From positions 1-64,000 of the forward strand of contig NIVC01000556.1 of assembly GCA_002269645.1 (NCBI GenBank): 64,000 nt of DNA. The letters are read 5' to 3'. Shown in pieces: positions 1-64,000 of this stretch. The position numbers and the translations under genes are program-made. Within the stretch, counting starts at the first letter, position 1. The number at the start of each line of letters is the position of its first letter. This stretch comes from Macrostomum lignano. Taxonomy: Eukaryota. The notes under the pieces are model-generated. The model was not told where the DNA came from and ran no database searches. It saw only the letters and a program-made list of their open reading frames with translations.

Positions 1-1124
1 TTGAGTCTTTTTGGTATTCATGCCTCCATTGCTCTCTTCAAAGGAGCGAAAAGTTTGCGACAATGCTGGCAAGGTTCCAACTCTGCAGCAATGAATATAA
101 CAACTGGTCTTGACACTTTGACTGCTCTAGTGCTGCTATGCAAGAATATGAGACCTATCATGCTTCCTAGAATGAATTCCAGCAAGATGCCAAACAAAAA
201 GGAATCACGCCGAGCACTAGTAGGCCCAGAAGTTTGTCCTCTAGGATAGATAGCAATCAAAAAATGCAGTATAACTTTTTGCCAGAGGAGGCACTTTGAG
301 TGGAATTCTTTGCCGCTGTTGACAGGCTATTGCAATGCATCAATGATCGGTGAGTTACAGTAGCTTGAATTAACATGTATAAGTATATTTTGTTGCTTGG
401 CAGTAGTTATATATAGTTGATCTTAGTCAGTTGAAGAGAATTTTTTAATGGATAGACTACGAATCAAATGTATGCCTAAAGATGTACTAGATGTACTTGT
501 AATGCTGCTCAAATTTTGCTATTGCTAATGAGATCTGTAAAATCTGAAATTTACTTTTGTAAAATTGTAACTATTCAACCAAATATTTGGTTTTAGGTTC
601 AAACAGCCTGGAATTAGGATTGCAAGGCAGATGGAAACCCTCCTTCTGTAAGCTGCAAAATGCAATTATTCTGATCCTAATGGGGGAATTCTGGCCAATG
701 CTAACAATTTGCAAGTCTACTTGGAAGACTTTTGTCTCAATGACCTCCATTCTGAGCTTTATTCATTGCTTCCAATCATTGTATGGCAGATAAGACAACA
801 GCAGGTTGAGAGCTTCAGCGATGTTGTTGCTATTTTTTGAACCACCAGCCTGTCAGCTTTGGAATTCATTCCTCAATTGGTGAAGCTTCTCAAGCTAATC
901 TTGTCTCTGCCTTATTCAGTAGCAGCAGTTGAGAGGACATTTAGTGCTCTTCGTAGAGTTACGACTTGGATGCAGTCAACAATGACACAGCAATGACTCT
1001 GATATATCAGTAAGTCACATGCATAGACGTTGTAAAGGGCTTGGATTTTCTGGCTCTTTTCTGGAACTTCACTGATTGTACATCTGAGCGCCGCGCCATC
1101 TTTGGAGTTCAAGCTGAAGCATGA
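1..1124 (+). pseudogene. Decayed hAT-superfamily (ZMYM1-like) transposase, C-terminal part, with one GT-AG intron (350-596)
   Basis: Manual translation gives EEAL*VEFFAAVDRLLQCINDR|FKQPGIRIARQMETLLL*AAK across the splice GATCG|GTGAGT...TTTTAG|GTTC. It continues LKLILSLPYSVAAVERTFSALRRVTTWMQSTMTQQ, the hAT C-terminal dimerisation motif. Multiple stops and frameshifts. Confidence 0.85.
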
Positions 1125-1294
1125 AAGCAATTATAAACACACAAGTTGTCGCTATAGTTATATCTAATTGAATGCACTGTTTGCATCATAAAATTAATCT
1201 TAACTTTTCATTTATACTAATTCTGCTTTTTCTAAATCAGCTAGGGGTTGGTGAACTTATCTTATTAAGGGCCAGTCAGATAATCTAGTGCATG

Positions 1295-1490
1295 ACTGCA
1301 GGCCAGAGGAGGAGAGAGAGGAAAGGGTCAGAGGGAATAGACAAGAGAAATAAGGGAATGAAAGGCAAAAGATCATAAAGGAGAGGAGACAAGAGGAGAG
1401 AAACATGAAATAGGAGAGGAAAGATTAGAGAGAAGAAAGGAGAGGAGATAAGAGGAGAGGACAGGAAAGGAAAAGAGATGAGCAGGCTGG
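1295..1490. repeat. Purine-rich (GA) low-complexity tract
   Basis: Runs of gagga/agagag/gaaag with almost no pyrimidines. Confidence 0.7.
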
Positions 1491-1662
1491 ATTGCTATTG
1501 TGAAGTTTCAAAGGACCCCAAGGCTAGATAGAGAGGCTTTGCGAGTCACATGTGGGCTGGAGTTTGCTAACTTCTATTTTAAATCTAAGTGTATATATAC
1601 AAATGCCTTAAAATATGTCATCCGCGCTATCCTTAATCTACAAGTGGCACTTTACTTTTCAC

Positions 1663-2039
1663 TAGAGGTCGGACGGGATTGAAATCTTTGGGTGGGATCG
1701 GGATTGTGAATAATTTTTTTCTCAGGATCGGGATCGGGATTTGAGAATCGGGATCAGGTCTTTTAGTGTATTGTCCATGTAAAGTTAAAATTGTTAAGAT
1801 CAAGAAGTAAAACACAACGAAATTGATATGAAGTTTTGTAACCAACAAAGTAAATAATATAATAAGTACAATTTAAAGCAAAATACCTTCAAGTAATCAC
1901 TAATTCTATAAATTTTTAATCAAAAGACCTGTTCCCGAATGTCGAGTTTTTAGGGTCGGGATTCTGGTCCCGCGGGAATTAAATTTTCTTCGGGATCCCG
2001 AGATTTCGGGATCGGGATTGGGATCCCGTCTGACCTCTA
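1663..2039. mobile_element. hAT-type MITE (377 bp)
   Basis: 17-bp TIR TAGAGGTCGGACGGGAT / ATCCCGTCTGACCTCTA (1 mismatch). Exact 8-bp TSD CTTTTCAC at 1655-1662 and 2040-2047. Many subterminal CGGGAT motifs. Confidence 0.9.
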
Positions 2040-3886
2040 CTTTTCACTCTACTGAGTACTATTAACTATATACCATTCACTGCACATTAAATTACACTTA
2101 GCTAACTTTATTTTTCATTCTAGGCTAGGCCTATTGTTCATTCTATTGTTAATTTGTTAACAAATATCTTAAACCCCAAGGAAGACAACCTTTTATACAT
2201 TATACGAGTAAGTCAATGACAATGAGCAATTTTAAAATATAAAAAAAGATGCAAAATTTATAGGCCTACTCAAGTAGAATTTGCTATGCCTGTGCCTATA
2301 TCTAAAAGGCGGAACCCCTTTTTCTCTAAGCAGAAAACATTAAATTTAGGTCTTGCTCAAATTTTTGGTCACTGTCCAAGACAGGGTCTGGTCTGGGCTT
2401 GAGTTTTGGGAACTTGATCCTGCTCCTTGGCAAAAACTTGTTCCGCGGCACCTAAGCCTATATATCCTATTTCTATAATCTTTATTTAATTACCAATTGG
2501 TTTAGACATTGCATCTTAGGCCTAGGCCCTACCCTATTATCTAGAGGCTAAAGCTAAGATTCCATCCCCAAACTAGTAATGTAGGCCTACGTAAAAATTT
2601 AGTATATATATTATATATATAAGTTATGTTGATTTTCTAGAACTAGAATCCATATGACTTTTAAAGTTTAAACTTGTTCTTTATACCTAATTTTTTCAAT
2701 TCATCTTTTTTTGTTTTGACTTACTTAGGCCTAGGCCTACTGCATTAGCTATTTACTATTTATTAATTAGATCTTTAAAATTGATTACAATTTCAAAAAA
2801 TTGTCTTGATTTCTTACTTTTGTTTAAGGCCCTAATTAAAACTGCTTTAGGCCTACCAATCTTAAACAAAAATAGATAGGCCTAATAAATTTATTAAATT
2901 AGTGACCTTTGGCTTTTAGGAGTTTTTTTCAATTATTAATATTAATAGAAATTATTGATAGATTCAATATTTGTGACAAGTTTACAAATGCTATAGTAAT
3001 TATATAGGGATAGGCCTAATTAATATTTAATACTACCCAATACAAGATAATTTAAATATGGATAAGACAGTTTTGATTTTTATATGTAGAGATATCATAA
3101 ATACATATTAGGCCTATGTATATTGTTAGTACAGATTGTTATTATTATACATATTATTATGTAGATATAGCAGATAGGTATATATAGCAGATATAGCAGA
3201 TAGGTATAACGCGGATATGAATTTATGAATTGCTGTTTAAGCGTCACCTTAGCCGGTATCCACCACGTGACATGTCGCATCAGTCGTGCATGGTGTGCGC
3301 GCGCGAGCATGATGTGAAATAATACAAAAATATTCAATTTAAATAATTTACCGAAGCTTAATAGTTAAAAAAGTGCAAAAAATATTATTGCTGCGTAAAA
3401 AAACGAAATCTAACGTTTTTCGTTACAAATTTTATTATAATTAAAAATACTTTCTTATTTTTTAAAGATCATAGTGATATAAACGCTAAAATATTGCCTT
3501 TAATTGTTATAAAAACCGCAAGTAAGGAAAATTTCTGAAAGAAACATGAACTATAAATCTCAAACTTAAAAAGTAAAATGTACAGCGTAAGGCAATTGAA
3601 CATAAGTGCTGATAAGTATAAGGGTATAAAATGCAAGTACTAAAAAAGGAAAATAAAGTTGAAACTGTTTCTACTTAACAGGTATTATACCCATAAAATT
3701 ATTCTAATAGTATCAAAGGGACGAAGCTAGTTTAACACTCAACGTCAACGATTTTGATATTTGAAGGCCTGCTCTTTTTAATTCTACCATCTATACATGT
3801 GCATGTTGTGAGTCGTGACGAATATTTGATCTGACATAAGATTTCACGTGCTGACGGGCTGCTACATGTATGCAAATTAGTGAGCT

Positions 3887-4484
3887 GGTGACCGGACATT
3901 TTCGTCATCAGGCATTTCATCAACTGCATGCATGGCATTTCGTCAACCGGCAAATTTCGTCAACGCGGCATTAATTTGGTCAACTCAGCAAATTTTAAAT
4001 TTTAGCTGATTATTATAGCTGCACCAGCCGGAGAATGTGAGAAGTGGTACGGCAGCGATGTCTTAAAACGTGTAAACTTCTTGGAAGTAAATTTTTTGTA
4101 GAAACGTTTGTGGTCCTCAATTATTGTGTCGCGCGCCTTGGGGTTGCATCGTGCAGCTGAACAATGCCTCGCAGGCTTTGGCGAGCTCCAAAATTCCCCT
4201 GTTTGCTGAAAGAGTGTCAATGACAGACATTTCCCTTTAAATATTAAATAAGTGATGTGCAGCTAGGAGGGTGCACTACTAAGTTGAGCGAGAGATAACT
4301 AATTAAAATTTAACATGTATAGGTTTATTTTAGTCATTCATGAGTGCAGATGAACGGCTAACAGTTAGGCTAGCATGACGGACGAATAATTTTGGCTTTG
4401 TCCAAACCAATGTCTGGTTGACGAATGTCCTGTTGACGAAATGCCATGTGACGAATGCCCGGTTAGACGAAATGTCCTTGAACC
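3887..4484. mobile_element. Probable non-autonomous DNA transposon with inverted subterminal repeats
   Basis: Left end has GGACATTTTCGTC plus several TTTCGTCAAC repeats. Right end has several GACGAA(A)TG repeats ending GACGAAATGTCCTTGAACC, i.e. the inverted orientation. No clear TSD. Confidence 0.5.
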
Positions 4485-4856
4485 AAAGAGCGCGAACACG
4501 TTCGTAGAACCAATTGATTGTGATCGATGACGAACTGGCCGATTATTCGATTACATGTATTTGTACCTTTTCTCAAACATGGAGGTACTAGTATAATAAT
4601 CACATGCCCGTACAACAATCCGACGACGTCGGCCGACGTCGCAGCACCGACCTCTGTCTGACGTCGTACGATGTCTATGTAGCATTACGTGTTTCCTATT
4701 GATCGGACGTCGGACCGACGTTGAAGTCGTAGTCGTTCATCAGCACGTCAGTCACATGTGTGTCTTCATCAACTCTGACTTTGTTGGCTAGGTTGGTCAC
4801 TGGCCTTCACCCCAGACGAGCTTCTCTGGATCTTCAACGGGGCATCGCCAGGATTT

Positions 4857-5235
4857 TTAAACTTGGAGAGCGAGTGTTACCTTCGTTTTTCTGTATGCTT
4901 GAACTGAAGGATAGCAAGCTTCGTGGGTTAATTCGGTTCGTTTGACAACGTGATATTCTTCTGATTTGTACAGTCGGATCGCGTCCATCCATTTGGCCGA
5001 TATAACTGTCTCCACCTGGCGGTAGAATAGTTAAAGTTCCATTGGATTCAGTTTGCCAATTGTTGCAAGTCTCGAATCAAATCAAATCAAATCCTTCTTA
5101 CCTCAAAAATATTTGGTAGGGTTTGTCTCCAACGCTCCCGTTCTCGTGCATCTTAAGGAAGAGCAATTATCGTTGTTCGGCTTCTTCTGAGTTATAGTTT
5201 GATCTGCAGTTGAAGACGCTGCACTTTCTCGACAT
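4857..5235 (-). pseudogene. Internally deleted P-element/THAP9-like transposase remnant
   Basis: From the ATG at 5235: MSRKCSVFNCRSNYNSEE..(fs)..IALP*DARERERWRQTLPNIFE|GTAAGA, a THAP zinc-finger start plus a donor site. This abuts NNWQTESNGTLTILPPGG..(fs)..AKWMDAIRLYKSEEYHVVKRTELTHEACYP...KVTLALQV, the P-transposase core. Confidence 0.75.
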
Positions 5236-5873
5236 TTTTCACAGTCGCACAAGAGTTGAGAGCTTTTTATTTGCCCTCACACCTCTTTAGACTGAAGAGT
5301 TGCAGTTGGAACAGCCATAGAACACTGCTTTTAAACGAGCCCCCAACTTTTTACACCATGCATGATTTAGCTTGTTTCGCGTCCCGGTAGTTTAAGTTGT
5401 CCCTGACGCAGGCACTCATTTTAGCGCCGAAGTCGCTATATTTTGGCGTCCTAAAGAAAAATCATGGATTACCACAACGACTCACAAGGTGGGGTGGGGA
5501 AAAACTCTTTTCAATATAATGTTACTTCTCGATTACTTAATCTGTACTCTAAAACTCGTTAATATATATTTTTTTCTAGCCATTTTTTTAATTTGAAACT
5601 TAATTATTGGAAATAGATAACAAACAAGGTATTTAATACAACATTTTTTAATTGAATTAATTCTCAAATAAACAATTTAATGATGAACAAATTTTAAACG
5701 TAAATTTATTGTTATTATTAGTATTGATTAGGAATCAAACAACTTGTTAACATCGGTTAGTTAGGAAATTTTAAAACTATAGAACAATCGACGAATTTAG
5801 AAAGGTTTAAATTACTGGCCGCGCTTAAAACAACGGTTATTTGAATAGCTCTGAATCTATATTAGAGATCAAA

Positions 5874-7583
5874 TCACTTATAGTAGACAATGTCCCAGTG
5901 GTTGCTCTCCAGAGCGTAAACATTTCCTCGGCCATCTGTGTACAGCTCTGCTCCGCCTGGGCGTTTACCACTATACCGGAAGTTGGCCTGGATGTAGCTG
6001 CTTATGCACGAATTTAGAGCGATGTCCAGCTTGTACCCGTTGTAGTGACTGTACTTGCCGCTTGCGTGCCCCTGCTCAGCGGGTTTGGGATATGCTGGAC
6101 TTACATGTACAAGTAGAGTCCGTTCGTAACAGGTAGCATCCCTTCTAACAGTTATCATACCTATCTAACAGTTATCATACCTATCTAACAGGTAGCAACA
6201 CCATCTAACAGGTAGCATCTCTATCTAGCAGGTAGCATCCCTATCTAACAGTTAGCATCCCTATCTAACAGGTAGCAACACTAACAGGTAGCAACACTAT
6301 CTAACAGGTAGCAACACTATCTAACAGGTAGCAACACTATCTAACAGGTAGCAACACTATCTAACAGGTAGTATCCCTATCTAACAGGTAGCAACCCTAT
6401 CTAACAGGTAGCAACCGTGTCTAACAGGCAGCAACCCAATGTAACAGGTAGCATCCCTATCTAACAAGTAGAATCCCTATCTAACAGATAGTATCCCTAT
6501 CTAACAGGTAGCAACACTATCTAACAGGTATCATCAGTTGTCACAGCCTGACCTTTTCTGTACCTCCCGTGATAACAACGCTCTGACAGCCGCACGCCTT
6601 CTTGAAAGCGACAATATCGATCACAGTGTTGCAGCGCACCTGCTCCAGCGAGGTGCAGCCAACGTCACGACAGCCGATGCGACCAGTGCTGGACCTGATC
6701 CCGATCCCGGACACTGAGCACATTGCCCAGGCCGCTTTGTGGCTCAGTTTAGTTCCAGGTGTGCAGTCCGGTGCGGTGTGAAGTGCGGTGCCGATCAGCG
6801 ACGATTTCATAGTGCGCGGTTGCACCAGGTTGATCAGGGCGAGGCTGGTTCGATCTCCTCTGAAGACGTCGAAGCTTTTACCTGCGAATTGGGAAAATAG
6901 CACTCAAATTAATTTTCCTCGTTCCTAAGCGTTTTTAAAATTCTAATTGTACGTTACTGTTAAATGTTCCGAAGGGATACGCTACCTGCTAGATAGGTTT
7001 GCTACCTGTTAGATAAAGATGCTACCTGTTAGATAGGGATGCTACATGTTAGATAGAGATGCTGCCTGTTAGATAGAGATGCTACCTGTTAGATAGGGAT
7101 GCTGCTGCAGTTAGATAGTGTTGCTACATGTTAGATAGGGATGCTGCCTCTTAGAAAGGGATGCTGCCTGTTAGATAGGGTGGCTACCTGTTAGATAGGG
7201 TTGCTAGCTGTTGGATAAGGTTGCTACCTATTAGATAGGGTTGCTACGTGTTAGATAGGGTTTCTACCTGTTGGATTGTGTTGCTAACTGTTAGATAGGG
7301 GTGCTACCTGTTAGATAGGGTTGCTACCTGTTAGATAGGGATGCTACCTGTTAGATAGGGATGCTGCCTGTTAGATAGGGATGCTGCCTCTTAGATAGGG
7401 ATGCTGCCTGTTAGATAGGGTTGCTACCTGTTAGATAGGGATGCTACCTGTTAGATAGGGATTCAGTCTGTTAAATAAACACTTACCAATAAAAGTGGAG
7501 TGTACAACAGCCTTGGAGTCTGCAGCGGCAGTGAAACACAGCACTCCCAAAAGCAGACCGAAGGCTGAATTAGCAACAATCAT
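5874..7583 (-). CDS. Secreted 207-aa Hedgehog/DD-peptidase (M15/LAS)-like putative zinc hydrolase; exons 7583-7487, 6881-6553, 6071-5874
   Basis: Exon 1 is a signal peptide, MIVANSAFGLLLGVLCFTAAADSK..., ending ATTG|GTAAGT (phase 1). Exon 2 runs from TTTTCCCAATTCGCAG|GT to GAAAAG|GTCAGG (phase 0). Exon 3 runs GAGCAG|GGGCAC...YYK*. The 624 nt splice in frame with no stops. Motifs: CTSLEQ, ITGGTEKGHASGKYSHYNGYKLDI, YALESNHWDIVY. Confidence 0.85.
6126..6535 (+). repeat. 20-bp minisatellite (CTATCTAACAGGTAGCAAC/ATCC) in intron 2 of the secreted peptidase-like gene
   Basis: About 20 tandem degenerate units are visible. Confidence 0.95.
6973..7461 (-). repeat. Same 20-bp minisatellite in inverted orientation (TAGATAGGGATGCTACCTGT) in intron 1
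   Basis: The unit is the reverse complement of the 6126-6535 unit. Confidence 0.95.
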
Positions 7584-7863
7584 AATGTCGAATGCAAGCA
7601 GTCGCAGGTACCCAGTGCAGATTGCTCACTAAGCAATTGCAGTTTTCAGCAATTTTCAGTGTCTACGAGTATATAAACAGTTGATATGCAGCAACATCAC
7701 GAGGTTTTAATAATTTGTCTAATCTGCTGTTGCAGATCTCTTTAATTTATTTAGCATTACCCCTACTAGTACACTGCAGCTTCGGAAATTGATAAGCTTA
7801 AATGAGGTGCTATTTTTAAATTCACGTCCTTATAAATGCTAAGATTAAATATTGTACAGATCA

Positions 7864-8098
7864 GTGGTTGTATCCTAGTGGCTAAGAGCGTCGGACTCAC
7901 GACTTGAAGGTCGGTAATTCGATTCTTGACCCACTCGAAACAACTTGTGTCCTTGAGCAATACACTTAACTCTGCATTGCTTCAGTTCACCCAGCTGTAA
8001 AATGGGTGCCAGCATTAGCTGGGGTAATTGAGGGTGTGTAGCGACGCCCCAGTCCTTGGACTGAACAGCCGTACGCAGCCTTCAGATGCGCCGCGCAA
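7864..8098 (+). mobile_element. tRNA-derived SINE, copy 1
   Basis: tRNA-like head with an A box (TAGTGGCTAAGAGCG) and a decayed B box (GGTAATTCGATTC). Body GTGTCCTTGAGCAATACACTTAACTCTGCATTGCTTCAGTTCACCCAGCTGTAAAATGGGTGCCAGC. A near-identical inverted copy lies at 60336-60566. Confidence 0.8.
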
Positions 8099-8542
8099 TA
8101 GCTGCGGCTGAGCTGTCGGTTGCACATCTGGCCCAATTCAGGAAGGTCTAAACAATTATTTTTATTTATTAAATTAGATAAAATATTATAAAATGTTTTG
8201 ACAATGTTTTTATTCCTACTCGTAAGTAGCAAACCATGAATAGAAAGCACATGCATCAAACACGGCATTTCCAAATAGCCCAAACAAGTTTTACGCCTTT
8301 TTCAATAGATCAGAATGTGACAGCTGAGGATTGTCTTAACTACTAAGATGATGTAAAATCCAAGTTTCACAGCGTTTAATGAATCGATTAAATGATGGGC
8401 ACCTGAGAATCCATTGTGTAAGCTTCTTGTTCAGGTTATATATCAAGCATGCAAAACAACAAGACGAACGTTTTTGATAGCTGTAAGCTGAGTGATAGCT
8501 CGTCAAAAAGAACTGATTTTAAATCCTGTTATTAACTAATTC

Positions 8543-8731
<189 letters not shown>

Positions 8732-9128
8732 GCTCGGTGACTCACACGACAGCGGACAGACACGACAACACAAGGAGGGCAGGCAGCCTGAGTGACTGTG
8801 GCTGCGTGGGCAGTGCAGATATTGTATTTATCAGTGTAGTAACCCCGGTTCCCATGCGGCCAGCCAAAGGAATGAACGAAGCCGCAGCCCATGCAGTTAT
8901 CGCGGCTCCGTTCATGGTTTTGTAAGTCGGAATCGGCCGTCGCTTATCAATTCACTTTGACAGAAAGGAATAAATCGCTGCAAGATAAAACCAGTCCACG
9001 CGCTATATTGTATGAAGCCTTTGCTCTTCTAGTCGGTTAGAAATTTTACAGCTAGCTATCCAGTAGGTTTGGTCAGGTATAGTGCGTATAGTTCTATTGA
9101 AACAACAGTAGATCCTTATTGACTATAG

Positions 9129-9518
9129 ATGGCTTTGAATATTGAACTATTGCTAGCTCTGCTTCTAGTAGCGAGCGGCTGCAACCGCTTAGCCAGCAGT
9201 TCGCCTGTTGCCGGGACGACCAACGGAGACGAAGACTACCTGGAGGAGTTGGTCCGACGCCAGTTCTCGCTTAGTCCGGGTTTCCCAGCCATCGGCAAGC
9301 GGTCAGACTCGGCCGCTGATTCGGCCAAGCCGGCAGAGCCACCGCATAGCGCATCGTCAGCTCCAGCCGACTGCGCCAGCAAGCAGGAGTTCCAGCAGCT
9401 CAGGCGCACCGTGGCGGCCATCTATTTGAAGATGCTGGAGGCCAATCTTGTTGATAGTCGACGAACTCGTCTGCAACGCCAGCTGATGATGCTACTCCAG
9501 CAGAAGCAAAAGCGTTGA
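9129..9518 (+). CDS. Neuropeptide precursor (129 aa); predicted pQFSLSPGFPAI-amide, GnRH/AKH-superfamily-like
   Basis: Hydrophobic signal peptide (MALNIELLLALLLVASGC), acidic spacer, then RR|QFSLSPGFPAI|G-KR (peptide at 9261-9293). N-terminal Q implies pyroGlu and the Gly is an amide donor. GC-rich coding island in AT-rich flanks. Confidence 0.85.
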   Translation: MALNIELLLALLLVASGCNRLASSSPVAGTTNGDEDYLEELVRRQFSLSPGFPAIGKRSDSAADSAKPAEPPHSASSAPADCASKQEFQQLRRTVAAIYLKMLEANLVDSRRTRLQRQLMMLLQQKQKR

Positions 9519-11046
9519 TTTGAAAACCGTTTCTTAAAGTTGCGTAATAATTTAAACTATTTAAACTACCATTTTTAACAAACTGTCAATTCACTGTTTG
9601 TTCTTTTTTGCTTGAATTGACAGTCAGTTTGATAAAATCATCAATAAGCTATAAACTGTTTTTGTTATACTAATGAAAAATGACTATCTATTTAAAATAC
9701 CATTTTTAACAAACTGTCAATTATCTGGTTGTTATTTTTTGTTCAAATGAACAGTTAGTTTTAAAAAATGATCAATAAGCTATAAACTGTTTTTGTACTA
9801 CTAATCGAAAATGACTAACGCAATCAATATGTTATAGATAAAGTTAATTTTTATTTAAATTAGTTATGCAATAAAAATATTTTGTTGCTTGAATATTTCT
9901 TGCTTGATTTGCCAATTTAAAAAAACCTACTTTGCTTTGTTTCTGTGGGTTTTCAAATAAGTGTGAATTTGTTTGTTATAATCTGTCTGCTCGTGTTTTT
10001 AAACAGCTTGCTTATCGTCGTGTGTTACATAAAAGCAGCTGTTAATGAAACACAAATATAGCACACGAAGTTCTGTTGTCATTAATTTTAATAATAAAAA
10101 AATTTAATATGAATTCCATAAATTTTACCTTATTGTAATAGTTTTTAATTTAATATTTAACTATTTAAAATGAAGTAGATTTACGCCGCGTCACTATACC
10201 GGTAAAGCCGTTTTTTCGTTAAAATCATCTTTTCCATTTCAAAGAACTGAAAAGAGTTTCTGGAAATAATTTTAATTAAACGTTCTGATAAAATACTGAA
10301 TACCATTTTCATAATTTTTATGGGCTTCGGAGTTCTCTGTTTATTCTGAAGTAACTTGGAGTTCACATCGGGAATTATGTGAAAACTATGTGAATGAAAA
10401 GATCTCACAGAATGGAAGTCAGCGCGTGATTAAAAACCGATCTTTTTCTGGCTCTCTGCAGTCTCGTGAGCTGCTGATGAAGCAGAATAAATCGTGATTT
10501 CGGGGCCTACACCTGGCAAGGAATTTAATCCACATATATGTATAAGAATTTGAATAAGAACTGGATCTTTACTACGATTGCAATTAGTGAGTGGGGAAGA
10601 AGCTGGCTGAGAGGATCAGTTGATGAGGCGCAGCACGAATCGCTCAAGATTTCCTGCTGGGAACATTAGAATTTCCTGCAATTTCGCACTCTTGGTGCGT
10701 AGCGTACGTGTAGAAGCAGAAAAAATGGAAAAAAGAATCTGAGGGCGATCGGCTGTTTTATTCGTCCTTCTGCTATACTCGCTGGATAATGTTGCTAGGA
10801 TAGATTTTCATGGGTCCGTGCTTGAAACCAAACTTAAGATAGCGTCAGCTATTCGATCGCTAAGGTCAAGGAGGCCTCCCTTAATTAGTAAAACCCGGTA
10901 CCCCGGCTCATTAATTGCTGTTCTGTGCCGTTCATCTTTATAGCTATCAGTTACAAACGCTTAAATTTCATCAGCGTCACTCTTTGACAGCAATTGTCAA
11001 GCATACACACGAACACACGAAACATTAAGGAGGCTTTTGCTGAAGT

Positions 11047-13030
11047 GAGGTTTTCCCGCAAGAGGTTTTCCCGCAAGAGGTTTTCCCGACAGGAGGTTTC
11101 CCCGACAGGAGGTTTCCCCGACAGGAGGTTTCCCCGACAGGAGGTTTCCCCGACAGGAGGTTTCCCCGACAGGAGGTTTCCCCGACAGGAGGTTTCCCCG
11201 GCAGGAGGTTTTCTCTGAAAAGGTTTTCCCACAAGAGTTTTTCCCACAAGAGTTTTTCCCACAAGAGGTTTTCCCGCAAGAGGTTTTCCCACAAGAGGTT
11301 TTCCCACAAGAGTTTTTCCCGCAAGAGGTTTTCCCGCAAGAGGTTTTCCCACAAGAGTTTTTCCCGCAAGAGGTTTTCCCACAAGAGGTTTTCCCACAAG
11401 AGTTTTTCCCGCAAGAGGTTTTCCCGCAAGAGGTTTTCCCACAAGAGTTTTTCCCGCAAGAGGTTTTCCCGCAAGAGGTTTTCCCACAAGAGTTTTTCCC
11501 GCAAGAGGTTTTCCCGCAAGAGGTTTTCCCGCAAGAGGTTTTCCCACAAGAGTTTTTCCCGCAAGAGGTTTTCCCGACAGGAGGTTTTCCCGACAGGAGG
11601 TTTCCCCGACAGGAGGTTTCCCCGACAGGAGGTTTCCCCGACAGGAGGTTTCCCCGACAGGAGGTTTCCCCGACAGGAGGTTTCCCCGACAGGAGGTTTC
11701 CCCGACAGGAGGTTTCCCCGACAGGAGGTTTCCCCGACAGGAGGTTTCCCCGACAGGAGGTTTCCCCGGCAGGAGGTTTTCTCTGAAAAGGTTTTCCCAC
11801 AAGAGTTTTTCCCACAAGAGTTTTTCCCACAAGAGGTTTTCCCGCAAGAGGTTTTCCCACAAGAGTTTTTCCCACAGGAGATTTACCGACAAGAGGTTTT
11901 CCCGCAGGAGATTTACCGACAAGAGGTTTTCCCACAAGAGTTTTTCCCACAAGAGGTTTTCCCGCAAGAGGTTTTCCCGACAGGAGGTTTCCCCGACAGG
12001 AGGTTTCCCCGACAGGAGGTTTCCCCGACAGGAGGTTTCCCCGACAGGAGGTTTCCACGACAGGAGGTTTCCACGACAGGAGGTTTCCCCGACAGGAGGT
12101 TTCCACGACAGGAGGTTTCCACGACAGGAGGTTTCCCCGACAGGAGGTTTCCACGACAGGAGGTTTCCACGACAGGAGGTTTCCCCGACAGGAGGTTTCC
12201 ACGACAGGAGGTTTCCACGACAGGAGGTTTCCCCGGCAGGAGGTTTTCTCTGAAAAGGTTTTCCCACAAGAGTTTTTCCCACAAGAGTTTTTCCCACAAG
12301 AGTTTTTCCCACAAGAGTTTTTCCCGCAAGAGGTTTTCCCACAAGAGGTTTTCCCGCAAGAGGTTTTCCCGCAAGAGGTTTTCCCGCAAGAGGTTTTCCC
12401 ACAAGAGGTTTTCCCGCAAGAGGTTTTCCCGCAAGAGGTTTTCCCACAAGAGTTTTTCCCACAAGAGGTTTTCCCGCAAGAGGTTTTCCCGCAAGAGGTT
12501 TTCCCGCAAGAGGTTTTCCCGCAAGAGGTTTTCCCGCAAGAGGTTTTCCCGCAAGAGGTTTTCCCGCAAGAGGTTTTCCCGCAAGAGGTTTTCCCGCAAG
12601 AGGTTTTCCCACAAGAGGTTTTCCCGCAAGAGGTTTTCCCGCAAGAGGTTTTCCCGCAAGAGGTTTTCCCGCAAGAGGTTTTCCCACAAGAGGTTTTCCC
12701 ACAAGAGTTTTTCCCACAAGAGTTTTTCCCACAAGAGTTTTTCCCACAAGAGTTTTTCCCACAGGAGATTTACCGACAAGAGGTTTTCCCGCAGGAGATT
12801 TACCGACAAGAGGTTTTCCCAGTGCAGATTTACCGACAAGAGGTTTTCCCAGTGCAGATTTACCAACAAGAGGTTTTCCCAGTGCAGATTTACCGACAAG
12901 AGGTTTTCCCACAGGAGGCTTCCCCACAAGAGGTTTTCCCATAGAAGGTTTCCCCGCTGGAGGTTCTTCCACAGAAGGTTTTCCTACAGGAGGTTTTCCC
13001 GCAAGGGTATTTCCGCAGGAGGTTTTCCGC
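11047..13030. repeat. Mixed 15/16-bp minisatellite (GAGGTTTTCCCRCAA; GGAGGTTTCCCCGACA) with higher-order blocks
   Basis: About 2 kb of tandem units. The landmark TTCTCTGAAA recurs at 11211, 11779 and 12246. Units degenerate at the right edge. Confidence 0.97.
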
Positions 13031-13599
13031 CGGTTTGCACTGTCCTGTTGATCTTGCAAACTTCGACGAATAGCTCATATAGACCCGGGTTTGACGGGCT
13101 CCTGAGCTCTAAATTGATTATAAATTTTTCAAATGAGATTTCTTATTTTTAATAACCACTATATAGAAGAAGTAAAATTAAAAAAGTGAATTGAATTTCC
13201 AGTTCGAGCACGGGTTTAGCTTTTCGACAGGCTATTGTTAATCAGCATGATGTTCCCAACCGATCGTGACTGATTGATTCAACTTGGCCAATCGTTTTTT
13301 TTATTAAAATTTGACATTTAGCCCAAACTTAGTGCAACCGTGATCAGAGCTTTGTCCTGCCTTCATCAGAGAGTTTTTCTAAAGCAAAATTAAACAATAA
13401 GCTATTCTTTTGTGGCGCTAAATAATTGCAGAAACAATTTTATTTAGCTTAGAAAAAACGCTTTGCATTCTTTGTTCAGCACGCACGAAGCTGAGTTCAC
13501 TTCCTATTCTTTGCACTCTCATTGTAATTAGGCTTGACTTGAAGCTTAATAAAATACTAATGAGACAGCTCTCTCCTGTCTCGCCCCAAATGTGTTCTC

Positions 13600-14390
13600 T
13601 TATCTTTCTCTAATCTCAGTCTAATCTCTCTCTTATCTCAATCTTATTTCTCTCTTATCTCAATCTAATCTCTCTTATCTCGATCTAACCTCTCTCTCAT
13701 CTCAATCTAATCTCTCTCTGATCCCAGTCTAATGTCTCTCTGATCCAAGTCTAATCTTTCGCTAATTTAAATCTAATCTCTCTGATCTCAATCTATTCTC
13801 TCTGATCCAAATCCATTATCTCTCTTATCTCAATCTAATCTCTCTCTCTGATCCCAGTCTAATATCTCCGATCTCAATCTAATCTCTCTGATCTCCCTCA
13901 GTCTAGTCTCTCTCTAATTCCAGTCCAATCTCTCTGATCGCACTCTAATCTCTCTCTGATCTCACTCTAATCTCTCTCTGATCTCTCTCTGATCTCACTC
14001 TAATCTCTCTGATCTCACTCTAATCTCTCTGATCTCACTCTAATCTCTCTGATCTCACTCTAATCTCTCTGATCTCACTCTAATCTCTCTGATCTCACTC
14101 TAATCTCTCTGATCTCACTCTAATCTCTCTCATCTCAGCCTAGTCTCTCTCTAATTCCAGTCTAATCTCTCTTATCTCACTCTAATCTCTCTGATCTCAC
14201 CCTAATCTCTCTGATCTCAGTCTAGTCTCTCTCTGATCTGACTTTAATCTGTCTCTCTTTCTGATCTGAGCCTAATCTCTCTCTAATCCCAGTCTAATCT
14301 CAATCTAACCTCTCTCTGATCTTTTTCTGATTTGTCTTTGATCTCATTCTGATCTCTCTGATTTCACTCTCTCATTTATAAATCTCATAT
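13600..14390. repeat. Pyrimidine-rich ~20-bp minisatellite (TCTAATCTCTCTGATCTCAC)
   Basis: Perfect core at about 13990-14130 with degenerate flanks. Confidence 0.9.
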
Positions 14391-14942
14391 ATCTAATTTT
14401 ATGTTATCGTTTATACATTTCATAAAATTCTCCCTCAGCACAATTCATTATTACAGCCGCCTCCCCCATATTTTAACAAAAGCAAGCCGCAGCTCACAAA
14501 ATGTACATATTTTTGCTTGTGAAACCACACCAGACTCATGCGAAACGCAAACTATGATTTTATACAGCAGCCCTACTGTGTCCCATCTGTCAGACAGATT
14601 CGATTGAATGTTTAAAGCCGACGCGGAAAACAATCTGGTGCGCAGTTTCGCGTGTGTGTCTATTTAGCTAAGCAAGACTGAATTCCCGGCCGTCTGATTT
14701 GCTATGCATTTCTGCTTTTCTGTTCTGTTTTCCCGCTCTCTCTTTCGCTGGCTCACCTCACAAACTGCAGCTCTGGATTCATTTTTTATTCAGCTGCGCA
14801 AGGCGAGAAACAGCGCGTTGATACGTGTCGGATGTGACCTGAGATGACCCGAGCGCGTGTTTTGCCTCTAGGAGCGGCACCCTGCTTTTACTAAAAGCAG
14901 ATAATATCTGATTTCCAATGAGATGCTAAATTATGCTAATGC

Positions 14943-14994
14943 TACTACTAGTACTACTACTACTACTACTAGTACAGTACTACTACTAGTACAG

Positions 14995-15072
<78 letters not shown>

Positions 15073-15095
15073 TAATACTACTACTACTACTACTG

Positions 15096-15134
<39 letters not shown>

Positions 15135-15164
15135 TACGAATACTACTACTACTACTAATACTAC

Positions 15165-15195
<31 letters not shown>

Positions 15196-15196
15196 G

Positions 15197-15229
<33 letters not shown>

Positions 15230-15234
15230 ATACT
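14943..15234. repeat. (TAC)n microsatellite
   Basis: Trinucleotide run with few interruptions. Confidence 0.97.
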
Positions 15235-15535
15235 CAATAATCAATATTGCTACTACGTCACTGCCATTTAAAGATATTTTTGACGGTTTTTTAGCGTGTA
15301 AATCCTCAGCTGCTACCCCACACTCTCGACTGGGTGTCTGAAATGATTTGATAGTCAACAGTTCTTTACTAAAAAGTGGATAAAAAATCCCAGAAATCGG
15401 ATTTAAGTAGAAAAAATTGTGGAATTCAAGCTTGATTGACAGTCTTAGAAAGTTTCACTTTAGAAATCAGGGAGCGTTTGTACTTTCGTTTAGTTCAATT
15501 CATACAGGCGGATCTTTGCAAATAGAGACACCGCT

Positions 15536-16925
15536 CAAATACAGACATCTGGGTTCAAATACAGACATCTGGGTTCAAATACAGACATCTGGGTTCAAAT
15601 ACAGACATCTGGGTTCAAATACAGACATCTGGGTTCAAATACAGACATCTTGGTTCAAATACAGACATCTTGGTTCAAATACAGACATCTTGGTTCAAAT
15701 ACAGACATCTGGGTTCAAATACAGACATCTGGGTTCAAATACAGACATCTTGGTTCAAATACAGACATCTGGGTTCAAATACAGACATCTTTGTTCAAAT
15801 ACAGACATCTGGGTTCAAACACAGATATCTGGGTTCAAATACAGACATCTTTGTTTAAATACAGACATCTGGGTTCAAATACAGACATTTGGGTTCAAAC
15901 ACAGACATCTTGGTTCAAATACAGACATATGGGTTCAAATACAGACATCTGGGTTCAAATACAGACATCTGGGTTCAAATACAGACATCTGGGTTCAAAC
16001 ACAGACATCTGGGTTCAAATACAGACATCTGGGTTCAAATACAGACATCTGGGTTCAAATACAGACATCTGGGTTCAAACACAGACATCTGGGTTCAAAT
16101 ACAGACATCTGGGTTCAAATACAGACATCTGGGTTCAAATACAGACATCTGGGTTCAAATACAGACATCTGGGTTCAAATACAGACATCTGGGTTCAAAT
16201 ACAGACATCTTTGTTTAAATACAGACATCTTTGTTTAAATACAGACATCTGGGTTCAAATACAGACATCTGGGTTCAAATACAGACATCTGGGTTCAAAT
16301 ACAGACATCTGGGTTCAAATACAGACATCTTTGTTCAAATACAGACATCTGGGTTCAAACACAGACATCTGGGTTCAAATACAGACATCTGGGTTCAAAT
16401 ACAGACATCTTTGTTTAAATACAGACATCTGGGTTCAAATACAGACATTTGGGTTCAAACACAGATATCTTGGTTCAAATACAGACATCTGGGTTCAAAT
16501 ACAGACATCTGGGTTCAAATACAGACATCTTTGTTCAAATACAGACATCTGGGTTCAAATACAGACATCTGGGTTCAAATACAGACATCTGGGTTCAAAT
16601 ACAGACATCTGGGTTCAAATACAGACATCTGGGTTCAAATACAGACATCTGGGTTCAAATACAGACATCTTTGTTTAAATACAGACATCTTTGTTTAAAT
16701 ACAGACATCTGGGTTCAAATACAGACATCTGGGTTCAAATACAGACATCTGGGTTCAAATACAGACATCTGGGTTCAAATACAGACATCTTTGTTTAAAT
16801 ACAGACATCTGGGTTCAAATACAGACATCTGGGTTCAAATACAGACATCTGGGTTTAAATACAGACATCTGGGTTCAAATACAGACATCTGGGTTCAAAT
16901 ACAGACATCTGGGTTTAAATACAGA
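15536..16925. repeat. 20-bp minisatellite (CAAATACAGACATCTGGGTT), about 70 copies
   Basis: Strict 20-bp periodicity; it aligns in columns in the 60-nt lines. Confidence 0.98.
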
Positions 16926-17319
16926 AATACTCGAACACGGTGACCAGTCTATTGTTCCTCTCACTATAAGGCAATAATCAAAGGATGATATAAAAGAAAT
17001 CCCACAGACATTGCACAAGCAGCAAGGCTGCCACGCCCATAAAATTTATAACCTGGATTTGATGACGCACAGTTTTGTTATTAGCTGAGGGTTATTTTTG
17101 TGCCAACCCGTGAACCGGGTCTTCTGCACGCTCGCAGAAAGGGATGTTTGGCCAATGGGGTAGTTTGTACTTTTACTGTCAGATATGCGAAGCAATACAA
17201 ATGCCACAGCTGGCTTTTGGGGATAATTAATTAGACAGAAGAATGTTGCAGAAATAATCTCCAATGCAGGTGTTCTTGAATAGGGAAATATATTTTAATT
17301 AATAGCTCAATGCCGTCTC

Positions 17320-18200
17320 ATTGGTATCTCATTCATATATCATTGGTATTTCATTGGTATCTCATTGGTATCTCATTCATATATCATTGGTATCTCATTG
17401 GTATCTCATTGGTATCTCATGCATATATCATTGGTATCTCATTGGTATTTCATTGACATCTCATTGATATCTCATCGGTATCCCATTGGTATCTCATTGA
17501 CATCTCATTAGTATCTCATTGATATCTCATTGATATCTCATTGACATCTCATTAGTATCTCATCGGTATCCCATTGGTATCTCATTGACATCTCATTAGT
17601 ATCTCATTGATATCTCATTGATATCTCATTGGTATCTCATTGGTATCTCATTGGTATCTCATGCATATATCATTGGTATTTCATTGGTATCTCATTGGTA
17701 TCTCATTCATATATCATTGGTATTTCATTGGTATCTCATTGGTATCTCATGCATATATCATTGGTATTTCATTGGTATCTCATTGGTATCTTATTCATAT
17801 ATCATTGGTATTTCATTGGTATCTCATTGGTATCTCATTCATATATCATTGGTATTTCATTGGTATCTCATTGGTATCTCATGCATATATCATTGGTATT
17901 TCATTGGTATCTCATTGGTATCTCATGCATATATCATTGGTATTTCATTGGTATCTCATTGGTATCTCATTCATATATCATTGGTATTTCATTGGTATCT
18001 CGTTGGTATTTCATTCATATATCATTGGTATTTCATTGGTATCTCATTGGTATCTCATTCATATATCATTGGTATTTCATTGACATCTCATTGATATCTC
18101 ATTAGTATCTCATTGATATCTCATTGATATCTCATTGGTATCTCATTCATATACCATTGGTATCTCATTGGTATCTCATTGATATCTCATTGGTGTTTCA
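17320..18200. repeat. 11-bp minisatellite (TCATTGGTATC) with higher-order variants
   Basis: Tandem TCATTGGTATC/TCATTGGTATT/TCATTCATATA units. Confidence 0.95.
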
Positions 18201-18942
18201 TTGACAACTCATGGGTGTCTCATTGATTTAATGACTAACTCAAAACAGAATGATGGCCTCAGTTTAGGTTGGAGACAAAATCCTTTGTTTCTAAGTTGTT
18301 TTATTGTGAATATCTATAATTGCTCTGCCCACATATTGTGGACACGCAATCAAAGCAGACCCTCAGGCAAAACCTGGAAAACACCGACCAATGCCTGGTT
18401 TCTATCTGACAGGCAGTCAAAAGATAAAACGCGATTAAAGCAAACAGGAAATTGAAGCCTTGAGGCTCAGACGAATGACCTGAATACGGGATAAAAGAGG
18501 TAGCGGTGATTCTAGAGAATAATTATTATCTGCAAATGATTGAACAACAACAACCGTGTGTACTGAAATGAAAGAAAGCCTCAGATGAAATGAAAAAATA
18601 AGGAAGGGCAAGACCAACTCGAACAGTTTAGATGAAAAACAAAGTCGTAATTCAGCGCACACTTGTACTTTAACAAATAGTTAAATCTTTTTTTCAGATT
18701 GACAAAAATAGATTATTGTTGCGGAAATAAAACTCATAAGAATAGTCATGCGAATGTTGCCAGGCAGTTGGGCTTACTTGAGAGACAAGAATGTCATGAC
18801 TGGGACACGGCCGCATTGCAGGGAAATCCTCACTTCCCCTTTCTGACAACTGACAATACAAGCTGGCAGGTAGAAGGGAAAGCATTTGACATTTTGACCA
18901 GGAAGAAAATTTTTTTTGAGACCAATAAACTGAGTTACCGCT

Positions 18943-19914
<972 letters not shown>

Positions 19915-20241
19915 CTTACAGAGTCTTCAGTTTCTAAAGTATACACTTAAAAGACTAAACAAACAAAAAATAACTAATTCGCATCGAATAAATACACTCT
20001 ATAAAATACAATATAAAATTCTCTTTGTGGTCATTTTGTTTAATCGCGTGTGCATTTGTAGCAGCTACGAGTATATTGGATTTATATTGTAAGAACAATA
20101 AGACAAAAGGAACGAGCGAACACTACACAGCATGCATTTTACGGCGACAATGCAGACAAAATCAATAGTAATGTTTCCACCTAGAGATAGATATTGATTC
20201 TCCTATATAAGCTGGTATTCGGGCATCTGAAAAGTCGATAC

Positions 20242-22963
20242 TCAAGCCCTCCCTCCACCAGGACCCTCGCCGCGGCCGCCGCCTGCGGCCCTGTTAGCGA
20301 ACGCCTTACGGACGTAGTGCTGAAACACCCTGCTGAGGCTCCAGTATAGAAAGGGGCAGAGGGCGCTGTGCAGATAGATGAGCGCCTGGCTGTATGGATA
20401 AACAGCTAGCAGCGGGCTGCTCAAGTCCGACGGACTCTTCAGTATGAAGTCCTGCAGCAGGATGATCAGATCTTTCGGAAACCAGCAGCAGAAGAACAGC
20501 GTCACGAGCACGACAACCGTTTTCACTGTGCGTTTCTGCAGCTTCCTAGTTTGATAGGCCGGCGACCTGGACGATGCCAGAGTGTTGAGCTGTCGGCTGC
20601 CACTCAGACGGCTGCCACCGGCCATCAGGCGAGCCGTGGCCATCACGGACGTCTGATTGGTGGTCAGCGGCGGCTCGACTCCCGGCAGTTCGACGGCTTC
20701 AGCTCCCTCCTCCGCCACGGCCGCTTCCCGTTGTTGGCTTCTTGTTGTGGGATTCTTAGTCAGCCTGGTGAACTGCCGGGAGATGAAGCGGGCAGTGAAG
20801 CCGTAGGAGAAAGTCAGCACGATGCAGGGAGACAGGAACAGAATGAGCAGCAAGTAGGCTGAGTAGGCCTTCTGTCCGGCCGAGTTGCTGCGGTCTTCCG
20901 AGCACACGAAGTAGACTCGATCTGTGGCATTCTTGCCTACTCCAGGAATCGGCACTTCCGCCAATTTGAAAGCAAACAGAGCCGGAAGTGAGACTACGAG
21001 AGCGCTTAGCCAGGTGCCGGCTACCAGGATGCGAAGTCCTCGAGTCGAAGTCTGAGTTGGCGGAATCATTAGGGCGCTTTGGCGAGCGCGAAGGATGGCG
21101 ATGGAGGCCAGGGAGAAACTGTTGACGCTGAGAGCCAAGCCTGAGGGGGGGTGAGGATTGGCTTCTGAAGTGGCACATCATCGGGTCTAGATCTATTATA
21201 AGTGGCACATCATCGGGTCTAGATCTATTATAAGTGGCACATCATCGGGTCTAGATCTATTATAAGTGGCACATCATCGGGTCTAGATCTAATAGAAGTG
21301 GCACCTCATCGGGTCTAGATCTACTATAAGTGGCACATCATCGGGTCTAGATCTAATAGAAGTGGCACATCATCGGATCTAGATCTAATAGAAGTGGCAC
21401 ATCATCGGGTCTAGATCTAATAGAAGTGGCACATCATCGGGTCTAGATCTAATAGAAGTGGCACATCATCGGGTCTAGATCTAATATGAATGGCACATCA
21501 TCGGGTCTAGATCTAATATGAATGGCACATCATCGGGTCTAGATCTAATATGAATGGCACATCATCGGGTCTATATCTAATAGAAGTGGCACATCATCGG
21601 GTCTAGATCTAATAGAAGTGGCACATCATCGGGTCTAGATCTAATAGAAGTGGCACATCATCGGGTCTAGATCTAATATAAGTGGCACATCATCGGGTCT
21701 AAATCTAATAAGTGGTCCCTTACTGAGCCTGGCTCAACCTGCAAAAACAATTCAAGCAAGATTAACGCGCGAAGGACCAAGAAACCGACCTTGTTAAATA
21801 TTTAGCTGACTTCTCCGGTTCCAGATGGTTCAGTAGCAGTCAGGGTAAAATGAAAACTAATTACCTTAGGAGGCTGCTTTATTTGTCATGATGAAGACAG
21901 GTGTGAAAGTTTTTTTCTCTAGACAGTGTCTGACTAATGGCTCTGCAATTAATCATCTGTTGTCGCCCGGTAGATACTTTTAGCCAGATCCCATCTCACT
22001 TAAATCTTTTAGCATCTTAGACTCAACGTGAAAATGAGTTAGCTAAAATCTATAATGCAAAGCGAAGATTTGTGCTTTGCACTGAATATTCAGAAAATTG
22101 GACTATATACTCGTGGGTTTAAAAAATATGGGTTTTGACTTCTCAGCCTTGAAATCTCAGCAATTCCCTCAGTAAGCCTTTAAATCTTACCAATGCCCCC
22201 AGTAAGCCTTTAAATCTTACCAATGCCCCCAGTAAGCCTTTAAATCTCAGCAATTCCCCCAGTAAGCCTTGACATCTTAACAATTCCCCCAATGAATGTT
22301 TTCATGTTCTACGGCTCGTTCATGTTCTTTTGTTGTTTTGGAAATAATGCTTCTTTTGTTTCACTTTTTGGCCTTTACAGTGCATTCCAGTGCAGCGAAA
22401 CAATGCATATCGTACAAAAACATTATTAATTAAAAATAAACATTCGCAGGACATAACACCTTCGAAGACATCGTCCCGCAATCTGGCCTGACGGCAATTC
22501 TGCCCAGACCGCTGACTCCTGAGAACATGCAAGCCCGCCAATACTGTACGCAGTCACTCACTCATTCAACACGCTCACGCAAGGTGTACAGAGGTCCTTT
22601 TTTGAATTTCTAATTCAAGCCTCCCAGTCTACCTTCAATGAAGCTGACCAGCCGGCATCCTGCCAGACCGAAGCGCCAAGTCGTGTAGAACACTTTCACG
22701 GTAGACACTGGCAGGCAGGTACACGTGACCAGCAGGTTGGAGCCCGCCAAGCTCATCATGATGTACGATATGTGCCGTCGTAGTCCTCGATAGCGGAAGC
22801 TCAGAAACAGGAAGAAGCCGTTTCCGCATAGAGACAGCAGGGCAATGACAGAGTAGATGGACACCAGTGCGACATCGGATCCATTCAACACTCTACGGCC
22901 GTAGATTTGGTCGTGCAGCATGTCCATGAGCAGTTGCTGGGTGAAGTTCTGATCGGGCTCCAT
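20242..22963 (-). CDS. Rhodopsin-like (class A) peptide GPCR, CCK/orexin/QRFP-receptor-like, about 409 aa; exons 22963-22633 and 21140-20242
   Basis: Seven hydrophobic segments: TM1 GN, TM2 LAGSNLL, ECL1 WRFG..C, TM3 SLASIAILRA, TM4 W, TM6 FFCCWFP, TM7 HSALCPFLY. The phase-1 splice GAAG|GTAGAC...CCCCCTCAG|GCTTG joins LVSFIE-G-LALSVNS in frame. The start Met (MEPDQNFT) is inferred. Confidence 0.9.
21167..21712. repeat. 32-bp minisatellite (AAGTGGCACATCATCGGGTCTAGATCTAATAG) in the GPCR intron
   Basis: About 17 tandem copies ending about 25 nt from the splice acceptor. Confidence 0.95.
22170..22290. repeat. Short ~30-bp tandem repeat (AGTAAGCCTTTAAATCTTACCAATGCCCCC)
   Basis: About 4 copies. 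Related degenerate units occur at about 43250-43370. Confidence 0.7.
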
Positions 22964-23049
22964 GCTCTCTGACTTGCAGTTTGATTGTGTTAACAACTGA
23001 AAATTGGAGTTAAAGTTCATGTAAAAATGTCTGAAATTGGGTGCCACCT

Positions 23050-23600
23050 ACTGTCTTAAATTAAGCGAAATTTTCTCAAATATTGGGCGCCTCTGTCTTA
23101 AATTGGGCACCGCTGTCTTAAATTGGGCGCCCCTGATAGATAATAGATAGATAGTCTTAAATTGGGCGCCACTGTCTTAAATTTGGCGCCACTGTCTTAA
23201 ATTTGGCGCCACTGTCTTAAATTTGGCACCACTGTCTTAAATTGGGCACCACTGTCTTAAATTGGGCACCACTGTCTTAAATTGTCTTAAATTGGGCGCC
23301 ATTGTCTTAAATTGAGCGCCATTATCTTAACTTGGGCGCTACTGTCTTAAATTGTCTTAAATTGGGCGCTACTGTCTTAAATTGTCTTAAATTGGGCGCT
23401 ACTGTCTTAAATTGTCTTAGATTGGTTGCTATTGTCTTAGACTGGGCGCTATTGTCTAAAATTGGGCGCCATTGTCTTAAATTGGGAGCCATTGTCTTAA
23501 ATTGAAATTGGGAGCCATTGTATCAAATTGGGCGCCATTGTCTTAAATTGTGCTAAATTGGACGCCATTGTATTAAATTGGGCAAAACTTTCTCAAATAT
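23050..23600. repeat. 20-bp minisatellite (AAATTGGGCGCCACTGTCTT)
   Basis: Tandem degenerate copies upstream of the GPCR start. Confidence 0.92.
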
Positions 23601-24344
23601 AGTATGCCTCTGTCTTGAATTACGCGCCACTGTCCTAAACTGAGCGCTATTAGAAGCCTGAGTCTAAAAGAACACCAGCTACAAGCAGCCAAATGCAGTG
23701 TACATCTGCAACGAGATGTACACTGCAAACGAGAAAACGAGAAAACGAGAGACTAAAATTCTTTAAAAAAATAGAATCCCGCACACTTGGACAGCCTCTA
23801 CTTTACTATGCAGCGAAGCAATCATCTTCACCTTTTCTTACTCTCTCTCTCCAGCTTCCTTCCTTCTGGATAAGCGATTTTTTAGCAACCTTTCACCTGT
23901 CAATCAAAAAAGCGCAGATGAAAAATTTGCTTACCTTAAACCGCGAACCGGGCTTATAGCAGTTGGATAAATTCGACAGGCGTTTTATATGCGCCAGATT
24001 GCTGCCCTAGCGACTTCTTATGTAAGGGCGGAGGCGGCTTGTTGGTTGTGCATGGGGTGTGCGTGCAGCCTAGACAAGGACCTCTATCTCTCTATCGCCA
24101 TTGGCTGAGATCGCTTCTAATCCATTCTCATTACCTGCCATTAAACCCGCTGCTGTAGCTGTCTAGCGGGAGTAATATCGATTTATGCATGTGGCTCGTG
24201 TTTATGCTTTATGATGGGCCTGTCTATAATACGGTCCTTATGTCTCAGTTCGCACAGATATTCAAGTTAGAGCCATTTTGCAGTATTTTGTGGATTACTA
24301 CTCGTAAAAGTGAACATGTGGACTGCTTCCACCGTTAGTTACGA

Positions 24345-25040
24345 GTATTTACCAGTCCTTGGAGCTGCACCCAATGCAGTGGAGATAATCATGCTTCCCA
24401 GTGGTTATTTACCAGTCCTTGGAGCTGCACCCAATGCAGTGGAGATAATCATGCTTCCCAGTGGTTATTTAGCAGTCCTTGGAGCTGCACCCAATGCAGT
24501 GGAGATAATCATGCTTCCCAGTGGTTATTTAGTAGTCCTTGGAGCTGCATCCAATGCAGTGGAGATAATCATGCTTCCCAGTGGTTATTTACCAGTCCTT
24601 GGAGCTGCACCAAATGCAGTGGAGATAATCATGCTTCCCAGTGGTTATTTAGCAGTCATTAGAACTGCACCAAATGCAGTGGAGATAATCATGCTTCCCA
24701 GTGGTTATTTAGCAGTCATTAGAACTGCACCAAATGCAGTGGAGATAATCATGCTTCCCAGTGGTTATTTAGCAGTCCTTGGAGCTGCACCCAATGCAAT
24801 GGAGATAATCATGCTTCCCAGTGGTTATTTAGCAGTCCTTGGAGCTGCACCAGATGCAGTGGAGATAATCATGCTTCCCAGTGGTTATTTAGCAGTCCTT
24901 GGAGCTGCACCAGATGCAGTGGAGATAATCATGCTTCCCTGTGGTTATTTAGCAGTCCTTGGAGCTGCACCAAATGCAGTGGAGATAATCATGCTTCCCA
25001 GTGGTTATTTAGCAGTCCTTGGAACTGCACCAAATGCAGT
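24345..25040. repeat. 60-bp minisatellite, about 11.5 copies
   Basis: Identical 60-nt lines: GGAGCTGCACCCAATGCAGTGGAGATAATCATGCTTCCCAGTGGTTATTTAGCAGTCCTT. Confidence 0.97.
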
Positions 25041-25775
25041 GAGTTGAGACAATAACGCTGCCCGTTAGTTGCTGTCACAAAAATAATTGAAGGCGATTTG
25101 CTCTCGTCAGATCAAAGTAGTCCATGACATCGAATTTTAATTAAATTAATCAAAAATAATTCTCTTCTTTTAATTACTTTGCTCGAATAATTGCTTCGAA
25201 AGGTGAGAAACAAAGGAGCGACTACAAAGCTCTTTGTCCTTTGGCATTATCGAAAAATTAAGAGGACTCTGTGTCTCTGACGCACGCGATGCAGCATCTC
25301 GAAATTACAGTTGGGACCCTTGGGAGGGCACGCGAGCAGGGCAAAAGACGGCTAGCCCTGACAAGTCCAAGTAAACACCCCACTACACCCGCTACACCTT
25401 CCATAGACTTCCATACCTACTGAAGTGAAAGCGGCACTCTTAAAGGTGGAATGGTGCGGGATAGCCAGGTTACTAGCTCGTATGATTATTCCCAATTACT
25501 ATGCTATAGTTTTGCCAGAAAAATTATTAACTAGCTTCTATTCATCATGTGTTTCCAATCTATTTTTATAGACTGCAAACATATCAAATATTATCATGCA
25601 GCTATATATAGATTACATATTGATAATCATTCTCATGTTTTCCTGATGAAAACTGACCTGCTGCTGCTCAGTTGACTCGGAGCTCGCTGAATGAAAACAG
25701 GGACTCATCAGAGCAATAAATATGAAACAGAAGCGCACTGAAAGCGACTGAAAAGACAGTTAGTTAGACAGACAC

Positions 25776-26700
<925 letters not shown>

Positions 26701-27101
26701 TACATAAGTAGGTAGATATGATTTATGAGTACTTGTTTCCAGCTGAACCTCACGAACAGCAGCCGCAGTACTCCACAGCAACAGCCGTGTACATGTACAT
26801 GTATGCTATCATATTTCCCTTGTAACTCCGGACCTGCAGCAGTCGGCACACAGAAAGCTATAATTATTTACATTGCCGGCGCCTAGGCAGCGACTTGTCC
26901 ATAAAACGAACTGCATGGCAACCCTAAAATTATCTGCTTGCTACGAACGTAAAAACAGCATTGGACGAACGGCAGTTAATTAGTGGGATCGCTCGTCTTC
27001 TGTGGATCATTTGCTAGCGCTGCTAGATGCTGAAGTATAGCAATTTATTAGGTTGTGCAATACATGCAGTATTCGACTTTCTTTAATCCGTTATTTGTAC
27101 A

Positions 27102-27198
27102 TGACTGACTGACTGACTGACTGACTGACTGACTGACTGACTGACTGACTGACTGACTGACTGACTGACTGACTGACTGACTCACTCACTCACTCACA
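27102..27198. repeat. (TGAC)n grading into (TCAC)n
   Basis: Direct inspection. Confidence 0.95.
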
Positions 27199-27671
27199 CA
27201 GTCACTTACTCCACTGAAATATTGAAGGTCATACTTTTAAGTTCTTGGAAATACAGAGTCACTAAATCAAGTTGAGTTCAATGCGAGAAAAAATCATGGA
27301 ATGACTTCACCAAAATTCTTTGTAAAAAGGTATTGATTTTATTCGAGAATATTTTCTCTCGGACGCAATTTTTGGATTGTGAAAAAATGCAAAGCATTTC
27401 AATCGTCCACTATAAACTGCATTCATTTGGGTATCGCTTTTTCGGGAGGATAAATATAGGACTCAGCGTCGGCGGAAGTGAGAACCGAGACCTGTTGGTT
27501 AATCCCATAGAAAGCATCGGATATTAAAAGCAAGATTTTAAGGATTTATTACAATCATTGAAAAATAATCAGCCAGATGGAAATTAATCCGACGAGTTTT
27601 TGTCACTCCAAAGATATAAATAGAACATCTAACATCTAACATAATTTGCTAGTTCAACAACAACAGCAACA

Positions 27672-27732
27672 CTCGTCCCATTCTCCAAGGGCCTCATCGC
27701 GGCGGACGTGGGATAACTCGAACGCTTGGAGA
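27672..27732 (+). ncRNA. Putative HDV-like self-cleaving ribozyme at the exact 5' end of the Ingi-like element
   Basis: Manual fold: P1 CUCGUCC/GGACGUG (one U-U), P2 UCUCCAAG/CUUGGAGA, P3 GCC/GGC, L3 UCAUCGC (HDV: UCCUCGC), GG after P1 for P1.1, minimal P4, J4/2 CGAA (candidate catalytic C27719). Confidence 0.65.
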
Positions 27733-30700
27733 TACCCGGAACATCATCATTTCCATCATCGTGCGGAGTGGACGTGGAGTACAGCCAGACTGGGTACCAA
27801 CCGCCCCCCGGAGCTCGGGAGACGGGAGGGTCGTGTCGAAGATCTGCTTAGAGATGGCGACATAGAGCCTAATCCAAGGGCCCTGTGGCAGATGCGCTTG
27901 TAAAATCGTCAGGGGACAAAACCCAGTGTCCTACTCATGCTGTGGCACTGAAGTGCATGGCAGCTGCACGGGCCTCACGAGAGCCGGTCAGAACAAGGCC
28001 AGAGAGGGCCTGAAGGCCTGGCAGTGCGGGAACTGCGTGCAACTTGAGGAATGGAGCACTGCCGAAACTCAACACTACAACGAAAGAAGAAGCCGGAGCA
28101 TCAAAGAAATTGAAAAAGGCTACCTCTGCGCTAAACACGACTGCAGGGGCAAAGTAAAAATCACCAAAATCATCGCCAGGTGCAGAAAGTGCGACAACAT
28201 CTTTCACAACAAATGCGCCGGAGTCAGTCGCGCTCAGCTGGAAAGAGAGATCAAGCAAGGACTCTGGAGCTGCAGCGACTGCGAAGCGAGGGCGAGAGAT
28301 ATCCTTAAGGACCGCGCAGCAACCGAAACAGTGTTGCCCTGCGCGGAAACCAGAGCCGGCTGGTCTAAGGAGCGTCGTGAAAACTTACGCATTCTTCAAT
28401 GGAACGCAGACGGTCTTAGTAACTCGAGATCTTCCTCGAAGAACATAACATTGACGTCGCTGTTATCCAAGAGTCGAAACTAGACCAGAACTCGCGGACC
28501 CCCCACTTCAGCGGCTACACTACGGTCAGGAAGGACCGCTTAGAGACGCGCAGAAGCGACAAAGCGAAAGGAGGCTGTCTGATCACTCTCATTAAACATA
28601 ACATCCCGTTTAGACGTTTTTCGGGATGGAAGGGCATCACTACCGAAGGCTTTCGGACGCTCATCGATCTCAGCAGAAAAGAAAAAATCCTCATCACCAA
28701 CGTGTATCGCCCCCCGGTGCGTACCATCGAGGGCTTCGACAGAGAGGATGACGGGTCTGGAGCTGGCTCAGACCTGATAGTCGTGAGCTGATCCTTGGCG
28801 ACATCAACCTCCATAGCGCCAGATGGGGAGGTAGCGAGGACCAGGGCAGAGAAAGCAGATTTGAAGCGTCCGAACTGGAGGATTGGTGCAATGACCACGA
28901 CTACTAGGTGCTCAGCGATGGCTCTCCCACTAGAGTCGACTGAAGAACCGGCCGCACCAGCGCCCCGGATGTGTCGATGGCAGCGCCCGACCTCGCCCCT
29001 CGCTGCAGCTGGACAGCGCCCCTCGCTCGCTGCGGTTCGGACCACTTGCCTATCATTATCACCATCACCTCCACCAGTAAGACCCGCCGTAGGAAAACTC
29101 GCCTCCCCTGGTCGTGGAAGAAAGTGGACTTCGCCCACTTCCAGCGAAACTACGACGAACTCCTATCTGACATACCAGAACAACGGCTTGCTAAAGAGAT
29201 ACGTGCCCTCAGCGAGGCGTTACTCAAAGCGGCCGCGAACAGCGTCCCCCTGAAGAAGATATAAATATAAACCATTCTGGGACTGAACTCCAAATCACCA
29301 GGGACAACTGCCCGAGGGGACACGCTCGAAGGAAGAACCCAGTGGGGAGAGGCCAACCAGAAACTCTGCGACGAGATCAACGCCAAGAGAAGGCAACACT
29401 GGAAAGAGCACGTCAACAGCCTCAGCGAGGAAGAGGACGGCCGTGCGACCTGGAAAACCATCAAATCCATGTACGCCTCGAAGGACACCGCCCCCCGAAC
29501 CAGAACATCATCACGCAGAATCGGGAAGTGAGAACCGACCGCGAAAAGGCGACGTTTTCGCGCAGTTATACGCCCAAAACAGTAAAATCCAACTTGGCAA
29601 GGACGAGCGGAAAAAACATGTCGAGGTGACCCGCAGACTCATCGACTACAAAGAGGGCCCCGAATTCGAAGCCCTATTTGTCTTGGAGGAATTCGAGGAC
29701 GCCCTAGGTCAGATGGACCTCAACAAGAAAGGAGGAGTGGACGGCGTTTTTTAATTAGGTTCTTAAAAAATCTCTCCGCAAACGCCCGCCTGAGATGGCT
29801 AAAAGTCCTCAGCAGGAGTTGGAACGAGCACTCTTGCCCGGGCTACTGGAAAAGAGCGGAGATCATCCCGATACTGAAAGATGGTAAAGATCCAGCATCA
29901 CCAGAATCCTACAGACCGGTGAGCCTTACCCCGGTCTGTGCCAAGCTCATGGAGAGAATGGTCACCAATCGCCGCTATTTCTGGCTCGAGGAAAACAGGA
30001 TCATCAACCCATGGCAGGCAGGATTCCAAAGAGGCAGAAGCACTGACGAACAGGTGCTCAGAATTGTCCAGCATATCCAGGACGGATGGGAGAACAAAAA
30101 AGTAAAAAAACACTAGCCGTGACGTTTGACTTCTCAAAAGCATTCGAAAGGGTCTGGAGAGTCCGCCTCCTGGAAAGAATGATGGAGGAAGGCGTACCGG
30201 CCTGTCTCGTCAAGTGGTTCGCCAGTTTCCTGGAAGGTAGACAAGCTCGCGTCCGGCTGGGCGAGGACCACAGTAAATACAGGAGATTCCAGGAGGGGCT
30301 CCCCCAAGGTGCGGTGAGCTCCCCGGTCCTCTTCCTTCGGTATGTGAACGACTGGGCCGACCGGGAGGTGGAGGGAGTCCACTATGGCGGGTTTGCCGAT
30401 GACCTGGCCATTTGGACCAGCGGCGACTCGCTAGAGGAAGTCACTGACCGCCTCCAACGCGCCCTCGACAAGATCAGCGATTGAGCGAGCGACCTCAAAA
30501 TCGAACTCAACCCGAGCAAATGCGAGTCCTGCGTCTACAGCCGCTCCCCCCGTGACAGGACGGCCAAACCGCACCTCAGCATCAACGGTAGAAACATCGA
30601 GTGCAAAGACTCTCTGAAATACCTTGGAGTTCAGATCGATCGAGGGCTCACCTTTGCTGAGCACGCTGAAAACGTCGTCCTCAAAATGAAAAAAGAAGCA

Positions 30701-32082
30701 GGATCATCCGGGCGGTGGCCAACACGGACTGGGGCTGGCACCAGGAGGACCTCAAGAAAATCCATACTGCCATCGTCGAGAGCTGAGTCTGGCACGCTGC
30801 GGCCACCTGGATCCCCCGGGTCTCCAGAAGCGACAAAATCGAGCGCGTCCAACGTGAAAGCCTCAGACTGGTAGCCAGGGTCGTTAAATCGACCACTTCT
30901 GCAGCTGTCTACCTCGAGACCGGCGTCGCTCCCATCTCAGAGACAGCGATCTCCAAGTGTATCCGGGATTGGGAAAAAGCTATACGTGAACCCAGACCGA
31001 GCCCCAAAAAAGACCTATGCGACGTGTCGATCACCAGGAGACTCAAAGCGAACAAAGGATGGAGGGAACAACCCAGAATCGAAAGCCAGCACATCAGCAG
31101 AGCGCCGCGAGAGGAATTCGTTAGCAGAAGACACCCACCATGGAGACACCTCAAGTACGACGGCGTCTCCTGCTGCCCAGACCTCCTACGAGGCGGCAAG
31201 AAGGGTGACCCCCTCATCAAAGAAGAGGCCTTTGAGACCATCCGCAGCATCGGACCAGTGGACCTTACTATCTACTCGGACGGCTCGGTGGACGGACTCG
31301 GAAAGAATGGAGGCGCGGCCTGTGTGGCCTGGATCAACAGCGCGGAGAAGTCTAAGATTGCAGCTGCGGGCGAATTTAGTAGCTCCTTGGCAGCAGAGAG
31401 AAGAGCCCTCCATCTAGCCCTTGACCTGATCGAGGAGGAATCTCCAAAAAGCACCCTCATCCTGACCGACAGCAAATCCGCCGTCCTGGGCGTCGCCAAG
31501 AAAAAGCTCTCCAGGAATCGATCCCATTTCCTCTTGATTGAGAGACTGAGGAGTCTTAGTTCCCAATGCAAGATCCACCTCCAATGTATTCCAGGCCACG
31601 TCGACATCACGGGAAATGAGCGCGCCGACGCCCTGGCCCGGCAGGGGACTTTCCTGAACCAGAGCAAGATCCCGATCGAATTCGAAGTTCTCGATAGACA
31701 AGTCAGAAACCGTTGGAAGCCGACCACGAAAGACCACCGACTGGCTGAGATCTACAGCACCGTCCGAGACCCCGGCAACTTCGGCAGGAAGAACTCAGTG
31801 TTGCTCACCGAGCTTCGATCCGGACACTGTAAAAGGACACCCTACTGGCGCCAGAAGATCGGGCTAGAGGAGCCTCAACCATGCCCACACTGCCGTGAAA
31901 TTCCAGACAAAGACCACTGGTTTTTCTGCCCCAGATGGGATTGCCTCCGGCTAGAGCTCGGACTCAATGGAAGGAAAGACTACGGAAGGGAAATGATGAT
32001 GTTTGAGTTCCTGAGGAAGGCCCACTCGGAATGGCTGGCCTGATCTCGGAGACTCGTTCCGATGACACACACACACACACAC
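27672..32082 (+). mobile_element. Full-length but frameshifted Ingi-like (I group) non-LTR retrotransposon: 2A - PHD x2 - APE - RT - RNase H - Cys/His finger, (CA)n tail
   Basis: LLRDGDIEPNP(fs)GP; two PHD-like Cys/His clusters; APE LRILQWNADGL; RT LPQGAVSSPVLF and YGGFADDLAIW; RNase H YSDGS...ILTDSKS...IPGHVDITGNERADALA; CPHC..H..C; (CA)n at 32065-32084; 12-bp TSD ACAACAGCAACA at 27660-27671 and 32083-32094. Confidence 0.9.
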
Positions 32083-32109
32083 ACAACAGCAACAACAAAA
32101 AATACATTT

Positions 32110-33620
32110 TCAGCCAGTCAAACGAGGGACAATGTCACAGGGCGCGATTCAGAGCCTGGGTGAGAACGTAGGCCGCGCCGCCGGCAATGTCCGGGGCGTC
32201 GGAATCAGCCAGCAGGCAGTCCACAAAACGCCGAGTATGCGCCTGCCCCCGCCGGTAGGGTGCCTGCAGCGTCAGCAGCAGCACTTCCTGCACCGGCTGT
32301 TGGCAGTAAGACTCGACCCGGATGAAATGGCCTGCTAGCTGGAGTCGCCGCCGGCACAACAGCTCGCTGGGGTGGAAAAGGCTGGTGCGGCGATAGAGTG
32401 CCGCATTGGTGACTCGCTCGTAGCCGATCTTGAAAGCGGCGCGAGTAGGCCAGCGTGCGCCACATCGACCTGCTGTTCGAGCGATTCCGTCAACTTCCAG
32501 GTCTCGGCGTTGTAAAACCAGATGTTCTCGATCACCGCCTGGAACAACGCCGCCATCTGGTGGTCAGGCGGGGCCTCGGACTGTAAGACAACCCTCATGG
32601 AACGGAAGGCAGCCCAGGCAAGTCCACGGCGACGTCGCAGATCCTCGCGAGCATCTGGCACCAGACCAATGAGGTAGACGAACTGCTGACAGCACGGAAG
32701 CCTCTTCAACTGCCCGTCAGCGCCTCGGCAGAAAATTGCAGCCTCGATGTCATCCGGCACGCAGAGCACGACGATCTTCTGCGTGTTGACCACCAGGCCG
32801 ACACTCGCCGCAACGCTTACCAGCCGGTCCAGCTGTCGCTGGGCGCCCTGGATGGTCGAGGACAGCAGGGCGAGATCGTTGGTGTAGCCAAGCACGCTGA
32901 GCCGCTTCTCCAGTTTGCGTCGACCCACGTGTCGCTGCAGCAGGAACCCGTCGTCGTTAGAAGGGAGAGCAGTCCGCAGCACCCAGTCAAGCACCAGAAC
33001 GAACAGGAACGGCGCAAGCGAATCTCCCTGAAGCACCCCAGAGGATGTTTCAAAGAAATCCGACAGGCCGTCCGGCGTTAGCACAGCAGCGTTCGTGCCA
33101 TGATACAGCGCCAGGACGGTGGAAATCAGCTGCCCTGACACGTTGTACGCATGAGCATCATTGGGAGCACGGCCCTCAAGACCGAATCGAAAGCCTGCAG
33201 AGCAATCGACTGGCGGGTCCACGCTTTCTCAATGACTCGGCGAAGAGCCATGATCTGCGCCACGGTGCCGCGGTGGGGCCGGAACCCGTTCTGCTCAGGC
33301 CGCAAATGCGGATCCAGCACGGGCTGCAACCGCGATAGCAGCATTCGGTTGAACAACTTCGCAGCGCAGGACTGCAGGCAGATACCTCGGTGCTCCTCAA
33401 GCCGCGTGGTGTGCGCCTTATTATAGCGACGATGTGCGCCGTGTATCTTTCGTTGGGTGCCGCCTTACCGAAAAGCACGTGGTTCATCCCTTGGCGACCT
33501 AGCTGGCCACACAGTGGAGTTATAGCGTCTCGATGGGCACCTCGTGCGGACCCAGTGCTTTGCTGCCCGGAGTCCTTCGGGCGAGCATCAGAACGTCGAC
33601 TGTGCTGTTTCTTTAAAAAA
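32110..33620 (-). mobile_element. 5'-truncated, decayed RTE-clade LINE
   Basis: RT motifs KLFNRMLLSRLQPVLDPHLRPEQNGFRPHRGT, SGVLQGDSLAPFLFVLVLD and LGYTNDLALL (YADD mutated). RTE-type C-terminus LQLAGHFIR. Frameshifts present. Confidence 0.85.
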
Positions 33621-34159
33621 TATAACTAACACAAGACGCGAATCTTAAACAAAAAAATCGGTGAAAACTGCAAAAACGACCGACAGGTTTATAACTGGGT
33701 CAATCTTCTCATTCTAGTAGTGCCAGGAAAAAAGCACAACATGTAGTTTACAACGAGTTAACTGCAGCGTCTTGGATGATCTCAGCGGCCAAGTCTTGTA
33801 CTCGATGCTGAACTGCTGGAGTTGGCAAGTCAACAGTAAATAATCGTCAGGACGTCATGTCAACTATGCACAAAAGTCAACCAGCAATTTGACTGCCACA
33901 GACATTTTTGACTGCCGATGACATTTGACTGTCAGTGAAATTTGACTGCCATTGACATTTGACTGCCAATGATCGGTGTGAACCGGCGCAGCCAGGGCAT
34001 TCGCTGCTTCACTGACGGCTGCTTGCTGTTAAACGGCCGTGCTGGAGCGAGTATCGCCATCTTCTCCCGAGTTTAAGAAATTCTCTTTCAGGACACCTCG
34101 GTTCTTAAGCCAAAATATGCACCAATTATTTGAGGTTGGCTCCTCAAGTCCTCTACGAG

Positions 34160-37100
34160 TCTTGACTTACTTGACTTAGCTGCATGGCTGTCCCAAAGGG
34201 GGACGCGTCGCTATGGACGAAGGGTTGGCGCTGCCAAGGGAGGTCCTTCAGTGTCGCCAGAAGCTATGGTGCTCTCTGGAAAGGAGAGTTCAGCCCTGTG
34301 GGTGGCCCGGAGGTAGCGCATGAGCTGATTTAAAGTTTTCGGGTTTGCACGCTTCAGTAATAGATGTGTGTGACCGAGGTAAGTGAGTCTGGCCCGTGTA
34401 AAGGCGGGAAAGATGCTGACGAAATGCTCAGCGGTTTCGTCACCTGAGTTACAGAAGCTGCAGATGGCGTTAGTGGCGTTTCCCTGCAGGTACTGGTGCC
34501 TAGAGAAGCAGCCGTGACCTGAGAGGGTCATGGTGGCAGCCCGGATGTCTCTACGCAAGAGGCGAAAGAGGAGCTTCCGGAGCTGGTGAGAGGGCTGAGG
34601 GACAGCGCCTCTGGATTGCCTGCAGTTAGTGCAGTTCGCCCAAGTCGAGCGGTGCTGAGTACTGATCCACGCTTTGATGCGCGAGTCGACGACACAGCCG
34701 GGAATCGGGACAAGAGGTTCGGGACCGAGAGAGGAGCCGGAGGCACCAACTTTTGCAAAGGCGTCAGCCAACTCATTCCCTCGGATCCCCACATGCCCCG
34801 GAACCCACTTAAGGGTAACTTTGTTGGTGGAACCCAACATGTTGAGGAGTTTGATACAGTAAAGGACTGTAGCAGATTTGGTGCTGCAGCCACTGATGGC
34901 GTGCAAGGCAACTTGGCTGTCCGAATGGAAAATGATGTTCTTACCGGTAACGCCCGTGGCGAGAAGCTCTGCAGTGCAAGAGCTGATGGCGAGAACTTCA
35001 TTTTGGAAGACACTGGAGTTGGCTCCAGTGTACTGAGCGTGGGTTGCAATGACCCTCCCGTTCAGGAAGATCCCAACACCAAAGCCGGTGTTGGCTGACT
35101 GCTTAGAACTGTCGGTGTAGCAGTGAAGCTCACCAGGGTTCCAGTGGTAATTGATGGTATCGCGCGAGTCGATAGCTACGGAGTAGCGTTGTCTCAGGTT
35201 GAGCGTTGAGGCAATGCCATCGGTGAAGACGCGATTGGCCTGACACTCGTTGAGAAAGTTGAGGCACAGGCCGCTATGCGGGAAGAGGTTCCGCTTAGCA
35301 GGTGCCCTCATGTAAAGGAATTTGACACCGGAATCGTAGATGCCGCGTCGTTCTAGCCGCCTCACCCCTGACGAAGAGGTCGAGAGGCGGTAGATTAAGG
35401 AAGGCCTTCATGCCAGCAAGGGGCGTGGACCTGGAGGCGTTGCTGATAAGCCTACACGCTCTGCCTTGGATCGTGTTGAGCAAATCTGCATGGCTTTTGA
35501 CCTAGGTAGCGCTAACCCAGACAACCGAGGCGTACGTAATGGCAGGTCGAACCACGGAAGTGTGGATCCACTAAAGTCGCTTTGGGATAGACCCCAAGAC
35601 GTGCCAAGTGCTCGTCGGAGCTGGGCCAGGATGGCTGAGGCACGCTTGGCTTTTGCTTTCACGTGGAAGAACCAGTTGAGCCGGTGGTCTAGTATGACCC
35701 CGAGACATCTGGTCTGATGCGCGAAGGCAATATCTCTGCCGTAAAGCTGCAGAGGTCGTATGTTCCAGCGTATTCTACTGGTGAACATAATGGTAACAGT
35801 TTTGGGCTCGGAGAGTGGCCCAGGATTCTGTTTTGCGGATGAAGCTCTGCATCAGATCCCTGAGCGTGCTGGGAGACGGCCCTGCCACAATGGCCGTGAC
35901 TTCGTCAGCATACCCGACTTTGAAGACGGGATCAGGTCGGGAATCGCCCAGAAGAGCGTCCATGACCAGGTTCCAGAGCGTCGGAGTGAGGACTCCGCCT
36001 TGGGATCCACCCTTACAGACTCTGGCGGAGGCAGTATTCCCTAGGAGTTGGGCAGTGACTGTACGGTTGGAGATCATGTACATGAGCATGAGCTTTGCAA
36101 TTTTGAAGGGCCCTCTGAAACGCTTCAAAGATAACGCTCTCGAAGGCACCAACAATGTCAAAAAAGAGCCAGGGCGTAATCGTCACCCAGTACCGCCCGT
36201 TCAATCTTCTCGACTATCGCATGCAGGGCGCTGTCAGTCGACCTCCCGATACGGAAGGCGTGCTGATTATTGCTGAGGGGCATCGCTGTCAGCTCGCATG
36301 AAAGCAGCCGCCAGAGAATAAGCCTCTCAGTGAGCTTAAGCATTGCTGACGTTAAGCTAATTGGCCTAAAGGCCTTGACGCTCTGGTAGTCACCCTTCCT
36401 AGGTTTGGGAATAAAGACTACCCAAGCTTCAGTCCAGCACTTGGGAACGTATCCCAGCTGGATAGAAGCCCGAATGAGATTGCGGGTAAGTCTCAAGAAC
36501 GAGAGTATCTTGGCTGCTTCACGAAGAAGAACAGGGTAGATACCATAAGGTTCAGGAGACTTGAAGGGCTTGAAGATTCTGACCACACGAGCGATTAGGT
36601 ATTCAGTGACAATGCCCGCCGCTAGAGTGGCTCCATCCATCGAATAGTTGGGTTCCGATCTAGCAGTGGTTACCCTCGGGAAGAATGTGTCTTTCGTAAG
36701 AGAGCCATAATCTTTTTTGATCGTTGCTAATTCTGACATTTTTTTCGATTTTAAGGGCCTTTACAAGCCTAGAAGTAGGTCTGTCTTGATCCAACTCATT
36801 ACAGAATTGGCGCCATTTACATTCCTTGGCCTTGCGCACTTCAGATTTGAAATTGCGGGAGGCTTGCCGGAAAAGCTCCATGTCCTCCGGGTTTCCGGTC
36901 TTCATGGCACGGCGATGAAGACTTTTGGCCTTCTGCCTGAGTTTCAGGCCTGGGTTCCACCACGGCGCCGAGGTCTTGCCTTTGTAGGCACGGACAGGGC
37001 AGGCCGCCTCATACACTGCAATAATGCAGCCTGTCAGCGTCTCAGCCGCATGGTCCACATCCTCGCAGGTCTCAATCGGACGTAAGTCCGTGAGTTTCTG

Positions 37101-39450
37101 CAGGTGCAGATCAAGGGTAGCCTTATAGGCTGCCCAATCGGTGTTGCGGATACTACGCCTTCAAGTGATCGAGGGCTGGGGTTTAGTGTCCGCGATGTTA
37201 AAGGCGATAAAGCAGTGGTCAGACAGGGAGGTCTCCTCAGATCAGACTCTCCACTCCTCAACTCTGTCAGAGTCTTGGGGTAAGGAGTGTGGCGTCGAGG
37301 ACCTCAGTCCATCTGGCATTGTTGAAGGTAGGAGTGCTACCACGGTTGCAGAGCATGAGGTTTGTGTTGGAGATGAGGGCCAAAGCTCCTCCCTCTAGTA
37401 TTGGTGTCTTTGCTGCCCCAGTGCTTATGGTGTGCATTGAGGTCGCCCCCAAGCACAACTCAGCGTTCTGGGACTCGCACTACGCTCGTACTGCGCGAGG
37501 CGCAGTAGACTCTCAGGTGCAGGGTCTCTGTCGCCTGGGATGTAAATCGAGGCAACGAGACACGAACGCGAAGAGAGATGATTAGATTGGATGACACAGA
37601 GGTCTCCATCTGAGAGATCAGTCCTCAGCCAAGCCTGGAGATGGCTAGCAGCGAGGATAGCCGCTCTATGGCGAGTAGCCAGAAAGAATGTTGGGCAACT
37701 TACCGTTGTGCATCCAGGGTTCCTGGATCAGGATGAGGCCTGGCCTGTACAGCTCAGCAATCTTCATCAGATTTACTGACGTAGATACGCAATGCTGTAA
37801 ATTTATTTGCAGACAGAATGTCGCTCCTTTGGCAGCGTGGAGCTTAGTCATACTGTACTAAATGCAATAGCTGGCTAGAGCCCCGGGCCATCAAGGAGAC
37901 TTGGACAACAGATCGTCCTCGTCCCAGGCCGCTGGGGCTTGACTGGGAGATGGGAGTTGGTCGACGTCCATGGCCTCCTTACCCCCACCAGAGTCCTCGG
38001 GCTCCGATGACAGGATGGAGGAAGCTTCCTCATCTGTATCTTTACCTTCAGACCCCACCAGGGTGGCCGAGGAGAGCTCGGATTCCGAAGACCCGGCCTC
38101 GTCCTCAACTCCTTCTCCGGCTGGCAGGTTTGGTTCCCGGGGCTTTGCCGGAGCCGTTACCTCGGTCGCCGAACTGCTGCTAGCAGAGGGGCGAGACGCA
38201 GCTTCGGCTTTGGGATCGGCTTGCGCCTTTCCTTGGGCCTTAGACTGCGCCCCGCTCTTGCCGGAGATGCCGAGGTTGGCAGTGGCCTTCCCTTTGGCAG
38301 ACTTTCCTCGGCGCATCTTGAGCTTGAGGGCACCCAGCTGGAAAGAGGATCCGTTAGGGTACCGGCTCGCCCAAGCGTTGGAAAGGCCGAGGACAATTGA
38401 GTTGCCCGTCTCCCCCCTGCGGACTTTGCGGTGATACACCAGTCCACTAGCAGGGAGGTCGGGATTCAGGCGCAGTAGGACCCGGTGGATAACGTCTGTC
38501 CAGCTGCGGTGCTATTAGTAGGGACAAAACCACATAGGGTATTGTCTTTGGACGCTGGCCTTCGCAAATAAAAAGGGCTCGGCCGAGGTCAGCATCCAAG
38601 GAGACCGTCGGCAGCCGCTGGAGCAGCTGCTGCGCGTCCTCCTCATTGCTAGGAGCAATAATAACGAATGTGCTTCGCAGCATATCCGCTCAATACCGAT
38701 AGAGATTCCCTCCTCGACAGTCAGCTCAATCAGATAGGAGTCAATAGCACTTCAAACTTTTTGAAGCTGACCAGTGGTCCAGTCCTGGTCGCGACCTTGA
38801 ATGATCACTCCCGGGATTTTGGCCTTGGCCTTCGCCGCAAAGGTAGCTCCCGAAGGAACCTCCTTGTTGGCAGTGGCCATATGTTTCGCCGTGGTCCCTC
38901 AGCAGCCGTAGCAGCATCTCCAGGGAGCGCCGTTGCTGAACTACTGGAGCTTCCACGGGCCGGCCCGTCTGGTTGCCTTGGGACGCCAGTCGCTTCAGCA
39001 TCCATGGTGGACGCCGCCGCTTTGGCCCCCGCAGCTCCCAATTCTTGGCCTGCCTTTTGGTGCTTTGCTTAGCGCGTTTGCGCTCAAGCCTCTCCGCTGG
39101 GCTTCGTCGGATCTGCCAGATTTGGCCGGTCCTTTAGGCTCAGAGCTCCCGGTTCCCTTAGATCCACCAGCAGAGCTGGCAGGTACTTTGGTTTTGGTAG
39201 CTCTGGTCGGATCTGCCAGCAGAGCCACCGGTCCTCCTTTTGCCACAGTTGAATCAGTCGGTTGGGATCTGCCAGCAGGGCCGGCCGGTCCTTCGGACTG
39301 AGGTTAGAGTTTGGAAGGGTCCCCGTCCCTAGAATTAGCTTGATTATCCATAGTCGGCTCGAAGGCCATGATAAGGTTGGTAGACTACCCTCGAGGGGGC
39401 GCGGTACTCACCCAGCCTCTCCACCTGACCAGGCAGTAGGCCAAAAGAAC
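34160..39450 (-). mobile_element. Decayed two-ORF LINE with RNase H (Loa/R1-like, I group)
   Basis: Broken gag-like ORF1 at about 39349-37891. ORF2 has APE (LQINLQH, LIQEPW), RT (FRPISLTS, QGGVLTPTLWNLVMD, GYADE), RNase H (YTDSS, SDSQ, WVPGHVGIRGNELAD) and a C-terminal CSFC...ETAEHF. Short AAGT(C) repeat tail at about 34160-34178. Many frameshifts. The 5' boundary is approximate. Confidence 0.88.
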
Positions 39451-42400
39451 CGCTCGTCTCCTTTAGTCTCATTAAGAACTGTAGCTATAACTGTAGCGAT
39501 AGTTCAAAAAGCTAGAATTCGTTAAAGAGAATGCATGATATGTACTTTTGCAAATGCATTTTAGGATGCATGCATACACTCAGAAACATGTTGTTTTCAC
39601 CCCGAAACCAGTGATCAACAAGTGGCAGCTTTAATCCAACTCTAGTCGCAACCCTCCACTTTCTCCTGACCAGCCTAAGCTAAGCCTAAGCCTAGCTCGC
39701 ATTTGTGACGCGAATTGCATCATTCCACAGTTGAGAGAATTTATGTAGAAGAATTGATGCAGAGAATTATTTAGAATTTAGAATATACGAGCTACTATTG
39801 AGTTTTATATCGAAAAACAACAATAAATGAATTGACGATAAGAACCAGACTTTCAGCAGTGATGCAACGGCACATGGGCTCCTTTCCCGATAAATGTACG
39901 AGTATACTTACTAACTGTCCTAGTAGCAATGATACTTTTTCTACCCCCTCTCTTATCCAAACAGGTATCTTCCCTCTTAATTTCCCTCTTTCCTATCCCT
40001 TTTTGTACACAATTGTCTTTGGTCTTTTCCTTCTCCTCATGCTTTTTTCTTCTTTTCCATTGTGATTCTACTCCACAGCATACTTTTTCGGGTCATTAAT
40101 TATGTACAGGTACATGTAGATGTAAATCGCAATGGCCGGCCAGCTACCCTAGTTGACAATCTTAAGAATCGTCTGACAATTAAATCTGACGATGAATTAC
40201 AAAATCTAGGAAGATCTGATAGATATCAAGTTATTAGACAGCCACCTGGAATGTGGGTCTGTGGTCAAAAAAGACATAGAGATTTTAACATCAATTGTTT
40301 CGTATCATCAGAGCGTGGCGATATTTATTTTGACATCTGTGACCTGGCCCTACCTCAATTAACAGTCCATGTTTCAAAGCCTTAGATTTGCTCTAAAATA
40401 AATAAGTTATCTTATCTTGGCAGTCATCAACCAATTTCTTTCGCGTTTTCAATTTGTACGTACAAGCTTGACTACAGTTAATTACCACGGCTTTCACGTA
40501 ACGGAGAATACTTATAAACCCATTTTTGCTTATTTAATATTTGAAAAACTTTTTAAAACCTTAAAGTAATACATAATTTAAATTTATATAATAATTAGTG
40601 GATATGGTTTTGTTAATCTTTCAAAAGAATTTGCATTAAGAGCCTGGCTTATCTTTATTAGAAATAAGGAAAGTACATAAACGACTTATAATATTCGTCA
40701 TTTTTCACATTAGGCTAGGCCTACACATTAGTGATTGGGCACATCATTATTAAAATCAGAAACCTGAACTTTTTATATCTTGTCATTGACTTATATCAGG
40801 GTATGATACTAAGAAATCATTTAGTACTAGTACTTGAGACTTAGGCGTACAAGTAGGCCTAGGGGATTTCTATTGGTTAGGACTTAAGAAGAGTAGGACT
40901 AGGATTAGGTTAGGCCTATACTGTTAATTTTGAATATCATCCTTAGTAATTAGGCATAAGCTAAGTTCTAACTAAGTATTGCTAAGACCATGTATTTTTA
41001 CCATGCAAATCATTTTCACTTGTATGTAGGGCCTATAAAAACAAAATAGGCCTAGTATAGGCCTAGTATAAGGCCTATACCCTAGCTAGGCCTATGGCTA
41101 TTTACATATAAATGTGAATGTCAAGTTAAATTTTAAATTTGTCATTATGTCAAATAATTAAATTAATGCCCTACCCATTAACTTGATGAATATTGTTATG
41201 TTATGTATAGACATGTAAATGCTTAGCCTTAGCCTAGTTATTAGAAATTTGTTTTTTCAAGTAGGCCTAGCTAGGCCTAGTTTATAATCATGATATAGGC
41301 CTATAGCATGCATAGCAGACAACACAACCTCTGAAATTAAGTATTAATCAGGCTATACAATGGTGTAGAGTGGACATAAAATGGTTAAAATGTTAATTAA
41401 ACTGGACATCATTGACATGAATATGGTGAAGCAAATATTAAAAAGGGGGAAATATGCAAAAATAAAAAGAGCAGAAACTGGGGCATAAAGGCCAGAACCG
41501 GGGAACAAAAGGCCAGACCCAGGGAGCAAGAAATGACAAAAGGGTGACGCTAGGGGCAGCACCTCAAAGTGGATGTAGGAGGGCCAAACCCAGGACAAAT
41601 GACAAAAACACCCAGAAAAAGAACGTATTTAAAAATTGTCAGTGGTAAACACCCACCTACCACAATAGCTTAACACATTTAATGCAGGCATAGTACTGCA
41701 TCCTATGTTAGTCATTAATGCATAGGAGGGTATCATATAATAACAAAATACTCCTTATTAGACAAGGACTAAATGTTGATTTATTTGCAAAAAATAAAAA
41801 TTATAATTCTTAAAACAGCAAGCTGCTATTATCCGATTGCTATATAATGTCTTGCTTAGTTCTTCTTATTCTTCCATGATTGTAGCTACTAAGTGCGCAT
41901 TTTCTGTTTCCATACTCTTTCTGACAAAGTTGTGCACACAATTAGGTGATGTCACATTGTTAAATACAGTTAGATATAGAAATTTTGTCAATAACTGTTT
42001 TAACAATACTAAACTCCAAGGGGTATCCCAAAAGTTCCCGGAATCTTTGCTCTAGCTCCTCAGTACCTTGACCAATTTTAATGTTTTATGTGTCAAACTA
42101 AAGATAATTTTTCAATGAAAAATTTGTCATTTGATTTTCTTTTCTATCTCATTTTGTTTTTGAGTTCAATCAGGAAATGTGAAGGAAGGTCAGCACTAAT
42201 GTTACACAACCTCAAATGTCTGTGGTGCCATTTTTCCATCATCATTTTTGCACAATTCAACTTTGAATTTTTCAGAAAGATATGGAAATGTCTATGGATG
42301 AAACCAGGAAAATTGCTGATCAGATCTAGTGGTGCCAGCACTTGCCTTTTCCATACCAAATGCTTGCTTTTGGCTAAAGGTTTAAAGATAAGTTCTCTCA

Positions 42401-43698
42401 ATAGCCTTGAAAGTCAGCAGAGTCAAGTTTTCACCCTGTGGGGGCTGTAAGAGCATGGCTGCTGGTCATTCAAAGTGGAACTGTGGAAGTGTAGCTTGTC
42501 TAACAAATATTAGGAAAATAAACCTCAATAAAAACATAAAATAAAATTTTTCTTTATAGCCAATATATTTTATCAAATACAAAATGTTGTCAGGGCAATG
42601 CTGTTCTCACCGTGGATTGAGAAAAGATGATTAGCAGTTTTGGCTCCACTCTATCCTGTAGACCACAAGGCAAAAATTTTTTGCAATTTTTTATATATTT
42701 TTATAAACCACCATAGTAGTTTTAGTTATTTAAGTTACTATAAAGCCTATAATAATAAAGAAGTTTAAAAGCTGATTTTTATGTCATAACATCTATCATA
42801 ACATATCAAATTTAACTTTGGCACCCTAAATTAAAGTTGGGGACACCCCAAATGCCAAATTGGCACCTTGTTTTTTCCAAGCTATGAATAGATGTTAGCT
42901 AAAGTTATTATTCTTTATAATTCATGTTTAGTTTGATATAAAAATATTATAATTATTGGGATTCTTACAATTTTAAGATTTTTATCAATTGTAAAGTTTG
43001 GCTATAGTTATTGACATAGCTAGTTGTCTATAGGAGGCTATAGATAATTGTTTTCAGATTGAAAATATAGATATGGATATGGTATTATTAGTTCCAAAGC
43101 TTTTGTATAGGGAACTCTTAAAGTCTCCAGGGTTAGAGACTCAAGTAAAAAATTTTTGACACCTCCAGCAATTGGCACCCCCCCATTGGGAAGCCAACAA
43201 AGAATGAAATAATTTTTTAAATAAACTAAATGTAACTTCTGATCTCTTAGCCTTGATATCTGAGCAATCCCCACTATAATCTTTGACATCTTGATTCCCT
43301 CCATAAGCCTTGACATCTCTGCAATTCTTCCCAAGAGTCACAGAATTATAGCAATTCTTCCAAGCCTTAATGATCTTAAATGATTCCCAAATGAATCTTT
43401 TATGTCTAACATGACGCTTCTCTTATGTTTGAGATGATACTTCTTTTATAGAGACAACCCATTTTTAGTGTATAGGTAAGTATATGAATTAATGTGACTG
43501 CACTGCCTACTTTTCATACATACTCATACTCAGGATTGATAAGCACTCACATAGAAATCTTAGGTCGTACTGGCAGTTTAAAACTAATTTTTAGCAGTTT
43601 AAAAATGTCTTTACAAATGTTTATCAAACCCATCATATTAATAGTTGAGTTTTGTAGACGTGCAGTACTATTGTTGCAGTCTCTTTACTCCAGTTAAA

Positions 43699-44301
43699 AT
43701 GAGCAACCAGAAGCAGCAACAGCAGTCGACTGCTTCTTCAAATTCTGCCGCAGCAGATTCAGTAGCGACAGATTCTGTCGATGTACAAACAGTTAAACGA
43801 TTGCTAAACGAATGCGGCGTGTTTGACTACGAGCCGGCCGTGGTGCAACAGCTGGTAGAGTTCATGTACCGGTACTGCACAGACCGGCTGGACGATGCCA
43901 GGGCTTATGCTCAACACGCTGGCAAGAAATCTGTAGATTTAGAAGATTTAAAACTAGCGTCCGCCTGTCACGCCGACTTAGATCTGGTGTCGCCGCCGCC
44001 TCGTGAACTGCTGACCGAGGTGGCTCAGGCTAAAAATGCTCAACTATTGCCGCCAATTAAAACTTATTGCGGAGTCCGTTTGCCGCCTGAGAAGTTTTGC
44101 TTAACCCAGCCGAATTATAAGGCTAAGCTGCGCAAAGCCGAGGCCAGGGCGGCTGTGGTTGCGTCTGGCGCTGGCGGCAGCAGATCTGGCGCGGTCGGAC
44201 ACGGGCTGGTGTCGACGCCGTCGGCTAGGTCGTCTGCCAGATCATCAGCTCCGACAACCGGTAGTGGCACATTGAAACGGAAGTTTACCGAGGCTGATTA
44301 A
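43699..44301 (+). CDS. TAF9: TFIID subunit 9 (histone H3-like fold), 200 aa, single coding exon
   Basis: GVFDYEPAVVQQLVEFMYRY...LDDARAYAQHAGKKSVDLEDLKLA...SPPPRELL...LPPIKTYCGVRLPPEKFCLTQPNY matches TAF9. Probable 5'-UTR intron at 43476-43693 (AG|GTAAGT ... TTTACTCCAG|TTAAAATG). Confidence 0.95.
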   Translation: MSNQKQQQQSTASSNSAAADSVATDSVDVQTVKRLLNECGVFDYEPAVVQQLVEFMYRYCTDRLDDARAYAQHAGKKSVDLEDLKLASACHADLDLVSPPPRELLTEVAQAKNAQLLPPIKTYCGVRLPPEKFCLTQPNYKAKLRKAEARAAVVASGAGGSRSGAVGHGLVSTPSARSSARSSAPTTGSGTLKRKFTEAD

Positions 44302-44419
44302 TGATTGTCCCGCATTCTAGATATCAATCTTTTCACTCTGCAACCTGCTCGATAATGCGAGCTGTCTTCTTATTTCACTGGCTTCATTCTTTTCCTTCGT
44401 TTTTATTCCGGTATTTTAT

Positions 44420-44830
44420 TCCTCCTAACTCCTCTCCGCTCACTCCTATCTCCTCCGCTCACTCCTATCTCCTCTCCTCTCCGCTCCCTCCCTACCTCCT
44501 CCGCTCGTATCTCCGCTCACTCCTACCTCCTCTCCGCTCACTCCCATCCTCTCCTCTCCGCTCCCTCCTGCCTCCTCCGCTCCCTCCTACCTCCTCACCG
44601 CTCCCTCCTACCTCCTCCGCTCCCTCTTACCTCCTCACCGCTCCCTCCTACCTCCTCCGCTCCCTCCTACCTCCTCACCGCTCCCTTCTACCTCCGCTCC
44701 CTTTTACCTCCTTTCCGTTCCCTCCTACCTTTTCTTTGTTGTCTCCAACCTCCTCTCCACCCCTCTGCTCCCTCCTAATGATACCGTCTCTCCGCTGTCT
44801 CCTACATTCTCTCCGCTCTTTTCTACAATA
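44420..44830. repeat. C/T-rich low-complexity repeat (CTCCCTCCTACCTCCTCCG-like)
   Basis: Tandem degenerate units. Confidence 0.85.
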
Positions 44831-45835
44831 TCTTCGCTTTTCATCTATATTTCTTCCATTGTCTTACCCTGTATTTTGCTTCTCTTATCTGAATACGCGT
44901 TTATTCCCCATTATTTTCCCTCTGTCTTTTTGTGCATTGTTTGCACTATTGTTACCCTGAAACGCAGAATCGTATTCTGTTGATCAGTTGTTGCTTTCTT
45001 CAATTTTTTTCGCTACTTGTAAATATGAAACATATTCCTAGCAAGGTTTTGTATGATAACTCAGTTGCTGACCCAATATCGATGGAAAATTACTATTATT
45101 AGCAAACCCAAATTTTCTCTGCAGATGTTTCTTTTGGCATTTTTAGTGCAACTGTACTAATAATTAAGGCAACTTGAACAAATTAATAGTGTAATATTGT
45201 TTCTACTCGCGGCGGTTACAGACCTACTTCTCTATTGTGGATTCAAACCTTAATTGTGCTAAAGTTAATTAAACATCGAATCAATTATAATCTCTGTAAA
45301 ATTCGACCAGATAAAATCAATATCAAATACAAGATACTTTCAGTAACTTCCCTGCTAATAAATGCTTTTAAAATTTAATCTACATTCACATGTTTTGTCC
45401 GTTGTAGCTTTGTATAGCATAGTATTGTTTTTTAATGTCATAAAGCCCTCATTAACATTTTCTAACAGTGAAACTAAATAAATAATTGCCAAACTGTTGA
45501 CTTCCTTTCTTGTATATTGTTTATTTCTGCTTTCCGTTTTTACAATAGGAGTGATAGTATCGTACCAAACAATACCCTACCCACGTATTTTTTCATCGAA
45601 CTATGTATAGCAAACGGCAGTGCCGCAAATCAGGGCGACGGGCCACCTGTATCCATTGAGGAGGAGGCAAGCAGTTGTGCTTATTCCGCTTACCCCCGAG
45701 AGTGTCTGCGACACACACTGGTTTGTTGGTCTTGAATTTCCATCCGTTTAAAAACAGTAAAACACTAATCTGTGGGACACACTTGACCTTTTCTAGTATA
45801 AGCGTTATGACTTCTAATCAGGTAATATTTATTTC

Positions 45836-48800
45836 ATGGAGTCCAAGCTGCCAGAACAACAACAACAGCAGAGTCAAGAGCAGCAACAGGCAAATCAGCT
45901 TCGCAAGTCGCTCTGGTCGTCGTTACGTCGACTTCGTAACCAAGCGGAACAAGTATTGTTGTTAGGCAACAACGAGGCTATTAATTCCTGTCTGACTAGA
46001 CTAAATTTCGAAGCCGATCGCCTTGAAAGCATAGCAAATAATGGTTCTGTATCGGAGTTGTCCAACGACACTGATCTAGAAAAAAAACCTATTGTTAAAG
46101 TTGATTTTACAGTTGCCAAAGCATCGGCTACAAGTATTTCTGCAGATAGTATTGTTACCGAAAACATTGGAGCTACCAACTCTTGTATTAATGAGAATAA
46201 AGCAAATGTCACCGAGTTAGACTCCGATGTAGTTAAAACATCCTCAGATGCTGATGCTGTGGACAATCCTGAAGACTATATCCGGCATAATGCAGCCAAT
46301 ACCAGTAAAAGTGAAGAAGATAGTAATGATGACAGCAAAAGTAATTCAAGCAAGGAAGAAACGATATTTCCCCAATTTGTTGAGCTGATGCCTTCAATAA
46401 ATGTTGAATCGACAGAGAAGCCAATTGATTGGTCAAGCGTTAGTTACGTGACTTCATCGCAGCATGGATTAGCTCTTCTTTGTAGCGACGGGCGTTCATT
46501 TATTTGGAAGTTAAGCAGAGCCAAGAATAGTTTCGAGCTTGTGTTTGTAGACCTTGAGTTGCTAGCCTTTTTGACTCCGCTTGCATGGCAGCCTCCGATA
46601 TTTCTCGTTCGCAAGTTACAAGACCAGTTTGAGCAGTTACGTATTCTGAGGCTTGCTGATGAATCAAAAGTTGAAGTTACGAGCATAGAATTTCCAAAGA
46701 ATGTTGGTAGACCATTGGCAGCCGATAGTACTAACATTTTGCTGGATAAAGTCGGTAAATCAGACTGCAGACGGGATCTGCGTGCGCTTATATTGACCGA
46801 TAGCGGCCAGTTTTTATCCTTGTCAATCGTTGCTTCCAATTCAGGTGTAGAAAATTGTCGCATTTCGACTAATTTAGTCCCTTGCAAAATTGTCACAGAC
46901 GCGGCTGCTTTGTCATCCATTAAATTGCGCTGTTTACCATCGATCAATCTTGCAATTATTGTTGACTTTGCTGTTGGAGTGGGTTGCATTGTAGACGCCA
47001 TCACTGGCATAGAACAGCGACGCTTTGTCGTTGACTTTCCGTTTGTTGATGCGGTTTCTTTGCCTAAGCTTGTTGCATCGCCTGGTTCCGGTCTGTTTGC
47101 AGTTGCCGATGCCAACGGCTGTGTCAGCCTGCGCGACGCTCAACTCGACGACTGTCCCACGATTGGACGATTCCGACCAATAACATTCAGAGAAATTCTT
47201 ACAGGTTTGAGCAACTCTGGCGACTCCATTCTGTTTATCGACGCCAAAGATGCGTCTAATGGTTCTTTGATTTTGCGTAGCTATAAACAAATAGAATCTG
47301 TTGATCCGAATTCTGAGGCTGCGACTCTGTGTCGATCGGGAGATAAATTCTGTCTGGTTATGGGTACACTATCGTTGCAATATGGCGGCGATGGCAGTCA
47401 AGCCATTGAACTCGCCGCTTCCTTTTGGCTTCCAGCCACAACATCTTGGCTATCTGTTCTGCGTGTTGATGAAGATGGGCAGCCTACGGAAATGGCTGCT
47501 CTGACCAGCGCTGGTGATCTAATGTTGTCGTCTGGTGTCAATGGAGTTGTTCGGGTTGCTACTGGTCCATCCGTTCGATTAGTTCGTGCTGCAATGTTTA
47601 AAACATCTTGTCGGTGTATTGTTGGCATGGTCACCGTTTCAACCAAGGAGCCTGAAGTTCTGCGCTTATTCGATTCGACCAGGGGTTTTGCTGCGTCTAA
47701 AATGCTTGGTGGAGAAATCGTCGCTCTTTCAATCTCATCGGAGCTTAATCGCGTCTTTGTCGCATTAGCGCGTTCAGCTTCTCTTGCTCCTGGTGTTTCT
47801 GTCGCTTACATTCGTGTTGTCGCTTTGCGTGTCCGCGCCACAGCTGGAGGTATTTGTTTAGCGAATGATTTGCCACCAGATGTCTTATTTTCGACCGAAA
47901 AAAATAAATTACCGGTTGACATGTGCTGCCTTCCTAATGGTGGCCTAATCCTATTGGCTTATATCGATGCTGTTGATGTGCACGATTGTTTCGACGGTCG
48001 GTATCTGAGGAGTATTGATTTAAGTTCTACGCCGTTTTTACCTTGGCCGCCTCAGCAGCAAGTTTTGAGTCCACTCGGTGAAGCTTCAAGCTGTGCAATT
48101 TTAGTCAGTGGCGATCAGATTAAGTTTTTTGCCAATCTTGACTCTGAGATTAAAGATGAGGATGATGAGGATGATGTTATAGTTTGCAACAGAGACGTGT
48201 ATTTGACACCGATGTCAGAAACAACCAACTGGTCACTTGCCGGATTCCTCGACGGTTGTTTAATTTGCGCAAATTTTCGAAAAGAGTCATTAATGGAAGA
48301 GAATGCCGAAAAGTTCACTAATGTTAAGCTACTTTCGCTTAATAGTCTACACTTTAGCACTTCTAAATTCCTTAACCCGGTGGTGTATCTGTCGGAAATG
48401 GCAACGCCTGATCCGGAGTACAATAATCTAATTCACCGCGTCTCCAATAGTGTCTTTGAGCTACACCTTCCAGGTTCTGAAACCTGTCGTATTGAGGAGT
48501 GTCCGATGGGCGTGTCGCTATGTTTAACCAAAGCTGTCAATACCAACACCGATATTTTTTGGCTTTTTGCTATTTGGGGTCCCCTCGATTTCAATCACGG
48601 CCTCTGCAACACAGGTTTCGTCTCTATTAGGCATTTTACAATAGCTGACATATCTTTTCTACTCTTATCAAATGATGTGATTACATTCGACAAACTTTTT
48701 ACCCGACCGGCTTTAGATCACGCCGGTGTCGACATAAGCTTAGCAGCGCCTCCCATAGTTGACTTTCGTTGCCAAATGCTTGCTGCGGCATCCACACCGC

Positions 48801-49540
48801 TTGGGAGACATTGCCTCGTCTGGATTGTTGATCCATCAGGCCGCACCGTTAATACGCCACGCAAATTTCTTGTTCCCGACGCTTTGGCTGGAAACACAGA
48901 TGTCGGCACTCTTCGCTCGGTTTTAGTTACTGACGCCGTAGTGCTTCTATTCAATGAACGGCGTATTTTATTGTTATCACATGGCTCCTTTGCACCATTG
49001 ATACGTCTAAAGCTTTGCGCCCATTCTCCAGCTATTTCAACAGTATCACGAAATCAGTTCAATAAGCAGCAGTTCTCAGTCATTTTTTCGGACAGTCGAC
49101 AAGCATTAGTCCTAGCACCGAGCTTACTTCACGTGGAAGCTTCAGGTAGCACCGAATATTGCTTAGTTTCGCTTGATCCTTTACCGATTTCCGGAATTCA
49201 AATTGATCTTGACAGCGAAAAAGTGTCACCTCCGCCACTTTTATCAGTTAGCTGTGTACCTTGTTCATCTAGAATTTTTTACTACACTACTTACTCCTTA
49301 CAACAAAAGACCGACTCCGACGGTAGCGGTTCTTCTATTGTGTCTGTTCGATCCGGTAATTCAAATTCAGCCGGTGCTCGACTTAACTGTCGCCAGATTG
49401 CTTGGACGTCACGCATCGATCACTTGGCCGGTCTGCCAGCCTCTATGCCAGTTGATGGCGGCAGCTTTGATGACTTAGTAGTTGACAGCCGAGAGCCACC
49501 AATAATTCTTGCAGCCGATAGCACCGGTCGCTTCTATTGA
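45836..49540 (+). CDS. Large intronless protein of unknown function, probably multi-bladed beta-propeller (N-terminal 1234 aa)
   Basis: 3.7-kb stop-free non-repetitive ORF in AT-rich DNA. Coiled/acidic N-terminus followed by repeated short hydrophobic beta-strand-like segments. Family not recognised. Confidence 0.75.
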   Translation: MESKLPEQQQQQSQEQQQANQLRKSLWSSLRRLRNQAEQVLLLGNNEAINSCLTRLNFEADRLESIANNGSVSELSNDTDLEKKPIVKVDFTVAKASATSISADSIVTENIGATNSCINENKANVTELDSDVVKTSSDADAVDNPEDYIRHNAANTSKSEEDSNDDSKSNSSKEETIFPQFVELMPSINVESTEKPIDWSSVSYVTSSQHGLALLCSDGRSFIWKLSRAKNSFELVFVDLELLAFLTPLAWQPPIFLVRKLQDQFEQLRILRLADESKVEVTSIEFPKNVGRPLAADSTNILLDKVGKSDCRRDLRALILTDSGQFLSLSIVASNSGVENCRISTNLVPCKIVTDAAALSSIKLRCLPSINLAIIVDFAVGVGCIVDAITGIEQRRFVVDFPFVDAVSLPKLVASPGSGLFAVADANGCVSLRDAQLDDCPTIGRFRPITFREILTGLSNSGDSILFIDAKDASNGSLILRSYKQIESVDPNSEAATLCRSGDKFCLVMGTLSLQYGGDGSQAIELAASFWLPATTSWLSVLRVDEDGQPTEMAALTSAGDLMLSSGVNGVVRVATGPSVRLVRAAMFKTSCRCIVGMVTVSTKEPEVLRLFDSTRGFAASKMLGGEIVALSISSELNRVFVALARSASLAPGVSVAYIRVVALRVRATAGGICLANDLPPDVLFSTEKNKLPVDMCCLPNGGLILLAYIDAVDVHDCFDGRYLRSIDLSSTPFLPWPPQQQVLSPLGEASSCAILVSGDQIKFFANLDSEIKDEDDEDDVIVCNRDVYLTPMSETTNWSLAGFLDGCLICANFRKESLMEENAEKFTNVKLLSLNSLHFSTSKFLNPVVYLSEMATPDPEYNNLIHRVSNSVFELHLPGSETCRIEECPMGVSLCLTKAVNTNTDIFWLFAIWGPLDFNHGLCNTGFVSIRHFTIADISFLLLSNDVITFDKLFTRPALDHAGVDISLAAPPIVDFRCQMLAAASTPLGRHCLVWIVDPSGRTVNTPRKFLVPDALAGNTDVGTLRSVLVTDAVVLLFNERRILLLSHGSFAPLIRLKLCAHSPAISTVSRNQFNKQQFSVIFSDSRQALVLAPSLLHVEASGSTEYCLVSLDPLPISGIQIDLDSEKVSPPPLLSVSCVPCSSRIFYYTTYSLQQKTDSDGSGSSIVSVRSGNSNSAGARLNCRQIAWTSRIDHLAGLPASMPVDGGSFDDLVVDSREPPIILAADSTGRFY

Positions 49541-50466
49541 TGCTACCCAGCAGCGGTCGCGTTTCGGATTATCGTCAGTTGTTCGCTCCACTTCGTCGAC
49601 TAAGCGTTGGTGTCTATCGCAATCGTGTGTTTGCTATGTGCATCCTAGAACCACATGGAGTCGCTGTAGCCGTAGGCATCGATCTAGCCAGCGGTCGCTT
49701 TGATGCCAAAGAGCCTATACTGCTTGGAGTAAAGGCCGGGCCCGCTGGACTAGCCTTAGTTGGCGACGCATTCTATTTAGCTTTTGTCGACGCTTCCGAT
49801 GCTGATGCGCGTCGATGCTGTCTTTGTGTATTACAAAAGTTTTCGTCTAATTCGGCTGGTACTAATCAATTTTTGCCTCATTTTCCAGCTAATCGGCCTC
49901 CAATTCGCGATTTGGCCACTGCTGGTGTTGATTATTCTGGCACAAATCGCCGCCTATTAATACTTGACGCTGGCGGCATCGTTATCTGGGACGTAGGTTT
50001 GCCGGCATGTCGCCTATTGACAGTTTTATTGCCGCCGCCCGATCTGCGCGTACTAGCTATGTGTCCGGCTGCTTGCCAGAATCCACTTACAACTGTTGCT
50101 TATCCAGAGCGGCGTCTATTCCTTGTTTACGAAAATGTCAAAGAAACCGAACCTAGAGGTCCTAATAATAATGACAATAATTCATATACTCGTAAGAAGA
50201 TCAAAAGTTGCTCAGTTGGGTTCATTCATTTGCCTCATCCACCAGTGCCTCAGCCGAATGTTCCACCAAAGCTTCAATCTCAGCTGCGTCCTAATTTGCT
50301 AATGCAACAGCAACTGCAGCAACCAGTACTATTTTCTACTGGAAATCCTTTGTTACTTCCTCGATTGCCAGATTCTACTAGTTGGATGGCAACCAGCCAA
50401 TCGGCTCAATGGTCAGTTAGACCAGTATTTCCCGCTGTTAGCAATCCAGTTTGGCGACCTTTATGA
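49537..50466 (+). CDS. Continuation (309 aa) of the preceding ORF in the -1 frame, or a separately reinitiated ORF
   Basis: TTCTATTGATG junction: TGA at 49538-49540 overlaps ATG at 49540-49542. Same composition and strand-like pattern as the upstream ORF. Confidence 0.65.
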   Translation: MMLPSSGRVSDYRQLFAPLRRLSVGVYRNRVFAMCILEPHGVAVAVGIDLASGRFDAKEPILLGVKAGPAGLALVGDAFYLAFVDASDADARRCCLCVLQKFSSNSAGTNQFLPHFPANRPPIRDLATAGVDYSGTNRRLLILDAGGIVIWDVGLPACRLLTVLLPPPDLRVLAMCPAACQNPLTTVAYPERRLFLVYENVKETEPRGPNNNDNNSYTRKKIKSCSVGFIHLPHPPVPQPNVPPKLQSQLRPNLLMQQQLQQPVLFSTGNPLLLPRLPDSTSWMATSQSAQWSVRPVFPAVSNPVWRPL

Positions 50467-52409
50467 GCGGGTTTTTTATTATTATCGACAGCTTGCTAAA
50501 AACTGCTTTTGTAATTAAGTTACTAAACTTTTTTTGCGTCCAAGTTATTCACTGATATGATTTAAATCCTAGCTATTTCGTGTTTTTTAGAATTTAGATT
50601 GCTTTTTTATCATGTAGCTGAGGGAAACAATGGCCAAAATACTAGTGTGTGTGACATGAGCGCGTGAACTGGCCATTGTTTAACAAATTGCTACCAACTA
50701 AATGTGTATTGTACCGGTATCTGTAATTTGCTCCGCACAGATAGACACAATAAAGATGTGAGAGTAGTCACGTGATGAAAAGTGTAAATGGGATAGGCGG
50801 GATAGCTATACATCAGGGAGCAACTGTGAAATATGAAAATAATTTATATTGTGTGTGGGTAAACATCTATTTACAGTGTGTTTATAGCTAATCATAATCT
50901 GTCGGAAAGGCTCTAAGCCACAGTGCGTTATTACGTGTATATTATGCTATATTTCCCATATTTTTATCCATTTTTATTGTCCTCACAGCGGTATTTTTTA
51001 ACTATACCTGCTTTCAGTATATAATATATACATACGAACGTGTCTGTGGTTTTTTTCATTTTTAGTCAATTTTTGTTTAAGGTTTTTCATCATTTTTTAT
51101 AACTAAAAAACTCGGCAACATTGAAAACCGTTAACTTAGACCCACGCCTTAGTGCCCCTGAGCCAGGGTTGGAAAACCTTGCGTCATTGCAGTGTAGTGA
51201 GCCGAAGTCAATCTCTCTGCCAATGCTCTTGGGTGGCGGTTTTTGATGTTGCTGAGTGTACGTTTTTCAACTTTTTTGACAGATTTTTTTCTACAAATTA
51301 GACTTTTCCTTACTTATTTATATACGAGCCTTTTAAAAGTCAAAAGTGCCAACCGCGCGTATTTCATGCTTAGTCAAAGAAGACAACTTCTCATTCAAAA
51401 TTCAACCCAATAAGTTACACACACATCAACGCCTCGAACTTTGAAAAGGGGGTGACAGTCAGTTACGAGTACAATAGATTATTACAGCATTTTATTTAAT
51501 TAATAGCGATTTTAAACTGTGCACAGATTTTTCAAGCAATGTCGACTCGCGTGGAGGGTGGCACTTCAGACTGTTGTTGGGTATACTTCTGCGCTAACTA
51601 CTGAAAATCTGAGTCTTCTGCTTAATTATCACCTACGCTTTAGTTGATATGATATTTACTAAAAAATTTTTTCTGAGATTGGAAGCCTGGAATGGGAACT
51701 ATTCGTTAACCGCACCAATTGCTAGGCCATTGAATATCTATTAGTGTTAACTAATTATTTAATTGAACATTTTTATTGCATCCGTCTCGTGCACCTATGA
51801 AATAAGACTGGTAATTGAAAAATACAGACATATAAAGTGACAAATTTCTTGCGTCTTTCCTTTTTCCACTCTCGAGAAAGAGTTTCGTTCAGTTTAAGTT
51901 CATTTTTACTAACTTTCAGACCGTATGTAGGACTGTAGGTCTTGTATGTTGTGTTGCTAAAAATAGTACAACTACTTATAGGCTAAAGGTCTATGTGGAA
52001 GCTTCTTGTGGATGCTGAATGTCCATTTTTAGATTTTAGCACAAAGTAACTAGCTACTTCTTAGTGTAATGAGAATTGTAAGAATGTATGCTTTTTAGCG
52101 ACAGCTTCTATTATTTGGCTGTCTTCTGGGGTTCTGAAAAACACAAAATAGTTCACCAAATGCAGTTTTTTAATGTCGGCTTTGCTTGATAAGCACTGAA
52201 CCGTATAATCGCCTTTGGCTAACTAAATTATTATGAATAGAAAATGTAATGAAGTCTACTAAATTTGATGTGTATTGAAGAAGTGATCCTTCTATATGGG
52301 CTTGGTATGGAGCACTTGTGAAAACATTATCCTTGTAATGATTGCAAGCATAAAATGTTCTTCCTATAAGGCATGAAAGTTATCAATAAGCCCGAGGATT
52401 TCTCATTAA

Positions 52410-52814
52410 CGCCCGCAAAGCATGGGTATTACTATTATTGTGCCATAAACATTTGTGTCCTTGACAAAGTGGGACAGAATCGGGCGTTAAATGTCATTAA
52501 CTGCCCGCTAATTTTCATTGTAACATGACCTTTGTGCCCGCTGGGCACTTATTCTTGCCTTTTAATGCCATAGACTACATTTAAGTCCGCTTACAGGAGT
52601 CACACTTACTTTAATGCAAATTAGCGGGCAGTTAATGACATTTAACGCCCGATTGTCTATTTCAAACTTACTTTAATGCAAATTAGCGGGCAGTTAATAT
52701 CATTCTTGCGTTTAACCTTGTTAATATCATTAACTGCCCGCTAATTTTGTCCCACTTTGTCAAGGACACAAATGTCTATGGCACAATAATAGTAATACCC
52801 ATGCTTTAAGGGCG
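52410..52814. mobile_element. TTAA-flanked foldback MITE (piggyBac/Kolobok-like target site)
   Basis: About 67-bp terminal inverted repeats (CGCCCGCAAAGCATGGGTATTACT...GGGACA, 3 mismatches) bounded by TTAA at 52406-52409 and 52815-52818. A further internal 37-bp inverted repeat is present. Confidence 0.75.
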
Positions 52815-53031
52815 TTAATGAAATCAGAGGGCGCCGTTAGGCAGTGCAGGGTGCAGGGTGAAGATGCTAATTTAATGTTTAGTTTTTAATTGACAATTTT
52901 ATATGCAAAATGCTAATCCTGCTACTAAAAAGAGTAGATCAGTGCAGTTGTTTGTAACAAAATTAATATTGTGTTTATTCTGAATTACAGTTAAACCGCT
53001 TAAACAGCCAGCTAAGCCGGTGCAGATCGTG

Positions 53032-56000
53032 ATGCGTTTAACTTTGCTAAGACTGAAGCAATTCTCCGATCATGTTGCTAAGGAATTTGTCAAATATGGC
53101 TCCTATTCGCCAACGCCAATGTCTATTAGTAAACTGCTGCACTTTGGTAAGATTTCTATTGTAGCTATTGTAGTTTTGATTTAGTTTTGTGTTTTAGTTA
53201 TAGTGTAGTTTTTATTTTACGTTCTTTTTTCAAATATTTTAGTTTATAGCCTGTCTTCTGTAATTATTGATTTATTGTTTCTTCAAGTCAATAACCATAA
53301 AATTGTAATTAGCAGTTTCAGCAATTATATATTTGATATATAGCACAGATACTTGAATAACTAGATGGGCCAGTCAGCACATTTGCGTATAAGCTACTTT
53401 CAGTTCAGTAGTGAGTTAATCAAAAGTATTTTAATATATTTTTAAAGCCAAGGCTCATTTATTGGCTTTTACCCACCAGTCTCAATCATCTAACCGCCCC
53501 TTTCCACACTACCCACCGCCCCGCCCAATTTTTATTGCCCTTCTCGGAATTCCAGCCTAAAGCTGCCATGTACATTTCAGTGGACTGACCAATGTACATT
53601 ATTGCTGAACCAATTAGCAAGTTGTTTACGCCTGCAAGCTTGTTGGGCTTTTGAAGTTATCAAAGTCATTTCAGCTGCCTTTATGTTTATAAAATAGCTT
53701 AAGTATTCTTTTTTGCTACTGAACTGAAAGTAGAAAGCTGTTTTACTACGCATATAAGCCTGAGTAGCCTATCTAGTTATTTTAGTATCTGTGGTATATA
53801 GCTAATTTCACATAATTACGAGAGGCTTTCCAAAAGTTCTGACTTTTCCCTATACCTACAGGTCGAAATCCGTCCCAGGAGAATTCATTCAAATTCCTTC
53901 GCCACGAGGTGCCAGTACGTTTAGCCAACATAATGCAAGAGATTCACCTACTGCCAGAGAGTCTGGTCACCATGCCGTCAACTAAAACAGTGATTGGTTT
54001 GTACAAGCAGAGCTTCCTTGATATGCTAGCTTTCAAGGACGAACCCAAGCGTCCTAGCGATGGACGTTTGACCGACTTCACTGAGACATTGGCTCAAATC
54101 CTTGAACGCCATCGGGAAGTTGTTGAGACCATGGCTCAAGGCGTATTAGAACTTAAAGAGCGAGAAGGCGACCTGGATACCCAGACGGAAGCTCAGGTGC
54201 AGTACTTCCTGGATCGATTCTATATGAGTCGAATTAGTATTCGAATGTTGATTAGTCAGCACGGTGAGTTACAGACAGATGTATTCTTTTATGCATTCAT
54301 CTGATGGGGTCCTTGTTACTAAGGGGGGGAGGGGTAGAAAAAATCCTGTTTCTGTGTCTGTTTTTTTCTTGTGAACACTATTTGAGGTAAATTCCGTTAC
54401 TATGGATGTACTAGGGAAATCCCCGTTGCTAAGGAGGTTAGGGAAATCCTCGTTGCTAAGGATGTTAGGAAAATCCCCGTTGCTAAGGATGTTAGGGAAA
54501 TCCGCGTTGCTAAGGATGTTAAGGAAATCACCGTTGCTATGGATGTACTAGGGAAATCCCCATTGCTGAGGATGTTAGGGAAATCCTCGTTGTTATGGAT
54601 GTTAGGGAAATCCCCGTTGCTATGGATGTACTAGAGAAATCCCCGTTACTATGAATGTACTAGGGAATCTTAGTTACTTTGGATGTACTAGGGAAATCCC
54701 CGTTTACTATGGATGTACTAGGGAAATCTCCGTTACTATGGATGTACTAGGGAAATCCCCATTGCTGTGGATGTACTAGGAAAATCCCGGTTACCAGGGA
54801 TGTACTAGGGAAATCCCGTTGCTATGGATGTACAAGGGAAATCCCTGTTGCTTTGGGTGTACTATGTAAATCCCCGTTACTATGGCTGTACTATGGAAAT
54901 CCCCGTTGCTATGTGATTGATCCACGGGAAGCTCGAAAGACGAAGCTAAGGGAACTATAACTATCGTTTGCTTAAATAATGCTAGATAAATCCCTGTTGC
55001 TATGGGACTTTGCAGTGATTTTATTCGGCCCGGATCTTCGCAACAACCGACAGATTGGCAGTATAGATCCTCACTGCGACATTATGGGCGTAATTGACCA
55101 CGCCTACAATAGTGCCAGATTCTTGTGCGAACAGTTCTACCTGACTGCGCCGTCCATGACTACTCAGGTCATTGGCCTGGACAAGACCACCGAGTTTGCC
55201 TACGTGCCATCGCATCTCTATCATATGCTGTTCGAAATTATTAAAAATTCTATGCGAGCCTTGGTTGAAAAGAATGAGGATAACATGCCGCCTATTCACG
55301 TTATGATCTGCGTTGGTAAAGAGGATTTGACTATTCGGGTGAGTCGGTTCGTTAAGACTATTTGAAACAAGCACCAACATCTGTGACAGACACGACTAAC
55401 TCATACAGACAGCTTCTTGAAAGAAAGAGAAAATAAAACTAGCTGGTATAAATAGACACTATTGGATCGTTTAAAATGTGCCGTTTTAACAAAGTCTGTT
55501 TAAAATGGACTGTTTTAAAATTTCTGTTCGAAATGGGCCGTTTTAACAATGTCTGTTCAAAATGGGCCGTTTTAAACAATAGATGTTCAGAATGGGCTGT
55601 TTTAAACAATAGATGTTCGAAATGGGCCGTTTTAAACAATAAATGTTCGAAATGGGCTGTTTTAAACAATAGATGTTCAAAATGGGCCGTTTTAAACAAT
55701 AGATGTTCAAAATGGGCTGTTTTAAACAATAGATGTTCAAAATGGGCCGTTTTAAACAATAGATGTTCGAAATGGGCCGTTTTAACAATGTCTCTTTGAA
55801 ATGGGCCGTTTTTAACAATGTCTGTTCAAAATGGGCCGTTTTTAACAATAGATGTTCAAATGGGCCGTTTTAACAATGTCTGTTTGAAAAGGGCCTACAT
55901 GTAGGCCCTTTTGCACTGCCACATTTGCACTGCCATAGGCCTGTGCCCTTCGCAACTGCAAACCCTTGCTCACCCGGCCGCTTCAGGTGTCGGACCAAGG

Positions 56001-56337
56001 CGGCGGTATCGCCCGTTCCGAGCTGCCGCTAGTGTTCAAATACACGTACACCACCGCTTCGCCCGTGAGTCCGTCGTCGTCTACTGGGCCGCCTCTAGCT
56101 GGGTACGGCTACGGCCTGCCGCTATCGCGCATCTACGCCCGCTATTTGCACGGCGAACTAGCCCTAGCCAGCGTTGAAGGCTACGGCACAGATGCTTATA
56201 TCTATTTAAAGAAATCTAGCGACGAGGCTAACGAACTATTGCCAGTGTTTAATATCACATCGGCTAAACGATATACAGCAAATCTGCCAGTGCCAGACTG
56301 GAGTAATCCATCGCTGAGCAGTCAGTTTCGTTTGTGA
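53032..56337 (+). CDS. PDK: Mitochondrial pyruvate dehydrogenase kinase, 396 aa; exons 53032-53146, 53862-54263, 55016-55338, 55987-56337
   Basis: Motifs YSPTPMSISKLLHFG, FLRHEVPVRLANIMQEI, FLDRFYMSRISIRMLISQH, IGSIDPHC, HLYHMLFEIIKNSMRA, SDQGGG, PLAGYGYGLPLSRIYARY. All three GT-AG introns splice in frame (phases 1, 1, 0). Confidence 0.96.
53357..53782. mobile_element. Possible old MITE in PDK intron 1
   Basis: Inverted pairs AATAACTAGATGGG/CCTATCTAGTTATT and a perfect 18-bp CTACTTTCAGTTCAGTAG (53394-53411) / CTACTGAACTGAAAGTAG (53716-53733). Confidence 0.5.
54395..54915. repeat. ~27-29-bp minisatellite (GGATGTACTAGGGAAATCCCCGTTGCTAT) in PDK intron 2
   Basis: Tandem degenerate copies. Confidence 0.92.
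55470..55890. repeat. ~30-bp minisatellite (AAATGGGCCGTTTTAAACAATAGATGTTC) in PDK intron 3
   Basis: Tandem copies. Confidence 0.92.
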
Positions 56338-56574
56338 AGCTGAAATAGTGTACTTTGTTCGACTAGTGAAACTTTTAGTAGTATATAGGTAACTACTTAG
56401 CAACTAAGAGTATTTGATGGATGTCTTTTGCTTCTTTAAATAATAAAATAGAGACTTTGCTTTATGTCCATTTTTTGTTTCGATATTAGTAATATACCGG
56501 TTGAAAGCGCATTCAATGACGTGTGAACGAGTCGCTTAAAATACATTAAAAGGGGCGTTTGAAAACGGAGCTTA

Positions 56575-56995
56575 AAGTTAAAAAGGGCCGTTTTGTAGTA
56601 GACTGTTCAAAAAGGGCCGTTTTCTGGTGTAGACTGTTCAAAAAGTGCCGTTTTGTGGTAGATTGTTCAAAAAGGGCCGTTTTCTGGTGTAGACTGTTCA
56701 AAAACGGCCGTTTTCTGGTGTAGACTGTTCAAAAAGGGCCGTTTTTTGGTAGACTGTTCAAAAAGGGCCGTTTTTTGGTAGACTGTTCAAAAAGGGCCAT
56801 TTTGTGGTAGACTGTTCAAAAAGGGCCATTTTGTGGTAGACTGTTTAAAAGGGGCCGTGTTGTGGTAGACTGTTCAAAAAGGGCCGTTTTATGGTAGACT
56901 GTTTAAAAAAGGGCCGTATTATAGTGTAGACTGTTCAAAAGGGGCCGTTTTGTGGTGTAGACTATTCAACGGACTGTTTGAACCGGGCCGTTTTA
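56575..56995. repeat. ~28-30-bp minisatellite (AAAAGGGCCGTTTTGTGGTAGACTGTTC) downstream of PDK, related to the intron 3 array
   Basis: Shares the core GGGCCGTTTT...TGTTCAAAA with 55470-55890, in the same orientation. Confidence 0.9.
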
Positions 56996-58469
56996 AAACA
57001 TAAAACTCTATGAATAAACTCAAGATAGTAAATAAGTGTTTGAAAAAAAAATTGCTGCATCAACTTCAACTATACTATAGTTATAAATGAATATTGAATT
57101 ATATTTTTGTGACGCTTGTCAATTTTTGCCGTTAACGTTTGATGTGTTTTCTGAATTTTTGCTTCCTTTAACAAACCCTATAACTTTGTCTTTTCAACCG
57201 TATCAGTTGGTTATTTATAATTATAATTTATGCCGCAAACGTACACCATTATTCTGTGCGTCTCAGTTCAGATTTGTTATTGTCTGCTCTATTTAGTTAA
57301 AAATGAAGTTTATTTTCAAATGATTAAGTAGACAAAATATAATCTTTATCTCTAATCAAGTAAAAAAACACCATAAAAATGGAGTAAAGCCTTTAACACT
57401 TGAAAATATGAAGAAAAAAATTCTAAAAATATGTACCTAACTAAATTTTAAATTTCAGTATCTATGCATTGTTTGTAAATGTAGCTTATAATTAGTGAAT
57501 TTCTAGTGAAATAGTATAATATAATTTCAGCAATTTTGAGAATATTTTTCATCGCTCATACTTTAGTAAATACCTGTGATCATGCTAAAGCATAGTCAAA
57601 AGCATTAATAAATAATAGTATAGTTTCTCATTGCTCGAAGTTTCCTATAGGGTTTTTTTGTTTAACTTCTCTCCATCTCTCTTGGTCAATTAAAATGCTA
57701 GAAAAAGCAGTGAAAAATACTTATATATTCAGTAGTAGAAGCATTTAGCACAGGTAATTCTTTCTCAAGGACTAAGTTATTAATAGATTGACCTCCAAAT
57801 GAGATACAAACCAAAACATTAGCTAATTATATGGCTAATGTACATCGGTTAGGGTAAGGAGTGAGAGATTTTGTGCAATCAACCTATAGGAAGCCGTGCG
57901 GTGAAAGACAAGATAAGATAAAGAAGTTAATTAGCCAATTTAGTTTATCGTATATCATCATTGAAACCCGTCGCTTCTTTATTTAGTACTTAGCTAAGTA
58001 GCTTTGCTGGTGTATCGCCAGCAGTCACTCGATCGCTTGGCAGGCTCAAAATTAACCAGATAGATATAAGATAAGACTTTCTCTCGATTCAATGCATATT
58101 TTTCATGCGTGAGATTTTTTGTTTGCGTGCTACTTTACTGTACTAGTAGTATTATTGGCGAATACAAACTCAATCGCTCTGGTTTAAGCCCCGTGCTTGC
58201 AGCGAACGCCTGTACACTCTGCTCTTCTCTGCTTTTCGAATGCTCCCAAATCATTGCTGCAGCGCTATTGTTTGTTTGATAATAAGCAAAACTGCAAAGC
58301 ACCACAAACTGTCCGTGTGACTGCGCTACTTGTTTAGTCTTGTCTTTTTTAAATGATAATAATGCCAATGGCAGAGTTTTCGTTCGATTCTGTTAAACTG
58401 TTTTTCTCTTGTGTTCTGTTTGTTTTGTATGTGTATAAGCTGAAATCAGCAAGGTGGTTCTGCATCCTT

Positions 58470-59400
58470 AGTTCCTGGGCCAGCCTCCCAGATCCTCAGC
58501 AGTTGCAGGGCCAGCCTCCAAGATCCTCAGCTGCTGGGCCAGCCTCCCAGATCCTCAGTTGCTGGGCCAGCCTCCCAGATCCGCAGTTGCTGGGGCAGCC
58601 TCCCAGATCCTCAGTTGCTGGGCCAGCCTCCCAGATCCGCAGTTGCTGGGCCAGCCTCCCAGATCCTCAGTTGCTGAGCCAGCCTCCCAGATCCTCAGTT
58701 GCTAGGCCAGCCTCCCAGAGTGTCAGTTGCTGGGCCAGCCTCCCAGATCCTCAGTTGCTGGGCCAGCCTCCCAGAGTGTCAGTTGCTGGGCCAGCCTCCC
58801 AGATCCTCAGTTGCTAGGCCAGCCTCCCAGAGTGTCAGTTGCTAGGCCAGCCTCCCAGAGTGTCAGTTGCTAGGCCAGCCTCCCAGATCCTCTGTTGCTG
58901 GGCCAGCCTCCCAGATCCTCAGTTGCTGGACCAGCCTCCCAGATCCTCAGTTGCTGGGCCAGCCTCCCAGATCCTCAGTTGCTGGACCAGCCTCCCAGAT
59001 CCTCAGTTGCTGGGCCAGCCTCCCAGATCCTCAGTTGCTGGACCAGCCTCCCAGATCCTCAGTTGCTGGGCCAGCCTCCCAGATCCTCAGTTGCTGGACC
59101 AGCCTCCCAGATCCTCAGTTGCTGGGCCAGCCTCCCAGATCCTCAGTTGCTGGGCCAGCCTCCCAGATCCTCAGTTGCTAGGCCAGTCTCCCAGAGTGTC
59201 AGTTGCTGGGCCAGCCTCCCAGATCCTCAGTTGCTGGGCCAGCCTCCCCGATCCTCAGTTGCTGGGCCAGCCTTCCAGATCCTCAGTTGCTAGGCCAGCC
59301 TCCCAGAGTGTCAGTTGCTGGGCCAGCCTCCCAGATCCTCAGTTGCTGAGCCAGCCTCCCAGATCCTCAGTTGCTGGGCCAGCCTCCCAGAATTTCAGTT
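58470..59400. repeat. 28-bp GC-rich minisatellite (CTGGGCCAGCCTCCCAGATCCTCAGTTG)
   Basis: About 33 tandem copies. Confidence 0.96.
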
Positions 59401-59648
59401 GCTGGCCCACTAGCCACCCTCAAGTCGGTAGTCAAATTGCAGTTGTGGGGAATAAAAAAACTTTCTGAATACCACAAGATGCTACTGTTTAAAAAACTTT
59501 GGCACACTAATTTCGCCATCTCATGAGTCTGACCCGACAACGCCATTATCAGGCCTCCGTTTGATCTCGCCGCCACTAGCTGGCGCCGAATATTCTTCAG
59601 TCAGAGTAAACGAAATAAAAAAGCAGACAACACCAGCAAACAGACGGC

Positions 59649-62600
59649 ATGGTCGATCAGAACATCCTGCTCGCCTTTGACCCGCTGTACCGCGGCGGCG
59701 GTGGCAGCGGCGGCAGCGACAGTCCCACCGCCGACGACATTTTCGACATCAAATTCCTTGAGGTGGCCGCGACGCCGGCGCATCTAGGCCGGTCCGTGTC
59801 GACTCCGACTCCGCCAGTAGTGCAGGGCCTGCCTTCTCTGCCGCCGCCGCCGCCACCGCCGCCGCCTCCGCTGCCAACCTCTACTTCTACTAGTAGTAGT
59901 AACAGCAGCAGCGGTAGTGGCACGAATTTGAATTCAAATTCATTTTCAAGTAACGCCGCTGCCGGCGGCCGACGCACGTCGGCTCCTGTGCCTGATAATA
60001 GTGCGGCGCCAAGTTCTCGGAGATCAGTATCGCCCAGGCTGCCTGTTGTCAGTGCGGCCTCCGCTTCAGTGTCGGACTCTATTGACACCACTGTAGCAGC
60101 GACTTATTCGACTAAGGAATCTCGAGTGCCGCTTCTTAAACCGCCTCAACAGCGGCAGGAGAACCGTTCGAATTCTTGTTCGCCAAATCCGTCCTCTGTG
60201 CAGCCAACTGGAGCAGCAACTCTGTGTTCAGAAGGCGGCGAGTCTGGAACTGGCGGCTCAATGGACGATAGTGTGGTGAGTCTTCTTGCTTTATTATTAT
60301 ATAGTTCTATTTGTACTTATATCCATTTTTATTAAACCGCGCGCATCTGAAGCTGCGTACGGCTGTTCAGTCCAAGGACTGGGGAGTCGCCACACACACC
60401 CTCAACTGCCCCAGCTAATGCTGGCACCCATTTTACAGCTGGGTGAACTGAAGCAATGCAGAGTTAAGTGTCTTGGTCAAAGACACAAATTGTTCCGAGT
60501 GGGATCGGGAATCGAACCCCTGACCTTTCAGTCGTGAGTTCCACGCTCTAAACAGTAAGGCTACATCTCAAGAAAATCGTCCTTCTGGCTTGTCGTTACG
60601 ATGGGCAAACCCTGAAGACACGTACCCGGTAGTGTGTCTGTCTGACAAGTGGGAAAGAGAGTGTGTCTTGAACAGGCTAACCTGAAGACACGTACCCGGT
60701 AGTGTGTCTGTCTGACAAGTGGGAAAGAGAGTGTGTCTTGAACAGGCTAACCTGAAGACACGTACCCGGTAGTGTGTCTGTCTGACAAGTGGGAAAGAGA
60801 GTGTGTCTTGAACAGGCTAACCTGAAGACACGTACCCGGTAGTGTGTCTGTCTGACAAGTGGGAAAGAGAGTGTGTCTTGAACAGGCTAACCTGAAGACA
60901 CGTACCCGGTAGTGTGTCTGTCTGACAAGTGGGAAAGAGAGTGTGTCTTGAACAGGCTAACCTGAAGACACGTACCCGGTAGTGTGTCTGTCTGACAAGT
61001 GGGAAAGAGAGTGTGTCTTGAACAGGCTAACCTGAACCTGGAATCTCGGCTTGGCTCTGCTCGTGCAATTAACACCCTTGAAGGCCAACCCCCAAGGCAC
61101 AGTGAAGTGTACATGTCTAACGATAGATAAAGTTAGGGCCGCTGTACACTCCTGTGTGAGTGTGTGCCTGTGCGTATGACTGCGTACGTATCCGTAATGC
61201 AGTAATGCCTCTCGCCGGTTGTGCGACAATGTCGCTTAAAGTGCGCCAGAGTGCACAGCCCCCTGCCTCTAATGAAAAAATAAAAAACTCAATCAGTGGC
61301 ACCAATTTCATCGGGAGAGTTGCAGCTTCGAACCGCCCGCTTGATTGGCTTTATTTGTCTATGGCCGAGGCCACAGTTCTTTTTTCATTTTTCTCCATCT
61401 TCATGCATGCTATGCTACTGATTAACTTTTACCTAGTAGCAGCGCAGGATTTTATTTTAGGTATAATTGTTCTAGCTAGCCGCATGTAAACTGCTATGGA
61501 TTAAATAAATTTCCATTTTTGAGCAGGGCCATCTGCATCAATGCCGGATTGACAGGGTAATTTGAAAGAAAATTTGAATTGCTTTTTTCAAATTAATGAT
61601 CAACGTTGTGTTGAAATTTTTGGCTATTTGCTTTCGTGGTACCTACGAGCTACCTGCCCACACCGCAGTATTGCTAAATCGATATTTATTGTCTTGTACA
61701 CACTCTTGTCCCAATTTGACTTTGATTTTGTTTTATATAGAAATTTCGATTGAAACTTATACGGCTTTTTGTCAGTAGGTTTTTATGCAAATTTTTGGCG
61801 GTGGTATTAATTCCCTACTACACACTTTGTTACTGATAAGCTTAATTACTGGCACCCCTGTTCTATCACTCTGATTATAACACTCGGCCCTGATTTTTTA
61901 GTTCCATTATGCAGTTGTTCATATGGTATTAACTATTCTAGTCACACAGTTAGTCACTCTTCTACCGTTAGTCCCACAGTCACTTATTGTCACAAAGGTA
62001 GACACATTTCCATTCACACAGGTAGTCACTCTTCTAGTCACACAGGTAGTCACTCTTCTAGTCACACAGGTAGTTACTCTTCTAGTCACACAGGTAGTCA
62101 CTTCTAGTCACACAGGTAGTCACTCTTCTAGTCACACAGGTAGTCACTCTTCTAGTCACTCAGGTAGTCACTCTTCTAGTCACACAGGTAGTCACTTCTA
62201 GTCACACAGGTAGTCACTCTTCTAGTCACACAGGTAGTCACTCTTCTAGTCACACAGGTAGTCACTCTTCTAGTCACACAGCTAGTCACTCTTCTAGTCA
62301 CACAGGTAGTCGCTCTTCTAGTCACACAGGTAGTTACTCTTCTAGTCACACAGCTAGTCACTCTTCACGCCGCCATTAGACGCAATCCCATTTTAGACGT
62401 GATTGCACACGGCTTGCACAAATATTTTCGCGTCTGTCTTGTGTGACTTCAAAATTATTCAAAAATAAAAGCTTACTAATTGATAAATGAAATATTCATA
62501 TACTTATTTATGCTCAGGGTCTTCGAAGTCCGCGGCCGGGTTTCCAATCCGATTCTCAGTTGCGGAACGCCGTATTGCTAACCGAATCGAATATTCGAGT

Positions 62601-63635
62601 AGTACCCTGCACCCCAGACCCGGAGCTGTACCTGTTCTCCGAAGAGATACAGCGGATTCAACGAAACGAATGCCAGCCTAGAGACCCCGCGAATCCAGCG
62701 GCCTCGTCACGGCCGGGCGGCGGCGGCGGCGGACACTTTGTCAATTCTTGCGACAATATTGGCTGCATATTTAATCACGTTAATCCTAGCGGTGTTGTAT
62801 TTGTCACGGAGGTGCCCGTCACACTGCACTTTGCCGGAATTAGCTTTGATACAACTTGGAGTCGTAAGTTTCTACTTATTAGTATTATAGTAGGGTTTTT
62901 ATACCCATTTTTAACGAGTTATAGTTCCATTCTAGTATCAAGATAAACTTGGTTAACTGCTTGATTCTAAGAATATCGATATCGATACACTTGGTTAACT
63001 GCTTGATTCTAAGAATATCGATATCGATACACTTGGTTAACTTGCTGATTCTAAGAATATCGATATCTATACACTTGGTTAACTTGCTGATTCTAAGAAT
63101 ATCGATATCGATACACTTGGTTAACTTGCTGATTCTAAGAATATCGATATCTATACACTTGGTTAACTTGCTGATTCTAAGAATATCGATATCGATACAA
63201 TTGGTTAACTTGCTAATTCTAAGAATATCGATATCGATACACTTGGTTAACTTGCTTATTCTCAGAATATCGATATCGATACACTTGGTTAACTTGCTTA
63301 TTCTCAGAATATCGATATCGATACACTTGTTAAACAGAGTGATTTTAAGAAATCGATATCTATATACTTGGTTAACTGGTTGATTCTAAGATACAAAGTA
63401 CATAATGATTAATTCATTTAATCATTGTTTACAAAATTTTATTGTCAAAGACGGAAAAGAAACATTAAATTTGTTTTCGGATTTCCTCAGTATCCAGCAA
63501 AGTTGAGGATGTCATGTTCAGCTTGCTATTCGACTCTGCACTCTCCGATCGCATAGCTAGTTTGTACGGCGAGCGGCAAATGGATGTCAATCAGTTCTTG
63601 TTGAGAATCTGCGGTCGCGACGAATATTTGAGACC
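59649..63635 (+). CDS. PIK3C2: Class II phosphoinositide 3-kinase, 5' part; exons 59649-60275, 62518-62863, 63491-63635 (gene continues beyond the window)
   Basis: Disordered Pro/Ser-rich N-terminus with LLAFDPL, then PDPELYLFSEEIQRI...NIGCIF. The Ras-binding domain follows: FDTTWS-L-SSKVEDVMFSLL...NQFLLRICGRDEYL. Splice phases 0 and 1 are consistent, and each donor is GTGAGT or GTAAGT. Confidence 0.8.
60336..60566 (-). mobile_element. tRNA-derived SINE, copy 2 (in PI3K intron 1)
   Basis: Reverse-complement match to 7864-8098, with a better B box (GGGTTCGATTCCCG). Confidence 0.82.
60611..61035. repeat. 70-bp minisatellite, 6 near-perfect copies
   Basis: CCTGAAGACACGTACCCGG... recurs every 70 nt. 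Confidence 0.97.
61935..62365. repeat. 24-bp minisatellite (CACACAGGTAGTCACTCTTCTAGT)
   Basis: Tandem copies. Confidence 0.95.
62949..63390. repeat. 42-bp minisatellite (CTTGGTTAACTTGCTGATTCTAAGAATATCGATATCGATACA) in PI3K intron 2
   Basis: About 10 copies. Confidence 0.95.
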
Positions 63636-63654
63636 GTGAGTTCGATTGTCTAAT

Positions 63655-64000
63655 TCCCCTCCGATCTTCCCCTGTCTGATTCACCCTCCAATCTGCCCCT
63701 GTCTGATTCCCCCTCCAATCTGCCCCTGTCTGATTCCCCCTCCGATCTTCCCCTGTCTGATTCACCCTCCAATCTGCCCCTGTCTGATTCCCCCTCCAAT
63801 CTGCCCCTGTCTGATTCCCCCTCCGATCTTCCCCTGTTTGATTCACCCTCCGATCTTCCCCTGTCTGATTCCCCCTCCGATCCTCCCCTGTCTGATTCCC
63901 TCTACGATCCTCCCCTGTCTAATTCCCCCTACGATCCTCCCCTGTCTGATTCCCCCTACGATCCTCCCCTGTCTGATTCCCCCTCCGATCTTCCCCTGTC
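63655..64000. repeat. 27-bp minisatellite (CCCCCTCCGATCTTCCCCTGTCTGATT) in PI3K intron 3
   Basis: Tandem copies to the window end. Confidence 0.95.

What the first reader, a model, noticed from the sequence alone, without database searches (positions are those of the whole stretch)
9129..9518. Candidate new GnRH/AKH-superfamily neuropeptide pQFSLSPGFPAI-amide with atypical precursor layout
Seen: signal peptide, acidic spacer (GDEDYLEELV), RR, QFSLSPGFPAI, GKR, then a C-terminal associated peptide with one Cys. Established knowledge: pyroGlu start, aromatic residue near position 2, S-P-G core and amidation typify the GnRH/AKH/ACP/corazonin family. As I recall, annelid members such as pQFSFSLPGKWGNamide begin similarly. 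Unusual points: the family-typical Trp is replaced (F at position 8), and the peptide does not directly follow the signal peptide. Family assignment is inference.
Basis: partly seen in the sequence, partly recalled or inferred. Interest (0 to 1): 0.7.

Follow-up and report, generated by a model that had tools for sequence, protein, structure and literature searches.

The report
Orphan flatworm neuropeptide precursor, AKH-like only superficially
A small transcribed gene of the flatworm Macrostomum lignano has the full layout of a neuropeptide precursor and should release one blocked 11-residue peptide (pQFSLSPGFPAI-amide), but placing that peptide in the GnRH/AKH hormone family rests on a weak resemblance and it fails most of the family's defining tests.

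Summary
Window 9129-9518(+) is an uninterrupted 129-aa ORF with a hydrophobic signal peptide, an acidic spacer, RR, QFSLSPGFPAI, GKR and a 71-aa C-terminal part containing one Cys. The window is the first 64 kb of Macrostomum lignano contig NIVC01000556.1. GenBank annotates the gene from RNA-seq-derived models, so it is transcribed, and it is a GC island (58% against 43% and 25% in the flanks). The dibasic-Gln...Gly-dibasic cassette is unlikely by chance (P = 0.002 in composition-preserving shuffles). Planarian mass spectrometry shows flatworms process such sites in this way.

Family membership is not established. The peptide aligns without gaps to AKH/RPCH (Q1, S5, P6, G7; L4 for F4, F8 for W8). 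It meets only 2 of 6 published AKH hallmarks and lacks Phe4 and Trp8, the residues essential for AKH receptor activation. It is not adjacent to the signal peptide, and it scores below nearly all true family members (shuffle P = 0.03-0.06 before multiple testing). No homologue was found among 1.84 billion cluster representatives. UniRef's "CRF domain" label for a paralogue is unsupported.

Verdict: a credible orphan neuropeptide precursor, with about 15-20% chance of being a divergent GnRH/AKH-type ligand.

The parts
9129..9518 (+). Complete single-exon CDS (129 codons plus TGA) of the prepropeptide. A copy of the M. lignano Mlig030574 gene group.
   Evidence: GC island. In-frame TAG at 9126.
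9129..9179 (+). Predicted signal peptide (residues 1 to about 17, MALNIELLLALLLVASG). Cleavage is possible after residues 15-18.
   Evidence: Hydropathy and the (-3,-1) rule. No SignalP run, so this is inference.
9180..9254 (+). Pro-region spacer (residues 18-42) with an acidic stretch GDEDYLEELV.
   Evidence: Read directly from the sequence.
9255..9260 (+). Dibasic cleavage site RR (residues 43-44).
   Evidence: Dibasic processing in flatworms is shown by MS in planarians.
9261..9293 (+). Predicted mature peptide QFSLSPGFPAI (residues 45-55), giving pGlu-FSLSPGFPA-Ile-NH2 with [M+H]+ 1145.599.
   Evidence: Motif shuffle P = 0.0019. Mass computed.
9294..9302 (+). Gly56 amidation donor plus the KR cleavage site (residues 56-58).
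   Evidence: Planarian peptides ending ...a.GKR were verified by MS.
9303..9515 (+). C-terminal associated peptide (residues 59-129). It has a Ser/Ala/Pro-rich linker, a single Cys82 and a basic Leu/Gln-rich stretch with internal RR sites at residues 92-93 and 111-112. It ends KQKR with no Gly, so no C-terminal amide is expected.
   Evidence: No CRF/ELH signal. All 5 differences between the copies fall here, 4 of them non-synonymous.
9557..9817 (+). 131-bp tandem duplication (2 copies, 86-87% alike), each copy with a 17-nt inverted repeat, in the 3' flank or UTR. The first AATAAA is at 9870.
   Evidence: A functional link to the gene is not shown.

Best explanation
This is a genuine, transcribed, single-exon gene of Macrostomum lignano encoding a 129-aa secretory prepropeptide.

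Inferred mechanism: the signal peptide is removed around residue 17. A prohormone convertase of the PC2 type cuts after RR44 and after KR58. A carboxypeptidase trims the basic residues. Peptidylglycine alpha-amidating monooxygenase uses Gly56 to amidate Ile55, and Gln45 cyclises to pyroglutamate. The single product is the uncharged, end-blocked 11-mer pQFSLSPGFPAI-NH2, which most likely signals through a peptide GPCR. The 71-aa tail is a non-conserved associated peptide.

On present evidence the peptide is best treated as a lineage-restricted orphan. It looks like AKH/RPCH in register, but its membership of the GnRH/AKH/corazonin superfamily is not demonstrated.

Shown: the ORF, its composition, the non-random motif, its transcript-based annotation and the absence of detectable homologues. 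Inferred: the cleavage, the modifications, secretion from neurons and action on a receptor.
For: The ORF and all motifs are present. The CDS is a GC island with GC3 of 65%. The motif arises with P = 0.0019 in composition-preserving shuffles. The gene is annotated on three assembly copies, and the GenBank annotation comes only from RNA-seq-based transcripts. M. lignano has a nervous-system PC2 homologue needed for development (PMC4490696). Planarian MS shows KR.pQSYLTGGIRY.KK, an internal pGlu peptide, and many ...a.GKR amides. No homologue was found among 5.8 billion clusters or 1.84 billion representatives apart from low-complexity hits. No match to the peptide string was found in the searched literature or in the 51 planarian prohormones.
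Against: There is no direct evidence of the processed peptide, of neuronal expression or of a receptor. No orthologue shows conservation of the peptide relative to its flanks. The three M. lignano copies are too similar to reveal constraint, because the flanks are about 99% identical too. The n-region of the signal peptide carries Glu and no basic residue, and no dedicated predictor was run. Two flatworm peptide catalogues (McVeigh 2009; Koziol 2016) could not be read, so an existing 'npp' name cannot be excluded.
Confidence: 0.58

Rival explanations
1. The peptide is a divergent GnRH-type (AKH/RPCH-like, 'proto-AKH') ligand of a macrostomid flatworm. It would have Leu4 and Phe8 in place of Phe4 and Trp8, would have moved to an internal position in the precursor, and would act on a GnRH/AKH-type receptor.
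For: It aligns without gaps and in register to GlomoAKH pQLTFSPGWa and to RPCH (the RPCH sequence was recalled from memory). Q1, S5, P6 and G7 are identical, and L4/F4 and F8/W8 are conservative. The position 1-8 score against an AKH panel beats 99.8% of shuffles, though that test was chosen post hoc. It shares QFS-S-PG with annelid pQFSFSLPGKWGNa. It is uncharged and blocked at both ends, has GKR, and is followed by an associated peptide with one Cys. It formally fits Li et al.'s loose 'proto-AKH' class: longer than 10 residues with 2 hallmarks. Polyclad flatworms have one GnRH-type and three corazonin-type receptors (PMC13551398). Ciona precursors show that internal GnRH copies can exist.
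Against: Only 2 of 6 AKH hallmarks are met. Phe4 and Trp8, whose replacement abolishes AKH/RPCH receptor activation, are both changed. A 25-27-residue spacer plus RR separates the peptide from the signal peptide, whereas Smed-grh-1 and oyster AKH follow the signal peptide directly. There is no intron in the CDS (for the family pattern). The score of 24 is below 30 of 31 true members. Gapped shuffle P is 0.026-0.058, uncorrected for the choice among dozens of families. Li et al. found no AKH or AKH receptor in eight platyhelminths, although M. lignano was not screened. The adjacent GPCR is NPFF/CCK/orexin-like, not GnRHR-like.
Confidence: 0.17
2. It is a small secreted protein of a non-neuronal tissue (gland, prostate or seminal fluid, epidermis). 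The dibasic and Gly motifs would be incidental and no amidated peptide would be made.
For: The gene has no homologues. The tail shows 4 non-synonymous to 1 synonymous differences between copies, as expected for a fast-evolving secreted protein. There are five dibasic sites in 129 aa, so some motifs are expected. No expression data could be obtained.
Against: The full RR-Q...G-KR cassette arises in only 0.19% of composition-matched shuffles. The released peptide has the typical size and end-blocking chemistry of bioactive peptides. The acidic spacer before a dibasic site is a common prohormone feature (established knowledge).
Confidence: 0.15
3. The precursor belongs to the CRF/DH44/egg-laying-hormone family, as UniRef's name for the paralogue suggests ('Corticotropin-releasing factor domain-containing protein'). 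The C-terminal helix-prone part would be the hormone and QFSLSPGFPAIamide a co-peptide.
For: There is the UniRef name. The tail is basic and Leu/Gln-rich, sits at the C-terminus of the precursor, and its ending ...RLQRQLMMLLQQKQKR is superficially like the ...LRQRLLEK-GKR ending of Aplysia ELH (recalled from memory).
Against: Pfam gives no hit even at E <= 10 for either copy or for the isolated tail. phmmer against PDB, which holds CRF and urocortins, gives nothing relevant. A CRF/urocortin/DH44/ELH profile built here scores -0.8 bits, and 65% of shuffles score as high. There is no C-terminal Gly for amidation and no N-terminal SLSIDxP-like motif. The tail carries 4 non-synonymous differences between copies.
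Confidence: 0.02
4. The ORF is not a functional protein-coding gene. It would be a chance ORF within a transcribed region, or a decaying duplicate.
For: It is lineage-restricted, lies in a repeat-rich region, and no conservation test was possible.
Against: A 390-nt ORF with GC3 of 65% sits in 25-43% GC surroundings. It is intact in all three copies with no frameshift or stop. Its secretory and processing architecture is coherent.
Confidence: 0.05

Closest known systems
AKH/RPCH octapeptides (e.g. Glossina AKH pQLTFSPGWamide; Pandalus RPCH pQLNFSPGWamide, the latter recalled from memory)
   Same: pGlu1, Ser5-Pro6-Gly7, a hydrophobic residue at 4 and an aromatic residue at 8 all line up in the same register. 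The peptide has no charged residues and an amidated C-terminus made from G-K/R-R. An associated peptide containing Cys follows.
   Different: Leu4 replaces Phe/Tyr and Phe8 replaces Trp, the two residues essential for receptor activation. It is 11 residues long with a -PAI-amide extension instead of W, WG or WGX-amide. It lies internally after a 25-27-residue spacer plus RR rather than directly after the signal peptide. The CDS has no intron.
Annelid 'proto-AKH-1' / Capitella GnRH-2, pQFSFSLPGKWGNamide (Li et al. 2016)
   Same: Both begin pQ-F-S-x-S, contain a P-G pair followed by an aromatic residue, exceed 10 residues and are amidated.
   Different: The alignment needs two gaps. The annelid peptide keeps Phe4 and the WGN-amide ending and follows the signal peptide. 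The alignment score is only 17.
Smed-grh-1 (planarian GnRH-like-1 prohormone; pQSYHFSNDWLPamide; Collins et al. 2010)
   Same: Same phylum, small precursor, Gln start, GKR amidation site and a downstream region containing Cys.
   Different: The planarian peptide has the lophotrochozoan GnRH/corazonin core Y-H-F-S-N-x-W and sits at, or 4 residues after, the signal peptide cleavage site. No sequence similarity to the M. lignano precursor was detected, and no shared 4-mers were found.
Planarian prohormones with internal pGlu or amidated peptides (e.g. 1020HH-2 KR.pQSYLTGGIRY.KK; NPP-3, NPP-4, MPL-1 ...a.GKR)
   Same: Same precursor logic: signal peptide, spacer, dibasic site, short peptide, then G plus a dibasic site. 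Processing is confirmed by MS in a flatworm.
   Different: The peptide sequences are unrelated. Most of those precursors are multi-copy, whereas this one carries a single peptide.

Membership tests
True AKH (Li et al. 2016 hallmarks) | Length of 8, 9 or 10 residues | tested here: not met
   The predicted peptide is 11 residues long. Hallmark list from PMC5024129.
True AKH (Li et al. 2016 hallmarks) | pGlu at position 1 | tested here: met
   Gln45 directly follows RR43-44. Cyclisation is inferred, not chemically shown.
True AKH (Li et al. 2016 hallmarks) | Aliphatic or aromatic residue at position 2 | tested here: met
   Phe at position 2.
True AKH (Li et al. 2016 hallmarks) | FS, FT or YS at positions 4-5 | tested here: not met
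   Leu-Ser at positions 4-5. Phe4 is essential for receptor activation.
True AKH (Li et al. 2016 hallmarks) | Trp at position 8 | tested here: not met
   Phe at position 8, and the whole precursor contains no Trp. Replacing Trp8 abolishes AKH/RPCH receptor activation.
True AKH (Li et al. 2016 hallmarks) | W-amide, WG-amide or WGX-amide C-terminus | tested here: not met
   The C-terminus is F-P-A-I-amide.
GnRH/AKH/corazonin superfamily precursor | The peptide immediately follows the signal peptide | tested here: not met
   A 25-27-residue spacer plus RR lies between the predicted signal peptide (cut after residues 15-18) and Gln45. Compare Smed-grh-1 and oyster AKH. Ciona multi-copy precursors are a known exception.
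GnRH/AKH/corazonin superfamily precursor | G-K/R-R amidation and cleavage site followed by an associated peptide, often with Cys | tested here: met
   GKR at residues 56-58 and a 71-aa tail with Cys82. This feature is common to many unrelated prohormones, so it discriminates little.
GnRH/AKH/corazonin superfamily precursor | Conserved intron within the coding region | tested here: not met
   The CDS is uninterrupted. Family pattern from Li et al. 2016. This is a weak criterion because introns can be lost.
GnRH/AKH/corazonin superfamily | Peptide similarity to recognised members comparable to that among members | tested here: not met
   The best score is 24 against at least 28 for 30 of 31 members in leave-one-out. 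Shuffle P is 0.026 for the full panel and 0.058 for the literature-only panel.
GnRH/AKH/corazonin superfamily | Activates a GnRH/AKH/corazonin-type GPCR, and such a receptor is present in the species | not testable with these tools
   The M. lignano receptor repertoire could not be searched. Polyclads have such receptors. Li et al. found none in 8 other flatworms. The neighbouring GPCR is NPFF/CCK/orexin-like.
Lophotrochozoan GnRH/corazonin-type (pQ-x-[YF]-H-[FY]-S-x-[GSD]-W...) | H-F-S core and Trp at position 9 | tested here: not met
   There is no His and no Trp. Scores against the octopus, Aplysia, Capitella and Smed-grh-1 peptides are at most 16.
CRF/DH44/ELH | Profile match to the 36-46-aa hormone, and a C-terminal Gly for amidation | tested here: not met
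   No Pfam hit. PDB search gives nothing relevant. The profile built here scores -0.8 bits and 65% of shuffles score as high. The protein ends KQKR without Gly.
Amidated neuropeptide prohormone (generic) | Signal peptide, dibasic-flanked peptide and a Gly amide donor | tested here: met
   Motif P = 0.0019.
Amidated neuropeptide prohormone (generic) | Mature peptide detected, and expression in neurons or endocrine cells | not testable with these tools
   No peptidomic or expression data for Mlig030574 were found. Transcription is implied by the RNA-seq-based annotation.

The most novel reading that the evidence does not exclude
pQFSLSPGFPAI-amide is the GnRH-type (AKH-like) ligand of an early-branching flatworm. 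It would be a Trp-less, Phe4-less family member released from an internal position of its precursor, acting on a GnRH-type receptor of the kind recently reported in polyclads. That would overturn the statement that platyhelminths lack AKH-like signalling, and it would show that the 'invariant' Phe4/Trp8 pharmacophore and the rule that the peptide abuts the signal peptide can both be lost.
Probability: 0.15. Interest if true: 0.6.

Novelty: new member of a known kind. Interest (0 to 1): 0.35.

Why it matters
M. lignano is a transgenic, RNAi-amenable flatworm model for regeneration and sexual allocation, and its neuropeptide inventory is poorly described in the literature available here. A cleanly predicted single-copy amidated pGlu peptide gives a concrete target: a known mass for peptidomics, a 390-nt probe, and a peptide cheap to synthesise for receptor deorphanisation. 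If it proved to be a GnRH/AKH-type ligand, it would bear on when AKH-like signalling arose in Spiralia and on how far the ligand pharmacophore can drift. If it is an orphan, it adds to the evidence that flatworm peptidergic systems contain many lineage-specific ligands. Either way it is an incremental finding rather than a conceptual one.

Tried and rejected
1. Homologue searches.
- The word-indexed search of 5.8 billion clusters with the whole protein found only the protein itself.
- The same search with a 40-aa peptide-centred query found no candidate sharing three 5-mers. It did not return the protein itself either, so its sensitivity is doubtful.
- Exhaustive phmmer against 1.84 billion representatives gave only self plus two hits in the Ser/Ala/Pro-rich or KQEF..LRR stretch. 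These are a 5838-aa protein with 34 matched stretches and a repeat protein, and I rejected both as low-complexity matches.

2. CRF lead from the UniRef name. Rejected after the Pfam, PDB and own-profile tests.

3. Selection analysis between the three M. lignano copies. It is uninformative. There are 5 differences, 4 of them non-synonymous, all after nt 218. However, the flanks are equally about 99% identical and the identity pattern is mosaic, so neither constraint nor relaxation can be inferred.

4. Looking for a canonical M. lignano GnRH-like gene with Smed-grh-1 as query. Only the planarian protein was returned, which is uninformative at this sensitivity.

5. Literature string searches.
- For the peptide and its sub-strings: none relevant.
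- For 4-mers in the 51 planarian prohormones: none.
- In the Taenia npp supplement: none.
- The polyclad neuropeptide table is not held as text.
- McVeigh 2009 and Koziol 2016 are not held.

6. Gene-ID search for expression data: nothing.

7. Neighbouring GPCR as a possible cognate GnRH-type receptor. Rejected because it is NPFF/CCK/orexin-like.

8. Structure prediction was not run. It would not discriminate between the hypotheses for a short, processed precursor.

Full report
**1. What is there**

Window 9129..9518(+) is an uninterrupted ATG-to-TGA ORF of 129 codons, with an in-frame TAG immediately upstream.
- a hydrophobic N-terminus, MALNIELLLALLLVASG(C), with mean Kyte-Doolittle hydropathy of 2.4-2.8 over residues 5-17 and (-3,-1)-compatible cleavage sites after residues 15-18;
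- a spacer ending in the acidic stretch GDEDYLEELV;
- RR (residues 43-44), QFSLSPGFPAI (45-55), Gly56 and Lys57-Arg58;
- a 71-residue tail with a single Cys (C82), further RR sites at 92-93 and 111-112, and the C-terminus KQKR.

**2. Where it comes from, and whether it is a gene**

An exact-sequence look-up places the protein on Macrostomum lignano assembly GCA_002269645.1, contig NIVC01000556.1. The window is the first 64 kb of that contig.

Two further copies, on contigs NIVC01000992 and NIVC01000617, encode a protein that differs at 4 residues. They are annotated BOX15_Mlig030574g2 and g3. The DV1 line that was sequenced carries duplicated chromosomes. The GenBank annotation was produced only from RNA-seq-derived, genome-guided transcripts (Wudarski et al. 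2017, PMC5730564). The three copies are therefore expected, and the annotation itself implies transcription.

The CDS is a compositional island, with GC 57.9% and GC3 64.6% against 43% upstream and 25% downstream. All three copies keep the frame intact. I conclude that it is a real protein-coding gene.

**3. Is the processing cassette more than chance?**

I shuffled residues 19-129 100,000 times. A [KR][KR]-Gln-x(3-18)-Gly-[KR][KR] cassette arose in 0.19% of shuffles, and in 1.9% without the Gln requirement.

Flatworms are known to process such sites as predicted. Planarian mass spectrometry recovered KR.pQSYLTGGIRY.KK, an internal pGlu peptide, and many amides cut from ...G-K-R sites (Collins et al. 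2010, Table S2). M. lignano has a PC2 homologue that is expressed in the nervous system and is essential for post-embryonic development (PMC4490696).

The predicted product is pGlu-FSLSPGFPA-Ile-NH2, with monoisotopic [M+H]+ 1145.599. Cleavage, cyclisation, amidation, neuronal release and receptor action are all inferences.

**4. Relatives**

No relative was found by any of the four searches:
- the word-indexed search of 5.8 billion clusters returned only the protein itself;
- a peptide-centred 40-mer found no candidate, although that search did not return self either, so its sensitivity is uncertain;
- exhaustive phmmer over 1.84 billion representatives gave self plus two hits confined to the low-complexity or coiled stretch of residues 50-95, which I reject as homologues;
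- Pfam found nothing.

The peptide string and its sub-strings do not occur in the searchable literature or among the 51 planarian prohormones.

The comparison between the three M. lignano copies gives no information on selection. There are five nucleotide differences, four of them non-synonymous, all in codons 73-123. The flanks are just as similar, and the identity pattern is mosaic: 99.95% to L002 up to about 8730, then 96%.

**5. The GnRH/AKH hypothesis, tested**

Li et al. 2016 (PMC5024129) define six AKH hallmarks. The candidate meets two, pGlu1 and an aromatic residue at position 2. It fails four: length, FS/FT/YS at positions 4-5, Trp8 and the W/WG/WGX-amide ending.

Phe4 and Trp8 are the most conserved residues, and their replacement abolishes activation of AKH/RPCH receptors (PMC5855764). 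The candidate has Leu4 and Phe8.

The precursor rule that the peptide abuts the signal peptide also fails. That rule holds for oyster AKH and for the planarian GnRH-like Smed-grh-1, pQSYHFSNDWLPamide. Here a 25-27-residue spacer plus RR intervenes. The CDS also lacks the intron common to the family, which is weak evidence.

I scored the peptide against a panel of 31 GnRH/AKH/corazonin/ACP peptides.
- The best hit is an ungapped, in-register match to RPCH/Glossina-AKH-type octapeptides. Q1, S5, P6 and G7 are identical, with L4/F4 and F8/W8 as conservative pairs. The score is 24.
- That score exceeds 97.4% of shuffles with the full panel and 94.2% with the literature-only panel.
- It is lower than the leave-one-out score of 30 of 31 true members, which score at least 28.
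- A post hoc position 1-8 test against AKH-type peptides gives P = 0.002, but it was chosen after seeing the alignment.
- None of these P values is corrected for the dozens of peptide families a reader could have matched.

The resemblance is therefore real but weak. The candidate formally fits only Li et al.'s descriptive 'proto-AKH' bin.

**6. Context that keeps the hypothesis alive**

Li et al. found no AKH or AKH receptor in eight flatworm genomes, but M. lignano was not among them. [quoted passage not shown] It also notes that freshwater and parasitic flatworms lost many conserved peptides (PMC13551398). M. lignano is a marine, early-branching flatworm and could therefore retain a GnRH-type receptor.

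I could not search its receptor repertoire. A search with Smed-grh-1 returned only the planarian protein, which is uninformative. I put the probability of true superfamily membership at about 0.15-0.2.

**7. The CRF lead**

UniRef names the paralogue 'Corticotropin-releasing factor domain-containing protein'. The evidence is against this:
- Pfam finds nothing even at E <= 10 for either copy or for the isolated tail;
- phmmer against PDB sequences, which include CRF and urocortins, finds nothing relevant;
- a CRF/urocortin/sauvagine/DH/ELH profile that I built from recalled textbook sequences scores -0.8 bits, and 65% of shuffles do as well;
- the tail ends without a Gly amide donor.

I reject this reading.

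**8. Best explanation and rivals**

- Most likely (about 0.58): a lineage-restricted orphan neuropeptide or peptide-hormone precursor that yields one end-blocked, uncharged 11-mer.
- Divergent GnRH/AKH-type ligand (about 0.17).
- Non-neuronal secreted protein with an incidental motif (about 0.15).
- Non-functional ORF (about 0.05).
- CRF/ELH-type precursor (about 0.02).

**9. Novelty and interest**

This is a new member of a known kind, the amidated pGlu neuropeptide precursors. I found no description of it in the literature I could search. Two flatworm catalogues (McVeigh 2009; Koziol 2016) could not be read, so a prior 'npp' designation cannot be ruled out.

Interest is moderate to low (0.35). 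The candidate is clean and testable in a tractable model, but it is not surprising unless the AKH link is proven.

Noticed in passing
window 20242-23047 (-): A two-exon rhodopsin-type peptide GPCR gene lies 11 kb downstream of the peptide gene. Exon 1 (about 22610-23047) covers TM1-3 and exon 2 (20242-21138) covers TM3/4-7. Its best PDB sequence matches are NPFF2, CCK-A, orexin, bombesin-3 and QRFP receptors, and GnRH receptor is not among the top 60. Its intron contains a 32-bp x 17 tandem array (21168-21710). The usual DRY motif position reads ILR.
   Followed up: partly
window 9557-9817: A 131-bp tandem duplication (2 copies, 86-87% identical) begins 39 nt after the stop codon. Each copy carries a 17-nt inverted repeat (AACAAACTGTCAATTCA / TGAATTGACAGTCAGTT). 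It is the most variable stretch between the three genomic copies. The first AATAAA is at 9870.
   Followed up: partly
L002 (NIVC01000992) and L003 (NIVC01000617), gene at 6001-6390 in each: Two further copies of the gene have identical CDS. They differ from the window copy at 5 nt (H73Q, A83V, T113N, L123R and one silent change). Window 3212-8730 is 99.95% identical to L002, but 8528-11797 is only 96% identical, which suggests mosaic haplotypes, gene conversion or assembly chimerism in the duplicated DV1 genome.
   Followed up: partly
UniRef100_A0A267G360 (P0002): The public name 'Corticotropin-releasing factor domain-containing protein' for the paralogue is not reproducible with Pfam, PDB or a CRF/DH44/ELH profile. 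It looks like an over-permissive automatic annotation.
   Followed up: yes
window 6127-7462, 8543-8730, 11047-13028, 13598-16925, 17317-18225, 18943-19914, 24346-26718, 54394-64000: There are more than 25 tandem-repeat arrays, for example 15 bp x 130, 20 bp x 70, (ATAG)n x 243 and (TAGA)n x 240. They produce most of the long 'ORFs' in the window (up to 702 aa). These ORFs are spurious.
   Followed up: partly
window 28000-40000: A GC-rich block (52-57% GC) holds retroelement fragments. RNase H/RVT_3 ORFs lie at 31024-32043(+) and 34211-35365(-), and reverse-transcriptase-like ORFs at 32335-33222(-) and 36158-36739(-). At least two non-LTR-type insertions appear to be nested or adjacent.
   Followed up: partly
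window 43645-44301 (+): A TAF9 (TFIID 31-kDa subunit) homologue (Pfam PF02291, E = 1.8e-39) is present as a single ORF.
   Followed up: partly
window 45836-50466 (+): Two adjoining long ORFs (1234 aa and 309 aa, overlapping by 4 nt in different frames) have no Pfam domain. They are probably one large gene with a short intron or a frameshift. Function unknown.
   Followed up: no
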